In this document: positions 1-64,000 of the stretch, one piece after another | Position numbering within the stretch: the first letter of the stretch is position 1 | Layout: the number at the start of each line of letters is the position of its first letter | Virus record (IMG/VR): IMGVR_UViG_3300021354_000450 | Location: 64,001 to 128,000 of that record | DNA: 64,000 nt | Direction: 5' to 3' (one strand) | Source: a virus | Position numbers and translations under genes: made by a program | The notes under the pieces: model-generated | What the model was told of the DNA's origin: nothing | What the model saw: the letters and a program-made list of their open reading frames with translations, nothing else | Database searches by the model: none

Positions 1-34
1 ACATACATGAATTTTTAAAATAAGGAGAAGTAAA

Positions 35-238
35 ATGAGTGAACGTAAAGTATATCGTAGTATGCAAGGTAAAGAAGTTGATATGGAAGCATTAGCACAA
101 CGCAACGAAACAATGCCAGCAGTTGGCAATGTTCGAATGAACGCTCGAGGTGATGAGTTAGGACCCGGCGGTATCATTGCTCGTAAACGTGAAGATATTG
201 TAAACGACCACTATAATCAACAAAATCCTAACAAATAA
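35..238 (+). CDS. hypothetical phage protein (67 aa)
   Basis: ORF with AGGAG SD about 7 nt upstream; first of a tightly packed run of genes. Confidence 0.8.
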   Translation: MSERKVYRSMQGKEVDMEALAQRNETMPAVGNVRMNARGDELGPGGIIARKREDIVNDHYNQQNPNK

Positions 239-246
239 GGAAAAAA

Positions 247-627
247 ATGAGTAAAATTTTCGGTAAATTACTACCATTAAAGAAAAATGTTTTTGTAAGT
301 GATATTAACTTTGATGAAGAAATTACTTCAAGTGGAATAGTATTACTAAGTGATAACGGTAAAGGTCATGGTGTTAAACCTCGGTGGGCAAAAGTTTGGG
401 CCATAGGTCCCGATCAAACTGATGTTAAAGTTGGCGAATGGGTCTTATTAGAGCACGGTCGATGGACACGCGAGGTTGATTATCAAAATGAAGATGGCAC
501 AATTACTAAACTTCATATGGCAGATCTCAACGGTATAATGCTAGTTGCAGACGAAAAACCAAGTGATATACAAATAGGTATAGCTGCAAAAGCTGGTTCA
601 AATTTTAACTTTAACATTCCGGGATAA
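247..627 (+). CDS. groES: GroES/Cpn10-like co-chaperonin
   Basis: LLPLKKNVFV...TSSGIVL mobile-loop-like segment and AKVWAIGP...VKVGEWVL match the Cpn10 pattern. Confidence 0.8.
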   Translation: MSKIFGKLLPLKKNVFVSDINFDEEITSSGIVLLSDNGKGHGVKPRWAKVWAIGPDQTDVKVGEWVLLEHGRWTREVDYQNEDGTITKLHMADLNGIMLVADEKPSDIQIGIAAKAGSNFNFNIPG

Positions 628-628
628 T

Positions 629-1003
629 ATGTCAGTTTTTAAAGATCAAGAAAAATTTATGGTTGCATGTGATCAATCTGTTGATAAATTCAACAATGAT
701 CAATTTACGATGTATGTAAAATTAATTGCTGAAGAGTCACAAGAACTTATTGATGCTATCACAGCAAGTGATAAAGTTGAAACATTAGATGCATTAATTG
801 ATATACTTGTTGTAACAATCGGTGCAATTCATTCAATGGGCGCAGATGCTGAAGGTGCATGGGATGAAGTAATGCGTACAAACTTTGCAAAAATTGATTT
901 AGACACAGGCAAAGTAAACAAACGTGAAGATGGAAAGGTATTAAAGCCCGAAGGATGGAAAGCTCCTGAATTAGCACAATTTGTTGAAAAAATAAATCTT
1001 TAA
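629..1003 (+). CDS. MazG-like all-alpha NTP pyrophosphohydrolase (DR2231/dUTPase-like)
   Basis: LIAEESQEL...DALIDILVVTIG acidic motif; NFAK...REDGKVLKP C-terminal motif. Confidence 0.8.
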   Translation: MSVFKDQEKFMVACDQSVDKFNNDQFTMYVKLIAEESQELIDAITASDKVETLDALIDILVVTIGAIHSMGADAEGAWDEVMRTNFAKIDLDTGKVNKREDGKVLKPEGWKAPELAQFVEKINL

Positions 1004-1010
1004 TAATATC

Positions 1011-1049
1011 GAAAAGGGTATTGACATGCCCTTTTCTTCCCAATATACT
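1011..1049 (+). promoter_or_regulatory. sigma70-type promoter overlapping a terminator-like hairpin
   Basis: TTGACA 1021-1026, 17 bp spacer, TATACT 1044-1049; GAAAAGGGTAT/ATGCCCTTTTC inverted repeat spans the -35. Confidence 0.7.
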
Positions 1050-1081
1050 AGCACAAATTAACACACAAAGAGAGAAAAAAT

Positions 1082-2005
1082 ATGGCAAAAGCATTATGGG
1101 TTGAACAATACCGTCCAAATACCGTTGATGGGTATGTATTTCGAGATGACAATCAAAAGAAACAAATTTTATCTTGGATTAAAGATAGATCAATCCCGCA
1201 CTTGATGTTAAGTGGAGCACCTGGTATCGGTAAAACAACTTTAGCAAAATTATTGCTTCATGAAATTGATATTCCTGATTTTGATGTTCTTGAAATGAAC
1301 GCTTCGAGAGAACGTGGTATTAAAGAAGTTCAAGAACGAATTACAAACTTTATTAGTATGATTCCTTTTGGACCATTTAAAGTTGTATTATTAGATGAAG
1401 CAGATTACTTAACTCCAGATGCACAGGCTGCGTTAAGAGGAGTAATGGAGGAGTTTTCAGGTACTAGTCGTTTTATTTTAACATGTAATCATCCTAATAA
1501 AATTATTCCAGCAATTCATAGTCGTTGTCAACAAATGCATTTTACAAGCATTGATCAAACAGAATTTACTGCTCGTGTTGCAACAATTTTAGTTGAAGAA
1601 AATGTTGAGTTCGATCTCGATACTTTAGATACTTATGTAAAAGTTACATTTCCAGATTTACGTAAATGTATTAATTTTGTTCAACAAAATACACAAGATG
1701 GTCATTTGCTTGGAGCAAAACAATCAGATGCAGGACAAGCTGATTGGAAAATACAAATGGTTCAATTATTTAAAGATGGTAAGATCAAAGAAGCACGAAA
1801 ACTTATATGTGGAAGTGCTCGTCCAGAAGAAATGGAAGACGTTTATCGCTGGATGTATGATAATTTAGATTTATTTGGACAAGATGATGATACTAAAGAT
1901 TCTGCATTATTAATTATTAAACAAGGATTAGTTGATCATGCATTAATTGCTGATCCTGAAATAAATCTTGCCGCAGTTTGTGTCAAATTAGCTAGATTAC
2001 AATAA
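1082..2005 (+). CDS. clamp loader AAA+ subunit (RFC small / T4 gp44-like)
   Basis: WVEQYRP, Walker A GAPGIGKTT, EMNAS, Walker B LLDEAD, SRC motif. Confidence 0.95.
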   Translation: MAKALWVEQYRPNTVDGYVFRDDNQKKQILSWIKDRSIPHLMLSGAPGIGKTTLAKLLLHEIDIPDFDVLEMNASRERGIKEVQERITNFISMIPFGPFKVVLLDEADYLTPDAQAALRGVMEEFSGTSRFILTCNHPNKIIPAIHSRCQQMHFTSIDQTEFTARVATILVEENVEFDLDTLDTYVKVTFPDLRKCINFVQQNTQDGHLLGAKQSDAGQADWKIQMVQLFKDGKIKEARKLICGSARPEEMEDVYRWMYDNLDLFGQDDDTKDSALLIIKQGLVDHALIADPEINLAAVCVKLARLQ

Positions 2006-2010
2006 AAACA

Positions 2011-2057
2011 AAAACCGCATACGTGATTTGCAGGTCGTTATGTATGCGGCTTTTTTT
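2011..2057. terminator. bidirectional intrinsic terminator between convergent clamp loader and phoH
   Basis: AAAA-CCGCATAC(2015-2022)...GTATGCGG(2042-2049)-CTTTTTTT. Confidence 0.8.
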
Positions 2058-2076
2058 AAATTGTAAGGTACTACTT

Positions 2077-2829
2077 TTAGTCTAATTCCTTGTAGATTGA
2101 TAAGATCTCTTTAACTACAGGGTGGCGCTCTATGTCTTTTGTTTCAAACTTTGCCATAGCAATCATACGGTTTTCACCTCCTTGGTCGTACAGACTGCAA
2201 AATTCTAGCAAACCATTCTCTTTTGGTCTGTCAGCTTGGTTTAAATCACCAGTGACAACCATTCTCGATCCTTCCCCAATACGTGTTAATAGCATTTTCA
2301 TCTGACTAGGTGTTGCATTCTGCATTTCATCAGCAATGATAAAAGCATGTTTGAATGTACGACCGCGCATATATGCCAATGGGCTTATTTCTAAAATCCC
2401 ATCTTCTAACAATCCTGCTACTTCTCTTGGGTGATAATACTCATGGAACACATCAAATATAGGTCTTGTCCAAGGCTCCATCTTTTGGTTTAATGTACCT
2501 GGTAAAAACCCATGTTCTTCATCAACAGAAACAGCTGGCCGGGTTACTACGATCTTTTCAATCACCCCCTCTTTTAATTGTTTAATGGCCCACTGAACCC
2601 CAAGCATCGTTTTACCAGTACCCGCAGGTCCGATAGCAAAAATAATGTGTTTCTTAGGATTTTTAAGATACTCGAGGTATTTTTCCTGGCTGGTATTGCG
2701 AGGAATTATGTTAACTTCGCGTTTCTTTTTGATGTAATGTTTGATTTCGATGAGGTTTTGTGCCTCATTTCCTCGCGGATCTGCACCATTTGTGCCGTTG
2801 CTGCGTTCGCGTCTCTTAAGTCTTGACAA
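2077..2829 (-). CDS. phoH: PhoH-like ATPase
   Basis: GPAGTGKT, VTRPAV, GFLPG, YMRGRTF, DEMQN, TGDLNQAD; TTG start with AGGAGG SD. Confidence 0.95.
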   Translation of the reverse strand: MSRLKRRERSNGTNGADPRGNEAQNLIEIKHYIKKKREVNIIPRNTSQEKYLEYLKNPKKHIIFAIGPAGTGKTMLGVQWAIKQLKEGVIEKIVVTRPAVSVDEEHGFLPGTLNQKMEPWTRPIFDVFHEYYHPREVAGLLEDGILEISPLAYMRGRTFKHAFIIADEMQNATPSQMKMLLTRIGEGSRMVVTGDLNQADRPKENGLLEFCSLYDQGGENRMIAMAKFETKDIERHPVVKEILSIYKELD

Positions 2830-2862
2830 GTTTGACCTCCTTTAAGGGATGACCTGCAACAA

Positions 2863-2932
2863 TATTTAAGTTATTTTTAAAAAACCGTTTTTAAAGAGGC
2901 TTTTTTTGAATAGCTGTTTATTTGCATAAATA
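2863..2932. promoter_or_regulatory. divergent pair of T4-like late promoter cores (TAAATA)
   Basis: TAAATA on the minus strand at 2863-2868 before phoH and on the plus strand at 2927-2932 before the next gene; resembles T4 TATAAATA. Confidence 0.55.
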
Positions 2933-2958
2933 TTGTGTCAAGAGGACACGAGAAAACT

Positions 2959-3498
2959 ATGCATGATATTGTAGATATAATTAAAAACATCGAATCACTA
3001 ACTACAAGTGATGATTCTTTTAAAATCTTGAAAGATTTTGAAAGAGTTATTGACGATCTAGACCTATACGTTTTTAAAAATTGGGAAGATGGCGAACTTA
3101 TTGTCGGACCTGAGGTTCATAGGCATTCAGTTAGTTGTAAATTTATGTGGTCAGAGGAAAAAATGCCTGATCCAGACGCTGCTTCAAGGCTTTTAGACTA
3201 CGGATGTAAGGTAACTTACCAAAAAGAAGAATTACTTGTTCCTCGTAGAGTATTTAAACCGAGTGATTTTCGTCCTGGTACTAAAAAAGGTAAAATTGAT
3301 GCTCATCCTGTATGGATTGTATCAATTACAATGCCAAAAAAATTAATGCAAGACATATTCCAAGGACAAAAACGTCAACAAAGTGAATATATCAAAGATC
3401 ACATTAGTCTTGATCCAAATAATTCAATGAATGCAGACTCATCAGCACAGGAGGCGATGCCAAATGACCCAGTTGCAGAACCAATTCAAGGACAATAA
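2959..3498 (+). CDS. phage hypothetical protein
   Basis: ORF 2935..3498; ATG at 2959 (MHDIVDII) follows the AGAGGA SD and is the more likely start. Confidence 0.75.
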   Translation: MHDIVDIIKNIESLTTSDDSFKILKDFERVIDDLDLYVFKNWEDGELIVGPEVHRHSVSCKFMWSEEKMPDPDAASRLLDYGCKVTYQKEELLVPRRVFKPSDFRPGTKKGKIDAHPVWIVSITMPKKLMQDIFQGQKRQQSEYIKDHISLDPNNSMNADSSAQEAMPNDPVAEPIQGQ

Positions 3499-4234
3499 GG
3501 TTATGGAAGGCTTGCGTAGAGCTGATCTAAAAGATATGATTGATAATCTTTTCACTATCGATCAATATGCCAGCAAAATGGGTGATGATAAAGATATTAT
3601 CACATTACGATTTCGTGCAGCAAACAAAGAACCTGCGATCGATCTAATGGAATTTATTGAAAGAGGTTTCGAATTTGTTCTTGATGCAGATGTGAGTTCA
3701 GGTGAAGAACGTGACGGACAATATAGCATTTTTGTTGAACTTGAAAGAAATGATCAAGCACCTTCAAAGATAACAGAATTATTAAGCGGACTTAGTCAGT
3801 TATGTGATTGCAAATCTTGGAGATTTCGTTGGTATAAAGATATACAAGGACACGATTTTACCAAAGAAGCTATCATTAAAACCGTACCTTTATCACCAGA
3901 TGAATATGCAAATAGCATAGAAGGTGCAGATGCTGGAGAAGTTTCAACATTTTTTGATCAAGGTGCTATGGATTCAATAGAAGTTGATGAAAATAGAAAC
4001 ATTACTTTTAGAAAACCTTATGCAGAACCATTAACTGCAAAAGTTATTGCTATAGGTGAATATAATACATTAAAAAATGCACTTAAAGGTGCAATTCAAT
4101 TAGACGAATCAAGCCAAGGACAGGTTTTATATTTAAATAAGTATCTAGGAAACTACGATATTAACAAAATTGAAAATCATTTCTTAATTAGAAATAAAAA
4201 TAAAGCAGTAATTCTAGCCAAAACAATTTGGTAA
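3464..4234 (+). CDS. phage hypothetical protein (possible head protein, VME/G site near N-terminus)
   Basis: ORF 3431..4234; GGAGG SD at about 3450 favours ATG 3464. Confidence 0.7.
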   Translation: MTQLQNQFKDNKVMEGLRRADLKDMIDNLFTIDQYASKMGDDKDIITLRFRAANKEPAIDLMEFIERGFEFVLDADVSSGEERDGQYSIFVELERNDQAPSKITELLSGLSQLCDCKSWRFRWYKDIQGHDFTKEAIIKTVPLSPDEYANSIEGADAGEVSTFFDQGAMDSIEVDENRNITFRKPYAEPLTAKVIAIGEYNTLKNALKGAIQLDESSQGQVLYLNKYLGNYDINKIENHFLIRNKNKAVILAKTIW

Positions 4235-4256
4235 ACTAATTTTAAAAGGATAAAAC

Positions 4257-4892
4257 ATGTCAGAATCATTTGATTTTAATTTTACACAGAACCAGCTTGC
4301 ACAAATTATTACAAATAATCCGGTTATTGAACATTGGTTTGAAGCATTAAACACAATTCTTCCAGATTATGAAATTAATACAATTCCACGTGTTGCGGCA
4401 TTTTTAGCACAAACTGCACACGAAAGTGGTAATTATAAATTTTTAAAGGAAAATTTAAACTATAGAGCTGTTACATTAAGAAAAGTATTTCCAAAATACT
4501 TTCCAAACGATGCAATTGCAAATGAATATGCTCAAAAACCAGAAAAAATTGCTAACAAAGTTTATGCAAATAGAATGGGAAATGGTTCGGAAGAATCAGG
4601 TGACGGATATCGTTATTGTGGTCGAGGTCTGATCCAATTAACTGGAAAAAGCAACTATACTTGGTTTGCTGAAAGTTTAGAAATCACTCCAGAAGAAGTT
4701 GCTGAATATCTAAGCACTTTTGAAGGTGCTGTACAATCAGCTTGTTGGTTTTGGGAAACAAATAACTTAAATCAATTTGCAGACAAAAGAGATATTATTA
4801 TGTTAACAAAACGTATAAATGGAGGTACAATCGGTTTAGAAGATCGTATTAAACATTATGATCATGCAATTAAAGTTTTAAAAGGACAATAA
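4257..4892 (+). CDS. glycoside hydrolase family 19 endolysin
   Basis: AAFLAQTAHESG, ENLNY, YCGRGLIQLTGKSNY, TKRINGG are GH19 motifs. Confidence 0.93.
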   Translation: MSESFDFNFTQNQLAQIITNNPVIEHWFEALNTILPDYEINTIPRVAAFLAQTAHESGNYKFLKENLNYRAVTLRKVFPKYFPNDAIANEYAQKPEKIANKVYANRMGNGSEESGDGYRYCGRGLIQLTGKSNYTWFAESLEITPEEVAEYLSTFEGAVQSACWFWETNNLNQFADKRDIIMLTKRINGGTIGLEDRIKHYDHAIKVLKGQ

Positions 4893-4893
4893 A

Positions 4894-5373
4894 ATGTCTC
4901 AAATCTTTTGGATGTTAAGTTTACTACCAGATAACGTGTTGAATGTATCAATAAACATTGCTATCATATTAGGATTAATCTTAACATTTGCTTTATCTTT
5001 TATAAATTCTATATATATTGACTTATATAAACCGCCTTTACAACTTTTAGGAATTTTGTTGTTAATTGTAGGTATATTTTTTAAAGGGTATATCATATCC
5101 GAAATGGAATGGAAAGCAAAAATTACTGAAGAACAAGAAAAAGTTAGAATTTCTGAAGAAAAATCGAAAAAAGCAGTTGAAGATCTTGCTAACGAAATTG
5201 AAAGGAAAAAATCAGGTGTAAAAGAAGTACAAGTTGTAATTAAAGAACGAATTAAAACTGTTGAAAAACAAATTGATAAAGATTGCAACGTTGATTTTGA
5301 AGCAATTAGTATTATTAATGATGCGGCATTAAATCGTTTAGGATATATAAATCAAATAGAGGTTAAAAAATGA
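4894..5373 (+). CDS. inner-membrane spanin (Rz-like)
   Basis: N-terminal TM helices then a coiled-coil domain with a late Cys; follows the endolysin and overlaps a lipoprotein gene. Confidence 0.7.
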   Translation: MSQIFWMLSLLPDNVLNVSINIAIILGLILTFALSFINSIYIDLYKPPLQLLGILLLIVGIFFKGYIISEMEWKAKITEEQEKVRISEEKSKKAVEDLANEIERKKSGVKEVQVVIKERIKTVEKQIDKDCNVDFEAISIINDAALNRLGYINQIEVKK

Positions 5374-5645
5374 AACATTTATTGATTTTAATTTTTACAA
5401 TGTTTTTAGTAGGGTGTGGATCTTCTAAAACTGTTTCAGTTAAACGTAAATTTCCAGATGCACCTTCAAGTTTGAAAGTTACATGCCCTACTTTAAAAGA
5501 GATCGATTCAACCACATCTAAATTAAGCGATGTTATTTCTGTAGTTACTGAAAACTACGGAATGTATCAAGAATGTAAAATTAAAGTTGTTAGTTGGAAC
5601 GAATGGTATAATACCCAGAAAGACATATTTGAGAGTGTAAAATGA
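5370..5645 (+). CDS. outer-membrane spanin lipoprotein (Rz1-like)
   Basis: signal peptide with lipobox LVGC; Pro-containing periplasmic segment with two further Cys; ATGA overlap. Confidence 0.75.
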   Translation: MKHLLILIFTMFLVGCGSSKTVSVKRKFPDAPSSLKVTCPTLKEIDSTTSKLSDVISVVTENYGMYQECKIKVVSWNEWYNTQKDIFESVK

Positions 5646-6040
5646 AAAAAATATTAACAGCGTTAACAGTTGTTTTATTATCAGGATGTGCTGTTGTTGA
5701 TTCGTATCTAATGAAATATGATACAAATGAATATCGAATTATTTCTGAAATACGAGAAAATGCTAATCTTTATAAAGAAAATTGCAATGATTTTGAATTG
5801 AGCAGTATAAATTCAACAGCAATTGCAAATAAAACTCATTTTTTTGTTTTCTTTACAGAATATATTCCGCACAACGAACCTGTACAAAATGCATCAGTTG
5901 ATCTTAATAAAATTGCCCAAGGTTTGAAAGAACAATATTCAAAAGGCAAAGTAAGTCCGATGTTTTGCAAAATTAAATTTGATACAATAGAAAAATCTGC
6001 AGAAAGTATGCAGAAAATTATAGGAGATAAACCACGATGA
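5642..6040 (+). CDS. second lipoprotein of unknown function
   Basis: MKKILTALTVVLLSGC lipobox. Confidence 0.7.
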   Translation: MKKILTALTVVLLSGCAVVDSYLMKYDTNEYRIISEIRENANLYKENCNDFELSSINSTAIANKTHFFVFFTEYIPHNEPVQNASVDLNKIAQGLKEQYSKGKVSPMFCKIKFDTIEKSAESMQKIIGDKPR

Positions 6041-6294
6041 CTATTGAGTATAACCAAAGTTTGTTAGCAAGTATTAGCAGTTCAAATCCTGACATTAATG
6101 CAGCTAATGCACAAGTAAATGAATTATCTGAATTGTTAAAAACAGGTCAAATTAGTAAAGAAGAATATTCTGAACTTGTTTTAGATGTACAGCGTCAAGT
6201 TAACATTCAAGCAAACATGGCCGATTTAGCAGCTATGGAAACATTAAATACAGCTATTAACGGACTTATTACAATAGCTAAATTAATGCCGTAA
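6037..6294 (+). CDS. hypothetical helical protein
   Basis: ATGA-coupled ORF with GGAG SD. Confidence 0.7.
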   Translation: MTIEYNQSLLASISSSNPDINAANAQVNELSELLKTGQISKEEYSELVLDVQRQVNIQANMADLAAMETLNTAINGLITIAKLMP

Positions 6295-6305
6295 AGGAGA
6301 AAACT

Positions 6306-6896
6306 GTGGCATTAATTGATTCAGTTTTAAATATGGTTAATAAAAAACCAAAAGTTCTAAATGAAACAAGCCATCCAGTAGGATCACGAAGTGAACGTGA
6401 AGCCAAAATTAAAGATAAGGCAGGGTTAGTTATTAATGTATTTGCATTATTGCTTGCTGTTAATACTTTTTTCGGAAATGGATACAGTAGTTTAATTTTA
6501 AATAATACTATTAAAGCAAACGATACATGGGCATTTTATCAAGCTAAAGCACTTAAACAAACCATGGCTGAAAATGCTTTATATGATGCACAAAGAATTG
6601 GCGACAAAGTACGTATTGCAGATCTGTCAGAAAAGATCAACCGTTACGAGTTTGAACCAAGTGATGGTAAAAAAGCATTAATGGAAAAAGCTCAAAAGTT
6701 AGAATACGATCGTGATGTAGCAAAATCAAAAAGTCCTTGGACAAGTTATGCATCAACTGCATTTCAATTATCAATTGTATTACTATCAGCAAGTATTTTA
6801 GCAGTTAGTATGACGTTGTTTTGGGGCAGTTTTATAGTAGCAGGATTAGGAACATTATTAATGAGTCAAGGCATTTGTCTTTGGATTCCATTATAA
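6306..6896 (+). CDS. membrane protein, DUF4337-like
   Basis: TM - WAFYQAK - coiled coil - FQLSIVLLSASIL - TM architecture; GTG start with AGGAG SD. Confidence 0.65.
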   Translation: MALIDSVLNMVNKKPKVLNETSHPVGSRSEREAKIKDKAGLVINVFALLLAVNTFFGNGYSSLILNNTIKANDTWAFYQAKALKQTMAENALYDAQRIGDKVRIADLSEKINRYEFEPSDGKKALMEKAQKLEYDRDVAKSKSPWTSYASTAFQLSIVLLSASILAVSMTLFWGSFIVAGLGTLLMSQGICLWIPL

Positions 6897-6916
6897 CAAA
6901 TTTTTAGGAGAAAATT

Positions 6917-7408
6917 ATGGCAACAAAAGTAGCAAAACAAAAAGGGGACGACTTTATGAAAAACAATTGGAGACCGATGATGGCGATAACTTACATGTTA
7001 ACATGTTTGTTTGATTTCGTTGTTGGACCGGTTTTATATAACATTTTACAATTCTATAATCCAGGACAACATTTAGATATGTGGCAACCGTTGACACTTC
7101 AGGGTGGTGGATTATATCATATTGCAATGGGTGTAGTTTTAGGTATTACTGCACATGGTAGAACACAAGAAAAAATTAATAGTGCTTCATCTTTACCAGG
7201 ATTAGGTAATTTTATGCCACAACCTGCGGCACCATCGTATGCACCGGCTCCAGTAGCTCATGCACCTGCTCCAGTAGCTCCTGCACCAGCTTATCATGCA
7301 CCGGCTCCGGTAGCTCCTTCATTTGGTACACCGGCTCCAGTAGTTGCTGCAGTTGATGCAAACAAATTTGGTAAAGTTGTTCCACAACATGAAGAACCGG
7401 TTCTCTAA
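6917..7408 (+). CDS. holin-like membrane protein with Pro/Ala-rich C-terminal tail
   Basis: WRPMMA...TM...LTLQGGGLYHIAMGVVLGITAHGRTQEK resembles 3TM holin families; located in the lysis cluster. Confidence 0.6.
   Translation: MATKVAKQKGDDFMKNNWRPMMAITYMLTCLFDFVVGPVLYNILQFYNPGQHLDMWQPLTLQGGGLYHIAMGVVLGITAHGRTQEKINSASSLPGLGNFMPQPAAPSYAPAPVAHAPAPVAPAPAYHAPAPVAPSFGTPAPVVAAVDANKFGKVVPQHEEPVL
7241..7345 (+). repeat. four imperfect 18-bp coding repeats (APAPVA)
   Basis: RCACCKGCTCCRGTAGYT at 7241, 7262, 7298 and 7328. Confidence 0.85.
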
Positions 7409-7419
7409 GGAAAAGTAAA

Positions 7420-7620
7420 ATGAAATTATTTTTAGCAATTTTATTTGCAAGTACAATTAGTTTTTCAGCACTTGCGGTAGAAAAAAAAGAAGTATGTAAA
7501 GATGTTTTAGATAATAAAGGTCAAGTAGTTAAGAATAAAAATGGTTCTGTTAAAAAAGAATGCAAAATTATTAAAATTCACAAAAAGTTTAAAGGAACAA
7601 AAGTTCCAGAGAAAAAATAA
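7420..7620 (+). CDS. small secreted basic protein
   Basis: Sec signal peptide (ALA cleavage site); Lys-rich mature part with 2 Cys. Confidence 0.7.
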   Translation: MKLFLAILFASTISFSALAVEKKEVCKDVLDNKGQVVKNKNGSVKKECKIIKIHKKFKGTKVPEKK

Positions 7621-7629
7621 TTCAGTTTC

Positions 7630-7683
7630 TTGACAACACAAGGTTTATAGTGTATAATTAACACTATAAACCTTTCTTTTTAT
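7630..7683 (+). promoter_or_regulatory. consensus sigma70 promoter embedded in a 14-bp inverted repeat/terminator
   Basis: TTGACA 7630-7635, 17 bp, TATAAT 7653-7658; AAGGTTTATAGTGT/ACACTATAAACCTT followed by a T-tract. Confidence 0.8.
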
Positions 7684-7689
7684 AGACTT

Positions 7690-8511
7690 ATGAATATGGA
7701 CTACTATCAAATATTAAACGTTGATCGCAACGCATCACAAGACGAAATCAAAAAGGCTTATCGTGCCTTAGCAATGAAACATCATCCTGATCGTGGCGGT
7801 GATGATAACAAATTTAAAGAAATACAAGAAGCATACGCAATCTTAGGGGACGAACAAAAGAAATCGCAATATGATAATCCTCAACCACAATTTCACGGCG
7901 GCCCAGGTGGTTTTGAATTCCACTTTGGAGGTGGAGGACCTGCAGGATTTGAACACATGTTTGGTGATATTTTTGGATTTAGACAAAGGGCTCCTGTAAA
8001 TAGAAATATTCAACTCCAAACTCAAATATCTTTAGAAGATGCGTTTTATGGAAAAGAAGTTATCGCAAATATTTCACTTCCGAGTGGACGTGAACAAACA
8101 ATTAATGTAAAAATTCCTCCAGGAGTGCATGAAGGTACTAATTTACGGTTAAGTGGAATGGGCGATGATAGCATATCTGGAATACCACGTGGAGATATTT
8201 TATTATCAGTTCATATTACAGAACATCCAAAATTCAAACGTCAAGGTGATGATCTTGTTATCGAACATGAAATTTCATGTATCGAAGCAATGACTGGTTC
8301 TACGATTAACATTACAGGTATTGATAATAAACGATTAGAAACCACAGTTCCTGCAGGCATACAACATGATTCGATTTTAAGTTTAGCTGGAAACGGAATG
8401 CCAAACTTTAATGATCCTTCACGTAAAGGAAGATTATTGATTAGAATTAAAATTAGTATTCCTTCACTAACAGAAGATCAAAAAAGTTATTTAAGGAATT
8501 TGAATATATGA
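7690..8511 (+). CDS. dnaJ: DnaJ-class chaperone (type II, no zinc finger)
   Basis: J-domain DYYQIL...HHPDRGG, G/F-rich linker, DnaJ C-terminal domain; no CxxCxGxG repeats. Confidence 0.93.
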
Positions 8512-8996
8512 ATATCGTAAAATTTCCTGATCCAATATTAAGAGAACAAATGCCTTTATTTGATTTTGAGAATCCATCACATGATCCTGTTCAGTTAGAA
8601 CAAGATATGTTAGATTTGATGATTAAATTTGACGGTATTGGACTTGCAGCAAACCAGGTTGGTGAACGTGTTCGTATGTTTGTTATGGGAAGTAAGGCGA
8701 ATCCAACTAAAGGAATTGCATTTTTTAATCCAGAAGTGATTGCAAATACAGAAAATTTGCTTGATTTGGAAGAAGGTTGCTTGAGTTTTCCTGGAATTTA
8801 TGTTAAAATAAAACGTCCTAGCGCAATTAAAGCAAGGTGGCAAAATTCAAAAGGTGAAGTAATGGAAGGAGAGTTTACAGGTTACGATTGTAAATGTTTC
8901 CTTCACGAACTTGATCATTTAGAAGGTGTAGTTTTTCAGGATAGAGCAAGCAGTATTAAATGGGCTCTTGGTTTAAAAAAATTAAAAAGGAAATAA
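8508..8996 (+). CDS. def: peptide deformylase
   Basis: [20 protein letters not shown] motifs. Confidence 0.96.
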
Positions 8997-8997
8997 T

Positions 8998-11271
8998 ATG
9001 TTAGATCCAGATCAAGATTTAGAAGCGATATTTGAACGTGCTATTAAGTTAGCAATTAAAAACAAACATGAGTATATCACATTAGAACACTTTTTGTATG
9101 GTATGATTACTGATGCAAAAATTGAACAACAATTAACTGAGTTTGGTGCCGATCTCAAATCATTAAAATCAAATCTTGATAAATTTATTAAGAAAGAGTT
9201 AGATGACATTGTAAACATTGAATCAAAAACTCGTCCTAAAAAAACACACAGTGTAGAACGTATGTTAAATCGTGCATTTACACAGGTATTATTTTCTGGT
9301 CGTTCAACTATTGAACCACAAGATTGTTTTATAAGTTTATTTTCAGAAAAGAAAAGTTATGCATTGCATTTTATGCGTCTTGCAAAAATTGAAAAAGATC
9401 CATACCTTGAATTTATTAGTCAAGGCTTTGTAAAAGGCGGTGACTCAGATACTGAAGAAAAAGGTAATCCACAACTTGAAAAAGTCTTAGTTCAATACTG
9501 CGTTAACCTTAATAACCAAGTTAAACAAAAGAAAATTGATCCTGTTATCGGCCGAGATAAAGAAATTGATGATATTTTATTAATACTTGCTCGTCGTCAA
9601 AAATCAAATGTTATGATGATCGGTGATCCGGGTGTAGGTAAAACTGCAATTGCTGAAGGCCTTGCACGTAAAATTGTTGAAGGAAATGTTCCAAAATATC
9701 TTCAAAATCATACAGTTTATAACTTAGATATTAGCGCAATGATTGCTGGTTCGAAATATCGTGGTGATTTTGAAGAAAGATTAAAAATGGTCATCACGGC
9801 CATGGAAAAGAAAAAGAATTCAATTATGTTTGTTGACGAAGCACATATGATGAGTGGTGCTGGAGCAACAGGTGGAAGTGCTAACGATATGTCTAATATG
9901 CTTAAACCTGCACTTAGCAAAGGTACACTTAAAGTTATTGCATCAACAACATGGGAAGAATTCCGTAAGCACTTTGAGAAAGATCGTGCATTGATGAGAC
10001 GTTTCCAACGTGTTGTTGTTGACGAACCAAGCGAAGCAATGGCAATTAAAATTATCACAGGTCTTAAAAAATATTATGAAAAACATCATAATGTTAAGAT
10101 CACAAAACAAGCAATTGCCGACTCGGTAAAATATAGTGCTAAATTCATAACTGATCGTAAGCTTCCAGATAAAGCAATTGATTTAATTGATTGTGCTTCA
10201 GCAAGATTTAAAGTACGTGATGAAGAAGGCGGTGTTGTTGATCACGATGAAATTGTTTTCGAAGTTGCTAAACAAGCAAACTTACCACTTGAACAAATTG
10301 CGGCAAAAGAAAATAAAAATCTTAAAGATCTTGATAAAAATATGCATGGTAAGGTATTTGGTCAAGACTCTGCAATTAATATCTTACTTGATAAAATCTT
10401 TATTGCACAAGCAGGTTTAAAATCTCATAATAAACCAGTTGGTAACTTTTTGTTTGTCGGACCAACAGGTTGTGGTAAAACAGAAACTGCCAAGGTACTT
10501 GCAGAATCAATGGGTGTTAAACTTGTTAGATTTGATATGAGTGAATTCCAAGAACAACATTCAGTTTCAAAGTTTATTGGTGCACCTCCAGGCTATGTAG
10601 GGTTTGAAGATAATGCTGGACAACTTATTACACAACTTCAAGAACATCCTAATTGTGTTTTATTATTAGATGAAATTGAAAAAGCTCATTCGAGTGTTAG
10701 CAATGTGTTATTAGGGTTAATGGATAACGGATTTGTAACAGGATCAAATGGGAAAAAAGCAGATGGTCGTAATGCAATCATTATTTTAACTTCAAATTTA
10801 GGTGCAAGCGATGCTGAACGTAATGCAGTAGGTTTTGGTTCACAAGAACGTGAAGGTGAAATCAATAATGCTGTTAATTCTTTCTTTAAACCAGAATTTA
10901 GAAATAGATTAGACGGTATTATTACGTTTGGCAAACTTGAACATACAACAATGATTAAAATTGTTAAAAAATTCATGGATGAACTTAATGCACAAATTAA
11001 AGACAAAAATGTGCATGTTAAACCAACTGTTGAAGCTGTTGAATTATTGATCAAAAAAGGATTTAATAAGAAAATGGGTGCTCGTCCGTTACATCGTGCA
11101 ATTGACGAACATATTAAGAAACCACTTAGTAAAGAAATACTGTTTGGTAAATTAACAAACGGTGGTGTTGTTGAGATTGACGTTATTGATAATACTTTTA
11201 CTTTTAACGTTATCGAAGTTATGTCAACTGAAAAAGTTAAAATCGAACAAGACGAAGATTTAAAAGACTAA
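8998..11271 (+). CDS. clpA: ClpA-like Hsp100 AAA+ unfoldase
   Basis: Clp N-domain, NBD1 GDPGVGKT, NBD2 GPTGCGKT, GAPPGYVG pore loop, VGFG ClpP-docking-like loop; no ClpB middle domain. Confidence 0.93.
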   Translation: MLDPDQDLEAIFERAIKLAIKNKHEYITLEHFLYGMITDAKIEQQLTEFGADLKSLKSNLDKFIKKELDDIVNIESKTRPKKTHSVERMLNRAFTQVLFSGRSTIEPQDCFISLFSEKKSYALHFMRLAKIEKDPYLEFISQGFVKGGDSDTEEKGNPQLEKVLVQYCVNLNNQVKQKKIDPVIGRDKEIDDILLILARRQKSNVMMIGDPGVGKTAIAEGLARKIVEGNVPKYLQNHTVYNLDISAMIAGSKYRGDFEERLKMVITAMEKKKNSIMFVDEAHMMSGAGATGGSANDMSNMLKPALSKGTLKVIASTTWEEFRKHFEKDRALMRRFQRVVVDEPSEAMAIKIITGLKKYYEKHHNVKITKQAIADSVKYSAKFITDRKLPDKAIDLIDCASARFKVRDEEGGVVDHDEIVFEVAKQANLPLEQIAAKENKNLKDLDKNMHGKVFGQDSAINILLDKIFIAQAGLKSHNKPVGNFLFVGPTGCGKTETAKVLAESMGVKLVRFDMSEFQEQHSVSKFIGAPPGYVGFEDNAGQLITQLQEHPNCVLLLDEIEKAHSSVSNVLLGLMDNGFVTGSNGKKADGRNAIIILTSNLGASDAERNAVGFGSQEREGEINNAVNSFFKPEFRNRLDGIITFGKLEHTTMIKIVKKFMDELNAQIKDKNVHVKPTVEAVELLIKKGFNKKMGARPLHRAIDEHIKKPLSKEILFGKLTNGGVVEIDVIDNTFTFNVIEVMSTEKVKIEQDEDLKD

Positions 11272-11285
11272 GGTTTGATACTGTT

Positions 11286-11322
11286 CTCAGATATACATTA
11301 GGTTAAATAGTATATCTGAGGA
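11286..11322 (+). promoter_or_regulatory. late promoter TAAATA in the loop of an SD-sequestering hairpin
   Basis: CTCAGATATAC(11286-11296)/GTATATCTGAG(11310-11320) perfect IR; TAAATA 11304-11309; GAGGA SD 11318-11322. Confidence 0.7.
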
Positions 11323-11328
11323 CAAACA

Positions 11329-11793
11329 ATGACACAATTAAGTAAAACATTTGAATTTTATAATCAATATTCAACAAACAATGCCCATACCACTCAGGCA
11401 ATCATTCAAATGCCACAGATGGTCAACGGCCGCACACCTCCTCCTGTTTTAACTTTTTTCAGTAATAAATTACCAGGTTCAGCTTATTACAAATTAGGTG
11501 AACGAATTCACACTGTAACGTATACAATTGAAGGTTCTTTTAGAGGAACATGTTCAATACAAGTAAGCAATAGCCCAAGTCCAATTGATCAAGATTGGGA
11601 AACACTTACATCAACACAAAAACAATATCTCGGTTTAGAAACAACGGGTGCTCCTGGAATAAGCGGGTTTGGTGGCGCAATAAGTCATCCTACTCAAACT
11701 GATATGTTTAATTTTACCGGTGATTATGCATGGATACGTGTGCAATTAGACATAAGTCGTGGAACATTGCAAGCCGCAAAGCTTAACTTTTAA
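11329..11793 (+). CDS. hypothetical beta-rich protein (likely virion-associated)
   Basis: ORF after late promoter; beta-strand pattern ending FTGDYAWIRV. Confidence 0.7.
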   Translation: MTQLSKTFEFYNQYSTNNAHTTQAIIQMPQMVNGRTPPPVLTFFSNKLPGSAYYKLGERIHTVTYTIEGSFRGTCSIQVSNSPSPIDQDWETLTSTQKQYLGLETTGAPGISGFGGAISHPTQTDMFNFTGDYAWIRVQLDISRGTLQAAKLNF

Positions 11794-11847
11794 AAAGTTA
11801 TCTAAAATACGCTAAATACTGGATAATTTACTAGGACTGTAATCAAT

Positions 11848-12243
11848 ATGAAACTATTTGAATTTTTTGGAAATATTAACCACGATGTTGATCGTGACAA
11901 AGATCGAGATTCTCAGGCTTTAACAAAAGAAGAAGAACAAGAATTTAGTGATAACGTTTTTTGGTATATTATTGATGAAGATGATCTACATAAAAAATAC
12001 TTTTTGCCAATAGCTAAAGATCTAAAAAAGAAATATGATGATACAACTGATGATGATTCAGTCGATTGGAAAGTTTGGCTTCCGATAGTTAATGCAGGAT
12101 GTACAAAGTACTATAAAGATCATAAAATCGATAAACATCCCAAAGATGCATTCCAACAAAAGTTTCGTATGGAATTGTGTAAACGTTTAGAAGACCACTT
12201 TCATCAAGATATCGCAAAAGGCGAATATAATTTAGGCAATTAA
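11848..12243 (+). CDS. hypothetical protein with MKLFE N-terminus (putative processed head-internal protein)
   Basis: TAAATA at 11813-11818 upstream; LFE motif at residues 3-5. Confidence 0.7.
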   Translation: MKLFEFFGNINHDVDRDKDRDSQALTKEEEQEFSDNVFWYIIDEDDLHKKYFLPIAKDLKKKYDDTTDDDSVDWKVWLPIVNAGCTKYYKDHKIDKHPKDAFQQKFRMELCKRLEDHFHQDIAKGEYNLGN

Positions 12244-12244
12244 T

Positions 12245-15200
12245 ATGAAATTATTTGATTTAATCCACAAACCTGAGATTTTTTCTGAAACAATTGAACC
12301 AACGGATTTTAAAGACATACTTAAAGTATTTTTACCAATAGCAAAGACGATTATTAAATTAGATAAACTTCCAACTATTATACTTAAAAAAACTCTTTCT
12401 TATGAAGATCAACCAACAATGGGACGTTTTTATAACAAAGAAAACAAATTAGAACTCGCAATTGCAAATCGACAACCGGTTGATGCATTACGCACACTTG
12501 CACACGAACTTGTTCACGCAAAACAACATCAAGAACATAAAGATATCGATCCAACAACAGGTTCACCAGAAGAAAATGATGCAAATGTTGTTGCTGGTAT
12601 CGTAATGCGTGAGTTTAACAAACTTCATCCAGAATATTTAAAAGCACAACCTATAAGTGAAGGTGGAAATCTTTCAATTAACGGGCATGATGCAGAACAA
12701 ATAAATCTAAAAGTTACGCAAAGAGGATATATTGTTCCAATACTTAACAATTTATTACTTTCTATTAATAAATCATTTTCTCAACAATATCATGTTCCAT
12801 TATGGAGACCTGAACTACTTAAAAGTCAAAAGTTCTTAAGTGGTAGTTCATTACACTTTTTTAATGTAAAAGGTATATCAGATGAACAATTTGTTACTAA
12901 GAAACCTAAAGTAGGTGATATTGATACAATGGTTCCTAAAGAAAATGAAGCAGAACTTGAAGAATTCTTAAAATCTGTTCAAGGAAAACAAGTTGGACTT
13001 GCAACTTGTCTAGGATTTCAGCGTGGAAATGAACAGTTTAGCAGTTTATGGGAACTAGAAAACCCGCCAATCAAGGTTCAAATTGACCTTGAATTTGTTG
13101 AATTTGCAAACAATGAACCAACAGATTGGGCAAAATTTAGTCATTCAAGTTCTTGGGACGATTTACAAGCAGGAGTTAAAGGAGTATTCCATAAATTTCT
13201 AATTCAATCATTTGGAGTATTAAGTAAAAAAGAATTTATACTTCGAAAACTCGACGGACGAGGGGCAGCTCGTGTTGAAAAAGATTTTCCAAAGTCAGAT
13301 AGTATGCTATCTTTTGCAGTGAGCTCAAAAGAAGGCGGAGGATTACGTGCAAAATACGAACCGGTTCTTGATAAACAAGGTCTTCCATTGTTAATTGATG
13401 GGTTACAGGTAATGCGAGAATTACCTACATCAAATTATGATCACGATATTGATAAAATCTTTTTAACTTTATTTGGAGATCGTATCGGTCCTAAACAGGC
13501 AGCCGCACTTTCACAAGACTTTTGGTCGTTTACTGGTTTATTAAAAGTTATGAATCAAATTTTAAAACCTGAAGAAAAAGAACGAGTTGTTAAGAGTTTT
13601 ATTTCAAAACTTTTCAACATAGGCGCACAGTGTTTATATAAAGATGATCCTGATAGAGATTCAGTAGAAAAATCAGTTGCTGTAGATTTAATGCTCAAAA
13701 CATTACAAGTTTCTGCTCCGGATTATTTAGATGAGTTAAAACAGGATTATATTACCGATGTTAAAACTCCTAAAGTTAAAAAAACTAAAAAGGTAACTGA
13801 AGCTGATGCTCCAAATTATAAACGTCAAGGTATTCAACATATCTACAATCCAGGATCAACTGTTGAAATGAAGAACTTGGACTTTATTGATATGTGTAAA
13901 GAAATTGCTGATAATGGCGGTACATTAGATGGTATGGCAATTAACTTAAAAGCAGACGGTGCTGGGATTCGCTTTGGAAAAGATGAAGCAGGCCGCCCGT
14001 TCTTTATGACTTCAAAAGTTACTGAACCAAAATATGTAGATAATATCGGTGATTTTGAAAGATTTGGTAAAGAATCAGGTCAACCACCAGATCGTTTAGA
14101 ATTTACTAAAAAATACGATGCTGCTATGAGTTTGATCTTACATAGTAACTTTATTAAAGTATTACCACCTGATACAATTGTACAAGCAGAAATGATGTAT
14201 AATGATATGGCACAACAAACACCACAAGGATTAAAGTTTGTAAACATTCCATATGATCCTAAAAAATTAGGTAAATCAATGACACTTGTGCCGTTTATTT
14301 TTAAAAAATATAGCACTGGCGAGAATCTACCTGATGCAGATAAAATCAAAAAAATGCTGTTGTCAAAAAGCGATGCAAATATCAAAATGGTTAACAATCA
14401 ACTTGAACAAAAAGGTGTTAATGTTAGTAAGATAATTGCTCCTGTTGTAAACATGAAACCAGATCTTGTTGCTTCATTAACAGCTCGTACAAGAACTAAT
14501 CCACTTAAAGACCAAGCAATTGAAATTCTTACAAAAGCAAGAAAAGAACTTTCGGATACAATTATAAGCAGTCCAAATATTGTAGGGAAAGACCAATTAG
14601 GTAGCCACATCGAAGGATTGGTGTTTAATTTACCAAGTGGAAGACTTGCTAAAGTTACAAGTCAGTTAATGAAAGATACAATGGCTTCAAAAAAAGTGCA
14701 ACCTGCTCCAGCGAAAACAGATGGTAAGACTGCTGTTGTTGCAATCGGAAGTTTTGTTGGACATATTGGCCATGAACAATTATTTAACTACACAATTAAA
14801 AAAGCAAATCAACTAAATGCTGTTCCATATTTGTTTATTGGCAATGCAGTAGGTAAAGCTGATCCTATTCCGGTAAATGTAAAAGTTCAAACTTGGCATA
14901 AACTTTATCCTGAGTATGCAAATCATATTTCTGCTGTTACGCATGAAGGCGGAAACTTAATGCAAAAGATTAAACATGAATTAATCAATCCAATGCCAGG
15001 TCAACCACCTAAATATGATAATATCATTATTATGGTCGGTGAAGATCAAGCAAATATGCCAATTGCACAAGCTTTAATGAAAGCTGTTAACAAATTCCAA
15101 GGGTATGAACATGTTAAAGTAAGTTTAGAAGTTACTCCGCGTGGTACAGGAATAAGCTTTTCAAAATTACGTGATATTTTAAAAGATCCAAGTGCAAGTA

Positions 15201-15502
15201 CTGAACAACAATATGAAGTTTGGGCACAAGGATTTGATGAAAAGAAATTAGGTAAACCTTGGATTTTAAAATTAATGGAATTGACTAAACACGGAATGGG
15301 GATAACAAAACCTACTCCTGCTGTTACAACTCCTGATCCTATTGCTGAAGAAAATACTCGACTAGATTCTAAATGTTGGAAAGGTTATAAAAAACAAGGT
15401 ACTAAAATGAAAGGTGATACTCGTGTTAATAATTGTGTTAAAGTTGGCGAAGCATGGGAATCGGAAATTGGAAAATTAATCAGGTTGCTTGAAAACAAAT
15501 GA
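12245..15502 (+). CDS. multidomain polyprotein: HExxH zincin-like + Pol-beta-like nucleotidyltransferase + ATP-dependent ligase fold + HxGH cytidylyltransferase-like + CWxGY motif
   Basis: LAHELVH; GSS...GDIDT...QIDLE; KADG...QAE...EGLV...AKV; GHIGH...VGEDQ...ISFSKLR; CWKGYK...NNCVK. Confidence 0.7.
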   Translation: MKLFDLIHKPEIFSETIEPTDFKDILKVFLPIAKTIIKLDKLPTIILKKTLSYEDQPTMGRFYNKENKLELAIANRQPVDALRTLAHELVHAKQHQEHKDIDPTTGSPEENDANVVAGIVMREFNKLHPEYLKAQPISEGGNLSINGHDAEQINLKVTQRGYIVPILNNLLLSINKSFSQQYHVPLWRPELLKSQKFLSGSSLHFFNVKGISDEQFVTKKPKVGDIDTMVPKENEAELEEFLKSVQGKQVGLATCLGFQRGNEQFSSLWELENPPIKVQIDLEFVEFANNEPTDWAKFSHSSSWDDLQAGVKGVFHKFLIQSFGVLSKKEFILRKLDGRGAARVEKDFPKSDSMLSFAVSSKEGGGLRAKYEPVLDKQGLPLLIDGLQVMRELPTSNYDHDIDKIFLTLFGDRIGPKQAAALSQDFWSFTGLLKVMNQILKPEEKERVVKSFISKLFNIGAQCLYKDDPDRDSVEKSVAVDLMLKTLQVSAPDYLDELKQDYITDVKTPKVKKTKKVTEADAPNYKRQGIQHIYNPGSTVEMKNLDFIDMCKEIADNGGTLDGMAINLKADGAGIRFGKDEAGRPFFMTSKVTEPKYVDNIGDFERFGKESGQPPDRLEFTKKYDAAMSLILHSNFIKVLPPDTIVQAEMMYNDMAQQTPQGLKFVNIPYDPKKLGKSMTLVPFIFKKYSTGENLPDADKIKKMLLSKSDANIKMVNNQLEQKGVNVSKIIAPVVNMKPDLVASLTARTRTNPLKDQAIEILTKARKELSDTIISSPNIVGKDQLGSHIEGLVFNLPSGRLAKVTSQLMKDTMASKKVQPAPAKTDGKTAVVAIGSFVGHIGHEQLFNYTIKKANQLNAVPYLFIGNAVGKADPIPVNVKVQTWHKLYPEYANHISAVTHEGGNLMQKIKHELINPMPGQPPKYDNIIIMVGEDQANMPIAQALMKAVNKFQGYEHVKVSLEVTPRGTGISFSKLRDILKDPSASTEQQYEVWAQGFDEKKLGKPWILKLMELTKHGMGITKPTPAVTTPDPIAEENTRLDSKCWKGYKKQGTKMKGDTRVNNCVKVGEAWESEIGKLIRLLENK

Positions 15503-15816
15503 GACAGTATAATATAACAAGTGAACATATTCCTCAAGATAGTTCAGATGATGCGTACCTTGCTCCAGATGATCCTTTACAAGAATTAAAAATTGTTCAA
15601 TATCTTGCCGGATTAGGTGCAGAAGCACGTTTACAAGAGTATCGTGCAAAAAATGCACACAACAATGAAATAAATAAGGGAAGTAATGTTTCGTTAACTG
15701 GAAATGAAAAAGGTGAGTTAATGAAGAAAAACAATATTAAACCAGGTACTGATGAATGGTTTAAACTTTGGTTTAGTAGACCATATCTCACAAATGAAAA
15801 GCCTGTAGGAAAATAA
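15499..15816 (+). CDS. phage hypothetical protein
   Basis: ATGA-coupled ORF ending IKPGTDEWFKLWFSRPYLT. Confidence 0.75.
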   Translation: MRQYNITSEHIPQDSSDDAYLAPDDPLQELKIVQYLAGLGAEARLQEYRAKNAHNNEINKGSNVSLTGNEKGELMKKNNIKPGTDEWFKLWFSRPYLTNEKPVGK

Positions 15817-16182
15817 ATGAGAGCAAGAGAATTTATAGAAGAAAGCAAACTTCGTAAAAGTGCAGTTTCAAGTATACCCGGTGCTCAACAGTATCCTGAA
15901 TTAGATAATAGCAATCCTTATCATTCTTATAGATTTGGGGTAGCAATGGCAGGGGCTCCTGACTTCATGGCAGATAAAGACGGTCCAACTGGACAACATT
16001 TGGTTACAATTGGATACACAAGTGCATGTGATGAAATTACAAATGCGGCGTCAAAACATTTAGGTTTTAAATCAAAAAAATTAACACCTAAAGATAGTAC
16101 AGAAGTAGATACTACAGGTAAACATAGTCCGGTTTCAAATTGGTTGAAACCTACAAAAAAAGAGAAGAGTAAAAAGAAATGA
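15817..16182 (+). CDS. hypothetical protein with MRAREFIEE N-terminus (putative processed head protein)
   Basis: directly abutting ORF; IxE motif near the N-terminus. Confidence 0.75.
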   Translation: MRAREFIEESKLRKSAVSSIPGAQQYPELDNSNPYHSYRFGVAMAGAPDFMADKDGPTGQHLVTIGYTSACDEITNAASKHLGFKSKKLTPKDSTEVDTTGKHSPVSNWLKPTKKEKSKKK

Positions 16183-16967
16183 AAAAACCAAACGTTTATT
16201 TAGACATGGATGGCGTATTAGCAGACTTTTTTACAGAGTATGCAAAACTTGCCGGAGTTGAAAGTGGAAACTATAGAGAAATTCCACCAGCAAAAACAGA
16301 TCCTACATTAAACAAAATGATAGGAACTGATTTCTTTGCTAGATTACCAAAATGTCCAGCGGCTGATCAAGTTGTTGGTATGTCGGTTAAGTTATTTGGC
16401 AAATACTATATTTGTTCAAGTCCTTTACGAGGCGATCATGAAGGTTCAGAAAAATGGAAAAAAGTTTGGATTAAACAACACTTAAATCCACAACCTGCTG
16501 AAGTTATCATTACTCCAAACAAAGCAAAATATGCAAAACAACCAGATGGTACTCCTAACATCTTAATCGATGATAGAGGAAGTAACATCAGTGCTTGGGA
16601 AAATGCAGGTGGTATTGGTATTAAATATCAAGCAGATGAAGATAGTTTACAAGTAATTGTTGATGGATTTGCTCGTGCAAGAAAAATCCTTAAAGGTCAA
16701 GAAGAACACAAACCACAACAGTTAAAAAGTTTAGACCGTAGTTCTGGTAAACTTATTGCTAAAAGTGGTGACGAAGATGAACATCCTACTTCAGCTGCTG
16801 ATTTAACAGTTAAAGAATCTGCAAGTGCTGGTGCAAGTGGTTCAGGCGGAATTGCGTCAAATTCAGCTACAGGCGGTTATGGTAATGGTTTTGTAAATGG
16901 CGGGCCAGGTGCAGAATCAATTGCACAAAAAAAGAAAAAATCAAAACAAATTAAGAGGGTGTCATGA
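16179..16967 (+). CDS. HAD-superfamily 5'(3')-deoxyribonucleotidase-like protein with low-complexity C-terminal extension
   Basis: YLDMDGVLADF (motif I), CSSP, K, ILIDDRGSN (motif IV); tail VKE/SASAGASGSGG. Confidence 0.85.
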   Translation: MKKPNVYLDMDGVLADFFTEYAKLAGVESGNYREIPPAKTDPTLNKMIGTDFFARLPKCPAADQVVGMSVKLFGKYYICSSPLRGDHEGSEKWKKVWIKQHLNPQPAEVIITPNKAKYAKQPDGTPNILIDDRGSNISAWENAGGIGIKYQADEDSLQVIVDGFARARKILKGQEEHKPQQLKSLDRSSGKLIAKSGDEDEHPTSAADLTVKESASAGASGSGGIASNSATGGYGNGFVNGGPGAESIAQKKKKSKQIKRVS

Positions 16968-17701
16968 ACGAAGGTAAAAAAGCAAAAACTGAACAACCAG
17001 ATAATCGAAATTGGGTTGCAAAAAATGCAATAGCAACAACTAAAAGTGCTGCAGGTTATCAAAAAGATCGTAAAAAAGCCGATAAACGCGGTGAAACAAA
17101 ATACAAAGAAAAGTATACCGAAAGTAATGAATACTCTGACGAAGTAGGTATGGTTAAAAGCAATTTACACACAATTATTCGTATGTGTAAAGAACTCGAT
17201 GATCATATGATTAGTGATGAAAATTTACCAGAATGGGTTGAAGAAAAAGTTAGTCAAGCAAAAGCTATGATTGTTTCTGCAGGTGACTATATTATTAGTC
17301 AACACGAAATGGGAAATATTCAAAAAACAGATGAAGGATGGAAAGATGTTGCAAAAGGAGCCGGTCGAGGTTTGGCTGCTGCGGCAATTATCGGAGGTGC
17401 TTCTGGTATCGGAAGTCATTTAGATAAAACTCATCCAAGTCAATTTAAATCTAATAACACACGATATACAATTTCACATAATCCACAAGACGCACAAGGT
17501 CGTGATGCTCAAAAAACAATGTTAAATGGTAAACCATACCTAGTTTGGCATTGGAAAGGACAAGATTTTGCTTATGCATTACCAGTAAAAGAAGGATTTT
17601 GGACACACGATACATTAGCAGATCAATTATTTGAACACGAACGCACATACGAAGAAGTGTTAGAAAATAAACTCAACAAACAACTCAAAAAATATTCTTA
17701 A
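16964..17701 (+). CDS. modular hypothetical protein (putative processed head-internal protein with a hydrophobic helix)
   Basis: segments delimited by MNE/G, YTE/S, TDE/GWK, VKE/G; GLAAAAIIGGASGIG hydrophobic segment. Confidence 0.7.
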   Translation: MNEGKKAKTEQPDNRNWVAKNAIATTKSAAGYQKDRKKADKRGETKYKEKYTESNEYSDEVGMVKSNLHTIIRMCKELDDHMISDENLPEWVEEKVSQAKAMIVSAGDYIISQHEMGNIQKTDEGWKDVAKGAGRGLAAAAIIGGASGIGSHLDKTHPSQFKSNNTRYTISHNPQDAQGRDAQKTMLNGKPYLVWHWKGQDFAYALPVKEGFWTHDTLADQLFEHERTYEEVLENKLNKQLKKYS

Positions 17702-17707
17702 CCTATA

Positions 17708-17746
17708 TTGACATTGTATTATTGAGATATTATAATACAATGTCAA
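17708..17746 (+). promoter_or_regulatory. consensus sigma70 promoter forming a perfect 15-bp inverted repeat
   Basis: TTGACA 17708-17713, 17 bp, TATAAT 17731-17736; TTGACATTGTATTAT/ATAATACAATGTCAA. Confidence 0.85.
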
Positions 17747-17768
17747 CCTAACCTGAAGGAAAATAAAA

Positions 17769-18038
17769 ATGTCAAAAGTATTTGGTGCCCCAGAACAAGC
17801 AAAAATCCGTCAATTAATCTCAGAAGGCGTAACTGTCTTACAAGAAGTTCAAGATTTAAACGAAGGGTTAAATGATACGATTAAAGCTGTAGCAGAAGAA
17901 CTCGAAGTAAAACCAAGCATTATTAAAAAAGCAATTAAAGTTGCAATGAAAGGTGATTGGGATCGTGTATTTACAGAATTTGACGATTTAGAAACTATCG
18001 TTGAAATTAGCGGTCACGCTATTCGTCCAGATGAATAA
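17769..18038 (+). CDS. small dsDNA-binding protein (T4 DsbA / GapR-like)
   Basis: 89-aa helical protein with IKAVAEELEVKPSIIKKAIKVA pattern; upstream of DNA polymerase. Confidence 0.6.
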   Translation: MSKVFGAPEQAKIRQLISEGVTVLQEVQDLNEGLNDTIKAVAEELEVKPSIIKKAIKVAMKGDWDRVFTEFDDLETIVEISGHAIRPDE

Positions 18039-18064
18039 CAAGTTTTAAAGCAATACAAAAATTA

Positions 18065-18123
18065 AAGGTCCGGCGAGCCATAAATCGCAACTTAGAAGGT
18101 CAGTGAGCCATAAATCACGAGGA
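18065..18123 (+). promoter_or_regulatory. tandem hairpin leader element (candidate translational operator) upstream of DNA polymerase
   Basis: AAGGTC-CG-GCGA-GCCATAAA-TCGC and AAGGTC-A-GTGA-GCCATAAA-TCAC, directly followed by GAGGA SD. Confidence 0.7.
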
Positions 18124-18128
18124 TAAAA

Positions 18129-20975
18129 ATGAGTTATGTAGATGCCATCTGGAACCGTGACGAGGATATCGTCCGTGTTGTTGAAAGAGATCCAGTTAAG
18201 GGTCGAACCTATCAAGAATTTCCCGCAAAGTATATGTTTTATTACCCTGATCAAAAGGGTAAGTATAGATCAATCTATGACGATTCTTTAAGTAAAGTTG
18301 TCTGTAAAAACTGGAAAGACTTTATTAAAGAACAAAAGATTCATAGTACACACAAGTTATTTGAATCAGATATTAATCCAGTATTTCGATGTTTAGAAGA
18401 CAATTATCTTAATCAAGAAGCTCCAAAACTAAATGTAGCGTTTTGGGATATCGAGGTTGACATGCAACCATTTGCTGTTTCAGGACAACACCTGGTAAAG
18501 ATTCGAAAAATAAAAACAGTAGTGGATGAAAAAGAAATAACAGTATTTAAATTAAATGAATTACCAAATAAAGAAGAGTATCAAGTATGGGATGATATTA
18601 AAAAGGAATGGGTTGATATTTACGGATGTAGATATTTAGAAGCAGGACCTGGCTATGCAAGTCCAGAAGATGCATTTATGCCTATTACTGCAATTGCTGT
18701 ACACCTACAATGGTTAGATATGCTGGTGTGTTTAGCTGTTCCACCTAAAACTCTTAAAATGGAACAAGCACAAGAATTAATTAAAGATATTCCGAATACT
18801 TTTCTATTCGACACAGAAGCAGAAATGTTAGAAACATTTTTAAATTTAATTGAAGATGCTGATGTACTAAGTGGGTGGAATAGTGAAGGCTTTGATATGC
18901 CGTATACTGTTAATCGTGTAATAAAAACTCTAAGTAAAGAAGATACTAGACGTTTTTGTTTGTTTGACCAATTTCCAAAGAAACGTGAATACGAAAAATA
19001 CGGAAAGAAAGCAAGTACATATGATCTTGTCGGTCGCGTACATCTTGATAGTCTTGAACTTTATAGAAAATATACCTACGAAGAAAGACACACTTATCGA
19101 TTAGATGCAATTGGTGAGATGGAAGTCGGTGAAACTAAAACTGTTTATGAAGGTACACTTGATCAATTATACAATAATGATTTTCGTACATTTATTCTTT
19201 ATAATAGACAAGATACCGCACTATTAGACAAGTTAGATAAAAAACTTAAATTTATTGACCTTGCTAATACAATTGCACATGAAAATGCAGTTTTGATTGC
19301 AACAACTATGGGTGCAGTTGCAGTAACAGAACAAGCAATTATAATTGAATCACATTCAAAAGGTTTAATTGTTCCAAGTCGTCCAAGAAAAGATGATACT
19401 GCTGATAATCAAGCAGCAGGTGCTTATGTTGCTTATCCAAAAAAAGGATTGCATGATTGGATAGGGTCAATGGATATAAACTCTCTATATCCGAGTGCTA
19501 TTCGTGCATTAAACATGGGTCCAGAAACTATTATTGGTCAACTAAGACAAGATTATTCAAAAGAAGAAATTGCTACCAAGATGGCAAAGAATGGCGGTAA
19601 GTTTGCATTAGCGTGGGAAGGAAAGTTTGGCAGTAATGAATATGAATTTGTTATGGCAAAAGATAAATCACATGATATAATTGTTGATTGGGAAAACGGA
19701 TCAACTGATGTACTAAGTGGTGCTCAAATCTACGAAATGATTTTTAATAGCAATCAACCTTGGATATTAAGTGCAAACGGTACAATCTTTACTTATGAAA
19801 AAGAAGGTATTATTCCAGGTTTGTTAAAAAGATGGTATTCCGAACGTAAGTCCCTTCAAGCAAAACTTAAAGATGCAATTAAAGCAGAAAACGAAGTTGA
19901 AGAAGAATATTGGGATAAACGACAATTGGTAAAAAAGATTTTGCTAAACAGTTTATACGGTGCTATTTTAAATTCAGGATGTAGATTCTTTGATAAACGG
20001 ATCGGTCAATCAACTACATTAACTGGTAGACGTATCGCTCGTCATATGGCTGCAAAAGTAAATGAATATGTTGCAGGCGAATACGATTATATTGGAAAAA
20101 GTATTATATACGGTGATACTGACTCTGTTTATTTTAGTGCATGGCCAATTTTAAAACATGATATCCAAAAAGGACTTATTCCTTGGAACAAAGATACAGT
20201 TGTTCAATTATATGATCAAATTTCTGATGAAGTTAATGCTACATTTCCAAAGTTTATGCTTGATGATTTTCATGTGCCAAAATCACGTGGTGAAGTAATT
20301 AAAGCAGGACGAGAAATTGTTGCTATCAAAGGTTTGTTTATTACTAAGAAAAGATATGCTGTATTATATTTTGATAAAGATGGTAAGAGACAAGACCAAG
20401 ACGGAAAACCTGGAAAGATCAAAGCAATGGGTTTAGATTTAAAACGATCAGATACTCCAGAATTTATGCAAAACTTTTTGAGTGAAGTATTAGAAAAAGT
20501 TTTAAATGGTGCAGAAGAACCGGAAATTTTAGAAATGATTTGTAATTTTAGAACTGAATTTAAAGCAAGACCTGGCTGGGAAAAAGGTAGTCCAAAACGT
20601 GCCAATAAAATAACTGATTATCAAGCTAAAGAAAAGAAACAAGGTAAGGCAAATATGCCGGGTCATGTTCGTGCAAGTATTAATTGGAATACTTTAAAAA
20701 CAATGCATGGTGACAAATATAGTCAACAAATTGTCGATGGTATGAAAGTTATTGTTTGTAAGATTAAAGACAATCCACTCGGTTTTACAAGTGTTGCTTA
20801 TCCAGTTGACGAATTAAGATTACCTAAATGGTTTCAAGAATTACCATTTAATCATAGTGAAATGGAAACTGCAATTATTAATAACAAGTTAGACAATTTA
20901 ATCGGTGTACTTGATTGGGATTTAAGTTCAACAACACAAGATAATAACTTTAACAGTTTATTTTCATTCAATTAA
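18129..20975 (+). CDS. family B DNA polymerase (T4 gp43-like)
   Basis: Exo I DIE, Exo II WNSEGFD, Exo III YNRQD; pol motifs DINSLYPS, KILLNSLYG, YGDTDS, KKRY. Confidence 0.97.
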   Translation: MSYVDAIWNRDEDIVRVVERDPVKGRTYQEFPAKYMFYYPDQKGKYRSIYDDSLSKVVCKNWKDFIKEQKIHSTHKLFESDINPVFRCLEDNYLNQEAPKLNVAFWDIEVDMQPFAVSGQHLVKIRKIKTVVDEKEITVFKLNELPNKEEYQVWDDIKKEWVDIYGCRYLEAGPGYASPEDAFMPITAIAVHLQWLDMLVCLAVPPKTLKMEQAQELIKDIPNTFLFDTEAEMLETFLNLIEDADVLSGWNSEGFDMPYTVNRVIKTLSKEDTRRFCLFDQFPKKREYEKYGKKASTYDLVGRVHLDSLELYRKYTYEERHTYRLDAIGEMEVGETKTVYEGTLDQLYNNDFRTFILYNRQDTALLDKLDKKLKFIDLANTIAHENAVLIATTMGAVAVTEQAIIIESHSKGLIVPSRPRKDDTADNQAAGAYVAYPKKGLHDWIGSMDINSLYPSAIRALNMGPETIIGQLRQDYSKEEIATKMAKNGGKFALAWEGKFGSNEYEFVMAKDKSHDIIVDWENGSTDVLSGAQIYEMIFNSNQPWILSANGTIFTYEKEGIIPGLLKRWYSERKSLQAKLKDAIKAENEVEEEYWDKRQLVKKILLNSLYGAILNSGCRFFDKRIGQSTTLTGRRIARHMAAKVNEYVAGEYDYIGKSIIYGDTDSVYFSAWPILKHDIQKGLIPWNKDTVVQLYDQISDEVNATFPKFMLDDFHVPKSRGEVIKAGREIVAIKGLFITKKRYAVLYFDKDGKRQDQDGKPGKIKAMGLDLKRSDTPEFMQNFLSEVLEKVLNGAEEPEILEMICNFRTEFKARPGWEKGSPKRANKITDYQAKEKKQGKANMPGHVRASINWNTLKTMHGDKYSQQIVDGMKVIVCKIKDNPLGFTSVAYPVDELRLPKWFQELPFNHSEMETAIINNKLDNLIGVLDWDLSSTTQDNNFNSLFSFN

Positions 20976-20978
20976 TGC

Positions 20979-21007
20979 TTGACCATAACTACTTTTGGTT
21001 GTATAAT
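20979..21007 (+). promoter_or_regulatory. sigma70-type promoter
   Basis: TTGACC 20979-20984, 17 bp, TATAAT 21002-21007. Confidence 0.75.
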
Positions 21008-21035
21008 AATAAAACATTTAAAAAAAGGAAAAATA

Positions 21036-21770
21036 ATGATTGATTTACTTAAAGACATTGTATCACACACTCATAACTTAGGTTTTTTAGATACTGTTAA
21101 AATTACAGGTGACGATGAATCAACTAAAGTTGATAGTATGGCTGCTGACCGTTCAGTAATTTTATATGGAGAAGTAAACTCACCCGTGCCAGAAATGAAA
21201 GGTATTTTTGGTATGCCACAACTTAACAAATTAAAAATACATTTAGATTGTCCTGTTTATAAAGAAAATGCAAAACTTGAAATTGTTACAGCAGATCGTA
21301 ATGGTGAAACAGTTCCAGTCGGTATTCATTTTGAAAATGATCTAGGTGATTTTAAAAACGATTATCGTTTTATGAACACCGACATTATTAATGAAAAACT
21401 AAAAACTGTAACATTTAGAGGTGTTACTTGGCATGTAGAAGTTAATCCTACAATTACTTCAATTCAAAGATTTACTTTTCAAGCAAATGCAAATAATGAA
21501 CATCCAACATTCTTAACAAAAGTAGAAAATGGTAATCTAAAGTTTATATTTGGTGATCAATCAACACATGGTGGCGAGTTTGTATTTGCATCAAATGTTG
21601 TAGGTAATTTAACTAAAGCATGGACTTGGCCGGTAAGTCAAGTATTGAGCATTTTAAAAATTGCTGATGCAAACAATGCAAAATTAAGTATTAGTAATGA
21701 CGGTGCAATGCAAATTACTTTAGACAGCGGAATTGCAACTTACAAATACATTATTCCAGCTCAAGCATAA
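21036..21770 (+). CDS. DNA polymerase sliding clamp (gp45/PCNA-like)
   Basis: about 244 aa, two-domain alpha/beta pattern ending YKYIIPA; next to polB, with a clamp loader in the window; ATG 21036 after AAGGA SD. Confidence 0.7.
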   Translation: MIDLLKDIVSHTHNLGFLDTVKITGDDESTKVDSMAADRSVILYGEVNSPVPEMKGIFGMPQLNKLKIHLDCPVYKENAKLEIVTADRNGETVPVGIHFENDLGDFKNDYRFMNTDIINEKLKTVTFRGVTWHVEVNPTITSIQRFTFQANANNEHPTFLTKVENGNLKFIFGDQSTHGGEFVFASNVVGNLTKAWTWPVSQVLSILKIADANNAKLSISNDGAMQITLDSGIATYKYIIPAQA

Positions 21771-21927
21771 TGGGAAGTATAAATCCTACAAACAGGTTTT
21801 CTATCTTTTACGGAACAATTCCATATGTTCTATATATTTCACAGAACCTTGCCAATCCGTTTTAAGGAATATGAACTTTAGTAAGGTGACTCTGGCGGGT
21901 AATAAATAATGAAAAAAGGAATAAAAT

Positions 21928-23436
21928 ATGACAATATCATTATGTAAAATCTGTGGTGCACCCGTTGTTAAATTTATCAAATCAACAAATAAATGGTGGG
22001 ATTGGTGCTCAAACAAATGTATGGGTGCTGATCCTTCAATTTTAGAAAAAAAGAAACAAACAAATTTAAAGAAGTTTGGAGTTGCTCATCCGATGGAATT
22101 AGTAGAAATACGAGATAAAATTAAAACAACAAATTTAGATCGTCATGGGTATGAAAATCCATTTAGTGATAAAGAAATTCAGAAAAAATTAAAACAAACT
22201 TATATTGATAAATTTGGAGTTAATAATCCATCAAAAAATAAAGAAATAATTAAAAAGATCAGTGAATCTGCAATTTTAAGATATGCCGATTCAAAAGAAG
22301 AAATTCTTAACAAACGTCAAGCTACTTCTCTTAAAACATTAGGTGTTGCTTCAAATAAGCAATTACATATTCCAAAAGAATCTATTCGTTTAATGAAAGA
22401 TTTAGAATGGTTAAAAGATCAACATTTTATTCAAAAGAAATCATGTCAACAGATTGCAAATGAATTAGGAGTGTCTGCAACTCCGATCTTAACATTTATG
22501 TCAAATAACGGAATTGAGATAATTCGCCATTCCGTTTCACAAGTTGAACATGAAATAAGAGAATTTGTTAGCACGTTAACTGATGATGAAATTATTTTTA
22601 ATGATCGATCAATTTTATATCCAAAAGAAATAGATGTATTTTTTCCAAGACAACATTTAGGAATCGAAGTAAATGGTGTTTTTTGGCATTCTGAAGAAAG
22701 AGGAAAAGACAAGTATTATCACATTAATAAGACAAAAAAATGTGAAGATAAACAAATTCAACTATTACATATATATGATACTGAATGGGCAAACCCAATT
22801 AAGCAAGAAATTATTAAATCAAAATTAAGACATAAATTTAATAAATCAATAAGAATTTTTGCAAGACAGTGTCTTATAAAAGAAGTTGATAATAAACAAG
22901 CAGAAGAATTTTTAATTGCAAATCATTTACAAGGAAATGTATCTTCGCGTTTTAAAATAGGATTATTTTATAATAATGAATTAATTTCAATTGCAACACT
23001 TGGAGTTTCTCGTTATAATAAATCATATCAATTAGAACTTTTGAGATATTGTAATAAATTAAATCACACAGTTGTTGGCGGCTTAAGCAAAATATTAAAG
23101 TATGTTGCTAATAGAAATAATATCGATTCAATAATCTCATATGCAGATAGAAGATGGACTGCTAATTTAAATCATAATTTGTATGAATCATCAGGATTTA
23201 CATTTTTACACGAGGCATTACCTAATTACAAATATTTTAAAATAACTGATATAAATTTAACACTTCTTTCAAGAAATCAGTTTCAAAAACATTTACTTGA
23301 ATCAAAATTACAAACATTTGATAGCACACTTACAGAATATGAAAATATGACCATAAATGGATATTTTAGAATTTGGGATTGCGGCAATTTAGTATATATT
23401 TGGAAAAATAACAAAAAGGAAAAACATGAAATATAA
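21928..23436 (+). mobile_element. free-standing Hef-like PD-(D/E)xK homing endonuclease gene
   Basis: N-terminal CxxC...C zinc motif, repeated KxTNLxxxG-xNP units, nuclease EIDVF...IEVNGVFWH, C-terminal YADRRW...GYFRIWDCG; TAAATA at 21903. Confidence 0.75.
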
Positions 23437-25060
23437 ACCACCAGTAGATCTAACTCAAGGCGTTGGCGATTCGGCTGTATTTTTGCCAGCTATCAGTTCG
23501 TTTTATTCAACATATATTGCAAAACAACGACTTGAAGAATTTGTTCCAACTGATCGAATCCCAAAAGGATTCGATCGTGGGATCGAAGGAATGAATTTTT
23601 TAAATCCAGAAGACGGATACTTTACTTACAAGTACGGGCTATATTCAGCAGGACATGCACAATTAGATCTTAATAAAAGTCTAATTCAAGAATCAATGAT
23701 TCAACAACGCGATAGAAAAAACACTATGATTCTAGGTGACTCAGGTGGTTATCAAATAGGAAAAGGTGTTCTTAAATTTGATTGGTTAAACTTCGATGGT
23801 CCTAGTGCAAATAAAACTCGTCAAAGCATTTTAGAATGGTTAGAATTAACTGCTGATTGGTCAATGATGCTTGACGTGCCGACCTGGGCTTGTGATCATA
23901 TTCATAGTCCAAAAACAGGTTTAAAAACATTTGAAGACTGTTTAGAAAAAACACGTTTTAATAATGATTACTTTTTACAAAATCGGTTAGGACAAACTAA
24001 ATGGTTAAATGTATTACAAGGTGGTGATTGGGATACTGCTGAAAAATGGTATCTTGGTGTAAAAGAGTTTAGTGATCCAACCGGTCCTTATGCTGGTAAA
24101 GAAGCAGAAGGATGGGCATTTGGAGGTGCTAACATGTGTAAAATGGATATCACTTTAAAACGTCTAATGACCATGCGTGAAGATAAGTTATTAGATGGAA
24201 AAAATTGGATTCACTTTTTAGGAACAGCACAGTTAGATTGGAGTTGTTACTTAACATCAATTCAACGTCAAATTAGAAAACATATAAATCCAGAACTTAC
24301 TATATCATTCGATTGTGCAAGTCCTTTTATCGCAACAGCACATGGTCTTGTTTATACTAATGCACAACACACAACTAAACGTTGGAGTGTTATTATGGAT
24401 AAAGCAATGGATAATAAAGGACTTGCCGGCAGTGAAATTCCATTTCCATTTGAAAGTGAATTTGGTAGACGGTTAACAGTTGGTGATATTTGTTATTATG
24501 ATTTAGGTGTTCCAAAAACACAACAAGAATTAGGCGAAGGTGTTAAATTTAATCACGTTGATCCTAATCATTATACTGTTGTTCCTAAACTTAATAAGTT
24601 GAATAAAATTCCAAATAAAACTTCTTGGGATAGCTTTGCTTATGCATTAATGATGGGACATAATGTATATTGTCATATTGTTGCTGTACAACGTGCAAAT
24701 CAATTAATGGATATCGAACGTGCAAAAGCAGAACCAGATTGGCGTTATTGGAACAAATTAAATGCAAAACAAGCAGGTCAAGATGAATATAGTGATTGGG
24801 TTCCAAGAAATATTTTATATTTTGATCGTTTTGTAACTGAATTGTTTGAAACAACTACTAAAGAAGAAGCATTTGAAATGATTGAACAAGCAATGCCATT
24901 CTTAAAATCGTTAGAAGGTGCAAGATTACAAGGTGGGCCTGCACAAAATACATTTAGTAATTTATTTGAAGTTGAAACCGTAACCAATGCAGAAGAAATC
25001 GATCTTGCGAATCCAGATGACGATGACTTACGTGCTTTAGAAGAAAGTATATCAGAATGA
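23426..25060 (+). CDS. TGT-fold guanine transglycosylase (DpdA-like)
   Basis: GDSGGYQIG, MMLDVP, NVLQG, GWAFGG, IHFLG, SFDCASP, HN motifs; clustered with folE and queE. Confidence 0.8.
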   Translation: MKYKPPVDLTQGVGDSAVFLPAISSFYSTYIAKQRLEEFVPTDRIPKGFDRGIEGMNFLNPEDGYFTYKYGLYSAGHAQLDLNKSLIQESMIQQRDRKNTMILGDSGGYQIGKGVLKFDWLNFDGPSANKTRQSILEWLELTADWSMMLDVPTWACDHIHSPKTGLKTFEDCLEKTRFNNDYFLQNRLGQTKWLNVLQGGDWDTAEKWYLGVKEFSDPTGPYAGKEAEGWAFGGANMCKMDITLKRLMTMREDKLLDGKNWIHFLGTAQLDWSCYLTSIQRQIRKHINPELTISFDCASPFIATAHGLVYTNAQHTTKRWSVIMDKAMDNKGLAGSEIPFPFESEFGRRLTVGDICYYDLGVPKTQQELGEGVKFNHVDPNHYTVVPKLNKLNKIPNKTSWDSFAYALMMGHNVYCHIVAVQRANQLMDIERAKAEPDWRYWNKLNAKQAGQDEYSDWVPRNILYFDRFVTELFETTTKEEAFEMIEQAMPFLKSLEGARLQGGPAQNTFSNLFEVETVTNAEEIDLANPDDDDLRALEESISE

Positions 25061-25593
25061 AAAGAGATTATGAGTCAGGTTCAAAAGAAGGAGTAACGTT
25101 CTTTGTCGGTAAAGAAATTGAACAAACTCCTGCTTTTGGAAAAATAACTTTATTTGTGGTTGGAGTACAAGATGTAGAAGAAATTTTACATCTTGTAAAA
25201 AACTATCCTTATGGTCCTATCGAACACATTTATTTTGGTGCAAATCAAAGTTTTCCAAAATTAAGATATGATGATGTAGAACGTTGGTCAAAATGGGAAG
25301 TTATGATCAAACAATGTTTAGATGCAGGATATCTTTGTACATTAGATTTTGATGTTGAGCAAGTTGAGGGATTATTAGAAAGTTGTTTAGTCGAACATCA
25401 TTTGTTTATTCCGCAAATTTCGGTGAAAATTCCTTACTTGACACAGTTAGGATATAATGCTACAATTAAGATAGACGATAAGGATTTTAAAGCTACAAAT
25501 CCCGGCGTTTGGTGTTTACCAATAAATGATGTAACACAACGAAAGTATTTTACTAATTGGTTTGAATATAAAAACGATGAGATTATAAAATGA
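25057..25593 (+). CDS. hypothetical protein translationally coupled within the deazaguanine cluster
   Basis: ATGA overlaps on both sides; HIYFGANQSF and KIDDKDFKATNPGVWC segments. Confidence 0.8.
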   Translation: MKRDYESGSKEGVTFFVGKEIEQTPAFGKITLFVVGVQDVEEILHLVKNYPYGPIEHIYFGANQSFPKLRYDDVERWSKWEVMIKQCLDAGYLCTLDFDVEQVEGLLESCLVEHHLFIPQISVKIPYLTQLGYNATIKIDDKDFKATNPGVWCLPINDVTQRKYFTNWFEYKNDEIIK

Positions 25594-26012
25594 GCATTGC
25601 GGCGACAATAAGAAATGCAAATCGACAAATTTGGGTAACTTTCAAAAAGGAAGGAATTCACTGTTTTCCAGCGGCAAAAAGCGATCCGAGGTTAAATACA
25701 AATGATGAATACGATGTTTCGTTCCTTGCGAGTCCACATCGTCACATTTTTCACTTTAGAGTGGCAATTGACGTTTTTCACAATGATCGAGATATTGAGT
25801 TTATCCAATTTAAACGCTGGCTAGAAAATTTATATGCCAGTTCTCTCAATAATTCTATTTTAGAACTTAACAACAAGAGTTGCGAAATGATTGCAGATGA
25901 CTTGTATCAGCAAATTGCACAACGATACCCTAATCGTGATGTAGTAATTGAAGTATCCGAAGATGGTGAAAATGGATGCACAATTTCATATAATGGAACA
26001 ACCGTAATTTAA
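25590..26012 (+). CDS. QueD-paralogous T-fold protein (DpdL-like)
   Basis: GIH...LASPHRHIF (LxxxHRHxF instead of the QueD CxxxHGH), SCEMIA, EVSEDGENG. Confidence 0.75.
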   Translation: MSIAATIRNANRQIWVTFKKEGIHCFPAAKSDPRLNTNDEYDVSFLASPHRHIFHFRVAIDVFHNDRDIEFIQFKRWLENLYASSLNNSILELNNKSCEMIADDLYQQIAQRYPNRDVVIEVSEDGENGCTISYNGTTVI

Positions 26013-26023
26013 AGGAAAGCGAA

Positions 26024-26251
26024 ATGGCACAACCCAAATGGCTCAATAAGTATTTGGTTATGAAACCAGATGTCATCAGGATTTATAACGATCTTGAAAC
26101 TTGGCACAATCATTGTCGTATTGAATTGATTGATTTTAATCCAGCAGATTTATACAAATCTAAAGCTTATAAAGATTGGCAACGAACGCAAGAATACTTG
26201 CAACGTAAAGCTCGTCGAGAAGCAAAAGCGAGGCAAAGTAATCAGATTTAA
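26024..26251 (+). CDS. hypothetical protein
   Basis: ORF with AAGGA SD. Confidence 0.7.
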   Translation: MAQPKWLNKYLVMKPDVIRIYNDLETWHNHCRIELIDFNPADLYKSKAYKDWQRTQEYLQRKARREAKARQSNQI

Positions 26252-27063
26252 TCTGTATAGTCTCTGACCTTACATAGTTTATTAAACTCCCAGAAGCCCC
26301 TTAAATGGGGTTTCGTTGTATCAAGTGATGGGCCGATTCCTTGTTCTTTACAAAATTGTATTCGATTGCCTTTGATTATAAAAACTTCCCCAGTCGGAGA
26401 TGTTGCCTGCCATACATAGGCATTATAGTTTTGTTCAGCAAATGAATCTCGTTTAGGACGTCTACGATTAGATTCTTTAGATTTAATTTTTCCCTCTTCT
26501 AATCCTGCCTGCCTAACCGATTCTACCCATTCTTTTCCAAAGTTATTGATAAGTAAATGCCGTATAGTATATTGTGCGTGGCCTGTTTTTTCAGCAGTAG
26601 TTTTAATGGTTTTGTATTTTTCAAAAAATGATTTAATAGAAGCGACATAAGTTTGATGATCAACATAACCGATTTTCTGTGCTATTGAATCCAAATGTTT
26701 GATCTTAACTTTTGGACAACTCATCGAATTTGGAAGAGCAGCAGTTAGTTCTCTAATAGTTTGATATTGTCGGGCTGTTAAAGTCCTTTGTGTTCCAGGC
26801 TTGGTCATCTTAAAAGCATCAACAGCTCTAAGCATCTTAAACCTAAATACTCCAGAAGTCATCTTTACTAATAATAGATGACATATATAATGTTCTCGAG
26901 CAGTTAGTGAAACAAGATTACTTTGGTCATTAGATCCCCCAAGACTCTTTGGATGTATATGATGTTTCTCAAAATAGCCAGAAGGAGCATTACCAATACG
27001 GCGATTGATAATGTTGTAATACCAACGATGATATTTATTGACGATGAAGTTGTTATGACCCAT
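26248..27063 (-). mobile_element. free-standing HNH homing endonuclease gene
   Basis: EKHHIHPKSLGGSNDQSNLVSLTAREHYICHLLL; antisense to the cluster; TAAATA (minus, 27069-27074) just before ATG 27063. Confidence 0.85.
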
Positions 27064-27094
27064 ACGATTATTTATCAATTCGATAGAAAAATGT

Positions 27095-27135
27095 TTGACT
27101 TTAAGAAAATTGTGTTGTATAATGTGTTGTATAAT
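27095..27135 (+). promoter_or_regulatory. sigma70 promoter with a tandemly duplicated -10 region
   Basis: TTGACT 27095-27100, 17 bp, TATAAT 27118-27123; TGTGTTGTATAA repeated at 27111 and 27123. Confidence 0.8.
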
Positions 27136-27153
27136 ATAGTAAAGGAGAAAAAA

Positions 27154-28245
27154 ATGACTGTATATATTGTGGATTTAGAAAAATTAGAAACTCGCTATAC
27201 TAAGCAATGGGCCATTCATGTGCCTAATTTAATAACACAACACGGGCACGAAGTAGTAGTCATCAGTGGTCCAGATGATATTCCATCTATTCCGACTCCT
27301 GGAATGTTTTTAAACTTTTCTGCTACCAATGTATACAAAGCAGTTCAAGTAGAAAAAATCAGCAGATTATTTTGCGAAGGTAAAATTAAAGACGGTGATT
27401 ATTTTCTCTTTACCGATGCTTGGCATCCCGGTGTTATCAATCTAAAATACATGATTAACTTGTTAGGTATTAACGCAAAAATTGGAGGTCTGTGGCACGC
27501 AGGATCTTACGATAAATGGGACGGATTAGGTCGTCTTGTTGGTAATGAACCATGGGTCCGTCACGCTGAGAAAAGTTTTTTCTGGGCATTTGATCATAAC
27601 TATTTTGCAACTGATTTTCATATTAACATGTTTGTTACTAATTTACTAAATAATGGGTTTAATGTTGGTGAATGGAAACAAGAAGATGTTGATAATTTAA
27701 AAAAATCAGGAAGGATTGTAAGAACAGGTTGGCCAATGGAATATATGGAAAATGCATTAGTAGAATATAAAAATATGGAAAAACGCGACCTTATTTTATT
27801 TCCACATCGTATTGCTCCAGAAAAGCAGGTTGAAATTTTTAGAGATTTAAAAGAACACTTACCACAATATGAATTTGTTGTTTGTCAAGATCAATACTTA
27901 ACAAAAAATGAATATCATAATCTATTAGGCGAGGCTAAACTTGTGTTTAGTGCAAATTTACAAGAAACTTTAGGCATTAGTTGTTACGAAGGTGCTGTTG
28001 TAGATGCTATCCCAATGGTTCCTGATCGTTTGAGTTATTCTGAAATGTATTATAGTGCATTTAAATATCCAAGTGAATGGACCGAATCATTTGAATCATA
28101 TGAAAAAAATCGTACTGCAATTTGTCATAGAATTAACCAATATATGGACAATTACAACCAATTAAAAGCAACAGTACGTAAACAAACATCTGACCTTACT
28201 GAGCAATTTTTTAGTTGCAATGTTTTATTAAAGATGTTAAAATAA
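27154..28245 (+). CDS. GT-B fold glycosyltransferase (GT4-like)
   Basis: FPHRIAPEKQ and SANLQETLGISCYEG (E-x7-E) donor-binding motifs; ATG 27154 after AAGGAG SD. Confidence 0.85.
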   Translation: MTVYIVDLEKLETRYTKQWAIHVPNLITQHGHEVVVISGPDDIPSIPTPGMFLNFSATNVYKAVQVEKISRLFCEGKIKDGDYFLFTDAWHPGVINLKYMINLLGINAKIGGLWHAGSYDKWDGLGRLVGNEPWVRHAEKSFFWAFDHNYFATDFHINMFVTNLLNNGFNVGEWKQEDVDNLKKSGRIVRTGWPMEYMENALVEYKNMEKRDLILFPHRIAPEKQVEIFRDLKEHLPQYEFVVCQDQYLTKNEYHNLLGEAKLVFSANLQETLGISCYEGAVVDAIPMVPDRLSYSEMYYSAFKYPSEWTESFESYEKNRTAICHRINQYMDNYNQLKATVRKQTSDLTEQFFSCNVLLKMLK

Positions 28246-28286
28246 AAACACAATGTCATCCACGACATTAACTCGGAGAAATATAA

Positions 28287-28979
28287 GTGTCAAATCAAAC
28301 AGTAAGCGAAAAAATTCGCACTCAATTAAAAACTAGCGGAAAACGTTTTTGGGCAGGAGATAATATCTCTGAATTTGTTAGTGAAAGCGATAAAATTAAT
28401 CTTATCATTGAAGCAACACGTGCTTTCGAACTTGTTTTAGATTCATTACTAATAGACCGTGAAACAGATCCAAACTCACAAGGTACTGCCCGCAGGCTTG
28501 CAAAAATGTACTTTAATGAAATTATGGCTGGACGGTATGATCCGGCTCCGGATGCAACAAGTTTTCCTAATGATAGCGATGACCGGTATGAAGGAATGTT
28601 GGTTGTACGAAGTGAATTAAAGTCAATGTGTTCACATCATCACCAACCTGTTAGTGGTGTAGCATATATCGGTATTATTGCTGCACAAAAACTTATTGGT
28701 TTATCAAAATATTCTAGAATTGCACAATGGTGTGCAAGACGTGGAACACTTCAAGAAGAACTATGTAACGATATTGCACGTGAAATTAGTCTAGCAACAG
28801 GCAGTGATAATATTGGTGTTTATTTAGAGGCCGAGCATGGCTGTTGCCTAAATAGAGGTATAATGGCTCACTCGAGTTTAACTCAAACAACTGTGCTTAG
28901 AGGAGCATTTAGAACTGATCCAAGTACTAAGAAAGAGTTCTTTGATAACATCAAACTTCAATCAAGAAACGGAAAATAA
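28287..28979 (+). CDS. folE: GTP cyclohydrolase I
   Basis: TARRLAKMY, SMCSHHH, IGLSKYSRI, LQEEL, AEHGCCLNRG. Confidence 0.95.
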   Translation: MSNQTVSEKIRTQLKTSGKRFWAGDNISEFVSESDKINLIIEATRAFELVLDSLLIDRETDPNSQGTARRLAKMYFNEIMAGRYDPAPDATSFPNDSDDRYEGMLVVRSELKSMCSHHHQPVSGVAYIGIIAAQKLIGLSKYSRIAQWCARRGTLQEELCNDIAREISLATGSDNIGVYLEAEHGCCLNRGIMAHSSLTQTTVLRGAFRTDPSTKKEFFDNIKLQSRNGK

Positions 28980-28980
28980 T

Positions 28981-29271
28981 ATGATTTTTAAAAAATGGTT
29001 TAATCGTAAAGTTAAAGAAGCAATCCAATCAATCCAATCAGATAATCAACGAACCCCTAAACCAATGGAAAATTATGTCAATCAGTCAATTGACTGTGAT
29101 AAAGGTATTCGATTTAAAGTTTTAAAAGCACAAGGTGGAACCATTATAGAAACAACTTTGTGGGATAATCGAAAATCTGACAATAATTTCGGACTTTATA
29201 TTATAAGAGATGATGAAGATCTTGGTCAAGGTATTGCAAAGATTATAACAATAGAATCATTAAAATCATGA
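28981..29271 (+). CDS. hypothetical protein
   Basis: ORF 28942..29271; ATG 28981 right after the folE stop is the more plausible start. Confidence 0.7.
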   Translation: MIFKKWFNRKVKEAIQSIQSDNQRTPKPMENYVNQSIDCDKGIRFKVLKAQGGTIIETTLWDNRKSDNNFGLYIIRDDEDLGQGIAKIITIESLKS

Positions 29272-29453
29272 TCTGTTATATGAGTGAAGAGATTGATGAA
29301 GATTTTGGCGATCTTGACAAGCAAAATAAATGGTTTCAAACCTATAAGCTTGATCCTATTAAATTAGGATATATGTGTGAAGAATATCCAGCTTTACAAA
29401 AAAGTTGGAATGAATTTATGATAATTTATAATTTATGTAATGGTTTAAAATGA
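29268..29453 (+). CDS. hypothetical protein
   Basis: ATGA-coupled small ORF (MCEEYPALQKSW). Confidence 0.65.
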   Translation: MICYMSEEIDEDFGDLDKQNKWFQTYKLDPIKLGYMCEEYPALQKSWNEFMIIYNLCNGLK

Positions 29454-29950
29454 ACAAATTAATTTTAGATGATGCAAAATTTAAAAACTTAGTTGCAAAT
29501 CTCTGTAGAGAAATTTCACTTAGTAATTGGAAACCTGACTATGTTGTTGGGCTAACACGCGGTGGTTTATTACCTGCTGTTATGATTAGTCATTACTTTG
29601 AAATTCCGTGTGAAACTTTAAAAGTAAATTTACGAGATCATAAAACTGGATTAGAATCAAATTGTTGGATGGCAGAAGATGCATTTCATAACAAAAAAAT
29701 ACTAATTGTTGATGATATTAATGACACCGGTGCAACTATTAATTGGATTATGCAAGATTGGCCACAAGGTTGTTATCCAAATAATGAAGTTTGGGAATCA
29801 ATTTGGAACAACAATGTAAAATTTGCAGTTGTGGTTGATAATTTATCAAGCGACTGTGAAGTTAAAATAGATTATGCAGGTATGGAAATTAACAAAGCCG
29901 AAAATGATGTTTGGGTTGATTTTCCTTACGAAGAATGGTGGACAAAATAA
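29450..29950 (+). CDS. type I purine phosphoribosyltransferase (Gpt/Hpt-like)
   Basis: VGLTRGG, PRPP-binding ILIVDDINDTGAT, WVDFPYE. Confidence 0.9.
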   Translation: MNKLILDDAKFKNLVANLCREISLSNWKPDYVVGLTRGGLLPAVMISHYFEIPCETLKVNLRDHKTGLESNCWMAEDAFHNKKILIVDDINDTGATINWIMQDWPQGCYPNNEVWESIWNNNVKFAVVVDNLSSDCEVKIDYAGMEINKAENDVWVDFPYEEWWTK

Positions 29951-30319
29951 ATGGCAAGATTAGAAGGATTTGTTGAGAAAGGTTGGGGACACGAAATGAT
30001 CTGGTCAACTAATGACAAGTACTGTGGGAAACTTATGCACTTTAATGAAGGTGCAAAGTTTTCAATGCATTTTCATGCTGAAAAAGACGAAACTTGGTTA
30101 GTGCTAAGTGGCTGTTTTATTGTTGAATATATCGATACAACTGATGCATTAGTTCGTTCAAAAACTTTAACAAAAAATAGTGTTTGGAGGAACGAACCGT
30201 TAGTTCCTCACAGACTTATTTGTGTTGAGAAAGGTGATATTATTGAAGTATCAACTCCGGATAGTGTTGAAGACAATTATCGTATATTACCAGGTGATAG
30301 TCAAAAATTAATAAAATAG
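29951..30319 (+). CDS. cupin-fold protein (sugar isomerase / ManC C-terminal-like)
   Basis: VEKGWGHE, FSMHFHAEKDETW, PHRL, EVSTP...DNYR. Confidence 0.8.
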   Translation: MARLEGFVEKGWGHEMIWSTNDKYCGKLMHFNEGAKFSMHFHAEKDETWLVLSGCFIVEYIDTTDALVRSKTLTKNSVWRNEPLVPHRLICVEKGDIIEVSTPDSVEDNYRILPGDSQKLIK

Positions 30320-30348
30320 TTGATTTTATTTTAAAGTTCATGTATAAT
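30320..30348 (+). promoter_or_regulatory. sigma70-type promoter
   Basis: TTGATT 30320-30325, 17 bp, TG-TATAAT 30343-30348. Confidence 0.7.
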
Positions 30349-30368
30349 AAATTTTTTTAGGAGGTTGT

Positions 30369-30527
30369 ATGAGTTGTGGTTGCGGTCGTAGTCCAACAGG
30401 TGAGTGTTGCGGTTGGCATGGTTTATCTGAAGATGCTTATAGACAAAAATTAGCTGAGTATGATAATAAAAATGTCGAAGTTCAAACTGAAGTAAACAAC
30501 TCTGGAAATGATAGTGAGCAAGATTAA
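30369..30527 (+). CDS. 52-aa CDGSH-like iron-sulfur mini-protein (not in the ORF track)
   Basis: AGGAGG SD; MSCGCGRSPTGECCGWHGLSEDAY... has CxCx2S...CxGxH spacing; overlaps the queE start. Confidence 0.7.
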   Translation: MSCGCGRSPTGECCGWHGLSEDAYRQKLAEYDNKNVEVQTEVNNSGNDSEQD

Positions 30528-31356
30528 AGTAGCGGAACTTTTCTACTCAATTCAAGGTGAAGGAAGATATATGGGAGTACCATCTATCTTCTTACGTACT
30601 TTTGGTTGTAATTTTTCTTGTAAGGGATTTGGTATGCTTCGAGGTAATATAAGTGAAGAATACTTGACTGTTAATCCAGAACTATATACAAAATACGATC
30701 AGCTGCCATTAGTTAGCACAGGATGTGATAGTTATGCAAGTTGGGATCCGAGATTTAAAAATCTTAGTCCTTTACTTGATACTGATGAAATTGCTGAAAG
30801 TATTATCGAAATGTTACCATTTAAAGAATGGCGTGATGAACATCTTGTGATTACAGGTGGTGAACCGTTATTAGGTTGGCAACGAGCTTTTCCTGATTTA
30901 CTTGACCATCCTAAAATGCAAGGATTAAAAGAAATTACATTTGAAACAAATGGTACTCAACCGTTGACTGATCAATTTAAATTGTATCTTTATAATTGGC
31001 AATTACAACAACCTGGAAGAGAAGTTACATTTAGTGTTAGTGCAAAATTAAGTGTAAGTGGTGAACATCCTGATCAAGCAATTCGTCCTGAGATTGTTTG
31101 TGGCTATGAAGATGTTGGATATACTTATCTTAAATTTGTTGTTGCATCTGAAGAAGATGCAGAAGAAGCATTAGAAGCAGTTGACATTTACCGTGCCGAA
31201 GGATTCATTGGGCCAGTTTATTTAATGCCCGTCGGTGGTGTTGAAAGTGTTTATACTTTAAATAATCGCACAGTTGCAGAATTAGCAATGAAAATAGGGT
31301 TAAGATATAGTGATAGATTACAAGTGCCGTTGTTCAAGAACGCGTGGAGTACATAA
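30514..31356 (+). CDS. queE: 7-carboxy-7-deazaguanine synthase, radical SAM (atypical Cx3Cx34C)
   Basis: ELFYSIQGEG, FLRTFGCNFSC...GCDS, VITGGEP, ETNGT, RLQ; start at GTG 30514 or ATG 30508. Confidence 0.88.
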   Translation: MSKIKVAELFYSIQGEGRYMGVPSIFLRTFGCNFSCKGFGMLRGNISEEYLTVNPELYTKYDQLPLVSTGCDSYASWDPRFKNLSPLLDTDEIAESIIEMLPFKEWRDEHLVITGGEPLLGWQRAFPDLLDHPKMQGLKEITFETNGTQPLTDQFKLYLYNWQLQQPGREVTFSVSAKLSVSGEHPDQAIRPEIVCGYEDVGYTYLKFVVASEEDAEEALEAVDIYRAEGFIGPVYLMPVGGVESVYTLNNRTVAELAMKIGLRYSDRLQVPLFKNAWST

Positions 31357-31758
31357 ATGATATTAGATGGAATATTTGATCTTTGGAACAATTATCGTTC
31401 TAAAAGAAAAGCAAAAAAAGAAGCAAAGAAATACAGAACAGCTAAAACAGACGAAGTTAAAGATCCGAAAACTCAAGCAACTGAGAATAACGAACCGTGG
31501 GTTACTGTTTTAAAAACACATGTTGATCCAACAAGTCCACGTAATGGGTTTTTTGAACTTGATTGGAATGAACAGTTTGTTTCAATGTTGCGTGGTAATG
31601 GTTATACTGGGGTTACTGAAGAAGAAATTGTAGACCAATGGTTTAGTGATCTTTGTAGAGAAGTAGGTAGTGAAGAAAATGTTCCTGGATTAGATCGTAG
31701 AGGATCTGGGTACATTAATGTAAACAAATTAAGCAACGGCAGAAGCGAGGTAAGTTGA
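31357..31758 (+). CDS. phage hypothetical protein
   Basis: abutting ORF; EPWV...NGFFELDWN...VDQWF. Confidence 0.75.
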   Translation: MILDGIFDLWNNYRSKRKAKKEAKKYRTAKTDEVKDPKTQATENNEPWVTVLKTHVDPTSPRNGFFELDWNEQFVSMLRGNGYTGVTEEEIVDQWFSDLCREVGSEENVPGLDRRGSGYINVNKLSNGRSEVS

Positions 31759-31990
31759 TTAAATAGAAACTATAATATATCCTTTATAGCTTTTTCCTAA
31801 TTTTGCATTTTTATGAATTGTGTCTTTTGATTGCGGTCCTCGTTGTCTATTACGTTCTCCAATCTGCTGTTTTTCCTCTTCAGACCACATTTGTTTACCT
31901 TTATTCCACGGAATTCTTCCTTTACCTGCTTCACTGATACGTTTTCGTACTTCTTCACTTTGGCGTCCACCGTCACCACATTCATTTATA
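31759..31990 (-). pseudogene. NUMOD3-containing remnant of a homing endonuclease
   Basis: start-less minus frame reads NECGDGGRQSEEVRKRISEAGKGRIPWNKGKQMWSEEEKQQIGERN...; upstream in-frame stop and no catalytic domain. Confidence 0.7.
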
Positions 31991-31996
31991 TTAAAG

Positions 31997-32025
31997 TTGA
32001 CTTTTCCTGAAATATATTATATAAT
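31997..32025 (+). promoter_or_regulatory. sigma70-type promoter
   Basis: TTGACT 31997-32002, 17 bp, TATAAT 32020-32025. Confidence 0.75.
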
Positions 32026-32054
32026 GTATTTTTTTAATGAAGAGAAGTAACTAC

Positions 32055-33047
32055 ATGAACAGAACATTTTTAATTATTGATGCGGCTAATTTATTTTATC
32101 GAAGTAGGCATTCAGTTAGAGGAACTTCTGAAGAAAAAGTAGCAATGTCATTACATATCATCTTATCATCAATAGCAAAATGTTGGCGTGAACAAAAAGC
32201 AAACCATTGTGTCATTGCATTAGAAGGTCGAAGTTGGCGTAAAGACTATTACGAACCGTATAAAAGAAATAGACAAGTTGCTCGTGATGCCTTAAGTCCA
32301 AAAGATGCAGAAGAAGACAAAGTGTTTTGGGAAACGTTTGATGACTTTAAAACATTTATTCAAGAAAAAACAAATTGCACCGTATTACAAAATCCTCAAT
32401 TAGAAGCAGACGATTTAATTGCAGGTTGGATTAAAGCTCATCCAAATGATAATCATGTTATTATTAGTACAGATGGCGATTTTGCACAACTAATTGCTCC
32501 GAATGTTCGTCAATACAACGGTGTTAGTCAAGTAACAACTACACACGAAGGCTATTTTGATGAAAAAGGTAAACGTGTTAAAGACAAAAAAACAGGGTTA
32601 GAAAAACCTGCACCGGACCCAGAATGGCTGTTATTTGAAAAATGTATGCGTGGCGACACAAGTGATAATGTGTTTAGTGCATATCCAGGTGTTCGTACAA
32701 AAGGTACAAAAAATAAAATTGGTTTACTTGAAGCATACGCTGATCGTAAAACAAAAGGGTTTAATTGGAATAACATGATGTTGCAAAAATGGGTTGATCA
32801 TGAAGGAGTTGAACATAGGGTTCTTGATGATTATGCTCGTAATGTTACCTTATGTGATTTAACTGCTCAACCAGGTATTATTCAATTAGAAATTAAAGAT
32901 ACAATTCAGAATGAAATTGATAAAGAAAAGAATATTAGTCAAGTTGGTATTAGATTAATGAAATTCTGTGGATCTTATGATCTAGTTAAAGTATCTGAAC
33001 AAATAACTTCATTTGTTGAACCTTTAAATGCAAGGTATCATCAATGA
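32055..33047 (+). CDS. rnh: RNase H / 5'-3' flap exonuclease (T4 Rnh-like)
   Basis: LIIDAAN, SWRK..Y..YK.NR, LEADDLI, STDGDFAQL, GDTSDNV. Confidence 0.9.
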   Translation: MNRTFLIIDAANLFYRSRHSVRGTSEEKVAMSLHIILSSIAKCWREQKANHCVIALEGRSWRKDYYEPYKRNRQVARDALSPKDAEEDKVFWETFDDFKTFIQEKTNCTVLQNPQLEADDLIAGWIKAHPNDNHVIISTDGDFAQLIAPNVRQYNGVSQVTTTHEGYFDEKGKRVKDKKTGLEKPAPDPEWLLFEKCMRGDTSDNVFSAYPGVRTKGTKNKIGLLEAYADRKTKGFNWNNMMLQKWVDHEGVEHRVLDDYARNVTLCDLTAQPGIIQLEIKDTIQNEIDKEKNISQVGIRLMKFCGSYDLVKVSEQITSFVEPLNARYHQ

Positions 33048-33514
33048 CTACAATAGCAAAAGTATTAGTTCCGAATAAATTTTGGATAATCGAAAATGAT
33101 GGAGAAAAGTTTGGAACACTTAGCAAAGAGAAAAAAGGATATAGTATTCTTTGCAAAGGTCAAAAAATTGAATTTCATGATTTAACTGAAATTAAAGAAC
33201 GTTTTGGTATTACAATTGATCAAAGCGAAATTAAAAAAGAAAAGAAAACTCTTTCAAATGACATTTATGGTTTTCCGGTAAATGGTCGGGCATACGAACC
33301 ACTTTGGAATGTTCAGAAAAAATTACCAATATATGCAAAAAGTGGAAAAAGTAAAAGTTTATATTGTGCAGGATATTATGTTATTCAATTCCGTAAAGGT
33401 TGGGTTAAATCATTTTGCCCAAAACTAATAACGCTCGATCGGTATCCTTTTAAAGGTCCATTTAAAACTGAGTTTGAAATGCGTTCTATATTAAACAATG
33501 TGAGTAAAGCCTAA
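33044..33514 (+). CDS. phage hypothetical protein
   Basis: ATGA-coupled; SKSLYCAGYY...FCPKLITL..YPFKGPFKT. Confidence 0.75.
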   Translation: MTTIAKVLVPNKFWIIENDGEKFGTLSKEKKGYSILCKGQKIEFHDLTEIKERFGITIDQSEIKKEKKTLSNDIYGFPVNGRAYEPLWNVQKKLPIYAKSGKSKSLYCAGYYVIQFRKGWVKSFCPKLITLDRYPFKGPFKTEFEMRSILNNVSKA

Positions 33515-33741
33515 TGAATCAACCATTGAACACATTACCAATCGAAATGTACTTAGAAAAGGTCAGAATCGCACGAAAAAGTGGTCAAAAGAGCATCAAT
33601 TTGTCAATAAATGATGCTTCTTTGTTAGAAGATAGTTTAGCTGTAGTAATGACACGTCTTGCAGGCAATTTTGATGAAATAATTAGAAATAATCAACAAA
33701 GTGACGATATTGTTATTAAGATGGATGGCGGAGGTTTATAA
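33514..33741 (+). CDS. hypothetical protein
   Basis: TAATG-coupled ORF ending MDGGGL. Confidence 0.7.
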   Translation: MNQPLNTLPIEMYLEKVRIARKSGQKSINLSINDASLLEDSLAVVMTRLAGNFDEIIRNNQQSDDIVIKMDGGGL

Positions 33742-33783
33742 AAACAAGATAAATAACTGCGTATATTAAGGAGGATACGCATA

Positions 33784-34071
33784 ATGGCGCGGCCAAAACC
33801 TAAAGTATTAATCGAAGTAACGAGCAAAAAAACATATAAGACTGAACAGGTATTAGAAGCTGAAGCTATTTGGGCTGTATTTTATCAAGGTAAACCTGTT
33901 AACTTAAAAACAACAAGTTTAATTGCACAACAAGTAGGTCCTAAGTACAAAAAAATATCATTTTCAAACTCCGGTCATGCTATTAATCTTGCAGAAAAAC
34001 TTAATAAAATGTTTAACTGCACAGATTTTTCAGTGTTTAAATTAACAACGGGTGAAGAACTTAAGCAATGA
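33784..34071 (+). CDS. phage hypothetical protein
   Basis: AAGGAGG SD; TAAATA at 33750-33755. Confidence 0.8.
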   Translation: MARPKPKVLIEVTSKKTYKTEQVLEAEAIWAVFYQGKPVNLKTTSLIAQQVGPKYKKISFSNSGHAINLAEKLNKMFNCTDFSVFKLTTGEELKQ

Positions 34072-34454
34072 ACTTTAAAAAACCGTTAACCAAACTTGTT
34101 TGTACACAGCTAGGATGGTTAACAGATCTAAAAACTTTTCAAAAATGTTATAACCTAATTTGGCAAAATCCACGTGACAAAGATCAAGGTGGGATGCGAT
34201 TAACTGATCAAGGTTTTACAATCTTTACTGAAAAAATGGAAATGAAATCATATGAAATTCAGTTTCCAAAAGACTTAATATTTACAAATCAAGTTTTAGT
34301 TTGGTTAGATCGTTTTATTGACGGTCCTTATTATATCACAAAATCTTCAATTATTGTTTTTAAAGAAAAAACCGCTGTTCAGTTAATATTGTTTAACGGA
34401 GATATCCAAAGATTTGGACAAGCAAAAATAATGTCTTTGGAAAATAATTCTTAA
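34068..34454 (+). CDS. hypothetical protein
   Basis: ATGA-coupled ORF. Confidence 0.75.
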   Translation: MNFKKPLTKLVCTQLGWLTDLKTFQKCYNLIWQNPRDKDQGGMRLTDQGFTIFTEKMEMKSYEIQFPKDLIFTNQVLVWLDRFIDGPYYITKSSIIVFKEKTAVQLILFNGDIQRFGQAKIMSLENNS

Positions 34455-34462
34455 ATCTTTTC

Positions 34463-34500
34463 TTGACTTTTACCACAGTTGGTCTTATAATATACACATA
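34463..34500 (+). promoter_or_regulatory. sigma70-type early promoter
   Basis: TTGACT 34463-34468, 17 bp, TATAAT 34486-34491. Confidence 0.8.
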
Positions 34501-34547
34501 TTAAAGAAACAACAAATTTTTAAATCCTTAACACAGAGAGAAATAAA

Positions 34548-35630
34548 ATGGCTGAATCAGTAAGTTCAAATCGTACTCAAACTCCAAACGAAGCAAAGGC
34601 AGCAATTCGAAAATGTTTTGCAATTAAGCGTCCAGTATTCTTATGGGGTGCACCTGGAATTGGAAAATCAGATATTGTTAAGCAAATTGCGGCTGAAACT
34701 AATCGTGAGGTTATTGATATTCGGTTAAGTTTATGGGAACCAACAGATATTAAAGGTATTCCATTTTATAATCCAGAACTGCATACAATGCAATGGGCGG
34801 CTCCTTCGGAATTACCAAGTGACCCAAATTCAACTGCTATTTTATTTTTAGATGAGCTTAATTCAGCAGCTCCTGCAACACAAGCGGCAGCATATCAGCT
34901 TATTTTAGATGGTCGCGTTGGTACTTATCGTTTACCTAAAGGTGTTAGCATTGTAGCGGCAGGTAACCGTGAAAGTGATAAAGGTGTTACCTACAGAATG
35001 CCTGCTCCGTTAGCAAATAGATTCTTACACTTAGAATTAAAAACTAATTTTGACGATTGGCAAGAATGGGCTGTTAAAAACAAAGTTCATGAACAAGTTG
35101 TTGGTTATATCGGTTTTGCTAAACAAGATTTATATGACTTTGATCCAAGAAGTTCAAGCCGTTCGTTTGCAACTCCTCGCTCTTGGAGCTTTGTATCAGC
35201 ATTATTAGGTGATGATGATTTATCAGAAGGTACTTTAACTGATTTAGTTGCAGGTGCGATTGGTGACGGGTTAGCTGTAAAATTTATGGCGCATCGTAAA
35301 ATTGCAAATCAACTTCCTAAACCAGAAGAAATTTTGCAAGGTGTAGTTAGAAAATTAGACATTAAAGAAATTTCAGCAATGTATTCTTTAACAATCTCAA
35401 TGTGCTATGAATTACAAACTGCACATGAGAAAAAAGTTAAAAATTGGAATGACATGGCAGATTGTTTCTTCCGTTTTATGATGGACAATTTCCCAACTGA
35501 ATTGGTTGTAATGGGTGCAAAAGTTGCATTAACACAATATGCATTACCGTTTGATGCATCCAAACTAAAAAGTTTTGATGAGTTTCACGAAAAATACGGC
35601 AAATACATTATTTCAGCAATGGAGAACTAA
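34548..35630 (+). CDS. MoxR-like AAA+ ATPase
   Basis: WGAPGIGKS, DIRLS...DIKG, LFLDELN, AAGNR, PLANRF, TPRSW. Confidence 0.9.
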   Translation: MAESVSSNRTQTPNEAKAAIRKCFAIKRPVFLWGAPGIGKSDIVKQIAAETNREVIDIRLSLWEPTDIKGIPFYNPELHTMQWAAPSELPSDPNSTAILFLDELNSAAPATQAAAYQLILDGRVGTYRLPKGVSIVAAGNRESDKGVTYRMPAPLANRFLHLELKTNFDDWQEWAVKNKVHEQVVGYIGFAKQDLYDFDPRSSSRSFATPRSWSFVSALLGDDDLSEGTLTDLVAGAIGDGLAVKFMAHRKIANQLPKPEEILQGVVRKLDIKEISAMYSLTISMCYELQTAHEKKVKNWNDMADCFFRFMMDNFPTELVVMGAKVALTQYALPFDASKLKSFDEFHEKYGKYIISAMEN

Positions 35631-35634
35631 AATT

Positions 35635-35661
35635 AATGGGCCTTACGGGGCCCATTTTTTT
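35635..35661 (+). terminator. intrinsic terminator
   Basis: AATGGGCCT-TACG-GGGCCCATT-TTTTT (UNCG loop). Confidence 0.85.
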
Positions 35662-35668
35662 GATACAT

Positions 35669-35941
35669 ATGATTAATTTAAATTTTTCTATTTCAAATCC
35701 ATGGAGCGATCGATGGAATGCAATTTGGTGTAAATCAGGAAGTCTTTGTAAATTTAAAGGGTGGGAATTTAATATATATAAAACACATTACCTAATTAAT
35801 GTAGATCTAAGTTTAAATGTTAGATGTGATCATGCAGGATTTCAAATTATGTTAGGTTTGTTTGGATATAGTGTAGAATTACATTTTTATGATTCTCGTC
35901 ACTGGAATTATGAAAATAATTGTTGGGAAGTTTATGATTGA
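35669..35941 (+). CDS. hypothetical protein
   Basis: ORF 35636..35941; the first ATG lies inside the terminator, so 35669 is preferred. Confidence 0.65.
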   Translation: MINLNFSISNPWSDRWNAIWCKSGSLCKFKGWEFNIYKTHYLINVDLSLNVRCDHAGFQIMLGLFGYSVELHFYDSRHWNYENNCWEVYD

Positions 35942-36134
35942 AAAAGATAAAGTTACATCAAATGATATTTTAATGTTAGGTAGTTCAGTAACAATAATTG
36001 AAGCTGAAATAGTCGGAAAAGTTGATGCAATTATTCAAGAACGCACAGGAATTTCGTACCGTATAAAATGGTGGAGTGGAAATACTAGATCTTCTATTTG
36101 GTGTTTACCTGATGAAATTATAATCAATGATTGA
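35934..36134 (+). CDS. small hypothetical protein (SH3-like pattern)
   Basis: ORF 35889..36134; ATG 35934 overlaps the end of the upstream gene. Confidence 0.55.
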   Translation: MIEKDKVTSNDILMLGSSVTIIEAEIVGKVDAIIQERTGISYRIKWWSGNTRSSIWCLPDEIIIND

Positions 36135-36168
36135 CAAAACATCAATTTGACCTTATAATATACACATA
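36131..36168 (+). promoter_or_regulatory. consensus sigma70 early promoter
   Basis: TTGACA 36131-36136, 17 bp, TATAAT 36154-36159. Confidence 0.85.
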
Positions 36169-36189
36169 CACTAACACAAAGGAATTAAA

Positions 36190-37398
36190 ATGGCAACAAT
36201 GAAACAAAAGAAAACTGAAAAAACACGTGAGTTTACTTCTGCAGAGAAAAACAAAGTTATCGAAAAACTTACCACTGCAAGAGTTGGTTTGCTTTTAAGA
36301 CATCCGTTTTTTGGTAACCTTGCAACACGATTAAAATTAGTTGATGCTAGTCATTGGTGCGAAACTCTTGCAACTGATGGAAGAACATTTTATTACAATG
36401 TTGGATTTGTTGATCGTCTTACTCCTAAACAAGCTGAATTTGGTTTTGCACATGAAGTATTACATAATGTGTTTGATCATATGGGTCGTCGAGATGGACG
36501 TGATCCAAAGCTTTCAAACATTGCGGCTGATTATGCAGTTAATCAAATTCTTAAAGATGAACGTATCGGAGAAGTTCCTGATTGGATTAAAATATTTCAA
36601 AATGACAAATATCGTAGTTGGTCATATGAACAAATTTACGCCGACCTTGACGAAAATGCAATTAAAATTGATTTTAATTCATTAGGTGAGTTATTTGATG
36701 AACATTTAGACGGAGATGAGGACGGTGACGGTCGTCCAAAATTAACTCCTGAAGAGAAAAAAGCAATACGTGATGAAATTAAAGAAGCTATGGTTTCGGC
36801 TGCACAATCTGCAGGTGCTGGTAAAGTTCCAGGTAGTATTGCTAGACTTATTTCAGATTTTACTGAACCAAAAATGGATTGGCGACAAATGTTGCGTATG
36901 AATATTCAAAGTATTCTAAAAAGCAATTTTAGTTTTAGTCGTCCAAATCGTAAATCACAGATGTGCGGTGCTATTTTGCCAGGCATGATGAATGAAGAAA
37001 CAATTGATGTTTGTTGTGCAATTGATATGTCAGGTTCTATTAGTGATAAAATGGGAAATGACTTTATCAGTGAAGTAAAAGGTATTATGGATGAATATCA
37101 AGATTTTAAATTAGATCTTTGGTGCTTTGATACACAAGTTTATAATCATGTAAAATTTAGTGGTGATAACGCAGGCGATATTTTAAATTATAAATGTATG
37201 GGCGGTGGTGGTACTGATTTTAATGCGAATTGGGAATTTATGAAAGAAAATGATATTAATCCAAAACGCTTTATTATGTTTACTGACGGTTATCCGTGCG
37301 GAAGTTGGGGTGATGAAGATTATTGTGAAACATTGTTTATTATTCACGGTGACGATTCCATAAATCCACCACACGGCCAGGTTGCTTATTATAAATAA
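36190..37398 (+). CDS. HExxH metallopeptidase-like + VWA domain protein (DUF2201-like; MoxR partner)
   Basis: LATDG, AHEVLH, NIAADYAVN; MIDAS DMSGS, GGGTDF, FTDG. Confidence 0.88.
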   Translation: MATMKQKKTEKTREFTSAEKNKVIEKLTTARVGLLLRHPFFGNLATRLKLVDASHWCETLATDGRTFYYNVGFVDRLTPKQAEFGFAHEVLHNVFDHMGRRDGRDPKLSNIAADYAVNQILKDERIGEVPDWIKIFQNDKYRSWSYEQIYADLDENAIKIDFNSLGELFDEHLDGDEDGDGRPKLTPEEKKAIRDEIKEAMVSAAQSAGAGKVPGSIARLISDFTEPKMDWRQMLRMNIQSILKSNFSFSRPNRKSQMCGAILPGMMNEETIDVCCAIDMSGSISDKMGNDFISEVKGIMDEYQDFKLDLWCFDTQVYNHVKFSGDNAGDILNYKCMGGGGTDFNANWEFMKENDINPKRFIMFTDGYPCGSWGDEDYCETLFIIHGDDSINPPHGQVAYYK

Positions 37399-37410
37399 AG
37401 TAGGTACATA

Positions 37411-37686
37411 ATGGCATTAGTTAGAGGAACAATTAATCCACTAAATGTATTAGGAGCAAGGCGTTTAACTTTTATACCTAAACACTTTGCTTCTATGACA
37501 ATTAAAAATAATTGGGATAAAATAGACAGTTGGATTTATAAAAATTTAGATAGTAGATATGCAATCATTCAAGATTTAGAAGTTGATCAAAATAATAAAA
37601 TAGTTGAGATCCACAAATTAGGTGTTGAAGATCCAAAAGAACTAACTATATTAAGTTTATCATGTCCGTACTTAGACAAAAATTAA
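37411..37686 (+). CDS. hypothetical protein
   Basis: ORF with TATAAATA at 37390-37397 upstream. Confidence 0.7.
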   Translation: MALVRGTINPLNVLGARRLTFIPKHFASMTIKNNWDKIDSWIYKNLDSRYAIIQDLEVDQNNKIVEIHKLGVEDPKELTILSLSCPYLDKN

Positions 37687-37698
37687 TAGGAGAAAGAA

Positions 37699-37920
37699 AT
37701 GTCTGAACAAGAAAATCAAACAGCAGCAACTGAAACATCGCAACCTGAATTAACTATTCAAGATTTAGGTAACTTACGTGCAATTATCGATGTTGCAAGT
37801 CAACGTGGTGCATTTAAAGCTGCAGAACTTCAAGCGGTAGGAACAGCATTTAATAAATTAAATGATTTTTTAAATTCAGTTGCACCTGCACAAACTGAAG
37901 AAGATCAACCAACTGCCTAA
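37699..37920 (+). CDS. phage hypothetical protein
   Basis: AGGAG SD; LTIQDL...IIDVASQRGAFKAAEL. Confidence 0.8.
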   Translation: MSEQENQTAATETSQPELTIQDLGNLRAIIDVASQRGAFKAAELQAVGTAFNKLNDFLNSVAPAQTEEDQPTA

Positions 37921-37933
37921 AAGGAGATCTTAA

Positions 37934-38542
37934 ATGAAACATGTTGGCAAAATGAAAAACAATGGGGCAAAAATAGTTATTGCATATCGAACTATCCCAG
38001 GTGATCCAAATTCTGCACTTGTTGTAGGTACGCAAGCCCTTATGGATTCGTACCACGACTCATTGATGAGTTTAGTTGAATCAGATGCTGGTCAACAAGC
38101 AGATGAATTAGCAGATGTAATGGCTGTACGTAGATTTCCTGATGGTACTGGCATGTTGCAATATGTCCATGCCAACGGTTATTTAACAAAGGTTCCTACT
38201 TCTGGAGTATTAGTTACTCCAGATAACAAAACATCTGTTCCGTTAGATGAATTAAACAATATTATTGCACAACAAAAAGGCGTTACATTAAACGAACTTG
38301 CAATTAAAGATGGTTCTAATTCAACTGTACCAACAATATCAAATACTGATGTAGTAACAGATTATACAAACGAAATTGTTATTGAAGATTCTCAAACTTC
38401 TGTTACATTAACCCCAGCAGAAATGCGGTCACGTGCAGATGCTTTATATAAAGAAGCAGCAAAACTTCGAAAATCAGCAGATGAAATTGATCCGCCAAAA
38501 AGTAAAAAAACAAAAGAAGTTGTTTCTACAGAAACTGCTTAA
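37934..38542 (+). CDS. phage hypothetical protein
   Basis: AAGGAG SD; MKHVG N-terminus, C-terminal coiled coil. Confidence 0.8.
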   Translation: MKHVGKMKNNGAKIVIAYRTIPGDPNSALVVGTQALMDSYHDSLMSLVESDAGQQADELADVMAVRRFPDGTGMLQYVHANGYLTKVPTSGVLVTPDNKTSVPLDELNNIIAQQKGVTLNELAIKDGSNSTVPTISNTDVVTDYTNEIVIEDSQTSVTLTPAEMRSRADALYKEAAKLRKSADEIDPPKSKKTKEVVSTETA

Positions 38543-38554
38543 TAGTTTTAAGAT

Positions 38555-38580
38555 AAAAACCCGCATTATGCGGGTTTTTT
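38555..38580. terminator. bidirectional terminator at the convergence of the two transcription arms
   Basis: AAAAACCCGCA-TTA-TGCGGGTTTTT. Confidence 0.9.
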
Positions 38581-38587
38581 ATTGATA

Positions 38588-40669
38588 TTATACAACTTTA
38601 ACTTCAATAACTCCATCAACTCCGTTAAAATCTTCTAGAGCACGAGCTAATATTGCATTAGGATTGTCATTTGCAAATGCACGTTCAGCATATCCAGGTT
38701 TTGATGATGTAACTAATAAATCACCTTTAGTGATAGGACCGACTACTTTACAAGGAACACGACCTGCAATTGCAATGTAAGGGTGAGTGTCATTATCTCC
38801 TGCATCAATATTTAAAGTATATGCAGGATTAGTTGAAACGATTCCAACTTGTGCTGGATTACCATGACGATTAGTTGTAGTTACTTCTTCTTCCCCACCT
38901 ATAATTAAAACTGTTCCTGGTTCATATATTTGATCAGCTGCATATCGTTCTGCTAAATCTGCATATGTTGCATTTAAAGTTGCTCCGCCATTTAAAGTCC
39001 ATGCTCCACTTATTTGACTACCATTTGCATCTGCAATTAATGTACTTATTGTTAATCCGTTAAATGTTGGACTACTTGATGTTGCAATAGATTGAGGAAG
39101 AGATAAAGTTACTGCTCCGGCACTTGAAGAAACATTAATTTGATTAGCAGTTCCTGTTAATGATGATACCCCATAAGATGAAAGAGATGCTTCTGTAATT
39201 ACTCTCGAATTGTTATCATATAAGAAATCTGCATTAACTCTTTTAAAAGTAACAGTTGCAGTTGTATTAATTGCTTGTGGTAAAGAAAGTGTTGGATTTT
39301 GTCCAGTTGAAACATTAATTTGATAAGTAGTTCCAGATAACGATAAAATTCCTGTATTAGTTAAACTTACATTTAGTGTATTAGCATAAGATAGCGTTCC
39401 TCCGCCAGTTAATCCAGTTCCTGCTGCAATTGTAACACTTGTTAAAACTCGTTTAGAACCTTCGTATAATAGATCACCAGAAATATTATTACCATTAATT
39501 GTTGGTCCATTAAATACAGAACAAGTAATTGTAGTACAATCAACCCACTGACTGTTAACTCTAGTTCCGTTAACTGTAGTTCCGTTAACTGTAGTTCCGT
39601 TAAATGTTGTTCCATTAATTGTAGTAGCAGATATTGAATTAAAATATCCAAATCCAAACTTTTGATTTGAAGCACCTAAATTTACCGATGCTGCTGACGG
39701 ATTTGGTAAAATGTTACCTGTATTATTTGATCCGGTTGAAATATAAAAAATATTAAAATAATCATTTTCATTTGTTGAAACTTTATTACTTGTTGTAATA
39801 TTAAAATACAATTTATTACTAGTATTATTTCCAACATGACTTATGTGTGCAGCTCCATTGATGATATGAAGTTTTAAAACACCTTGTTGACCAATCAATA
39901 TTCCTGAATCATCTGCAACTGAAATTGAACCACTTAATGACGAAAGTTGACTAGATAATAAAAAATCATCAGCTGAATGATACGTTCCATTTGCTTTAAC
40001 TAAGCCTAAAGAAGTTGCCGCAGTTCCCCAAAGAATATGACCCCCATTTAAAGGTGTAAAACTAATGCCGTGAATATCACTTGAAGGAAAAGTTATACCT
40101 TTTTTAACTAACGGAAATAACGAATATGATTGATCAGATGATTTTGTTGTAAAGTCAATTGAAGATGAAACAAACGTATCTTCTGAGTTAACAATCATCT
40201 TAATAACTGTCTGTTCTACCTCTGCATTATTAACTATAATTGATTCAATTGCACCACTTGTATTTGATCTTGAAGTTAGTGGTCCGACAATTACCCAATT
40301 TGTGCCAACTCCGGTATATGCATATAATCGATTTTCATTTTTATCAAACCATAAATCACCTGCATTATATCCAGATGATGGTCTTACCGTTCCATTTTCA
40401 ATAATACCTAATGATTTAAACTGTGTTCCGTCAAAAATTTTAAATTTTTTGTTAGCGGAATCAAACCATGCCTGACCAGTAAGGCGTTTACTTGGGGGTG
40501 TTGTATTTGAAAAATTTTCTAAAATCTTTACAAAATTTTCATTAAATGCTTCTCCATACCCTAAGAAGTTTTTTCCTATTAACGTAAGATCAAGTGAATT
40601 AGTATCAGCTGTTCCATCTTGAATAACTGCTATCTTTGTACCGTTTGTTTTGTTTATAATATATGGCAT
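38588..40669 (-). CDS. tail fibre/baseplate-appendage protein with C-terminal intramolecular-chaperone-like (peptidase G2-like) domain
   Basis: shared N-terminal module (LIGKN...ENF...GQAWFD...GDLWFD); Thr/Asn-rich shaft; YADLAERY...GIVSTNP...GRVPCKV...KGDLLV. Confidence 0.75.
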   Translation of the reverse strand: MPYIINKTNGTKIAVIQDGTADTNSLDLTLIGKNFLGYGEAFNENFVKILENFSNTTPPSKRLTGQAWFDSANKKFKIFDGTQFKSLGIIENGTVRPSSGYNAGDLWFDKNENRLYAYTGVGTNWVIVGPLTSRSNTSGAIESIIVNNAEVEQTVIKMIVNSEDTFVSSSIDFTTKSSDQSYSLFPLVKKGITFPSSDIHGISFTPLNGGHILWGTAATSLGLVKANGTYHSADDFLLSSQLSSLSGSISVADDSGILIGQQGVLKLHIINGAAHISHVGNNTSNKLYFNITTSNKVSTNENDYFNIFYISTGSNNTGNILPNPSAASVNLGASNQKFGFGYFNSISATTINGTTFNGTTVNGTTVNGTRVNSQWVDCTTITCSVFNGPTINGNNISGDLLYEGSKRVLTSVTIAAGTGLTGGGTLSYANTLNVSLTNTGILSLSGTTYQINVSTGQNPTLSLPQAINTTATVTFKRVNADFLYDNNSRVITEASLSSYGVSSLTGTANQINVSSSAGAVTLSLPQSIATSSSPTFNGLTISTLIADANGSQISGAWTLNGGATLNATYADLAERYAADQIYEPGTVLIIGGEEEVTTTNRHGNPAQVGIVSTNPAYTLNIDAGDNDTHPYIAIAGRVPCKVVGPITKGDLLVTSSKPGYAERAFANDNPNAILARALEDFNGVDGVIEVKVV
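39554..39625 (-). repeat. 15-bp tandem coding repeat (xNGTT pentapeptide)
   Basis: GTTAACTGTAGTTCC-type units; translates TTINGTTFNGTTVNGTTVNGTRVN. Confidence 0.85.
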
Positions 40670-40682
40670 AATTTTGTCTACT

Positions 40683-42956
40683 TTAATATTTTATAATTGG
40701 TAACAATGCAATGTTTCTTGGGCGAGTTTCAGTTCCACCTATAGGTTGTATATCTGCCGAATCATTGACACCAACTGCTTGTTCAGCTCCTGAACCTGTA
40801 ACATCGTTTCCGGTGAGAGAACCTCCATATGGAGGTCGTAGTAATCTTGTAAAATTTCCATTTGCATGATTATGTGACTTGAAGTCATCAGTTTGATGTG
40901 AACCTAATACACGACCTGTATCAACTCCTCGACCAAGATCTGCACCTCGGACAAATTCGCCTCTTAAATCAGGTACACGAAAATTTGCACCACTACCTCC
41001 ATATGTATATCCGATAACTTCAAATAGATCTGGAAAAGATGCAGTTGCATATGATGCGCCATTTGCAACAAGATATCCTGTAGGCGGTGTTGTTCCTGCT
41101 GAATAAAAAATTGATCCAACCGGAACTGTTTTAATATTTGATAATGCTAATTGAAGTTGACTTGCAATCTGATCAATATAAGTTTTAACTGCTTTTTGGG
41201 TTGATAATCTATTATTAGAATCAGCAGTCAATGTTCCATCAGTATCAAACTTGTTAATAAGTGTGCTATCTCTATCTAAAATATTCGTTGCAACAATTGT
41301 ATTTGTATCAATAGTATCAAATTGCGTATCTGTAATAGTTGCAAATGTAGCTGTAATATTATTTACAAACACATTATCCCATTTTAAACTATTTGATCCA
41401 ATTGAATATAAATTAGGTGTGTTTGGAAGGAGATTTCCTTCAATTAACGGTGTTCCAGTAAATAAAATTGATGATAAGTGTGATCCTGCAGAAATTTCCG
41501 ATGTGTGTACCACATTTTCAATCCATAAGTCGGTAATTGTCGCACTTGATGATTTAATATTATTTGCAATTACATTATTCCACTTTAAACTATTTGTTCC
41601 TAATGAATATGTATTATCTGTCGAAGGAACAATATCTCCCGAAACATGCGGAGATCCTGTAACTACAATTGACGAAACAGCAGAACCTGCAGAAATGCCT
41701 GTAGTATACACAATATTAAATCGGTTACTAGATGTTCCTAAACTATTTGATAAATCAGTTTCTGGAGAAAGTGTAGATAGTGGTGATAGCTTCCACGCTC
41801 CGACTAAACTTGCACTATTTGACGAAGTGCCTGCATTTAATGTTTTTGAATATACTGTATTAAATCTATTTGAAAAAGACCCTAAATCATTTTGAATATC
41901 ACTACTTGGATTTAATTTGCTATTAGTTGTTAATTTCCAATCACCTTCTAAACTTCCAACTGTAGATGAATTTCCACTACTTATTTTTGAAATGTATCCA
42001 ATTCCAAATGGATGACTAGTAGTTCCTAAATTAACAACGTTAGTTAAAACAGATAAAGAATTACCATTAAATGTTAATTCTGAAGTACCTGACTTTAATT
42101 TAATATTGCTAGTCGAATCTAAAAATATAGATGATAAAGAATTATCCCAATAAATTGATGATTCTTCAGAAGTTCCAAAATAAAGTAAATTAGTTGAATC
42201 AATAGACCAATTTGATTGAATATGTTCTGCAAAATTTCTACGAACAAAAGTTTGATCTAATTGGTTATGAAGACCATAAAGACTTATGTCTGATGCAGAA
42301 GCAGTAAACGTGCTTGAACTATAATTTTTAAATGTTATTCCACGATAAACTTTTGAAAATCCAGAAATCGGATTTTGTAAAGTTTGAACAAATGTATCAG
42401 GACTTTGAATACTGATAACTTCTCCATTAACAATCGTTTGAATAACTGCATGAGGAGTTCCTAGATTATCAAACATTTTAGCAGAAGACATTTTAGTTAT
42501 TCCAAACCCTGCAACTGATTCAGGACCGATTAGTGTAGTTTGTGTTGCAACCGTTGTTCCACTTGTAACAACATGTAGTTGTTTATTAACGCTATCAAAC
42601 CAAAAATCACCTGGTCGGCTTGCTGCAAAAGGAGCACCTTCTACATTAACTATTGTATCTGTAGGAGATGTTCCATACCACGAAATTGCTAAAGGACGCC
42701 AATTAGTATCATCAAATACTGCAGGACGAAATACTCTATCAGTTGTATTAAACCAAAGTTGCCCTTGAAGAGGACTTCGTGGTTCAAAATTATAAGAAAA
42801 ATTTTCTAATAAATGAAGGAAATTTTCATTTTGAACATCTCCAAAGTTTGAAACATTTTTTCCAATTAATCCAACTGACGTTAGTTCGTTATCAATTACT
42901 CCGTCATTTAAAAGAACAAGTGTTCCACCATCAGTTTTACTTAAAGTATATGCCAT
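40683..42956 (-). CDS. tail fibre protein with phage tail-collar domain
   Basis: start MAYTLSK at 42956; internal LxP...LG...RF repeats; VPVGSIF...GYLVANG...PDLRGEFVRG...ETRPRNIALLPIIKY. Confidence 0.85.
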   Translation of the reverse strand: MAYTLSKTDGGTLVLLNDGVIDNELTSVGLIGKNVSNFGDVQNENFLHLLENFSYNFEPRSPLQGQLWFNTTDRVFRPAVFDDTNWRPLAISWYGTSPTDTIVNVEGAPFAASRPGDFWFDSVNKQLHVVTSGTTVATQTTLIGPESVAGFGITKMSSAKMFDNLGTPHAVIQTIVNGEVISIQSPDTFVQTLQNPISGFSKVYRGITFKNYSSSTFTASASDISLYGLHNQLDQTFVRRNFAEHIQSNWSIDSTNLLYFGTSEESSIYWDNSLSSIFLDSTSNIKLKSGTSELTFNGNSLSVLTNVVNLGTTSHPFGIGYISKISSGNSSTVGSLEGDWKLTTNSKLNPSSDIQNDLGSFSNRFNTVYSKTLNAGTSSNSASLVGAWKLSPLSTLSPETDLSNSLGTSSNRFNIVYTTGISAGSAVSSIVVTGSPHVSGDIVPSTDNTYSLGTNSLKWNNVIANNIKSSSATITDLWIENVVHTSEISAGSHLSSILFTGTPLIEGNLLPNTPNLYSIGSNSLKWDNVFVNNITATFATITDTQFDTIDTNTIVATNILDRDSTLINKFDTDGTLTADSNNRLSTQKAVKTYIDQIASQLQLALSNIKTVPVGSIFYSAGTTPPTGYLVANGASYATASFPDLFEVIGYTYGGSGANFRVPDLRGEFVRGADLGRGVDTGRVLGSHQTDDFKSHNHANGNFTRLLRPPYGGSLTGNDVTGSGAEQAVGVNDSADIQPIGGTETRPRNIALLPIIKY

Positions 42957-42967
42957 TATGTTTTTCC

Positions 42968-45007
42968 TTAAATCCAAGTTCCGTCGTTGTACACTGTATT
43001 TGATGTACCTGAATAAGTTGATCGAACCCAAGTTTGTGCACCTGCTGATCCAGCTACAGTATATTGTTTAATACATCGATTAATACCTAAATTTGCTGCA
43101 GGAAGATCAATGTTTACACTATAATTCGGTGAATATTGAATAACCCTTTCTGCATTTTGAACTCCTTCTTTATCAACAAAAACAGGAATAGTGTCAATTG
43201 CTTTACTTTGAACATCAAGTACTTTTGGAGTGGTATATCGTGTACATAAAACTCTTGCTCTTGATCCTGACGGTGTATCATATGGAATCGGAGCATTAGG
43301 ATCAAGCAAATAACCTAACATCTGAATTACAAAAATATCAAGTTCCGGATCTTCAGGATTAGTTGCATGACCTGTAACATCAATTGTTAGTGCAATTTTT
43401 TGATTTTGTGAAATTCCAACTTCAGATCGAACAAAATCTACAGTTGCAACTTCTTGAAGAAAATTATTCCATAAAGTTCCAGATGAAACACCTGGTGGAG
43501 TAGGAGTACGGGCATTTGTTAATTTGGTTCCATTAAAATTAATATTTGAAGTAAGATTATCACCTATTACAATCGAACTAAGTTGTCCATTTGTTATATC
43601 CGAATTAATTCCAAAAGTTGTTTCTCTCGACCCACTTCTATAAATTTTAACATCACAAACAGTGGTAGATGTTGATACAATAAGATTTTCAAGTCCCAAT
43701 GCATTTTTAATATCAAGACCTAACGAATCTTTAGTAAGAACTATGTTTCCATCAATCATATAAGTTGATGTAGACCCTCTTAATTCAAAATTATCAGTTG
43801 CTTGCCATACATTTGATGAATTTGTATTTGGTCCAAGTTGATCAATTTGATCAGCAGTTTGAAACCATTTAATATATCTATTATAAGGAAAACTTTGAAG
43901 GATGATTCCGCCTCCAGTTGATTTAATATTATTTGATACATTTGTCGCTGAATACGCTAATGTTATTGTGTTATCAAGAATTAGTAAATCTTGAGATTCA
44001 ACATTAGAAGTTGCTCCTAAAACAAATAAATTTCCATCAATTGTAACATCACCTTTAACTGAAAACTCACTTTTAGGAGTAGTTGTAAAAACTCCAACCC
44101 TACCATTAACTGAATCAAGGTGAAGTGCAGGGTCAGATGTTGCAAACGAATTCATTTGTAATTGAAATGGTTGTTCTTGTTTAGCAATTTTCAAAACAGC
44201 AACATTGTTTACAACTGAGAATTTAAAGTTTTCAACATAAACATTTGATGACGGATGCGTCCCAATAGAAAAATTATTAAAAACTCTAACAGAATTAGAA
44301 AAATCGATTTGTTTATTATCAATAATAACTTGTTCAGGAGTGATTATACGGCCTAAACTATCAGTTAGTGATTCAGCACTTGTTGCAGTTCCGATAAATT
44401 TAGTTTTTAAAGTTGAATCATAACGTGCATTATATCCAAGTTTAATACTTTTAAAATTTATATAATTTGGATCAGAAGGTGCAACAGAAAATGTAACATT
44501 ACTTGCTACCCCAATGATGTTATTATTCGAATAAAGACTTAAAACAGATGAAGTATTTCCAGTATTAGTCTGCCAAATTTCTTGAATCCATCCTGACTTT
44601 CCTGATGAAGAAGTATATTCAGGACCAATTACAACAATTGTGCTTGGATCTTTTTGAAACTTTAATTGTGAAGTTGTTGTATCATACCATAAATCGCCGA
44701 CTGTTAATGTATTTGGTTTTGTTGCACTAATAATTGGAGAACCAACTTGTTTAAATTCATTGTTTACCGTATATACTTTAATTTTTTGAGTAACTGTATC
44801 AAACCAAAGTTGTCCTTGAAGAGGTGCAACTGGTTCTGTCGAATTAGCAAAATTTTCTAAAATTCTGATATAGTTTTGATTAATATCAGTTCCATAGGCA
44901 TTTACGTTTTTGCCAATTAAAGTTAAACTTGTAGAAACACTATCCGATGTTTGATCAGGAAGTGTTAATAATATCTTACCATTTGTTAGTTTTAATGTAT
45001 ATGCCAT
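42968..45007 (-). CDS. tail fibre/baseplate structural protein (paralog)
   Basis: MAYTL...LTLIGKN...ENFA...GQLWFD...GDLWYD N-module; GRVGVFTTTP repeat. Confidence 0.75.
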   Translation of the reverse strand: MAYTLKLTNGKILLTLPDQTSDSVSTSLTLIGKNVNAYGTDINQNYIRILENFANSTEPVAPLQGQLWFDTVTQKIKVYTVNNEFKQVGSPIISATKPNTLTVGDLWYDTTTSQLKFQKDPSTIVVIGPEYTSSSGKSGWIQEIWQTNTGNTSSVLSLYSNNNIIGVASNVTFSVAPSDPNYINFKSIKLGYNARYDSTLKTKFIGTATSAESLTDSLGRIITPEQVIIDNKQIDFSNSVRVFNNFSIGTHPSSNVYVENFKFSVVNNVAVLKIAKQEQPFQLQMNSFATSDPALHLDSVNGRVGVFTTTPKSEFSVKGDVTIDGNLFVLGATSNVESQDLLILDNTITLAYSATNVSNNIKSTGGGIILQSFPYNRYIKWFQTADQIDQLGPNTNSSNVWQATDNFELRGSTSTYMIDGNIVLTKDSLGLDIKNALGLENLIVSTSTTVCDVKIYRSGSRETTFGINSDITNGQLSSIVIGDNLTSNINFNGTKLTNARTPTPPGVSSGTLWNNFLQEVATVDFVRSEVGISQNQKIALTIDVTGHATNPEDPELDIFVIQMLGYLLDPNAPIPYDTPSGSRARVLCTRYTTPKVLDVQSKAIDTIPVFVDKEGVQNAERVIQYSPNYSVNIDLPAANLGINRCIKQYTVAGSAGAQTWVRSTYSGTSNTVYNDGTWI

Positions 45008-45018
45008 TTATTTTCTCT

Positions 45019-46749
45019 TTAGATCAATCTTTCAACTATTAAAGAAGCTGAATTTGGGCTGCTAGTACGCAAACATGTTAATCTGTATATTTTTTCTTCT
45101 GTTATATTTTGAATATGAACAACCATCGAACTCCCAATCGCTGTTAATTGTGTATTTGACACAGGTGTCCACGTTGATAGGCTAGAAAACCGATTAACTA
45201 CTCCGGCAGGCGTTGGATTATATAAAACAAGTGCTGAAAAAGCAACATCAAGTATTCCAGAAACCGAATTGATCTGAACAATTCCTCCAGTTGTTACTCT
45301 TGCCTGTAAATTGTCAAAGCTTACTACTGTATCAAACGGAACATTGTTATTAGTTCTTATTTTAGTAACAACATTTGTAGCAGACGTTGCTGATACTACA
45401 ACAAGATCATTATCAACATATAAATTTCCACCAATTCCTACTCCGCCACTAACTGTTAATGCACCAGTTGTTGTGTTTATCGAAGTTGTTGAATTGTTTA
45501 TAAAAAATGGTTGAGTTGTTCCTGCTAATGCAGCCCATCGAACTCCGGTTCCGTCTGTAATAAGAACTTGTCCAGATACTCCAGATAACCCATTTATCCA
45601 AATTCTTTTATTTGCATTAATATACAATTCATTTCTAAGATTTAAATTTCCGCCAATACTAACTGAATTACTAATTGTTGCAGAATTCGAAACAATAATA
45701 TTTGCAACAGTTACTGTATTTACAGTATTTGTTAATAGTAAATTTCCACCAATAATTAAATCACCACCAATTCCTACTCCGCCACCGACTACTAATGCTC
45801 CAGTACTGGTAGAAGAAGCAGTTGTTTGTGAATTAATTTTAACCTGTGTAGGATTCCCACCAATTTCAACAATTTTAATATTGCCAGCATTGTTATTTTT
45901 AATATTAAATGCAAACGAACCATAACTATTATAAGAATTGACAAAATTTGCAACTGAATTATTACGTTCGATAATAAAAGTTGGATCTGTTCCTATTCTT
46001 AAAGCATTTCCATCCGTTGCAATTGTAAATTGACCATACAATGTTTGATTAAGATCTTTTCTTAAAAATGAATTCCCGTTAACAGAAATTCCATTTTGTT
46101 TTAAATTATTTGACGAGTATGATGTTCCATTAAAAATTGCACCTTCAGCAAGATTAACACCAAATTGAAGTGTTGTTGACCCTGAAAATCCATCAATAAC
46201 ATTTTTTGCAATGAACGCTTCTGATGCGATAACCGAAACAACGTTACCTCCAACAATATTTTTAATAATGTAATGTGGTTGACTTGTAACATCTTCAACT
46301 ATTAATGGTACTGCTCCTGATTCAACTGATCCGAAACTTTGATCACCGATTGGTTTCCAAATACTGCCGGTATAAAATTTAACTATATAGTTATAGGTAT
46401 CAACCCAGATATCGCCTGCACTAACATTTGTTGGTTCAGTTTCTTGTTGAAATAAACCATTAATTGGTTTCCAATTTGCATTACTTGCAGCACCGTCATT
46501 AATTCGTAACTTTTTGGTACCACTATCAAACCATAGTTGTCCTTCAATTGGATTAACCGGAGGAAATGTATTTGAAGAATTTTCTAACAAATGAATAAAA
46601 TTTTCTGCAATTGATTGACCGTATGTTGGAAAATTTCTTCCAACAAGTGTAAGACCACCAGTTCCGACACCGTTGTATTGAACTTCATCTTGTACTACAA
46701 TAGGATAACTATATTTTGCCGGATCTGAATAAAAAATAGAATAACTCAT
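45019..46749 (-). CDS. tail fibre/baseplate structural protein (paralog)
   Basis: same N-module; two STSTGALVVxGGVGIGG repeats typical of fibre shafts. Confidence 0.75.
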   Translation of the reverse strand: MSYSIFYSDPAKYSYPIVVQDEVQYNGVGTGGLTLVGRNFPTYGQSIAENFIHLLENSSNTFPPVNPIEGQLWFDSGTKKLRINDGAASNANWKPINGLFQQETEPTNVSAGDIWVDTYNYIVKFYTGSIWKPIGDQSFGSVESGAVPLIVEDVTSQPHYIIKNIVGGNVVSVIASEAFIAKNVIDGFSGSTTLQFGVNLAEGAIFNGTSYSSNNLKQNGISVNGNSFLRKDLNQTLYGQFTIATDGNALRIGTDPTFIIERNNSVANFVNSYNSYGSFAFNIKNNNAGNIKIVEIGGNPTQVKINSQTTASSTSTGALVVGGGVGIGGDLIIGGNLLLTNTVNTVTVANIIVSNSATISNSVSIGGNLNLRNELYINANKRIWINGLSGVSGQVLITDGTGVRWAALAGTTQPFFINNSTTSINTTTGALTVSGGVGIGGNLYVDNDLVVVSATSATNVVTKIRTNNNVPFDTVVSFDNLQARVTTGGIVQINSVSGILDVAFSALVLYNPTPAGVVNRFSSLSTWTPVSNTQLTAIGSSMVVHIQNITEEKIYRLTCLRTSSPNSASLIVERLI

Positions 46750-46752
46750 TTA

Positions 46753-47400
46753 TTATGTCCCACTTGTTAGACTTTGAATTCTAACTGTATAATCAATTTG
46801 TAATAGTCTGTTTAATGATTTTTGAACTGGATGAAAAATAACATGTGTTAACAACATCCCTGTTCCTGAACCTTCTAAACTATAACCTTTAAGCCCAATT
46901 TCGTCAAATACAAAATCTGATTTTAAAGTACTTGTATCAAATGCTTCTTGTCCTGACGGTTCACCAAAGTCGAGCAAGCAACTTACAAGAATATCAGAGT
47001 ATGCTGTTCCTGTAATATGTCTAACTTCCATAAAATTTCTTGAAGGATCTAAGTTTGTTTCATTAAATGCATCGATATTTTTAATATAAGTTTGATTGTA
47101 CAAACTTGCATTTAACCCTACAGAATTTGGTGTAAGATAGGTAATAATTCCAGTAGGATCAATTCGACTCCCACCATTTCCAAATGCCATTTCACTTATG
47201 AAACCTTTTCCTTGATTGCTCATAGCTTGAGCTAGTCCAATACTAAAGTTTTCATAATGAATTGCATTTCGTTTGTCAATGAAGATCTCTTGAGTTTCAG
47301 GGTCAAAAATCCTGATGTGACCTTGAATATGAAGATTTCCGTGTTCGTTAGTTTGTGAATTTTGATTTATAGTCATAATATTATCTGTTGGTTCTTCCAT
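46753..47400 (-). CDS. putative baseplate/tail structural protein
   Basis: in the structural operon; TAAATA (minus, 47406-47411) upstream; FDEIGL...LLTHVIFHPVQKSLNR. Confidence 0.65.
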   Translation of the reverse strand: MEEPTDNIMTINQNSQTNEHGNLHIQGHIRIFDPETQEIFIDKRNAIHYENFSIGLAQAMSNQGKGFISEMAFGNGGSRIDPTGIITYLTPNSVGLNASLYNQTYIKNIDAFNETNLDPSRNFMEVRHITGTAYSDILVSCLLDFGEPSGQEAFDTSTLKSDFVFDEIGLKGYSLEGSGTGMLLTHVIFHPVQKSLNRLLQIDYTVRIQSLTSGT

Positions 47401-47438
47401 ATTGTTATTTATTCGCTTGTTAACTTGTTTGTTTACAT

Positions 47439-50400
47439 CTAATTTTTTGGTAACTTAGCCAATGCTTTAGCAATAAATTTTGCTTGCGGAGTAGTATTTT
47501 TAGCCAAAGTACTATTTGAATCATACCACGAACTTGCAAATCGTTTAATAACTTCAAGTTTTGCACCTTCGATGATTGTAACTGATGCGGTATTAAGTGT
47601 TAAAATTCCTGTTGAAGAAATATTAAAATCAGAAGGAACACTAATATCAGCTGTAGATGTTGAATCATAGGCAATTTCTAAATCATGTTTAACAGTTAAT
47701 AACCCTGGTTTTAATAATAATTTTCCTTGGTATCTTACTTCTACCTGATCAGTAAAATTTGCATCTGAGGTAAAAGTTATACCTGTTAACAAATACGAAG
47801 GCGTTAAAACCGAAGTTGAAGTTGTATATTTTTGTGTTTCTTCAGTTGACAAAATTGTCTGATCTGTTCCTTGATCAATAACTTCGTAACCTGCATAATA
47901 AATTTCAGCAGGTGCTGTTCCTAATGTACTTCTACGTAATTGGCTAAGAGTATTTCCTTGTTTAATAAAAAATTCAATCCGTTCTTTTTGAATCAACACA
48001 ATTCCTGGACGATTATGACTAGGATCTGGTTCAGTTAAAACACTTGCATCTTCAACTTCTATTGTTTGATCATTTAAAGAAAAATTTCGAACCAATACCG
48101 TTGAGTTTGATTGACTTAATCTCTTATAATGGGTTCTTCCTAAAATATCACGAAATAATCTGTAAGCAACTGTTGATTCTCGATCTGCAAAACTTGTGAT
48201 TAAAACATAATCTTGAGAATTTTGATAAAAACCATTTCTTATCGTAACGGTTCTGTTATCAGGTCCAATTGAATAATCTAAATTTACTGTTAACGGACTT
48301 CCGTTATATGTAACCCAGACATAAGATGCATCAATACACGAACGTTGCATAACATATTGGCTACTTTCACTTACATTAAATCTTTCTGTTCTAATAAAAT
48401 CAGGATCGTGATTTGTAAATGTTGTAACTACAATTGAAGTTCCAGTTGAAGCAGGAGTTGTTAAATTTAATTGGTTATCTTGAATCAAATACTCTTGCCC
48501 TTCTTTAACTACAACTGCAATACTGTCACTAATTGACAACACTCCAGGAAAAAATTCAATTTGATTTGTTTGTTCATTTAAATTCCATTCTCGTAATGCA
48601 GCAACTTCGATACCATTGATATAAACTTCAATTTGAGATTGATCAATTCTTCCTAATTTAAAATCAATCGACTTACAAATATCAAATGTTGTTTGCTCAT
48701 TCTCAACTTCGTAATAAGTTAAAACAGGAGGTTTCAATCTTTTTCCATTTTTTGTTACAAAAACTTGATTATGTAACGGTTTTGCATTTCCTGGAATTGG
48801 ATTTAAAGTAAAAATTGACCTATTACTTGACGGAACTGTAATAATTTGATCAGTAATTTCACTAAAAGATTTTGTTGTTTCTAAAAACAAATATACTTGT
48901 ATTGTGCCTGATCTTTTAACTGTTATTCTTGCAGAACCACGATAATTTGTAAATGAATATTCCGGAGGGCTTATACTAACTCCATTAACTGAAACAAAAA
49001 TACTACCAACTTCACTATATCTAACAAACGAAGTAAAAACAGTTTCAGATAACGACGAAATCGAAGTTAATGAATCTAACAATTTAACCGTTCCTATTTG
49101 CATAGATGTAATACTTAGCCAGCCAGTTATTGGTGTAACTGAATTAAAAGTAAGTGTGTTATTTTGATAGTTAATTGTATAATTGTTTGAAGTAACAATC
49201 TGATCATTTAATAATACAGATACAGATTTTTCAGTTGATGGACAAATTCCAAGATCAAATGTTCTTATTGTTCCATCTAGATAATATTTTTTATTAATAA
49301 TCAACGGAGAAGAACTTACAGGTTGTGAATATACACTAATTCCAAATGCTTCTTGTATTTGTCCAGGAACGCATTCTTCAGGAGCAAAACTGTTAATTGA
49401 ATTTAAAAATCCATCATCATTCATTCCGGTAATATGTCTTGTTGAAGACGATCCACCATCTAAAATAATTTCACTTGGTGAAAGACCTAACGCGGTAGTA
49501 TTCTCTAAATTTCCACCGTTAACAATTGCATCTAAACTATCTTGATCAGATGGAACAACAGTACCGTCACTTGTTGAATATCTTAATACTACCTGTGTCG
49601 AAGATGTTGTGAATGCAACCTTTGGAATTGTAATTGTTGATGTTGTGATGTTTGAATTAATTTCAGTAAATTCTGATTTTAATGTTGCTCTTGCATACGC
49701 ACGAGTAGTTACAGAACTTGAAGTATGATTTGGGTTTATTGATTCTAGAATTGTTATAACCGGAGCTTCAGTATATCCACTTCCTGGATTTACAATTTGA
49801 ATATCAACCAATCCATTTGTTATTGTTGCAGTAACTGTTGCATTAATTCCGTTAAGCGTATTTGGAGCAGAAACAAAAACAGTTGTATATTCTGCAACAT
49901 AACCCGATCCAGGAACAATCATTGTTACTGTAGAAATAGCACCAGTTCCTAATCCAATTAATGTTTTAACTATAGAAGTCGAATTTACTCCATCAATACG
50001 TTTTCCACTTGCACTAGAATCTAAATTACTTTTTAAATAAACATTTACTTCTGTTCCAGAAGAAATAATCGTCGGAACTATAAATGTCTGTGTTGATGTA
50101 GACGTTGTTTTATAAGAAGTGTATCCTTCTTCAAATCCAAAATTATCCCAAGGAGTTGTTGACCACGGAATGTTGTTTGCATTCCACCCACCTGATGAAT
50201 CAAAAGGTAATCCAGTTACCTGTAATCCAGAATATTCGATACCAGTCATTAATTGAGCAAGATCTTTACCTGGCATTCCATATGAAGGGTTATAATAATC
50301 TTCGATTCGACTTGCAGCATTATATAAATCTAAATTTTTAGGATAGGTAATTTCAAGTATATCACCTGCATCTGGAATAAAAGATAACTTTAACGATGCA

Positions 50401-53400
50401 AATAGTTTTGAATATTCAGTATTTGGTTGAGGATTGTATAATTCAGTTGAAAACACAATAGTAAAAGAATCAATCAATTGAAGAATACCATTTTTTGTAA
50501 ATGTTATTAATTCTTTTTTAGTAATAGGAGGCCAATCTAATTTATAAGAAGTATCTATTCCATCACTTATAAAACTCTGTGTAACATATTGTGTTCCAAT
50601 TTCACGCTGTTTAGTAATTCTATCAAATTTTAATCTAATATAATTAGATCTCACAGGGCAGTTTCCAAGTTGAGCATATGCTCTTGCTGAAATTAAACTT
50701 GTACTTCCTCCACCATTAATAATTACAGTTGGTGTTGCTGTATATCCTTGACCTGGATTCGTAACAATTATTTGACTAACTTTTCCTAGACTAATAAAAG
50801 CAACTGCTGTTGCTCCAAATCCAGTATCACCATATGCAGGAACAATAGTAATATCAGGAGTTGAAGTGTATCCGCTTCCGCCTGTTGCAAGAGAAATAGT
50901 TTCAACTTGATATGTAAAATTATTAAACCATGCTTTCCATGGATATTGTAACAACATGTTATTTTCAAATTCAACTTTTTCAAATTTTGCAGTTGCTTCA
51001 TTATAATACAATGGCATATCAAAATCAGTATTAAATGTATTTGTAAGTTCAGTTGTTGTATATTGTTCTGTAAATTTTCTAATTTTAGTATGATACGGTT
51101 TAGCTTCTTTTAAGAAATCTTCAAAATAAGAAACATTTTGAAGATTAAATGTTGAAACTTGATCTAAGCTACCGGCTTGATTAACAACACTAATAAATGT
51201 TGTTTTAAATGCCCAGTCTAAAAATTTCTGTTCGCTCATTGCATAACGAACTGCTTTAAAAAATAGTTGATTCCAATATATTTTACATTCATTTATAAAA
51301 ATGTCATTTTTTATTGCATTTAAAATAAATGAAATTTCTGTATCTGGTGATTGATCAAATTGACTTTGATCCCATCCAAAATTTTGATCCCATCCAAATA
51401 ATGACGCAGAAGAATTCCATAAAGAATCTAAGAAATAAATGGTTCCATTTTCAGAATATACAATATCCCAATAAGGATCAAATGATCCTTGACTTCCGTT
51501 TGTTTTACGTAAAATTAAATAACGACCATCTCCACCATTTTGGACTTTAACATAACTGCCTTCTTCAATTGTTTGAAGAACTTGTAATGCATAAGGTTCT
51601 GCAACTGAAGAAACAATATTCTGAAAAGGATCAAAGTCTTTTGCTTTCCAATCAACATATTTCCAATACAACGGAGTATTATACGATTGAGTACGTGGTT
51701 TGATCCATTTAGACTCAGAAGAATTCCATTCATAAACTGCCCATTTTCCTCCAGAATTAACATCTGTTTGAACTACAACAGTATATGGTCGAACAACTAA
51801 TTCAGTAGTTGAATCATAATTTTTTCCACCATTAATAATATCAACAGATGTAATTCTTCCAAACATATCAATGTTTGCATATAATTCTGCTCCCGTTCCG
51901 TTACCTAAAATTGTAATTGTTGGAGAAGTTTTATACCCAAATCCTTGATTTAACAAAGTATTATTAGAATTTCCAGTTGTTCTAACATTAACAATAGTTC
52001 CGTTTGAATCAATTTCTGCTTCGATATATGCAGTTACTAATGAGTTTGTTGATATTAATTCAAAATTGTAAATATCTTCAACAATTGTATCATACGAATC
52101 ACTTGCCGGAATTGATTCAATTTCATTAAGATTTGAAAAATTAACTTTTCCTGTTACTATTTCATTAGCTAAAACGAAGTTTGTAAATTCAATAATATTA
52201 CGTAATGCTTCTTTACGATCAACAAATAAACTTTGACGAGGTCTGACTTCAATTCCATATTTTAATTTATTTGGTAACGAAGGATCAGGTACCGCATTAC
52301 CAAGACTATCATGTCCTAATAAACTATCAATTAATTTTTTCTCTAATAACCAATTTGGTTTACTATTTGGATCATTTTCTTGTAATAATAACCACTCAGT
52401 ATGTCTATTAGCTGAATCAGTTATTGTATCAAACGAGATGTTTAAATTAATTTGTTCAGACGTAATTAATGGTTTTGTATTTGCAAGTATAAATGCCGAA
52501 GGGCTAATAACAACTAAAAACTTAGCACCTGTGCTTTTAGGATCTGCAATTTGTTGAGCAACTTCATATGCAGGTTTTTTACGATTTCTTACGTTAGCAG
52601 GAACTGTGGTTTTATTTTTAACCCAATAATAATACACGTTTGAAAATGAATTTGAAACATTATTATAAACTTGTTTAACTGAAATTATGTTGTTATCATA
52701 AAATTTAGGTTGACCGCTTATTCCTTGCGTAAGCCCATCTGCTGTATCTGCTAATTGACTCCATTCTGAAGGAAGATATTCAGTACGAACCCATTCATAC
52801 ACATCAATACTACTTCCTGGAAAGAGATTATTCCAATTATTTTTTCGATATTCAAGTTCACCTTGTTCTGACCAAACAAATTTAACCGTTGATAAATCCC
52901 ACCAAAGTTCTCCAACATGTTCATCAATCCAATTTGTATTTGGATCAATATTAACTCCAGTAATGCCTAAACTATAAATTGCCGGATCGTAATGTGTGAT
53001 GTATCGTAATTCTTCAGCCGCTGTTCCTAATATATTCCCTTTAATAGGATCAATAACATCGATATAATCTTTAATTTGTTCTGAATTTGAATCAATTGTT
53101 ATTGCACGTTTAATTGGTGAAATATCAACTAACGGAATTTGAGATCGATGAACTGCCCAAGAATTAATTAATTTATTAATTTTATTAAATTCAAAAATTT
53201 GACCAATTCCAAAATTAACTCCGTTATCAATTTGTGACGGAGCTCCGACATAAATTTTATCATCTAATGTAAGAACACTTGTTCCAAACATTGTATTTGA
53301 TGTTATTTTATCACTTGTTAATTCTTGAGCATAAATCCATTTTGTTGAATTTGTTCCAAGGCGGTTATAAACATGCGCAGAACCAGCATTCGTATATTTT

Positions 53401-56400
53401 GAGGAAAATCTAGTACTTCCACTATCAAATGTTGTTGTAAGTTTACGTGCAATTGACTCAGAATTATTAACATAATTTGATTCAAATCCTAATGTTGTTA
53501 TTGTTGACGTTGAAAATCTTTCAGTATAATTGTCAAAAGTCGGACGTTTTGATTTTGCTCCGCCAATTGATGTTATAACAAGAGTATCAGCTGAATCATT
53601 TAAAGAAATATCATAAGCAAATGTTGTAGTTGATGTAATTGATGATAACGGTAAACTAATACGTTGATTATGATTAAATTTTGTTCCGTTCCAAACAAAT
53701 GTATCAACAACACCTGTTTTAACTCCAAGCCCGGGATCAAATGCTATCGGACTTGCAACAATTAAAAATTGCCCATCCTGTGACATCTTAACTTTTGTTC
53801 CGAAAATATCACCAATTCCCATCGGAATTGATAGATCATTGCCGGTAATAATTGTCGGTGAAGTTTGAAGATTATTATATATGTAAACTGCACCTATTGA
53901 AGTTAATTCTGCTGAAGTATAACCTGGAGCAGAAACAGCAATTCTTGATAAGGAATTATTACCTGCAATATCATATCCAAACTTATCTGACAAGTCTTGT
54001 GGATGAGATAAAAGAAAATCTTGTGTTACAGTAATAGCAGATGAAGTAACGCCAACTGTAAACACATATACTTTACCAGGTGATGAAGTTTCAATTGCTG
54101 GAGCTCCAACAATTAATTTATTAGTCGATGTTGAATATGCAATACTCCATCCAAAATTTACATTTGAACTAAGAGTTGGTAGTGTTATTACAACAGAAGC
54201 ATCTAATAAATGAAAAGTACTTTTATTAATTAAAGAAAGTTTAACAACTCCTGTTTTAATAAATGCAGAACTTTCACCTGCTGGATTAACTTTATTTGTA
54301 TTAGGAATTAATGCTTTTACACGTGAAGTAAACGGTGCTCCTGCAATGATTAATCCAAAATTTGGGTCAAATGCAAGACTTTGTCCATATTTTGTTGTTT
54401 CGTACCCCGGTACTTCTGCATAATAACTAGCATATACATCATTAATTGTAAAATTATCATACATTTGAAGATTACCAAAACTATCAGTAACCATAACATA
54501 TACTCGACCATAACTATTTGATGTTAATGGAATATAATCCGGAGCAGATATAATTGTAATATTAGAACTTGCATGACTTGCAATTGAAGTTCCAAAATGT
54601 TGAGCAGTAATTGAAGACACTTCAGAAGAATATGCTGTTCCTATATAATTATTTGTTTTTTTATAAACTTCCCAATTTCCTGTGCCGTTATCATCAACCC
54701 AAATATTTTCTCCAAAATTCCATCGATCAATAAATGGAATGTTATCAATTTCATCAGTTGTTTTAATACGTGACGATTTAAAAACAGAAACTAATCCTAA
54801 TACAGGATTATCTAATGATGGCAACGAAGTTATTGTTGATAATACTACAAATTGATTATCATTTATTACTTCTTGAACAACATAACATTGATTAATCTCT
54901 GTTGCTATATTTGTAACACTAATTAATTCATTAGGTAACAATTGATGAGCATAATATGTTGTAAGTAAAATTGATTGACCTGGAATATTAATAGAAACTG
55001 CGCTAATAAATGTAGGAATATCTGTAACTCGAAGAACATCCCATTCGCCATTTTCTAAAAATCCTAACCAAATTGTATTTCCAATTTTAAGACTTGAATT
55101 ATTTGCAATATCTAATACACTATTCTTATTATAAGCAGTAGCTGTAATATCATCAAATCTAACATAACCTGCAACAGGCACTTTAAAGATAGTATCATCA
55201 TATACAGTTGTTTGAAAAATTGATGAAATATTAAAATCTTCAGAAGTAAGAATAAAATCAGATTGATCTTTATAATAAATCATTGTTTCTGAGTTAACAG
55301 GTTTTTCTTGAACAAACTCAACAATTTGTGGGTTTTCTAAAAATTTTGACGATTCTAAATTTATTTCTATTTCTTGAAATGTATTATATCCACCATAATA
55401 ACCGATACGGAATGCCCATTCTTCATTAAAATTAAGACTACTACGATATCTGTTAAGACTTGCTTTACCTAAATTTGTTAAAGATTGTTTGGTACCTTTT
55501 TCACGTATAAAACCTTGATAAAATTTATATTGTGCAATCGAATCACCAATAATATAGTTTAAATATGGACGAGGAGTATATCCAGTTAAATGTTGAGCCA
55601 TTGATTGTTGAGCAATATCAAAGTTATCAATGTCTAACGAATAAAAATCTTCAAACTGATTTATCTTATAATCAAAATTTGGTAAAAGTTGTGAAACAGG
55701 TTTTTTATCTAAAAATGTCCATTGAGTAATATCAAATGCTTCTGAACCAGAAATTGACTTATTTGCAGAATAATAATTTCCTGAAAAACGAACAACATCA
55801 CTGATACTGTAATCAACAAATTTTTTCCAATCACTAATTTTAGCTTGATCAAAAACAAAACCTGGACTAAAAAAATCACCATTCCAATTATCTGTAACAA
55901 ATCCTTTTAATTTAACTCTACGTTGACGATATCCTGTTTCTTTATCATATATAACATCATTGAACAATGTAAAGTTTTTAAAAACAATTGCATGTTCTTT
56001 TTGTGTAACATTAATTTTTGCAAAGAAAATTCCTTCTTGTGTATTAATTGTCGAAATTGAAAATTCACCATCTAATCGAACAATTGAAAAATTATGTTTT
56101 GAAAAAGGAAACCCGTCTGCTTTTAATAAACTATATTCATAAAAATTATTAACAATACTATCAACAATACCGATATTAGAACGGAAAGTTAATTTATTAG
56201 CAAATGGACTTATTGTAATAACTGCATCTTCGGCCCAATTTTGTGTTGTCCAATATAAAAATTCTTTTGAAGAAAAATTATAATTTAAAATTTGATCTAA
56301 TGTTGAATTGTATTCATCAAATACAAATCCTTTTGTTTCTAACCATTTTCCATAACCTAATATTAAATCATACACTTCTTGGTGAGTTTGATATTCTTTA

Positions 56401-59400
56401 CCATAAGGAACTATAGTTTCAACAGTTTCAAATGAAGTTCTACGCAATACTCCTATTCCACCTTTTGTTGGTAAAGAAGGAAGTCCTTGATAATAAGAAG
56501 ATGTAAAAATTGTTCCACTATTATGTTTTTGTTTTACTCTATAATATCTGTCAACATAAAAAACAATTTCATTTTCATTATAGGTTGTATTTGAATCCCA
56601 CAGAACATATGTTTCACTTTCTCCGCCGACTCTTTCGATTTGAGTCGAGTTACCTTCAAACGGTTTAAAAATTGTAAAGTATGGACAGTATCTATCATAT
56701 CCTCTAACAGTCCATCCTATTTTAGTTTTTTGAATAATAAATCCAGAAATTCCTAAACTTTGAATAGGATTACTTTTATTGTAAAAAATTTGATAATCTT
56801 CTGCAGGAATTAACGACCCGGGATAAGGACTTGACGGATCAACTGCATCAATAACAACAGATAATTTATCTTTACTTACAAATGACCCAAGTTTAACCAT
56901 TAATCTATAATCTAAATTTGCAAGATCATGTTTAAGTTCTGTTATATAATTTGAATTTTTAGCAGTACCTGTTTCAATAAGCATAACACTATAACCTGAT
57001 GCTAGAACCCGAGTTCCGTCATCTAATGTGTTATTAAACAAAACAACTTTTGAAGGATTTAAAAAAGATCCTTGGTATCTATATTCACCTGATATATTTT
57101 TTTCAAGTCGACTTGGATCAAACATTAATGCAGAATATGATGCAGGAGATGTTAGTGCTAATAGTAACTGACAAGTAAATGGCCACCAACTGCTTCGACG
57201 CCATGCAGTTTCTGCAGGTGCTTGATCACCAACTTTCCAATTTGAAGAAATTTGTTCACTTCTTAACAGAATAATACGATCTGGATCATCAACATTAATA
57301 ATCGGTGTAGTTGCTAACTTTAAATCAACTGGACTTATTAATTCTCCATATTCGTTTACAGGAATTATATTACTTAAACCAGGTCGAGCAAACATAGGAT
57401 TAATAATACCTGTATTTGCGTTTAGACCTTTTTCAAGATCATTCCACATTACAAGATTACCACTTGTATATGGTGCTTCACCATACGTAGTTTTCCACCA
57501 GCTAGGTTCTTCACTTAACCCAAGCATTTCCCACGGATGTGAATGAGGACGATCAGTATCATAAAAATACTTATAAACACTTCTCCAATAACCCGTTAAT
57601 GGATTTTTTGAAAGCGTGTCGATGCTTCCTGTATAATTGAATGTAAATGAATCTAATTCGTCAAATATCGAATTAGAAATATAATCAACCCCAAAATATC
57701 CTGCCCATTTTAGAAAATCAGCAGACAGAAGATTTGTAATTTCTATCTGAGAAAAATTATCAGTTCTAAATGCACTTGGCATAATTGTTAAAATATCTAA
57801 CAACTCTGAATTATATTCTGTTTTAATATTGTTATAAATTCGAGTTTCATATTCTAATAAAATAGCATCTCGGTAATCACCATATGTTAATGTTATACTT
57901 CCGTCATGCCCTTGAAGAACTTCACGTGGTTCACCAACAAACGTATCATCTAAATAAATCTGAGGTTTAAATTTTGGAAAAAGACCAAGTTTAGTCGGTG
58001 TAGGCGGAACAAAACTTCCATCTGTATTTGAAAAATCCAAAATTGTGATTATATCACCTTTTGTTAAAGAACTTATAATTCTAATGCTAGGATCATATTT
58101 TTCAACGATATAATCATATCCTTTTGTTAATAAAATATCATTTTTATAAACTAAAACTGATCGTTGACTTAAAATTGTATCATCAAATATTGTTGAAATA
58201 TTATAACGAACACTTTTAATATCATTAACTGTAAAAATTTTAGTTGTGCAATTGTTTCCAAAAGCCAACATATCTGAATTTTTATAGCTTGTAAAATCAT
58301 CTTTTGTAGAATTCATCGATATTAATGCAATATCTAATGATTGAGCTGGTGTAAAGTTTCCTTTTAAATTTGTTATGTTTCTTAATAAATTTGATTTAAA
58401 TTGATTATAATCAATTGCAACCTTTCGTATACTTGAAATAAGATTATCTGAAACTTCTCCACCTAAGAAATAATGAGCAAAACTTATCGGATTGCAATGA
58501 CTTACTAATCTTGAACCAAAAGAACTTACATCTGAAATATCTCTTAGATTACTTAACCCAGGAAAAACTCCATTAAATGTTTGAATAGAATCAACCATTG
58601 TTTTTACATGATCACTAATTTCAGTAAATGTAAATTCTTCAATTGATCCATTGAGTGGATTGTTGGTTAAATTAGTCGGTGGTTCATAAAATCCATTTGC
58701 ATTTGGTGTGTTATTAGTGTATAATTTTAAAAGAACCTTATCATTTTTTGAAAAAGTTGTTGTTGAAACAATAAAAGAACGGTTAACATTGTTTGTTTTA
58801 ATGTAATCAACATTATGAATTTGTTTAACATCATTAATAAAAACTTCAACTGTTAAATCTGAAACATATCCAGGTTCGTTAATTGAATTAATTTCAATAA
58901 ATGTTAAATCTTCAGTAAGAACTTGATATTGTAATATCGGAATTGCTTTGTCAACTGTTTTAGTCCAAACTGTTTTAAAAGTTTCTCCTGTTAACGAATT
59001 TATTTTTAAAAACCCGTTTGAAACATTTCTTACTTCGGTAGTATTGTTTACAAAATTTGTAAAAGAATCTATCATATAGAAATTCTTAAATAGATATTCA
59101 CCAACATTTGCAACATTTTTATATGCTAAATTAAATCCTAAAACAGAGTCATAAACTGTGCCAAGTTCATACCCGAACATTTTAGTTCCTGCAAATGAAC
59201 TATCATATATTGCCGTATCAGAAAATTTATTTCCACTACTATCGTATAATTCCCATAATGGTGCTTGATTTAATCCTGTTTTTTGTTGAGAAAAAATCCA
59301 AGTTGTTCCATCAAACCACCAACTAGTTCCTGCAAATTCAGTTCCTTGTTTAACTGATACTGCTTCAAACAATTTTGGTTCTGAATCAAATACTTCTTCT

Positions 59401-60908
59401 AAATTAATTCTTTGTTTATTATTAACAATCGAAACTTTTACTTCATATACTTTTCCACGCACTAATGAATCTTTATCAGCATTAAAAATAACTCGATATC
59501 CCGGTTCTATTTCAACACCATCGATAAAATATCCAGGTGAGTTTTCAACTTGTTTAAATGCATCAGTAGTTGTTGTATCGATTAAATTAATATCATCTTT
59601 ACCTATATTACCAAATTTATATAGTTGAAGACCTGCAATAAATTCAATAATCGGACGTTGCGCTCTTTTATCTGCAGGAAATACAACAGGAACACCGTTT
59701 GCTTTTGCAGTTGCAGAAATAACATCAGAATGAACCCACCGATTATATTTTGACCAAGGATTTCTATCTAATGAAGCACGATTAATTGTAATATAATCAG
59801 GAGTCATTGGAACAAAACTAAAATCGTCAAACGGGTACTCATCAAAAGGTTGAGCATCAAAATTAACATCAAGATTTGTTGTTTCGACACCGATCGGTTG
59901 TAATTTTGAATAGTCAACTAATGTGATCGATGTTCCAACTCCTTCAACAATCCAATCTTTGTTAAGATAAGTTTCAGGTAAAATATTTCCTGAAAAACGA
60001 ACTTTCATTCCATTTGAAAAAGAAACGCCGTTGTTTGATTGGTAAGTTTGTTTTCCGATAATATCAACTTCAACATCAAGTACAGTATTTTCTGAAAGAG
60101 ATTTAATTGCAAATCTGCCAACTGCGGTCGGATTGCCTTCTGCATAGTAAAATAAAGAGGTTGGAGTATAATCATCAATTTTAATAATTACTTGCCCGGT
60201 ACTAACTCCGTTGTTTATTGTTCCTTCAAATAAATTGTCAATCCCTGAAACATATGCAGTTTTAATATAAAAAGGATATACACTATTAACATCAAAAACA
60301 TAGGTTAATCCTCTATATAAAGTTAATAAAGGATTTGTTGTTGCTCCGTCTGGTGAAAAAATTAAACTTTCACCATTTTCAGAATCAGTTACTGTGTATG
60401 TGCTGATAGCATCTTTTTGTTTTCCTAAAATCTCAATTGCATCCGGACCAGTTGGCATCCAATAATATTGACGGAAATTAACAAATTTATCCCAATCAAT
60501 ATGTGGATCAAAAGAGTAAGATTTAGGACGAAATAATTTATCTAAATTTGAAACATTTGCATTATTGAAAGCAAGTTGATTAATAAGATCATCAAAACCT
60601 AAGGACATGTTAATATTGTTATCAATATCACTAAGAACTAACGACGGTTCAAGTTGATAATCTTTTCTTAATTTTGTAGTATCTTCGATATATTCATCAG
60701 TTGTTGGATTATAATTAGGACTTAATCTACTTCCAACAAATCCGTTTATTCTTTTAATTTGCGGTTGCTGAATAAATTGATCAAGTGTACTTGCTAAAAA
60801 TTTTGTATTTTTTTCTGTTCTATGATATGTAGGTAAAAGATCAGCCGATCTACGAGTTGCTGAAGGATTATTAATATCTACTGGATTTATGATATCTTTA
60901 CTGGCCAT
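47439..60908 (-). CDS. giant 4489-aa baseplate/tail structural protein
   Basis: uninterrupted ORF downstream of the gp6-like gene; FG-GAP-like propeller repeats, GxGY beta-sandwich repeats, KPYHTKIR segment. Confidence 0.8.
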   Translation of the reverse strand: MASKDIINPVDINNPSATRRSADLLPTYHRTEKNTKFLASTLDQFIQQPQIKRINGFVGSRLSPNYNPTTDEYIEDTTKLRKDYQLEPSLVLSDIDNNINMSLGFDDLINQLAFNNANVSNLDKLFRPKSYSFDPHIDWDKFVNFRQYYWMPTGPDAIEILGKQKDAISTYTVTDSENGESLIFSPDGATTNPLLTLYRGLTYVFDVNSVYPFYIKTAYVSGIDNLFEGTINNGVSTGQVIIKIDDYTPTSLFYYAEGNPTAVGRFAIKSLSENTVLDVEVDIIGKQTYQSNNGVSFSNGMKVRFSGNILPETYLNKDWIVEGVGTSITLVDYSKLQPIGVETTNLDVNFDAQPFDEYPFDDFSFVPMTPDYITINRASLDRNPWSKYNRWVHSDVISATAKANGVPVVFPADKRAQRPIIEFIAGLQLYKFGNIGKDDINLIDTTTTDAFKQVENSPGYFIDGVEIEPGYRVIFNADKDSLVRGKVYEVKVSIVNNKQRINLEEVFDSEPKLFEAVSVKQGTEFAGTSWWFDGTTWIFSQQKTGLNQAPLWELYDSSGNKFSDTAIYDSSFAGTKMFGYELGTVYDSVLGFNLAYKNVANVGEYLFKNFYMIDSFTNFVNNTTEVRNVSNGFLKINSLTGETFKTVWTKTVDKAIPILQYQVLTEDLTFIEINSINEPGYVSDLTVEVFINDVKQIHNVDYIKTNNVNRSFIVSTTTFSKNDKVLLKLYTNNTPNANGFYEPPTNLTNNPLNGSIEEFTFTEISDHVKTMVDSIQTFNGVFPGLSNLRDISDVSSFGSRLVSHCNPISFAHYFLGGEVSDNLISSIRKVAIDYNQFKSNLLRNITNLKGNFTPAQSLDIALISMNSTKDDFTSYKNSDMLAFGNNCTTKIFTVNDIKSVRYNISTIFDDTILSQRSVLVYKNDILLTKGYDYIVEKYDPSIRIISSLTKGDIITILDFSNTDGSFVPPTPTKLGLFPKFKPQIYLDDTFVGEPREVLQGHDGSITLTYGDYRDAILLEYETRIYNNIKTEYNSELLDILTIMPSAFRTDNFSQIEITNLLSADFLKWAGYFGVDYISNSIFDELDSFTFNYTGSIDTLSKNPLTGYWRSVYKYFYDTDRPHSHPWEMLGLSEEPSWWKTTYGEAPYTSGNLVMWNDLEKGLNANTGIINPMFARPGLSNIIPVNEYGELISPVDLKLATTPIINVDDPDRIILLRSEQISSNWKVGDQAPAETAWRRSSWWPFTCQLLLALTSPASYSALMFDPSRLEKNISGEYRYQGSFLNPSKVVLFNNTLDDGTRVLASGYSVMLIETGTAKNSNYITELKHDLANLDYRLMVKLGSFVSKDKLSVVIDAVDPSSPYPGSLIPAEDYQIFYNKSNPIQSLGISGFIIQKTKIGWTVRGYDRYCPYFTIFKPFEGNSTQIERVGGESETYVLWDSNTTYNENEIVFYVDRYYRVKQKHNSGTIFTSSYYQGLPSLPTKGGIGVLRRTSFETVETIVPYGKEYQTHQEVYDLILGYGKWLETKGFVFDEYNSTLDQILNYNFSSKEFLYWTTQNWAEDAVITISPFANKLTFRSNIGIVDSIVNNFYEYSLLKADGFPFSKHNFSIVRLDGEFSISTINTQEGIFFAKINVTQKEHAIVFKNFTLFNDVIYDKETGYRQRRVKLKGFVTDNWNGDFFSPGFVFDQAKISDWKKFVDYSISDVVRFSGNYYSANKSISGSEAFDITQWTFLDKKPVSQLLPNFDYKINQFEDFYSLDIDNFDIAQQSMAQHLTGYTPRPYLNYIIGDSIAQYKFYQGFIREKGTKQSLTNLGKASLNRYRSSLNFNEEWAFRIGYYGGYNTFQEIEINLESSKFLENPQIVEFVQEKPVNSETMIYYKDQSDFILTSEDFNISSIFQTTVYDDTIFKVPVAGYVRFDDITATAYNKNSVLDIANNSSLKIGNTIWLGFLENGEWDVLRVTDIPTFISAVSINIPGQSILLTTYYAHQLLPNELISVTNIATEINQCYVVQEVINDNQFVVLSTITSLPSLDNPVLGLVSVFKSSRIKTTDEIDNIPFIDRWNFGENIWVDDNGTGNWEVYKKTNNYIGTAYSSEVSSITAQHFGTSIASHASSNITIISAPDYIPLTSNSYGRVYVMVTDSFGNLQMYDNFTINDVYASYYAEVPGYETTKYGQSLAFDPNFGLIIAGAPFTSRVKALIPNTNKVNPAGESSAFIKTGVVKLSLINKSTFHLLDASVVITLPTLSSNVNFGWSIAYSTSTNKLIVGAPAIETSSPGKVYVFTVGVTSSAITVTQDFLLSHPQDLSDKFGYDIAGNNSLSRIAVSAPGYTSAELTSIGAVYIYNNLQTSPTIITGNDLSIPMGIGDIFGTKVKMSQDGQFLIVASPIAFDPGLGVKTGVVDTFVWNGTKFNHNQRISLPLSSITSTTTFAYDISLNDSADTLVITSIGGAKSKRPTFDNYTERFSTSTITTLGFESNYVNNSESIARKLTTTFDSGSTRFSSKYTNAGSAHVYNRLGTNSTKWIYAQELTSDKITSNTMFGTSVLTLDDKIYVGAPSQIDNGVNFGIGQIFEFNKINKLINSWAVHRSQIPLVDISPIKRAITIDSNSEQIKDYIDVIDPIKGNILGTAAEELRYITHYDPAIYSLGITGVNIDPNTNWIDEHVGELWWDLSTVKFVWSEQGELEYRKNNWNNLFPGSSIDVYEWVRTEYLPSEWSQLADTADGLTQGISGQPKFYDNNIISVKQVYNNVSNSFSNVYYYWVKNKTTVPANVRNRKKPAYEVAQQIADPKSTGAKFLVVISPSAFILANTKPLITSEQINLNISFDTITDSANRHTEWLLLQENDPNSKPNWLLEKKLIDSLLGHDSLGNAVPDPSLPNKLKYGIEVRPRQSLFVDRKEALRNIIEFTNFVLANEIVTGKVNFSNLNEIESIPASDSYDTIVEDIYNFELISTNSLVTAYIEAEIDSNGTIVNVRTTGNSNNTLLNQGFGYKTSPTITILGNGTGAELYANIDMFGRITSVDIINGGKNYDSTTELVVRPYTVVVQTDVNSGGKWAVYEWNSSESKWIKPRTQSYNTPLYWKYVDWKAKDFDPFQNIVSSVAEPYALQVLQTIEEGSYVKVQNGGDGRYLILRKTNGSQGSFDPYWDIVYSENGTIYFLDSLWNSSASLFGWDQNFGWDQSQFDQSPDTEISFILNAIKNDIFINECKIYWNQLFFKAVRYAMSEQKFLDWAFKTTFISVVNQAGSLDQVSTFNLQNVSYFEDFLKEAKPYHTKIRKFTEQYTTTELTNTFNTDFDMPLYYNEATAKFEKVEFENNMLLQYPWKAWFNNFTYQVETISLATGGSGYTSTPDITIVPAYGDTGFGATAVAFISLGKVSQIIVTNPGQGYTATPTVIINGGGSTSLISARAYAQLGNCPVRSNYIRLKFDRITKQREIGTQYVTQSFISDGIDTSYKLDWPPITKKELITFTKNGILQLIDSFTIVFSTELYNPQPNTEYSKLFASLKLSFIPDAGDILEITYPKNLDLYNAASRIEDYYNPSYGMPGKDLAQLMTGIEYSGLQVTGLPFDSSGGWNANNIPWSTTPWDNFGFEEGYTSYKTTSTSTQTFIVPTIISSGTEVNVYLKSNLDSSASGKRIDGVNSTSIVKTLIGLGTGAISTVTMIVPGSGYVAEYTTVFVSAPNTLNGINATVTATITNGLVDIQIVNPGSGYTEAPVITILESINPNHTSSSVTTRAYARATLKSEFTEINSNITTSTITIPKVAFTTSSTQVVLRYSTSDGTVVPSDQDSLDAIVNGGNLENTTALGLSPSEIILDGGSSSTRHITGMNDDGFLNSINSFAPEECVPGQIQEAFGISVYSQPVSSSPLIINKKYYLDGTIRTFDLGICPSTEKSVSVLLNDQIVTSNNYTINYQNNTLTFNSVTPITGWLSITSMQIGTVKLLDSLTSISSLSETVFTSFVRYSEVGSIFVSVNGVSISPPEYSFTNYRGSARITVKRSGTIQVYLFLETTKSFSEITDQIITVPSSNRSIFTLNPIPGNAKPLHNQVFVTKNGKRLKPPVLTYYEVENEQTTFDICKSIDFKLGRIDQSQIEVYINGIEVAALREWNLNEQTNQIEFFPGVLSISDSIAVVVKEGQEYLIQDNQLNLTTPASTGTSIVVTTFTNHDPDFIRTERFNVSESSQYVMQRSCIDASYVWVTYNGSPLTVNLDYSIGPDNRTVTIRNGFYQNSQDYVLITSFADRESTVAYRLFRDILGRTHYKRLSQSNSTVLVRNFSLNDQTIEVEDASVLTEPDPSHNRPGIVLIQKERIEFFIKQGNTLSQLRRSTLGTAPAEIYYAGYEVIDQGTDQTILSTEETQKYTTSTSVLTPSYLLTGITFTSDANFTDQVEVRYQGKLLLKPGLLTVKHDLEIAYDSTSTADISVPSDFNISSTGILTLNTASVTIIEGAKLEVIKRFASSWYDSNSTLAKNTTPQAKFIAKALAKLPKN

Positions 60909-60910
60909 TA

Positions 60911-63900
60911 TTATGAGCTCGCTGTATTGGTAATAATTGATGCTGCAGAATTAATTTCTAACGAAGTTATTGAATCTATAATTTCAATATCATTAGCAGT
61001 TGCACCACTGATTAATATTTCATTTAATTGACATGATATTTCAAATAAACTACCAAATGGAATATTAGGATTCTTAGGAACAATTATAAAGTTTACAATA
61101 TCAGGTGTTAATTGATTTAAAACAAATGTTGCTAATTCTGTAAAATTAAAAGATTGACCAAACTCCCATTTATCTAAACTAAAAAATGAATTTATTGAAT
61201 ATAAGATTCTAGTTTTTAAATCATTATCACTTGTTGGTCTTGCTGGATTACGAACAGCTTTAAATGTTCCTTGTAAATTTGCAGATGCTTGTGTTCCAAA
61301 CAATATTTTATAATTTGCAGGATGATAAACTAATGTATCAGAAATTGATTTAATTGGTTCTAATGAAGAAGAAAAATCATTTTCAAGACTTTGACTAGTA
61401 GGCGGAAGTGGTGCTGCTCCGCTATTTGTTGTTTGAAGCCATTGTCGGTAAGCAGTATCGTATGCCGATGTTAAAACATAAACATCTATAATATTTGACT
61501 TACTCGGATCTATTCTACGTTCTTCTCCACTATTATGCATATAATGAAATTTAATTTTAGAACGACCTGGTCTTGCAAAATAGTTAGTGTTTAACACAAA
61601 TTCATTTGAAGTATATGTTTTAATAACATCAGAACCGTAAAAATAAAATAAATCACCTTCTGATATTGTTTGATAATCAACCCGAGATTCATCAAATAAA
61701 GGCGTAATTGTATCTGTATCTACTAATGAATATCTATTACCATCACTCGACATTTTAAAATAAACAAAATTTATTAAATTTCCTGTTAATGTTCCATCAT
61801 CTGTTGTCGACGGAGAAACAATTATATCAAATGCATCAGGATTATCAATCTGTCCGTCATTATTTGCATCATAAAAACTAACAACAACTTTTTTAGGTTC
61901 AATATACCCGTCAGTTTCAATTATTGAACTACTTATGTGCCATCGAAAATCTTGTGCCAAACCAACTGAATTATTATTTGGAATAGAATTTATTCCTAAT
62001 ACTGAAATTTGATCTTTTATTAAAGTATCTGTAGTGTAATCATAGTTTAAATTTGAATAATCAACAAAGAATGCTGTTTGTTTTTCACTTTCAAAAATAT
62101 ATTCTATCAGTCTATAAGAAACTTTGTATGCCGAACCGGTCCATTGGAATAAAATAAGCCAACTTGAATCTTTTTGTGTATTCGATGTATCACCTTGAAA
62201 TGTTAAATTAAAATCATTAATAATATTAAGATTTGTTTCAAGAATAATGAACCATTGACGTGTAATTTTATCAAATCCTAACCCAAAATTCTTTTCTGCT
62301 AAACATAAATTAACAATTTGTGTTTCTAATGCATAACTAAAAACATTAACAAATGTCGGAATAATTGTTTCTGGAATTGAGCCTGTTGGAATTTTACCTG
62401 ATAAAATTATCGGACCAGTACCATCATTTAAAACACCGCGTAACTGATTTGATCCATCACCTACAACCTGAATTACTTTTGACCACAAATAATTTACTTG
62501 TTCAGTATCTAACGGATTTGTATTAACAAGTTGTCCACGTCTAAAACTCTTACCAATCGGTGGAATAAATTTTATAAGTGCACCAGCTGTAATATATGAA
62601 GCATTATTACTACTAAAATAACCTGTTTGAACTGGAACATTTAATAGGTTTTGAAAATATCCGGTTGTTTGGTCTGATGATTTCTTAGTAACTTGTTTCC
62701 AACTATATTCTAAAGAATCAAAAGTCGGACGAGGATAGTTTTTAAAATAGAAATTTTTAAATGTACTTGCTAAAACAATCGGTTCAAGTTGTGATTTAAT
62801 TGCCGCAAATACTTGATTTCGTGATTGAAACTTAAATTCAAATGTCGGAATTTTATTTTCATAATACAAAATTCCATCTTTTGCAAAAATGTCTGTGCTT
62901 GAATATTTCCCGCTAATATCACTTAACTCAAAGTATTTTGAAACTCCACTCGAAATTCTGTTAATACTTGTTACTTTTAAAATATTAGTCCCAGCAGTTA
63001 ATGGAGCAATATTATAATCTTCAGCAGTAATCATACGATTTTGAAGATAATATGATTGTGGTGCTTTTGTTTTAATACTTGAAATTGATTCTGGACCACT
63101 ACTATTAGTTACTGTATATTGAAGACTTAAGGTTAAAGTTAACTTATGAATTACACCTGATTTATTTGCATACGGTATAGTAATATTAATACCTGCCATC
63201 TGATCAGGTGTAATAGTATATGTTTGCCCATTACTTTGACGATAAAATAATTGAAAATTACCTTTTGGCAAATCACCAAAAGAACCATCTGCAAAATTTA
63301 AATCAACTTGATCATTTGATCTAGTACTAACTGAATAAAATGTTCTTACATTATTAGAAATATTATTATAAATTGCATTATTTCCAACTAATGCATCAAC
63401 TTGTGTCCAAAGTGTATCATATGTACCAGCAGAACTTAATTGCCATAACCATATGTCTGTATTGTTGATGCCATTTCCATTAATACCAATAATTTCATTC
63501 GGAACAGGATTTGTTACATTAAAACTTGACGAAGCAATACTACCTTGTCGAAAATGTACAAAAAATCCAGAGTTTGCTGATCCTGCTCCTTGATTGTCAT
63601 TTTGAAAAATATAACTAAATGCGCCACCCGGAACTGGAGGTTCTTCATAAATGAATGTCTTTCCTAAAAACGTTGCTCCAGCAAGTTCAAAAGACATCAT
63701 AGTGCCATTTATAGATTTGTTTAAAGTATAAATTGGAAGATCTGTTCCTTGGCTATTGATTCTATATTGTTCTGTTGAAATTCCATTAATTACTGCAGAA
63801 TCAGTTGGACGTCCAAATGATTGTGTTCCTGGCATAGCAGAATTTAAAATACTAATAAATTGTTGATACCAATTTGTATTAGTCGGATCGTTCCATCCAA

Positions 63901-64000
63901 TCACTTGATTTGCTAAATTTACACCATTTGCATCAATAACACTCTCTGTTGTACTAATTGCAGAAATTTTTAATTGCCCATGTGCAGGAATATTACGTTT
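60911..64000 (-). CDS. baseplate wedge subunit (T4 gp6-like), 5'-truncated by the window edge
   Basis: frame is open to base 64000 (KRNIPAHGQLK...); FADGSFGDLP and ESISSIKTKAPQSYYLQNRMITAEDY are gp6/gpJ-like motifs. Confidence 0.85.
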   Translation of the reverse strand, partial: KRNIPAHGQLKISAISTTESVIDANGVNLANQVIGWNDPTNTNWYQQFISILNSAMPGTQSFGRPTDSAVINGISTEQYRINSQGTDLPIYTLNKSINGTMMSFELAGATFLGKTFIYEEPPVPGGAFSYIFQNDNQGAGSANSGFFVHFRQGSIASSSFNVTNPVPNEIIGINGNGINNTDIWLWQLSSAGTYDTLWTQVDALVGNNAIYNNISNNVRTFYSVSTRSNDQVDLNFADGSFGDLPKGNFQLFYRQSNGQTYTITPDQMAGINITIPYANKSGVIHKLTLTLSLQYTVTNSSGPESISSIKTKAPQSYYLQNRMITAEDYNIAPLTAGTNILKVTSINRISSGVSKYFELSDISGKYSSTDIFAKDGILYYENKIPTFEFKFQSRNQVFAAIKSQLEPIVLASTFKNFYFKNYPRPTFDSLEYSWKQVTKKSSDQTTGYFQNLLNVPVQTGYFSSNNASYITAGALIKFIPPIGKSFRRGQLVNTNPLDTEQVNYLWSKVIQVVGDGSNQLRGVLNDGTGPIILSGKIPTGSIPETIIPTFVNVFSYALETQIVNLCLAEKNFGLGFDKITRQWFIILETNLNIINDFNLTFQGDTSNTQKDSSWLILFQWTGSAYKVSYRLIEYIFESEKQTAFFVDYSNLNYDYTTDTLIKDQISVLGINSIPNNNSVGLAQDFRWHISSSIIETDGYIEPKKVVVSFYDANNDGQIDNPDAFDIIVSPSTTDDGTLTGNLINFVYFKMSSDGNRYSLVDTDTITPLFDESRVDYQTISEGDLFYFYGSDVIKTYTSNEFVLNTNYFARPGRSKIKFHYMHNSGEERRIDPSKSNIIDVYVLTSAYDTAYRQWLQTTNSGAAPLPPTSQSLENDFSSSLEPIKSISDTLVYHPANYKILFGTQASANLQGTFKAVRNPARPTSDNDLKTRILYSINSFFSLDKWEFGQSFNFTELATFVLNQLTPDIVNFIIVPKNPNIPFGSLFEISCQLNEILISGATANDIEIIDSITSLEINSAASIITNTASS

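Follow-up and report, generated by a model that had tools for sequence, protein, structure and literature searches.

The window analysed here is a 64,000-nt stretch of DNA in which a single reading frame encodes a protein of 1085 residues whose source is an uncultured giant T4-like phage. The frame joins a small metallopeptidase to polymerase-beta-type, RNA-ligase-type and cytidylyltransferase-type enzymes, with a T4-style leader in front (Table 1). The conserved core of this polyprotein spans residues 137-1020 and recurs at more than 50% identity in 902 or more metagenomic proteins; clustering of the family at 90% identity gives at least 902 clusters, and at E≤1e-3 it has 2663 representatives. 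On comparison of the sequences, neither the HExxH peptidase domain nor the C-terminus belongs to this core, both being optional additions. No near-identical DNA was found among cultured phages.

The polyprotein gene lies in an operon with three smaller genes. The 131-aa partner has a leader score of 14.0, the highest in the 141-kb contig, and at many related loci its homologues (121-132 aa), which carry a like leader, end immediately before the core gene. The 121-aa gene scores 9.3, the third highest of 360 ORFs; in all, four ORFs stand out in a leader scan of the contig, three of them in this operon. The HAD-type gene matches phrog_2643 (E 8e-20) and, below the cut-off, NT5C (E 9e-4). Its C-terminal tail begins after a VKE/S site and resembles the segment behind the presumed cut site in the capsid protein of relatives, in one of which the gene itself bears the leader. 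Further neighbours of the polyprotein gene are DnaJ, peptide deformylase, a ClpB-like gene and DNA polymerase. The canonical T4 late promoter TATAAATA is absent upstream of the operon, where only TAAATA-type elements occur, and is present once in the 64 kb as against 12 copies expected.

Table 1. Features of the polyprotein locus, in window coordinates; a slash marks a putative cleavage position
Feature	Position	Strand	Basis
131-aa partner gene, leader MKLFEFF..., 1-nt gap upstream of polyprotein gene	11848..12243	+	leader score
Polyprotein ORF, 1085 aa, 125 kDa	12245..15502	+	open throughout
Leader MKLFDLI... and small HExxH (zincin-like) metallopeptidase domain, aa 1-139	12245..12661	+	HELVH, aa 87-91 (nt 12503-12517)
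Candidate prohead-protease site 1, I137-S-E139/G140	12653..12664	+	conservation in homologues
Divergent Pol-beta-superfamily nucleotidyltransferase, aa 140-519	12662..13801	+	phrog_19290 (unknown function), AF2 model, invariant residues
Candidate site 2, V517-T-E519/A520, NTase-ligase linker	13793..13804	+	conservation in linkers
ATP-dependent RNA-ligase-like covalent nucleotidyltransferase, aa 520-815	13802..14689	+	AF2 model, Foldseek, invariant residues
HxGH (HIGH-motif) cytidylyltransferase-like domain, aa 826-1025	14720..15319	+	profiles, Atlas, invariant residues
Candidate site 3, I1033-A-E1035/E1036	15341..15352	+	homologue comparison
Small basic two-cysteine CWKGY module, CWKGYKKQGTKMKGDTRVNNCVK, aa 1044-1066	15374..15442	+	PHROG matches
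Candidate site 4 (V1067-G-E1069/A1070) and 16-residue C-terminal helix	15443..15499	+	recurrence in homologues
121-aa gene, leader MRAREFIEE/S, in coupled operon with polyprotein	15817..16182	+	leader score
HAD-type 5'-nucleotidase-like gene, polyprotein operon	16179..16967	+	profile matches

Enzyme domains of the polyprotein

All of the motifs named in the original prediction were located in the translation where it had placed them. These are HELVH (aa 87-91), ISE/G (137-140), GSS (200-202), GDID (224-227) and QIDLE (279-283) in the N-terminal and nucleotidyltransferase (NTase) parts; VTE/A (517-520), KADG (569-572), EGLV (790-793) and K803 in the ligase part; and HIGH (840-843), IAE/E (1033-1036), CWKGY..NCVK (1044-1066) and VGE/A (1067-1070) towards the C-terminus. 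The catalytic residues are invariant across alignments of 38-42 homologues. Pfam and NCBIfam returned zero matches above curated cut-offs for any domain, and searches of PDB sequences with the whole protein and with domain profiles matched only the HxGH segment of RibF.

The HExxH domain weakly matches two Pfam families, Peptidase_M78 and DUF6782, at E about 0.01, which is below the cut-off. The closest Atlas clusters, viral and M78/IrrE-like (0.94), carry the Pfam family on only 14-19% of their members. On a reading of the sequence, HELVH is followed downstream by EEND (108-111), a candidate for the second, Glu-bearing helix of zincins. The domain is carried by about 24 of the 120 best homologues and recurs in other leader-bearing proteins.

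The folds proposed for the next two enzymes were borne out by AlphaFold models and Foldseek, the NTase falling in the Pol-beta superfamily and the ligase domain among ATP-dependent RNA ligases. For the NTase (model pLDDT 95), every top match by Foldseek and VIA is a Pol-beta-superfamily enzyme, with modest scores: the maximum is Z 7.9, to TUT7, and about 175 residues align to Pol beta, lambda, mu and TdT. Invariant residues G200, S201, D225, D227, D281 and E283 correspond to the hG[GS] and DxD motifs and the third carboxylate. Across 42 members of the family, each Pfam family was matched by at most one member at E≤1. Identification of the domain as RlaP (PF10127) was unsupported, PF10127 being absent among the 25 listed of the 32 Pfam families matched.

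The ligase domain (model pLDDT 95.7) matches Rnl3, T4 Rnl1, Naegleria Rnl (NgrRnl) and T4 Rnl2 with a Foldseek probability of 1.0, and DNA ligases appear only lower down the list. Residues of motifs I, III, IIIa, IV and V are invariant (K569, D571, G572, E649, F665, Y670, E790, G791 and K803). In the linker sequence and the ligase model, a short basic stretch separates motif V from the HxGH domain. The family originally named for that domain was recovered in matches to phrog_3041 'cytidyltransferase' (E 8.6e-11) and in the nearest Atlas clusters, which are viral CTP_transf_like (0.94). Matches to RibF and FAD_syn are confined to the HxGH segment, the Pfam matches being below the curated cut-off, and G835, H840, G842, H843, G967, G969, S971 and R976 are invariant. 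On its motifs, which are HxGH and a second one, Gly-x-Ser-x-Thr..Arg, as in the PF01467 clan, the last enzyme is an HxGH cytidylyltransferase-like domain.

Candidate protease sites and the N-terminal leader

It had been proposed that most domain borders coincide with (I/V)xE, a prohead-protease-like motif. This holds between most parts, but not at the border of the ligase and HxGH domains, where the basic linker has no Glu site; these two would thus remain one fragment. Nor is [ILV]xE enriched in the polyprotein overall (11 observed against 15.3 expected), and the argument from enrichment was rejected. Instead, the border sites are conserved across homologues beyond chance. At site 1, P3 is hydrophobic in all 168 homologues (L102/I41/V21/M3/F1) and P1 is Glu in 166, while P2 is free (15 residue types); the downstream GGN is invariant, with Gly at P1', and 16 homologues begin with MGGN, the predicted mature end. 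At site 2, [LIVMF]xE is present in 59 of 60 homologue linkers, mostly followed by Ala, in a linker otherwise variable in length and sequence. Both sites lie in the low-pLDDT ends of the models. Fixed P3 and P1 with a free P2, in disordered linkers, is the pattern of a protease site, which supports the view that the border sites act like protease sites rather than as structure.

The two C-terminal sites flank the CWKGY module. In homologues the (K)QRLDPK-CWKGY segment usually has a hydrophobic-x-E in front of it, less strictly than at sites 1 and 2, and [VI][GS]E with a conserved amphipathic tail recurs behind the module. In T4, Alt undergoes C-terminal processing (PMC9026906). The module matches five PHROGs of unknown function and occurs in 45 of the 120 best homologues; it is also found in many unrelated phage proteins, often directly behind a leader, or alone as ORFs of 41-48 aa. 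No literature on it was found.

In homologues, 8-23 residues (usually 13-18) precede GGN and resemble the T4 capsid-targeting sequence. The leaders of 150 homologues give the consensus M[KLNR][LI]x[EDQ][LIF][FLI], examples being MKSFKEFNQFILE/GGN and MRAREFITE/GGN, for comparison with MKTYQEFIAE/A and MKTFKEFTS..ITE/A in the T4 record. In the T4 leader, residues 4 and 7 serve targeting and residues 8 and 10 processing (PMC9026906). A leader score of at least 9 is reached by 107 of 7565 ORFs in 80 related loci as against 1 of 9695 internal Met positions. The signature is thus specific to N-termini, and it is common to unrelated proteins, including muralytic enzymes; among the cargo are peptidoglycan hydrolases, an AAA_33-type P-loop kinase and a HAD phosphatase. 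In the polyprotein itself, a weak FSE/T at residues 12-15 is all that precedes residue 137, with no standard site behind the leader.

Genes for gp21 and gp23 were not found in the polyprotein's own 141-kb contig, a 40%-complete fragment. A T4 gp21-type (Peptidase_S77) protease is encoded in three of five long related contigs that carry the core protein, where it adjoins a gp23-type gene, and a gp23-type capsid protein is present in four of five related records searched (own contig excluded). In three full-length copies of this capsid protein, L[AM]E/[ST] is conserved at the expected propeptide position.

Relatives in cultured phages and known systems

Gene 1-56 of Campylobacter phage IBB_35 encodes a full-length homologue (E 4e-34) with the leader MKLSELMFILE/GGN. 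Its product was among 38 virion proteins found by mass spectrometry, with 17% coverage (PMC3322345). The same list includes a QueC/ExsB-like enzyme (PMC3322345) and may thus contain contaminants. In phages BUDD and Moby the three enzymes are encoded by separate, adjacent genes in the same order, and the homologues of BUDD, Moby and Va1 have no leader and start MGGN..., which indicates that the enzymes can work without one. From this adjacency the three look like one coupled functional module, not three independent weapons. Among the C-terminal add-ons of homologues are ParB, SLT, HD, Pol-beta NTase and amidoligase domains, and a P-loop kinase, a HAD phosphatase and HD are leader-bearing or fused partners in relatives. 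Genes for 7-deazaguanine DNA modification lie near the homologues in CP220, Moby and BUDD; their proximity was considered and left as an apparent loose neighbourhood effect.

The capsid-targeting sequence of T4 is the textbook injection route for small anti-restriction proteins and Alt. Like IPI, IPII, IPIII and Alt, members of the present family have a short N-terminal leader with a hydrophobic-x-Glu end followed by Ala or Gly. As with the T4 internal proteins, a highly variable cargo stands behind a conserved leader and the leader genes cluster among non-structural genes; as in T4, relatives encode a gp21-type protease and a gp23-type capsid protein, and C-terminal processing, as in Alt, is possible. 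The cargo differs: each T4 protein is either small and basic or one enzyme, whereas here a 125-kDa multi-enzyme chain has sites between its domains. The leader is also usually longer than the 10 residues of T4, and the CWKGY module is extra.

Modules of RlaP and RNA ligase (Burroughs and Aravind, as cited in PMC7824862; Carruthers et al., PMC12776372) likewise couple a Pol-beta-superfamily NTase with an RNA ligase, fused to it or encoded alongside. The polyprotein would share their implied logic, in which 3' nucleotides are restored before sealing. It differs from them in an NTase without a detectable RlaP match, in the fusion of an HxGH domain to the ligase, and in its capsid-targeting and cleavage signals.

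As in the polyvalent proteins described in the main text of Iyer et al. 2017 (PMC5512222), unrelated enzymatic domains share one chain that is predicted to reach the host cell together with the DNA, among them a zincin-like HExxH domain and variable add-ons (ParB, SLT/lysozyme, HD, NTase). Polyvalent proteins shuffle their domains freely, whereas the core here is an invariant set of three enzymes, more than 50% identical, apparently processed by a prohead protease. According to that text, Pol-beta NTases were found only in proteins of conjugative elements and polyvalent-type 2H domains were never seen with RNA ligases (PMC5512222); targeted terms did not find the three-enzyme architecture in it. 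PgVPolX, a compact repair enzyme, is also a viral fusion of a Pol-beta-like domain and a ligase. Its ligase is an NAD-dependent DNA ligase acting in DNA base-excision repair, whereas that of the polyprotein resembles ATP-dependent RNA ligases, and the polyprotein has an HxGH domain and protease sites in addition.

Proposed packaging, processing and function

Because conserved head-protease sites lie between most of its parts, the polyprotein probably enters the capsid, is cleaved and reaches the host along with the DNA. The folds, the invariant catalytic residues, the conserved sites and leader, the head genes of relatives and the homologue in virions are observed. We infer from them packaging, cleavage and injection in the source phage, and regard it as slightly likelier true than false that the protein is a capsid-targeted, gp21-type-processed, injected nucleic-acid end-repair kit of a T4-like giant phage. 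The N-terminal leader would load it onto the prohead core, in the manner of the T4 capsid-targeting sequence, and a gp21-type prohead protease would then cut after Glu at E139/G and E519/A and probably at E1035/E and E1069/A. Predicted products are a 16-kDa HExxH peptidase, a 43-kDa Pol-beta-type NTase with a free GGN end, a 57-kDa RNA-ligase/HxGH-transferase, a 3.9-kDa basic CWKGY peptide and a 16-residue tail, which would leave with the DNA at infection. The Pol-beta-type enzyme may extend or restore 3'-OH ends and the ligase seal 5'-phosphate/3'-OH breaks. They would work in the manner of RlaP and its RNA ligase, and the most likely target is RNA, namely tRNA that nucleases of host defence have cut; the fused HxGH enzyme could serve cofactor synthesis or substrate handling.

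A wider proposal, which is possible but tentative, is that the leader, the hydrophobic-x-Glu site and the CWKGY module form a general system of protein delivery across a large, uncultured clade of T4-like phages. The preloaded RNA toolkit, comprising the 3'-end nucleotidyltransferase, RNA ligase, kinase and phosphatase partners and the HxGH enzyme, would repair tRNAs as the DNA enters, so that damage by defence nucleases is mended before any phage gene is expressed.

What sets the locus apart is that the leader grammar of T4 here accompanies a set of enzymes that is large and strongly conserved and belongs to a family unnamed in sequence databases. If the end-repair reading is true, phages would preload nucleic-acid repair chemistry in the virion, a new class of injected counter-defence, and a function would be at hand for the new Pol-beta NTase family phrog_19290 and for a very widespread small basic module. 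New N-termini would be expected at G140 and A520, and at Gly12 in the culturable Campylobacter phages CP220 and IBB_35. The leader might also provide a packaging tag for engineering phages beyond E. coli.

The strongest alternative, unlikely but still a serious contender, is that the protein is a multifunctional repair enzyme which stays in the cytoplasm, is not packaged at all and acts in the infected cell in the manner of T4 Pnkp/Rnl1 with RlaP, the leader and hydrophobic-x-Glu segments being structural or regulatory features. The replication and chaperone genes next door would suit it, as would the leaderless separate-gene versions of cultured phages, the unremarkable overall count of [ILV]xE and the possible contaminants in the IBB_35 proteome. 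However, T4 ip genes likewise lie among non-structural genes, and the IBB_35 homologue was nonetheless found in virions. Conserved P3 and P1 around a free P2 in disordered linkers, and a leader confined to N-termini yet common to unrelated proteins, also argue for packaging.

Somewhat less probable again is a kit for DNA, in which Pol X-like gap filling and nick sealing by the ligase would restore the phage genome while it is being ejected or shortly afterwards, akin to PgVPolX and the ASFV PolX/ligase in base-excision repair, with the HxGH domain perhaps supplying a nucleotide cofactor. Packaging would be consistent with such a kit, and a packaged enzyme would adjoin DNA. The most numerous Foldseek matches of the NTase are to Pol beta, lambda and mu (probability up to 0.99), in keeping with the VIA alignments to family X polymerases, but structural scores are all modest (Z<8) and the 8-kDa lyase domain was not recognised. 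Against it, too, the top matches of the ligase domain are RNA ligases, motif V is soon followed by the HxGH domain, apparently without an OB domain, and the kinase, phosphatase and HD partners of relatives suit RNA end-healing.

Chemistry on small nucleotides is improbable; its products would be signal nucleotides, NAD/FAD-like cofactors, CDP-alcohols or nucleotide-modified host proteins. Among the weaker NTase matches are the CD-NTases, OAS and protein or antibiotic NMP-transferases of the Pol-beta superfamily, and dinucleotide cofactors or CDP-alcohols are the usual products of HxGH enzymes. The ligase-fold domain, however, has all the polynucleotide-ligase motifs and matches RNA ligases, and the fixed pairing of NTase and ligase mirrors RlaP-ligase systems.

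Cleavage of the polyprotein by its own HExxH peptidase instead of a prohead protease is very improbable: although the main text of Iyer et al. 2017 (PMC5512222) treats the zincin-like peptidase as the hub domain and proposed processor of injected polyvalent proteins, and the C-terminal add-ons of homologues overlap the polyvalent repertoire, this was rejected as the main route because about 96 of the 120 best homologues lack the domain and keep both sites, which fit the motif of T4 gp21, a protease encoded by relatives.

Leader and candidate cleavage sites

P0001, in which an HExxH domain is followed by a Pol-beta-like NTase, a ligase-like domain, an HxGH domain and a short CWKGY module, had been predicted to be a polyprotein that is packaged, cut by the head protease and injected, and comparative evidence supports this interpretation. 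The [ILV]xE motif shows no overall enrichment across P0001 (11 seen versus 15.3 expected). The candidate sites at its domain borders, as judged from homologs, are conserved in the manner of a protease site. At site 1 (ISE139/G140, where the slash marks the candidate cut), ahead of an invariant GGN, P3 is Leu, Ile, Val, Met or Phe in 168 of 168 homologs and P1 is Glu in 166 of them, while P2 takes 15 residue types. Sixteen homologs begin MGGN, exactly the predicted mature end, and the site 1 segment forms the low-confidence N-terminal end of the NTase model. At site 2 (VTE519/A520), [LIVMF]xE, mostly followed by Ala, is found in 59 of 60 NTase-ligase linkers, which are otherwise variable in sequence and length. 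The linker between the ligase and HxGH domains has no Glu site and the two domains would therefore remain joined. On either side of the CWKGY module, candidate sites are again seen in homologs, less strictly kept.

In homologs that do not have the HExxH domain, 8-23 residues, most commonly 16, lie ahead of site 1. These leaders take the form M[KLNR][LI]x[EDQ][LIF][FLI]..., and some, such as MKSFKEFNQFILE/GGN and MRAREFITE/GGN, are very near those in the T4 record (MKTYQEFIAE/A in IPII and IPIII, MKTFKEFTS..ITE/A in IPI). In T4, residues 4 and 7 of the leader act in targeting and residues 8 and 10 in processing, and Alt is shortened by 7 residues at its N-terminus and processed at the C-terminal end as well (PMC9026906). 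When leaders were scored by a position weight matrix, 4 of the 360 ORFs of the contig were recovered, three of them in the P0001 operon (starts 11848, 12245 and 15817) and the fourth, opening with a short, canonical leader plus site (MKIREVLSE/AKG), 60 kb before the window. The matrix recovered 107 of 7565 ORFs in 80 related loci, comprising 45 core genes (NTase, ligase and HxGH) and 52 other distinct ORFs, almost all of them on the same strand; a score as high was reached at only 1 of 9695 internal Met positions. Among the proteins that carry the leader are muralytic enzymes (PG_binding+SLT and GH19), a P-loop kinase of AAA_33/Zeta type and a HAD phosphatase (NT5C). Other HExxH proteins also open with the leader, and end in ..QPVxE/G and a short basic tail.

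Head genes and a homolog detected in virions

A gene for Peptidase_S77, the gp21 type of prohead protease, is present in three of five long related contigs encoding the core, and a search of five records gave gp23-type capsid matches in four (three full-length genes and one short fragment), the source contig of P0001 being the exception. The three full-length capsid proteins share L[AM]E/[ST]ATxGATS, conserved where the propeptide boundary is expected. Neither gene was found in the source contig, an IMG/VR virus fragment of 141,321 bp estimated by CheckV to be ~40% complete; the window covers its positions 64001-128000.

Gene 1-56 of Campylobacter phage IBB_35 is an end-to-end match to the NTase domain, at 28% identity and E 4e-34; its product starts MKLSELMFILE/GGN. 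This product is among 38 proteins identified by mass spectrometry in purified virions, with 17% coverage (PMC3322345, Table S2). The same list includes a QueC/ExsB-like enzyme, and may thus be contaminated.

Transferase domains and their likely role

Every motif named in the original prediction was found in place, and predicted models match both the Pol-beta-like NTase and the ligase folds claimed. Pfam, NCBIfam and PDB sequences gave sub-threshold matches only. In PHROGs, residues 167-512 correspond to phrog_19290, of unknown function, residues 808-981 to 'cytidyltransferase', and residues 1041-1074 to five families of unknown function. The closest Atlas clusters are viral CTP_transf_like proteins for residues 822-1030 and M78/IrrE-like for residues 1-139. 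Among homologs, none of the three transferases varies at its catalytic residues. An AlphaFold model of residues 135-519, built on an alignment of 42 homologs (pLDDT 95), had only Pol-beta-superfamily enzymes as its top Foldseek and VIA matches, with modest scores; about 100 residues aligned with RNA 3'-tailing enzymes (TUT7, Z 7.9; Trf4; GLD-2) and about 175 with family X polymerases (beta, lambda, mu, TdT). The ligase-domain model (residues 520-825, pLDDT 95.7) matched in Foldseek the ATP-dependent RNA ligases Rnl3, T4 Rnl1, Naegleria Rnl and T4 Rnl2 with probability 1.0.

At least 902 homologs were found by word-indexed search, and 2663 representatives by exhaustive search at E<=1e-3. Among the 120 best homologs, the core (residues 137-1020) is 50-85% identical, the HExxH domain is present in only ~24 and the CWKGY module in 45. 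At the C-terminus, homologs may gain, among others, a LysM, SLT, tail lysozyme, HD, ParB or amidoligase domain or a second Pol-beta NTase. Elsewhere the domains are encoded by separate genes or in partial fusions, and in cultured T4-like phages the enzymes are neighbouring genes in unchanged order. This fusion and conserved gene order argue for one process in which all three enzymes take part. In the cultured phages BUDD and Moby, an extra gene (314-333 aa) separates the NTase gene from the ligase gene; that of BUDD, judged by its KADG motif, may encode a second ligase-type enzyme. Vibrio phage Va1 has a leaderless NTase homolog, Va1_161, less than 5 kb from an annotated CCA-adding tRNA nucleotidyltransferase and a 485-aa KTDG-motif protein.

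RlaP, an RNA-ligase-associated Pol-beta NTase, extends damaged RNA 3' ends by one or two nucleotides ahead of ligation (PMC12776372, PMC7824862). The P0001 NTase is not detectably an RlaP; it does occupy the same position, beside an RNA-ligase-like enzyme, and the kinase, phosphatase and HD partners of relatives fit a role in end-healing. A role in DNA gap-filling and sealing, in the manner of PgVPolX (PMC5537341), may also apply, given that the NTase resembles Pol X. As a packaged polyprotein, P0001 would work like the T4 head proteins that bear a capsid-targeting sequence and are processed by gp21, with an RlaP-ligase-like payload, and its architecture is reminiscent of polyvalent proteins (PMC5512222). 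Targeted term searches of the cited sources returned no description of this combination of leader and cut site, payload and polyvalent-like architecture.

The CWKGY module and the gene neighbourhood

Coordinates of P0001 and related features
Feature	Record	Coordinates	Strand	Remarks
DnaJ gene, peptide deformylase, ClpB-like ATPase	window			upstream of P0001
Tightly coupled gene run	window	11848-17701		includes P0001; starts and stops abut or overlap
131-aa ORF	window	11848-12243		top leader score of contig; directly upstream partner of core gene
P0001	window	12245-15502	+	open ORF, 1085 aa
CWKGY module of P0001	window	15374-15442		
HAD nucleotidase gene	window	16179-16967		downstream of P0001
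Family B DNA polymerase	window			downstream of P0001
Fourth leader ORF	G000:C1 (source contig)	3959-5317		452 aa
Small ORF with leader, like HAD-gene tail	L154	15710-15913		
Xanthomonas phage BUDD genes				order NTase, KADG-motif gene, ligase, cytidylyltransferase
Extra gene, BUDD	L168	4888-5889		USV40838
Stenotrophomonas phage Moby genes 048-051				adjacent module genes
Extra gene, Moby	L169	5908-6852		Moby_049
Vibrio phage Va1 locus	L164	75611-86648		

The CWKGY module is a basic unit of ~25 residues, (K)QRLDPK-CWKGYKKQGTKMKGxxRVNNCV, which recurs nearly invariant in many unrelated phage proteins, including those of loci L002-L080. It lies N-terminally, directly after a leader of 8-10 residues, internally or C-terminally, and stand-alone ORFs of 41-48 aa consist of leader and module only (L052, L057). 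The module is not in Pfam, and no mention of the motif was found in the literature searched. It may be a small basic internal peptide or a DNA tether.

The 131-aa ORF, for which no family match was found, is a conserved neighbour: many related loci have it just 5' of the core gene. The C-terminal tail of the HAD nucleotidase gene (..LTVKE/SASAGASGSGGIASN..GNGFVNGGPG) is in relatives a separate small ORF with a leader, and resembles the segment of the relatives' capsid protein past the presumed cut (LAE/SATAGATSAGNVAT; locus L171). The window has a G+C content of ~33%, and late-promoter-like words are depleted across it (TATAAATA, 1 versus 12 expected; TTAAATA, 26 versus 54; CTAAATA, 10 versus 19); two of the few copies precede the gene starts 11329 and 11848 by 20-36 nt. 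Separately, the minus strand at 47439-60908 carries one ORF of 4489 aa, then several of 576-997 aa.

Follow-up and report, generated by a model that had tools for sequence, protein, structure and literature searches.

To our knowledge, autogenous translational control of a replicative polymerase has been documented only for T4-type phages, in which it works through a single hairpin. In the T4 gene 43 leader this hairpin consists of a 5-bp stem and the 8-nt loop AAUAACUC, and it is located just before the Shine-Dalgarno sequence (SD). The operator of T4 gene 32 is organised differently: it contains a knot in which a 1-nt loop 1 spans a 7-bp stem, and this knot lies far upstream and nucleates the cooperative binding of gp32 on an unstructured A/U-rich stretch. 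The autorepression exerted by gp43 and the importance of the UAAC/UAAA loop bases have been described, some T4-related polymerases do not autoregulate, and no pseudoknot is known for the gene 43 operator (PMC3014915). In E. coli, the rpsO mRNA forms a pseudoknot at the ribosome-binding site (RBS), by which its protein product, S15, controls its own translation (PMC3014915).

The DNA analysed here (the window) is a stretch of 64,000 nucleotides from an IMG/VR virus record of 141 kb, which is estimated to be 40% complete. In the leader of its family-B DNA polymerase gene (polB), two tandem units of the form GGU-linker-stem-GCCAUAAA-stem occupy positions 18067-18118 (52 nt). The element made up of these units matches nothing in Rfam and was not found in the literature searched; that is to say, it is an uncatalogued control element, and it differs from the T4 hairpin.

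The polB Locus in the Window

The polymerase encoded in the window is 42-47% identical to those of the jumbo phages Phosso, GAP32 and 121Q, and the features of its locus are collected in Table 1. The 89-aa gene upstream is probably co-transcribed with polB, and no terminator was found between the two genes. The leader-bearing transcript probably starts from the promoter ahead of the 89-aa gene. The initial annotation had described two copies with identical 8-nt loops and a compensatory difference between their stems, the second copy ending on the GAGGA of the SD. This description is accurate in each part, since the second stem pair is C-G in one unit and U-A in the other, and GAGGA follows directly after the 3′ arm UCAC.

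Table 1. Positions of the leader element and of the neighbouring features in the window.
Feature	Position	Strand	Remarks
Consensus sigma-70-type promoter	17708..17736	+	12/12 matches; within a 15-bp palindrome
89-aa gene upstream of polB	17769..18038	+	phrog_12534; phrog_639 'transcriptional regulator'
Conserved AA before the GGU of unit 1	18065..18066	+	
Unit 1 as read directly in the DNA	18065..18088		AAGGTC 18065-18070, CG, GCGA 18073-18076, GCCATAAA 18077-18084, TCGC 18085-18088
Pseudoknot 1, helix S1, 5′ strand GGU	18067..18069	+	pairs with GCC 18077-18079
Unit 1 linker L1, CCG	18070..18072	+	
Unit 1 stem, 5′ arm GCGA	18073..18076	+	16-40 double changes in each core pair, none with unpaired cells
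Unit 1 loop GCCAUAAA	18077..18084	+	its first 3 nt pair with GGU in S1; loop 3 is AUAAA
Unit 1 stem, 3′ arm UCGC	18085..18088	+	covariation across relatives
Unit 2 as read directly in the DNA	18096..18118		AAGGTC 18096-18101, A, GTGA 18103-18106, GCCATAAA 18107-18114, TCAC 18115-18118
Pseudoknot 2, helix S1, 5′ strand GGU	18098..18100	+	variants in relatives
Unit 2 linker CA	18101..18102	+	
Unit 2 stem, 5′ arm GUGA	18103..18106	+	covariation across relatives
Unit 2 loop GCCAUAAA	18107..18114	+	consensus GCCNNAAR in relatives
Unit 2 stem, 3′ arm UCAC	18115..18118	+	adjoins the SD
SD of polB, GAGGA	18119..18123	+	direct sequence
polB, family-B DNA polymerase, 948 aa	18129..20975	+	Pfam DNA_pol_B and exonuclease domain; PHROG 262

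Within the window, the loop 8-mer GCCATAAA is not enriched (3 occurrences against 3.1 expected), and the fold of the 102-nt leader, at -14.4 kcal/mol (z = -0.79), is unremarkable. By these sequence statistics the window alone proves little, and the support beyond chance comes from the relatives.

Conservation and Covariation of the Stems

A search of IMG/VR for relatives of the window's polB found 585 loci, of which 80 were kept. A two-unit leader could be seen by eye in 78 of these 80, and in the other two (L005 and L006) the element is located 130 nt further upstream, at the RBS of an ORF of 41 aa, the stop codon of which overlaps the ATG of polB (ATGA). The latter arrangement, with the element at the first RBS of an ORF coupled to polB, fits a translational role. 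Over the two samples (90/90 and 80/80), the element is present in all 170 related IMG/VR polB loci examined, which represent about 138 distinct leaders, and the conservation in related polB leaders that the initial annotation had proposed to look for is thus borne out.

The hairpins proposed there are confirmed as well, because covariation is found in both stems in a MAFFT alignment, by RNAalifold and in an alignment derived from a covariance model of the relatives' polB leaders. In a MAFFT alignment of 63 distinct leaders, the stems together with GGU:GCC are 91.7% paired, against 73% in shuffles, and the covariation score is 0.599, against 0.242 in shuffles and at most 0.18 in slid controls. 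RNAalifold independently predicts both hairpins, with compensatory changes at 9/9 predicted pairs. In the model-derived alignment of 87 distinct leaders, each of the core stem pairs shows 0-1 unpaired cells and 16-47 double changes; that is to say, the sequence of the stems varies freely while their complementarity is retained. Moreover, G-U cells far outnumber A-C cells (144 against 15), so the structure is selected in the sense RNA. As for the loops, the consensus of unit 1 is GCCAYAAR, with A6 and A7 invariant, and that of unit 2 is GCCNNAAR. Since loop positions 4-5 are free in many unit 2 leaders and fixed in unit 1, the two sites are not equivalent.

As direct repeats, the two units would suit a site acting at the DNA level (protein-binding boxes or a promoter), and an upstream stop codon situated 0-6 nt ahead of the first knot, as in some relatives, would suit a recoding signal for the upstream gene. 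Explanations of this kind are nevertheless highly improbable. The DNA-level site was rejected on the excess of G-U over A-C given above, and the free variation of the stem sequences with complementarity kept also speaks against it. Readthrough and frameshifting were rejected in turn, because in 135 of the 137 leaders the frame of the upstream gene either does not match that of polB or runs into stop codons, and the spacer ranges from 0 to 32 nt.

The Pseudoknot Pairing

The initial annotation had also suggested that the upstream GGU could pair with the GCC of the loop, and this pairing (helix S1) is upheld by covariation. In unit 1 of the 87 distinct leaders, the pair between the first base of GGU and loop base 3 is G-C in 83 and A-U in 4, and it is broken in none; the second pair is G-C in all 87; and the U pairs with the first loop base as U-G in 78, C-G in 6 and U-A in 2, with one other combination. 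The combinations in unit 2 are GGU/GCC (82), GGU/ACC (3) and GGC/GCC (2). When the changes were placed on a FastTree phylogeny of 133 distinct polymerases, the double change to AGU/GCU, seen in 5 leaders, corresponded to 5 separate changes, and GGC/GCC, seen in 13 leaders, to 12. AGU/GCU also occurs in the SD-proximal unit of two leaders from another clade (L409 and L430), and no half-changed form of S1 was seen among the leaders compared. The covariation of the upstream GGU with the loop GCC identifies each unit as an H-type pseudoknot: there are two helices, the 5′ flank pairs to the hairpin loop, and each helix is supported by covariation.

Nearly every conserved base can be explained by this fold, namely by the S1 pairs, the adenines of loop 3 and the closing A-U, and for this reason no clear protein-recognition signature can be made out. 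Such a pattern would suit an element that needs no effector, in which the knots set a fixed low rate of initiation or shield the mRNA from nucleases, and in which the initiation of polB is uncoupled from the upstream gene. This explanation, in whose favour the fold alone can account for all conserved bases, is rather unlikely. What speaks against it is the energetics: the separate hairpins are weak (-2.4 to -6 kcal/mol), and some 90% of leaders retain a U-G wobble at the helix junction, where C-G would make the stronger pair. The retained wobble and the marginal hairpins suggest a tuned, switchable stability.

Position Relative to the SD and the Sister Clade

In the relatives, 0-6 nt (mode 2) separate the 3′ end of the unit 2 core from the SD that follows it, and 10-17 nt separate it from the start codon. 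Among the leaders with twin units, 1-3 SD bases are within the extended stem in 29 of 127, and in the remaining 98 none is within the stem.

The SD is drawn further into the structure in a sister clade, which was found by queries with the Phosso polB and then with the polB of locus L458. The single-unit covariance model (R2) with default filters missed most of the units of this clade, and they were found by direct pattern analysis. Of its 78 distinct leaders, 67 contain a different first hairpin, which covaries and is of the GCUC-ACGUYAC-GAGC type, and then a single unit of the canonical form, GGY-N1-4-stem-GCCAYAAN-stem. The stem found most often in this unit is CCG/CGG, whose 3′ arm continues into AG, so that the SD is CGGAG. 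In 51 of the 67 leaders, 2-4 SD bases are inside the 3′ arm, and in two leaders the entire GGAG is paired (UUCCG/CGGAG).

A tree of 250 polB sequences, rooted on T4, places the leaders with twin units in a clade of 130 leaves (support 100), whose sister is a clade of 109 leaves (support 100) with mostly single units. The Phosso-like, GAP32-like and T4 polymerases are outside both clades and are without the unit. From this distribution it follows that the SD-proximal unit is the older core and that the twin form looks like a duplication, and a sister clade with a single unit fits the word 'duplicated' that the initial annotation had used for the element.

Within the sister clade there is a subclade of 26 leaves, 25 of which have no unit, and in the leaders of this subclade that were read, the polB start codon overlaps the upstream stop codon (TTGA, TAATG). 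That a related subclade does without the element and has its polB coupled to the upstream gene would agree with an element that works without an effector and only uncouples initiation. Pointing the same way, 98 of 137 relatives have a TAAATA box some 17 nt ahead of the first GGU, which would put the knots near the 5′ end of the transcript. A role at the 5′ end is not general, however, because the leader in the window has no TAAATA box and lies inside a predicted two-gene transcript.

Occurrence and Specificity of the Element

Two covariance models were built, R1 for the tandem and R2 for the single unit. R1 detects exactly one locus per genome, the polB leader, in the window's genome and in five related contigs of 164-259 kb; R2 does the same in the window's genome and in four of the five contigs. 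A weak single-unit match (E 0.07) was also observed in contig G004. A pattern scan of IMG/VR that was blind to polB gave 80 loci, of which 33 score at least 44 bits and the rest at most 20 bits, and all 33 strong matches are followed by a polB start of the MSYVDA... type.

The comparison with Rfam that the initial annotation had proposed places the element in no Rfam family. With Rfam 15, no match reached the gathering score over the whole window and none was found at E<=10 over 17990-18180, a result that includes preQ1-I, -II and -III, SAM-II, fluoride and guanidine-III. Among cultured phages, megablast of the locus gave no match, blastn with two leaders yielded no more than a pair of chance-level matches (E 0.9) inside a portal gene, and the element is absent from the leaders of Phosso, GAP32 and 121Q. 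In cellular genomes, no true instance was found among the 80 pattern matches listed, whose scores are at most 22 bits, against at least 38 for true instances; the absence of the element from cellular genomes is therefore provisional. In the literature searched, no relevant account of structured RNAs or tandem pseudoknots in jumbo phages was found.

These occurrences bear on who might read the element. An operator for another phage protein, such as a RegA-like translational repressor or a small conserved protein encoded upstream, appears improbable. Two near-identical sites would suit a dimer, and the 89-aa upstream gene, which matches a 'transcriptional regulator' PHROG, remains near polB in the relatives. 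However, the gene directly upstream of polB changes among relatives and the element stays with polB; moreover, a general repressor should have several targets, and only one site per genome was found in the six genomes.

Still more doubtful is a tiny tandem riboswitch, in which the knots would be stabilised, and the SD hidden, by a nucleotide, a 7-deazaguanine precursor or another metabolite connected with DNA synthesis. Each unit of about 22 nt would then be an aptamer, and the tandem would gate the polymerase on a metabolite of DNA synthesis or of 7-deazaguanine DNA modification; were this slim prospect to prove true, the unit would be the smallest riboswitch class known. In its tiny H-type knot, its A-rich loop 3 and the SD bases of its 3′ helix, the architecture does resemble the pseudoknot riboswitches that sequester the SD, and the tandem arrangement recalls cooperative riboswitches, as tandem riboswitch units give cooperative responses. 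In addition, a gene of the TGT fold lies 4-5 kb downstream of polB in 5/5 large relatives, as found by a protein search, which was used because the Pfam TGT search misses even the window's own TGT-fold gene. Against this, riboswitches usually precede several metabolically linked genes, and this element stands before one gene only and never elsewhere in the six genomes. The absence of any Rfam match even at E<=10 and of any true instance among the cellular matches listed also argues against a riboswitch, and the structure has neither a loop 2 nor a conserved unpaired pocket. Finally, folding of the knots by a ligand would shut down the polymerase, and for a precursor such a response would be odd.

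Proposed Mechanism

The preferred reading is that the twin pseudoknots serve as a translational operator that occludes the SD, with free polymerase as the most likely effector, in an autogenous control like that of T4 gp43; its probability may be put at about 0.42. Positions 18067-18118 of the polB mRNA fold into two tandem H-type mini-pseudoknots, in each of which the 3-bp GGU:GCC helix is stacked on a hairpin stem of 4-7 bp, with the A-rich AYAAR as loop 3. The folded second knot, which ends at the SD, would block the binding of the 30S subunit or compete with it, and in most leaders of the sister clade the 3′ arm of the knot is part of the SD itself. Because the separate hairpins are only marginally stable, we infer that a trans-acting factor stabilises the fold. 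Free DNA polymerase would most likely be this factor, resulting in autogenous translational repression, and the presence of two sites would make the response steeper. Against this reading weigh the want of a clear protein-recognition signature, the non-equivalence of the two sites, the stems free of SD bases in most twin-unit leaders, the T4 operator that neither matches the covariance model nor forms a pseudoknot, and the T4-related polymerases that do not autoregulate.

The polymerase is favoured as the factor because the element is exclusive to polB, because T4 gp43 provides a precedent, and because the 8-nt loop size and the YAA core are shared with the T4 operator; repression by idle polymerase would also be logical. 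The term 'autogenous operator', which the initial annotation had offered, thus takes its support from the analogy with T4 gp43 and from the exclusive association with polB. By the same analogy, the element most likely limits the amount of polymerase that is made.

Significance and Comparison with Known Systems

With about 138 distinct natural variants, the twin pseudoknot is a far better supported RNA than the single hairpin of T4. The uncultured giant phages that carry it form a very large clade, each polB query having found more than 560 related loci, and the natural series of two units, one unit with the SD in its arm, and no unit with a coupled polB opens the regulatory logic to direct tests. 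For structural and synthetic work, the element provides a compact RNA module of 20-60 nt and possibly a recognition pair of RNA and polymerase.

Among cellular systems, the rpsO operator is that of a ribosomal protein, with an unrelated sequence and a single knot. The preQ1-I and SAM-II type of riboswitch likewise consists of a very small H-type knot with an A-rich loop 3, and shares with the sister clade the SD bases in the 3′ strand; the topology here is a different one, in which the hairpin loop is paired by the 5′ flank and a loop 2 is missing, and polB is the only gene that the element precedes.

In T4 itself, the leader of the replication gene 32 likewise contains an H-type pseudoknot as its operator, and many unit 2 variants have, like this knot, a 1-nt loop 1 over a 7-bp stem. 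Unlike the gene 32 knot, the knots described here fill the leader and adjoin the SD, and there is no unstructured A/U-rich stretch.

The closest counterpart is the gene 43 operator of T4, RB69 and RB49, which likewise belongs to the gene of a T4-type family-B polymerase, is placed in its leader directly 5′ of the SD, and is also present once per genome. The T4 operator hairpin, at -5.2 kcal/mol, falls within the range of the hairpins described here. Both have an 8-nt loop, with YAA(R/C) in the T4-type operator (AAUAACUC in T4) and GCCAYAAR here, of which only the size and the YAA core are shared. Since the T4 leader is not matched by model R2, the element falls outside the T4 operator family by sequence. 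In architecture, the gene 43 operator is a single hairpin, whereas the leader described here carries two units, each of which is a pseudoknot.

Leader Variation among Related Polymerase Loci

The leaders of the sister clade, in which most polymerase genes carry one pseudoknot unit, also contain a conserved hairpin that is separate from this unit, and its stem covaries (GCUC/GAGC, GUUC/GAAC, GCCC/GGGC and GUUG/CAAC). The subclade that has no leader element shows classical translational coupling: the gene upstream, of about 95 aa, ends in a stop codon that overlaps the start codon of polB (TTGA or TAATG). In two related loci, a small ORF lies between the twin pseudoknots and polB, and its stop codon TGA shares bases with the polB ATG (ATGA).

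Table. Positions of features in the window and in related loci.
Feature	Position	Strand	Setting
Extra hairpin GAGUC-GCUC-ACGUYAC-GAGC-AUG	L458:330-375 and relatives L481-L558		Sister-clade leaders
polB start overlapping upstream stop	L414-L419, L426-L429, L437-L440, L448, ~401		Subclade without leader element
41-aa Cys-rich ORF (CDSC...YCTTRC)	L005:311-435; also L006		Inserted between twin pseudoknots and polB
Perfect 15-bp palindrome	17708-17746	both	Directly 5′ of the 89-aa gene preceding polB
544-aa TGT-fold protein	23426-25060; also G001-G005		4-5 kb downstream of polB
ATAAATA sites	2926, 15670, 21902, 33749, 37391	+	
ATAAATA sites	27032, 27069, 47406	-	

The Polymerase and Its Surroundings

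The polymerase of the window (18129-20975) has 948 aa versus 887-894 aa in its relatives, which indicates an insertion of about 60 aa in the window's protein. Upstream, the arms of the palindrome contain a promoter that fits the TTGACA-17-TATAAT consensus on the + strand; on the - strand, 11 of 12 positions fit. Downstream, the TGT-fold protein is not detected by the Pfam TGT model, and it is kept in all five large related contigs with 81-86% identity. Away from polB, the covariance model of one pseudoknot unit gave a weak match in one relative (G004:C1:200719-200746, - strand; 17.9 bits, E 0.07), which is probably due to chance.

A Candidate Promoter Core

ATAAATA is much rarer than chance across the whole window (8 observed against 44 expected, sd 6.4), and one of these sites, at 21902, precedes an ORF beginning at 21928 by 20 nt. 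Of 137 relatives, 98 have a TAAATA box about 17 nt 5′ of the first GGU, the 5′ strand of the unit 1 pseudoknot helix; no such box occurs in the polB leader of the window itself. ATAAATA/TAAATA is probably the core of the phage's own promoter, and this candidate core resembles the T4 late promoter.

Follow-up and report, generated by a model that had tools for sequence, protein, structure and literature searches.

The window analysed here (the whole stretch of 64,000 nucleotides, taken from a 141-kb virus record that is about 40% complete) carries at 23426-31356 a real DpdL-type 7-deazaguanine DNA-modification module, the known gene set by which its bearer, a giant freshwater T4-like phage, would replace guanine in its DNA by 7-deazaguanine (Table 1). 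A glycosyltransferase (GT) is built into this module, and we tentatively favour the reading, held at a little under an even chance, that it acts on deazaguanine. If this is true, a GT within the deazaguanine set predicts a sugar-bearing purine in DNA. Unglycosylated dDG and dCDG in DNA are already described (PMC10516641); a literature search turned up no report of a deazaguanine in DNA that bears a sugar. The island had been pointed out in an earlier note, most of whose gene content was borne out, as were the ATGA or TAAATG couplings, which were read directly from the sequence; its CDGSH reading was not, and the start of the GT gene and the picture of QueD were corrected. Nor are all genes co-oriented as it had stated: the pathway genes of the island are on the plus strand, but an HNH homing endonuclease is on the minus strand.

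Table 1. Features of the island and related genes (positions are those of the window unless stated otherwise)
Feature	Position	Strand	Basis or remark
MazG-like pyrophosphatase	629-1003		
NT5C-type nucleotidase match	16179-16967		weak, sub-threshold
dpdA-like DNA guanine transglycosylase, 544 aa	23426..25060	+	TGT fold, divergent DpdA3-like subfamily
Conserved 178-aa protein, no family	25057..25593	+	ATGA overlap with dpdA and with dpdL
dpdL, QueD-like T-fold protein, 140 aa	25590..26012	+	signature; phrog_17812 1e-34
Small basic protein, 75 aa, pI 9.7	26024..26251	+	between dpdL and GT in 77/80 relatives
HNH homing endonuclease, 276 aa	26248..27078	-	phrog_655 4e-33
GT4-like retaining GT-B glycosyltransferase, 364 aa	27151..28245	+	model; PF00534 in family
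folE, GTP cyclohydrolase I	28287..28979	+	PF01227 2e-37; phrog_2197 5e-42
Two small ORFs, 109 aa and 61 aa	28942..29453	+	no family match
6-oxopurine-type phosphoribosyltransferase (PRTase)	29450..29950	+	PF00156 1e-16
Small cupin	29951..30319	+	phrog_7851 4e-37; PF01050 24.7 bits; WbuC-type cupin 6e-5
Cys-rich ORF, 52 aa	30369..30527	+	overlaps queE start; candidate gene
queE, radical-SAM 7-carboxy-7-deazaguanine synthase	30508..31356	+	phrog_2076 4e-51
queD, canonical, CRHLHGH	G000:C1:44123-44674 of record		about 43 kb upstream of dpdA; PF01242, 94 bits

By homology, FolE, QueD and QueE would convert GTP to 7-carboxy-7-deazaguanine (CDG). FolE and QueE had been named earlier and were upheld, the former by its Pfam match and the latter by its PHROG match, by several QueE NCBIfam models (about 1e-12) and by the conserved cysteines of CX3CX34C (C34 and C73 invariant, C38 in 58 of 59 homologues). 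The window does lack QueC, QueF and a CxxxHGH QueD, as had been stated, but the whole-record search located a canonical CxxxHGH QueD outside it, so that QueD is not missing from the genome. QueC was found neither in the record nor in five complete GT-bearing related phage genomes, and preQ0 would thus not be formed; QueF was also looked for and not found. The T-fold protein of the earlier note was identified as DpdL: its FLASPHRHIFHF stretch matches LxxxHRHxF, the published DpdL signature (PMC10516641), the QueD Cys is missing, and the motif was found in 73 of 80 IMG/VR relatives. Its homologues include phiST DpdL (33% identity by tblastn; profile E 4e-24) and proteins of ACP17, PA5oct and Phosso. 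DpdL is a proposed CDG decarboxylase of putative activity that would yield 7-deazaguanine, as proposed for phiST. The earlier suggestion that the pathway stops at CDG or 7-deazaguanine agrees with the DpdL signature and with the absence of QueC.

The 544-aa protein, about 230 residues of which are an additional C-terminal part, gave no direct TGT match in the Pfam search, and the TGT fold that had been claimed for it was recovered by both the AF2 model (pLDDT 82, pTM 0.83) and Foldseek (best 50 matches all Z. mobilis TGT, E 2e-7, probability 1.0). D105 (GDSGGYQ), D150 (LDVP) and D296 (SFDCASPF) are invariant across 31 homologues. Judged by sequence comparison, the protein is remotely homologous to DpdA3, the hhalign match to the ACP17/BUDD/BCSR5/phiST DpdA alignment being at the profile level only (probability 94%, E 1e-7); by homology, it would swap genomic guanine for 7-deazaguanine after replication. 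The coupled 178-aa protein fits its earlier description as an unknown, with no match in Pfam, PHROG, NCBIfam or PDB and weak leads only in the atlas search. It is present in 73 of the 80 relatives; a homologue in PA5oct (45% identity) lies 28 kb away from the cluster, and one in ACP17 (32% identity) is immediately upstream of DpdA3.

The closest described system is that of Cellulophaga phage phiST, in which FolE, QueD, QueE, DpdL and DpdA3 lead to 2'-deoxy-7-deazaguanosine (Hutinet, Cui et al., NAR 2023, PMC10516641). Both phages have the same precursor genes without QueC, a T-fold DpdL with the signature and a TGT-fold DNA transglycosylase, and in both the module lies beside replication genes. 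Besides the divergence of its transglycosylase, the analysed island differs in the additional 178-aa protein, PRTase and cupin, in its remote QueD and in its GT; phiST lacks a GT of this family, and the base in its DNA is plain dDG. The GT is therefore not required for base exchange itself.

The earlier GT-B assignment is supported by a confident GT4-like model (AF2 pLDDT 94.7). VIA-align gave full-length matches to sucrose-phosphate synthase, BshA, MshA, GlgM and PimA (Z 21-26), the structural neighbours belonging to GT4/GT5/GT20; PF00534 was matched in 24 of 45 family members. The donor-binding R220, K225, E272 and E280 (E-x7-E) are conserved, as are aromatic and acidic residues of the acceptor domain (W20, W91, W135, Y16, Y100, D89, D121 and D124). 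From the model, the full-length neighbours, the conserved R/K/E and PF00534, the GT appears to be catalytically competent. The family (1,121 clusters at 50% identity) is phage-specific, being 95-100% viral. Its true start is at 27151, with an AAGGAG Shine-Dalgarno sequence 7 nt upstream and a promoter-like sequence there too. A 440-aa version of the ORF starting at 26923 was rejected as an artefact; its upstream extension overlaps the minus-strand endonuclease gene, and GT homologues are 350-368 aa.

Among the 80 relatives, the GT adjoins dpdL in 76 loci, dpdA in 67 and queE in 57, and most loci without such a match have a contig end within the flank. The same context was found in a divergent clade (GT 28% and polymerase 27% identity). 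Similar clusters are present in Pseudomonas phage PA5oct (Wroclawvirus), Acidovorax phage ACP17, Sinorhizobium phage Phosso, Xanthomonas phages BUDD and X1 and Burkholderia phage BCSR5, all of them cultured phages, with the GT (23-47% identity) beside DpdL (45-62%), a DpdA-type protein and QueE, and with no QueC above the Pfam cut-off. The order is dpdA-GT-dpdL in PA5oct-like phages, dpdA3-GT-dpdL-queE in ACP17 and GT-dpdA-dpdL-queE in BUDD/X1; in BCSR5, the GT is likewise beside dpdL, a dpdA-type gene and queE. Accessory genes also vary: PA5oct has an SDR-like protein and BUDD a PAPS-reductase-like one. The co-occurrence of GT and dpdA, which had been put forward as a check, was thus seen in the relatives, the divergent clade, PA5oct-like phages, ACP17, BUDD/X1 and BCSR5. 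That adjacency survives shuffled gene order in very divergent phages supports, at the level of gene content, the view that the GT belongs with the deazaguanine genes. No publication on the modified-base chemistry of these six phages, and no mass spectrometry of DNA from any GT-bearing phage, was found in the literature searched; PA5oct DNA is reported to contain a modified G, its identity not given, and to be resistant at G-containing restriction sites (PMC12191111).

Part of this co-occurrence is inherited rather than independent, since the analysed clade, PA5oct and Phosso share an ancestral polymerase-clamp-...-RNase H module. It may accordingly be asked whether the DNA carries plain dDG or dCDG while the GT, placed in the cluster by replication-module synteny, glycosylates something unrelated, for example a polymer of the host envelope, a protein of phage or host, or a different DNA base. 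phiST reaches 100% dDG through DpdL and DpdA3 with no such GT, the nearest structural neighbours act on small molecules or glycans and not on DNA, and distant family members (26% identity) in PhiXhv-type phages lie beside GlmS-like and deacetylase genes without dpdL. We nevertheless consider this rather unlikely: the GT remains a few genes from dpdL/dpdA while gene order, DpdA subtype and neighbours vary, the Phosso GT, overlapped by dpdL, stays with dpdL, folE and queE although dpdA is 170 kb away, and the family is nearly all viral. A ThyA-type hydroxymethylase that would explain the GT, another point raised earlier, was not found; no ThyA-family enzyme was detected in the complete genomes of ACP17, BUDD and BCSR5 or in the analysed record, which argues against a hydroxymethyl-pyrimidine acceptor.

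The acceptor that we propose for the GT is deazaguanine, as the free base or in DNA, to which a sugar would be transferred from a host NDP-sugar; UDP-GlcNAc or UDP-Glc is the donor of the structural neighbours. This would yield a deazapurine bearing a sugar, for which we found no published description. Because no hydroxylase or other handle-making gene common to all GT-bearing clusters was found, several attachment points are candidates, namely C7 or C8 (as a C-glycoside), N2 and the CDG carboxylate. Known retaining GT4 enzymes make O-glycosides, and we know of no precedent for C- or N-glycosylation by this class. 7-Deazaguanine has no hydroxyl group, and this lack of an obvious O-acceptor counts against the proposed acceptor and for an unrelated one. 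The alpha- and beta-glucosyltransferases of phage T4 are likewise phage-encoded members of GT-B; with a UDP-sugar from the host, they act after replication on a DNA base that already carries a modification, but their acceptor, 5-hydroxymethylcytosine, is made via a ThyA-family hydroxymethylase absent here, and they are not among the best 50 structural neighbours of our GT4-like enzyme. QTMAN is a GT-B enzyme whose C-terminal half is of the Glycos_transf_1 type; its QTMAN_N domain (PF12038) was not detectable in the genome. QTMAN and QTGAL make mannosyl- and galactosyl-queuosine in vertebrate tRNA (PMC8654956, PMC11755703). They also place a sugar on a 7-deazaguanine-derived base of a nucleic acid, but the substrate is RNA and the sugar is on the cyclopentenediol hydroxyl of queuosine, a group that the analysed phage cannot make.

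The GT might instead act on an intermediate of the pathway, a pterin or a deazapurine, much as GT4 pteridine glycosyltransferases do. The glycoside would be a transient carrier, a solubilised pool or a means of self-protection, the sugar being removed before or during base exchange so that none is left in the final DNA. The combination of FolE, a T-fold protein and a GT4 enzyme resembles pterin-glycoside pathways, the best structural matches BshA, MshA and LmbT take small-molecule acceptors, and the conserved aromatic and acidic residues of the acceptor domain would suit such a role. In E. coli, ACP17 dpdL and dpdA alone gave no dDG, and further enzymes were suggested to be needed (PMC10516641), a result that speaks for the main reading as well. 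Such an intermediate appears improbable, since the clusters have no conserved glycosidase, phiST does without a GT, CDG-route pterins lack a side-chain hydroxyl past the QueD step, and analogy is its sole basis.

The purine PRTase named earlier was confirmed by PF00156 and by its best PDB matches (purine, xanthine-guanine and hypoxanthine PRTases). Most likely, it would recycle excised guanine through GMP to GTP, feeding FolE; formation of a deazaguanine nucleotide seems less likely. TubE and ToyH (tubercidin, toyocamycin) are purine-type PRTases encoded beside FolE, QueD and QueE that act on a 7-deazapurine base; the phage PRTase differs in being accessory in its clade, and it may simply salvage guanine. 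Were it to act similarly, CDG or DG would become a ribonucleotide and enter DNA via dNTPs and the polymerase, with the TGT-fold protein and the GT as auxiliaries. The position of the gene between folE and queE, its presence in 44 of the 80 relatives and PA5oct, the MazG-like and NT5C-type matches in the window, and a MazG-like gene with a small kinase-like ATPase in the phiST cluster are compatible with such a route, which we regard as the least probable of the alternatives: the PRTase was undetected in roughly half the close relatives and in the examined regions of ACP17, Phosso, BUDD and BCSR5, a DpdA-type protein with its catalytic Asp is always present, and guanine salvage is the simpler account. 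Moreover, all known phage deazaguanines are held to be inserted after replication (PMC10516641).

Also accessory are the cupin, the small ORFs and the homing endonucleases. The cupin was correctly recognised earlier (phrog_7851, PF01050 and WbuC-type matches), but its occurrence in only 2 of the 80 relatives does not fit a core sugar-tailoring partner. The 52-aa Cys-rich ORF, detectable by tblastn in 17 of the 80, had been read as a CDGSH-like Fe-S mini-protein; searches of Pfam (E up to 0.1) and PHROGs (E up to 0.001) gave no match for it, and loose Cys/His spacing is the sole basis of that reading. The 75-aa protein had no match in Pfam, PHROG or NCBIfam, and the 109-aa and 61-aa ORFs (in 34 and 5 of the 80, respectively) matched no Pfam or PHROG family. 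The HNH homing endonuclease, found at the same site in just two of the 80 relatives (L004 and L023), is a mobile insert outside the pathway.

The 140-aa T-fold protein contains the stretch FLASPHRHIFHF, and its portion LASPHRHIF conforms to the signature LxxxHRHxF, which in DpdL replaces the CxxxHGH motif of QueD (Hutinet, Cui and colleagues, PMC10516641). The signature was unchanged across 34 homologues and was found in 73 of the 80 related loci of IMG/VR (hereafter, the relatives). With tblastn, the protein was 33% identical to DpdL of the Cellulophaga phage phiST (2e-7) and 52% identical to DpdL of the Acidovorax phage ACP17 (7e-32), and the DpdL profile HMM matched phiST gp040 at 4e-24. 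The genomic company of DpdL (FolE, QueD, QueE, and DpdA, without QueC) was also confirmed. The protein, which had been assigned to the T-fold in the earlier note, is more exactly, as judged from this signature, DpdL, the proposed decarboxylase of 7-carboxy-7-deazaguanine (CDG). DpdL of the relatives fell into two subtypes (37% and 58-75% identity), both with LxxxHRHxF.

Neither QueC nor QueF was found in the source record (141,321 bp, with the window at 64001-128000, about 40% complete according to CheckV; the relatives reach 330-355 kb), and no QueC was detected above the cut-off in five complete genomes of phages with the glycosyltransferase (GT) and DpdL. Thus, the available base would be CDG or 7-deazaguanine (DG). 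The lack of QueC and QueF, which the earlier note had stated for the window, therefore held for the record, but that of QueD did not: about 43 kb upstream of dpdA, beyond the window, lies the gene for a canonical QueD containing CRHLHGH. In QueE, C34 and C73 were conserved in 59 of 59 homologues, and C38 in 58 of 59. These cluster cysteines are arranged as CX3CX34C, with the third cysteine 34 residues past the second; this arrangement is unusual and differs from both of the forms CX3CX2C and CX14CX2C. Taken as a whole, the island is very likely a DpdL-type 7-deazaguanine DNA-modification module.

Direct sequence searches (Pfam including PF01702, PHROGs, NCBIfam, and PDB) gave no family for the 544-aa dpdA-like protein. 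Fold prediction or family profiles were required for this protein, the GT, and the 178-aa protein, for all of which direct Pfam, NCBIfam, and PDB searches were uninformative. The AF2 model of the 544-aa protein, obtained with an alignment of 31 homologues (pLDDT 82, pTM 0.83), had the (beta/alpha)8-barrel fold of tRNA-guanine transglycosylase (TGT), and the best 50 matches in the Foldseek search against PDB were all Zymomonas TGT (probability 1.0, E 2e-7 to 3e-6), in agreement with the TGT-fold transglycosylase proposed previously. D105 (GDSGGYQ), D150 (LDVP), and D296 (SFDCASPF), which we take to correspond to D102, D156, and D280 of TGT, were unchanged across the 31 homologues. With hhalign, D105 and D296 fell on the motifs DSGG and YDS of the DpdA3-type proteins, and the aligned core also took in the region of D150. 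Profile-profile comparison of the 544-aa family with the DpdA alignment of ACP17, BUDD, BCSR5, and phiST gave a probability of 94.3% (E 1e-7, residues 99-314), and the motifs DSGG, H-x-LG, and (F/Y)D(C/S) lined up across the catalytic core. No BLAST-level similarity to DpdA of these four phages was found; because the described DpdA3 proteins were not matched at this level, nor was PF01702, the 544-aa protein would represent a remote, probably separate, subfamily. The model and the profiles identify it as a divergent DpdA3-like enzyme, extended at its C-terminus by about 230 residues, for which guanine exchange is predicted.

The same slot is occupied in the syntenic relatives by two very different DpdA types, one 35-40% and the other 64-83% identical to the window protein (comparison of L011, L016, L026, L049, and others with L004, L013, and L050, all IMG/VR relatives), and the GT beside either type retains 68-72% identity. 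These identities suggest a cassette-like replacement of the transglycosylase.

The GT gene was assigned to start at 27151, where it is preceded by an AAGGAG Shine-Dalgarno sequence and promoter-like TATAAT boxes; the homologues were all 350-368 aa. A longer ORF of 440 aa was rejected as a 5' extension that overlaps the opposite-strand HNH homing endonuclease gene; the GT-B fold proposed in the earlier note stood. The model, built with 45 diverse homologues (pLDDT 94.7), had the two-Rossmann-domain GT-B fold, and its full-length structural neighbours were retaining GT-B enzymes of the GT4, GT5, and GT20 families (sucrose-phosphate synthase, BshA, MshA, GlgM, glycogen synthase, and PimA; VIA-align Z 21-26, rmsd 2.9-3.5, 290-318 residues). 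T4 glucosyltransferases were not among the best 50 structural neighbours listed. The window GT did not match Glycos_transf_1 (PF00534) at E 0.01, 24 of the 45 aligned family members did (best 1e-6), and the family profile matched PDB 8xsg ('putative glycosyltransferase') at 1e-4. Among the 45 homologues, R220, K225, and E272 were conserved in at least 90%, and E280 was invariant; R220 and K225 are presumably the diphosphate-binding arginine and lysine, and E272 and E280 the E-x7-E motif of GT4 enzymes. For this family, at least 8000 close homologues were counted, and 1121 clusters were obtained at 50% identity (E <1e-3). Its members occur in at least 597 stretches of IMG/VR, and the proportion of viral sequences in its atlas clusters is 95-100%. 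By fold and conservation, the GT seems to be an active phage-specific enzyme that depends on an NDP-sugar.

The co-occurrence of the GT with dpdA, folE, and queE across phages, which had been put forward as a check in the earlier note, was observed in the 80 relatives and in distant cultured phages. The relatives keep the order polymerase, 263-aa protein, dpdA, 178-aa protein, dpdL, 75-aa protein, and GT, followed by folE, PRTase, and queE, even where DpdA is only 35-40% identical and DpdL is of the second subtype; since they form a single clade, the conserved order reflects descent as much as function. With Megablast, the island gave zero matches to cultured phages. The arrangement was dpdA-GT-dpdL followed by an SDR-like gene, PRTase, and queE in PA5oct-like jumbo phages; queD, folE, the 178-aa homologue, DpdA3, GT, dpdL, and queE in ACP17; and GT-dpdA-dpdL-queE in the Xanthomonas phages BUDD and X1, with a similar gene set in the Burkholderia phage BCSR5. 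In the Sinorhizobium phage Phosso, dpdL overlaps the GT, folE and queE are close by, and the dpdA homologue is 170 kb distant. A distant IMG/VR clade (GT 28% and polymerase 27% identical) has folE, polymerase, dpdL, GT, and a DpdA-like gene. The proximity of the GT thus outlasts changes in gene order, DpdA type, and accessory genes, which is the pattern expected of functional coupling, and we consider that the GT is probably a functional member of the module.

DpdL also occurs without a GT of this family (phiST, RHph_I1_18, and others), and the DNA of phiST contains plain dDG, the DNA nucleoside of DG, with full replacement. The broader GT family is not exclusive to the deazaguanine context, since a branch represented by the Xanthomonas phage PhiXhv-12 has no dpdL nearby. 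In that phage (L096, 5786-9020), a GT relative of 26% identity directly follows a GlmS-like amidotransferase and a BshB/LmbE-like deacetylase; this pairing hints at a GlcNAc-type donor, and the locus may represent a distinct system of phage modification based on amino sugars. In the distant clade, a second GT-family paralogue was seen a few kb upstream of folE (L090:1-636 and L091:2736-3953), besides the GT adjoining dpdL. No related loci were found in IMG/VR for the distant GT representatives P0374, P0328, P0288, and P0353.

As for the acceptor, a hydroxymethyl-pyrimidine as in T4 would also account for a DNA-directed GT. The T4-type system depends on a dCMP/dUMP hydroxymethylase of the ThyA family for its acceptor; in contrast, the hydroxymethylase search suggested in the earlier note found no member of this family (PF00303) in the record or in the complete genomes of ACP17, BUDD, and BCSR5, and such an acceptor is therefore unlikely. 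For a sugar on a deazaguanine, the nearest precedent is mannosyl- and galactosyl-queuosine of vertebrate tRNA (PMC8654956, PMC11755703). The phage GT differs from the queuosine glycosyltransferases of the QTMAN type in lacking the QTMAN_N domain (PF12038), which had no match at E up to 10 anywhere in the genome. No gene able to create a hydroxyl was common to all carriers, so that the attachment chemistry is the weak point of the hypothesis; because no such handle is made, a C-glycosidic bond at C7 or C8 was considered. The DNA of PA5oct withstands enzymes whose sites include G and is cut by nucleases that sense hypermodified DNA (PMC12191111). We put the presence of a sugar on the final DNA base at just short of an even chance. 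The fuller reading, in which the widespread freshwater clade of the window and PA5oct, ACP17, Phosso, BUDD/X1, and BCSR5 have a sugar-bearing 7-deazaguanine in place of DNA guanine, possibly with a C-glycosidic bond at C7 or C8, is offered tentatively, the chances being somewhat against it. The observation of the earlier note was thus confirmed in part, and its interpretation was supported in part.

To our knowledge, the 7-deazaguanine bases described in phage DNA are all small (dDG, dCDG, dADG, dPreQ0, dPreQ1 with its methyl and formyl derivatives, and dG+), the sugars known in DNA are all on pyrimidines, and no glycosylated purine in DNA has been reported before. No description of a glycosylated deazaguanine in DNA was found in the literature, and the literature searched on DpdL and DpdA3, on glycosylated deazaguanine, and on the carrier phages gave no chemical analysis of a GT-bearing phage. 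If present, a deazapurine with an attached sugar would constitute a new class of DNA base, and the GT4-like enzyme making it would have an acceptor chemistry without precedent in its own class; there would be consequences for evasion of restriction, CRISPR, and type IV or END nucleases, for sequencing of environmental phage DNA, and for new enzymatic DNA-labelling tools. The GT may also explain the failed reconstitution of dpdL and dpdA in E. coli. The family occurs in therapy-relevant PA5oct-like phages with modified G, and the prediction is directly testable in phages already cultured.

Among the other genes, the earlier calls of FolE, PRTase, cupin, and QueE were retained, with the conserved cysteines of QueE and the following matches of the PRTase. 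The latter (PF00156 at 1e-16) has a type I PRTase domain with the PRPP loop and is closest to purine PRTases (best PDB matches: 1vdm purine PRTase at 7e-10, Sulfolobus GpT-2, and E. coli XGPRT); its NCBIfam equivalog scores were all far below the cut-offs. Most simply, it serves in salvage, by recycling excised guanine into the GTP pool feeding FolE, and a TubE-like route, in which the PRTase would make deazapurine nucleotides, is a minor alternative. The PRTase gene was present in 44 of the 80 relatives, the Cys-rich ORF in 17, and the cupin gene in only two, a frequency that speaks against the cupin as the sugar-donor tailoring partner proposed before. In PA5oct, EST35_0320 (L002 12416-12934, 172 aa), located between dpdL and the PRTase gene, matched PF01370 (NAD-dependent epimerase/dehydratase family) at 6e-7 and could, from this match, either tailor a sugar nucleotide or act as a reductase. 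No sugar-activating NTP_transferase gene was found in the record.

The 52-aa Cys-rich ORF matched neither a Pfam family (E <=0.1) nor a PHROG (E <=0.001). Its Cys/His spacing is, on our assumption of the pattern, one residue off CDGSH, and the CDGSH-like (NEET) iron-sulfur identity given to it earlier was dropped as it had no HMM support. Homologues of the 178-aa protein were limited to the window clade, PA5oct, and ACP17; matches in the atlas search scored 0.86-0.87 and serve as leads only, and a relationship to the 'glycosylase' ORF of Phosso was rejected, the two being unrelated.

Features of the island and its surroundings (positions in the window)
Feature	Position	Strand	Location
Chaperone/proteostasis stretch	247-11271		upstream
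MazG/PRA-PH-like pyrophosphatase	629-1003		in the upstream stretch
DNA polymerase	18129-20975		upstream of the island
Conserved 263-aa protein	20979-21770		between polymerase and Hef-like endonuclease
Hef-like homing endonuclease, 502 aa	21928-23436	+	between 263-aa protein gene and dpdA
dpdA-like transglycosylase, 544 aa	23426-25060
HNH homing endonuclease	26248-27078	-	between 75-aa gene and GT
GT, 364 aa	27151-28245	+
QueE	30508-31356
RNase H/FEN-type exonuclease			downstream of the island
4489-aa ORF	47439-60908	-

Given the polymerase and the 263-aa protein on one side and the exonuclease on the other, the island is embedded in the replication module of a giant T4-like phage. Homologues of the 263-aa protein are annotated as a sliding clamp in Phosso and as a structural protein in PA5oct. 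Only two of the 80 relatives had the HNH homing endonuclease at this site; in PA5oct, it is the DNA polymerase gene, not the island flank, that is split by a Hef-like endonuclease. The sequencing runs containing the stretch were freshwater and lake metagenomes, with no RNA run among those listed. The upstream stretch encodes Cpn10-like, DnaJ, peptide deformylase, and ClpB-like AAA+ proteins, together with PhoH. The 4489-aa product of a single ORF is presumably structural or fibre-like, and other very large ORFs (997, 782, 693, 679, and 576 aa) are nearby.
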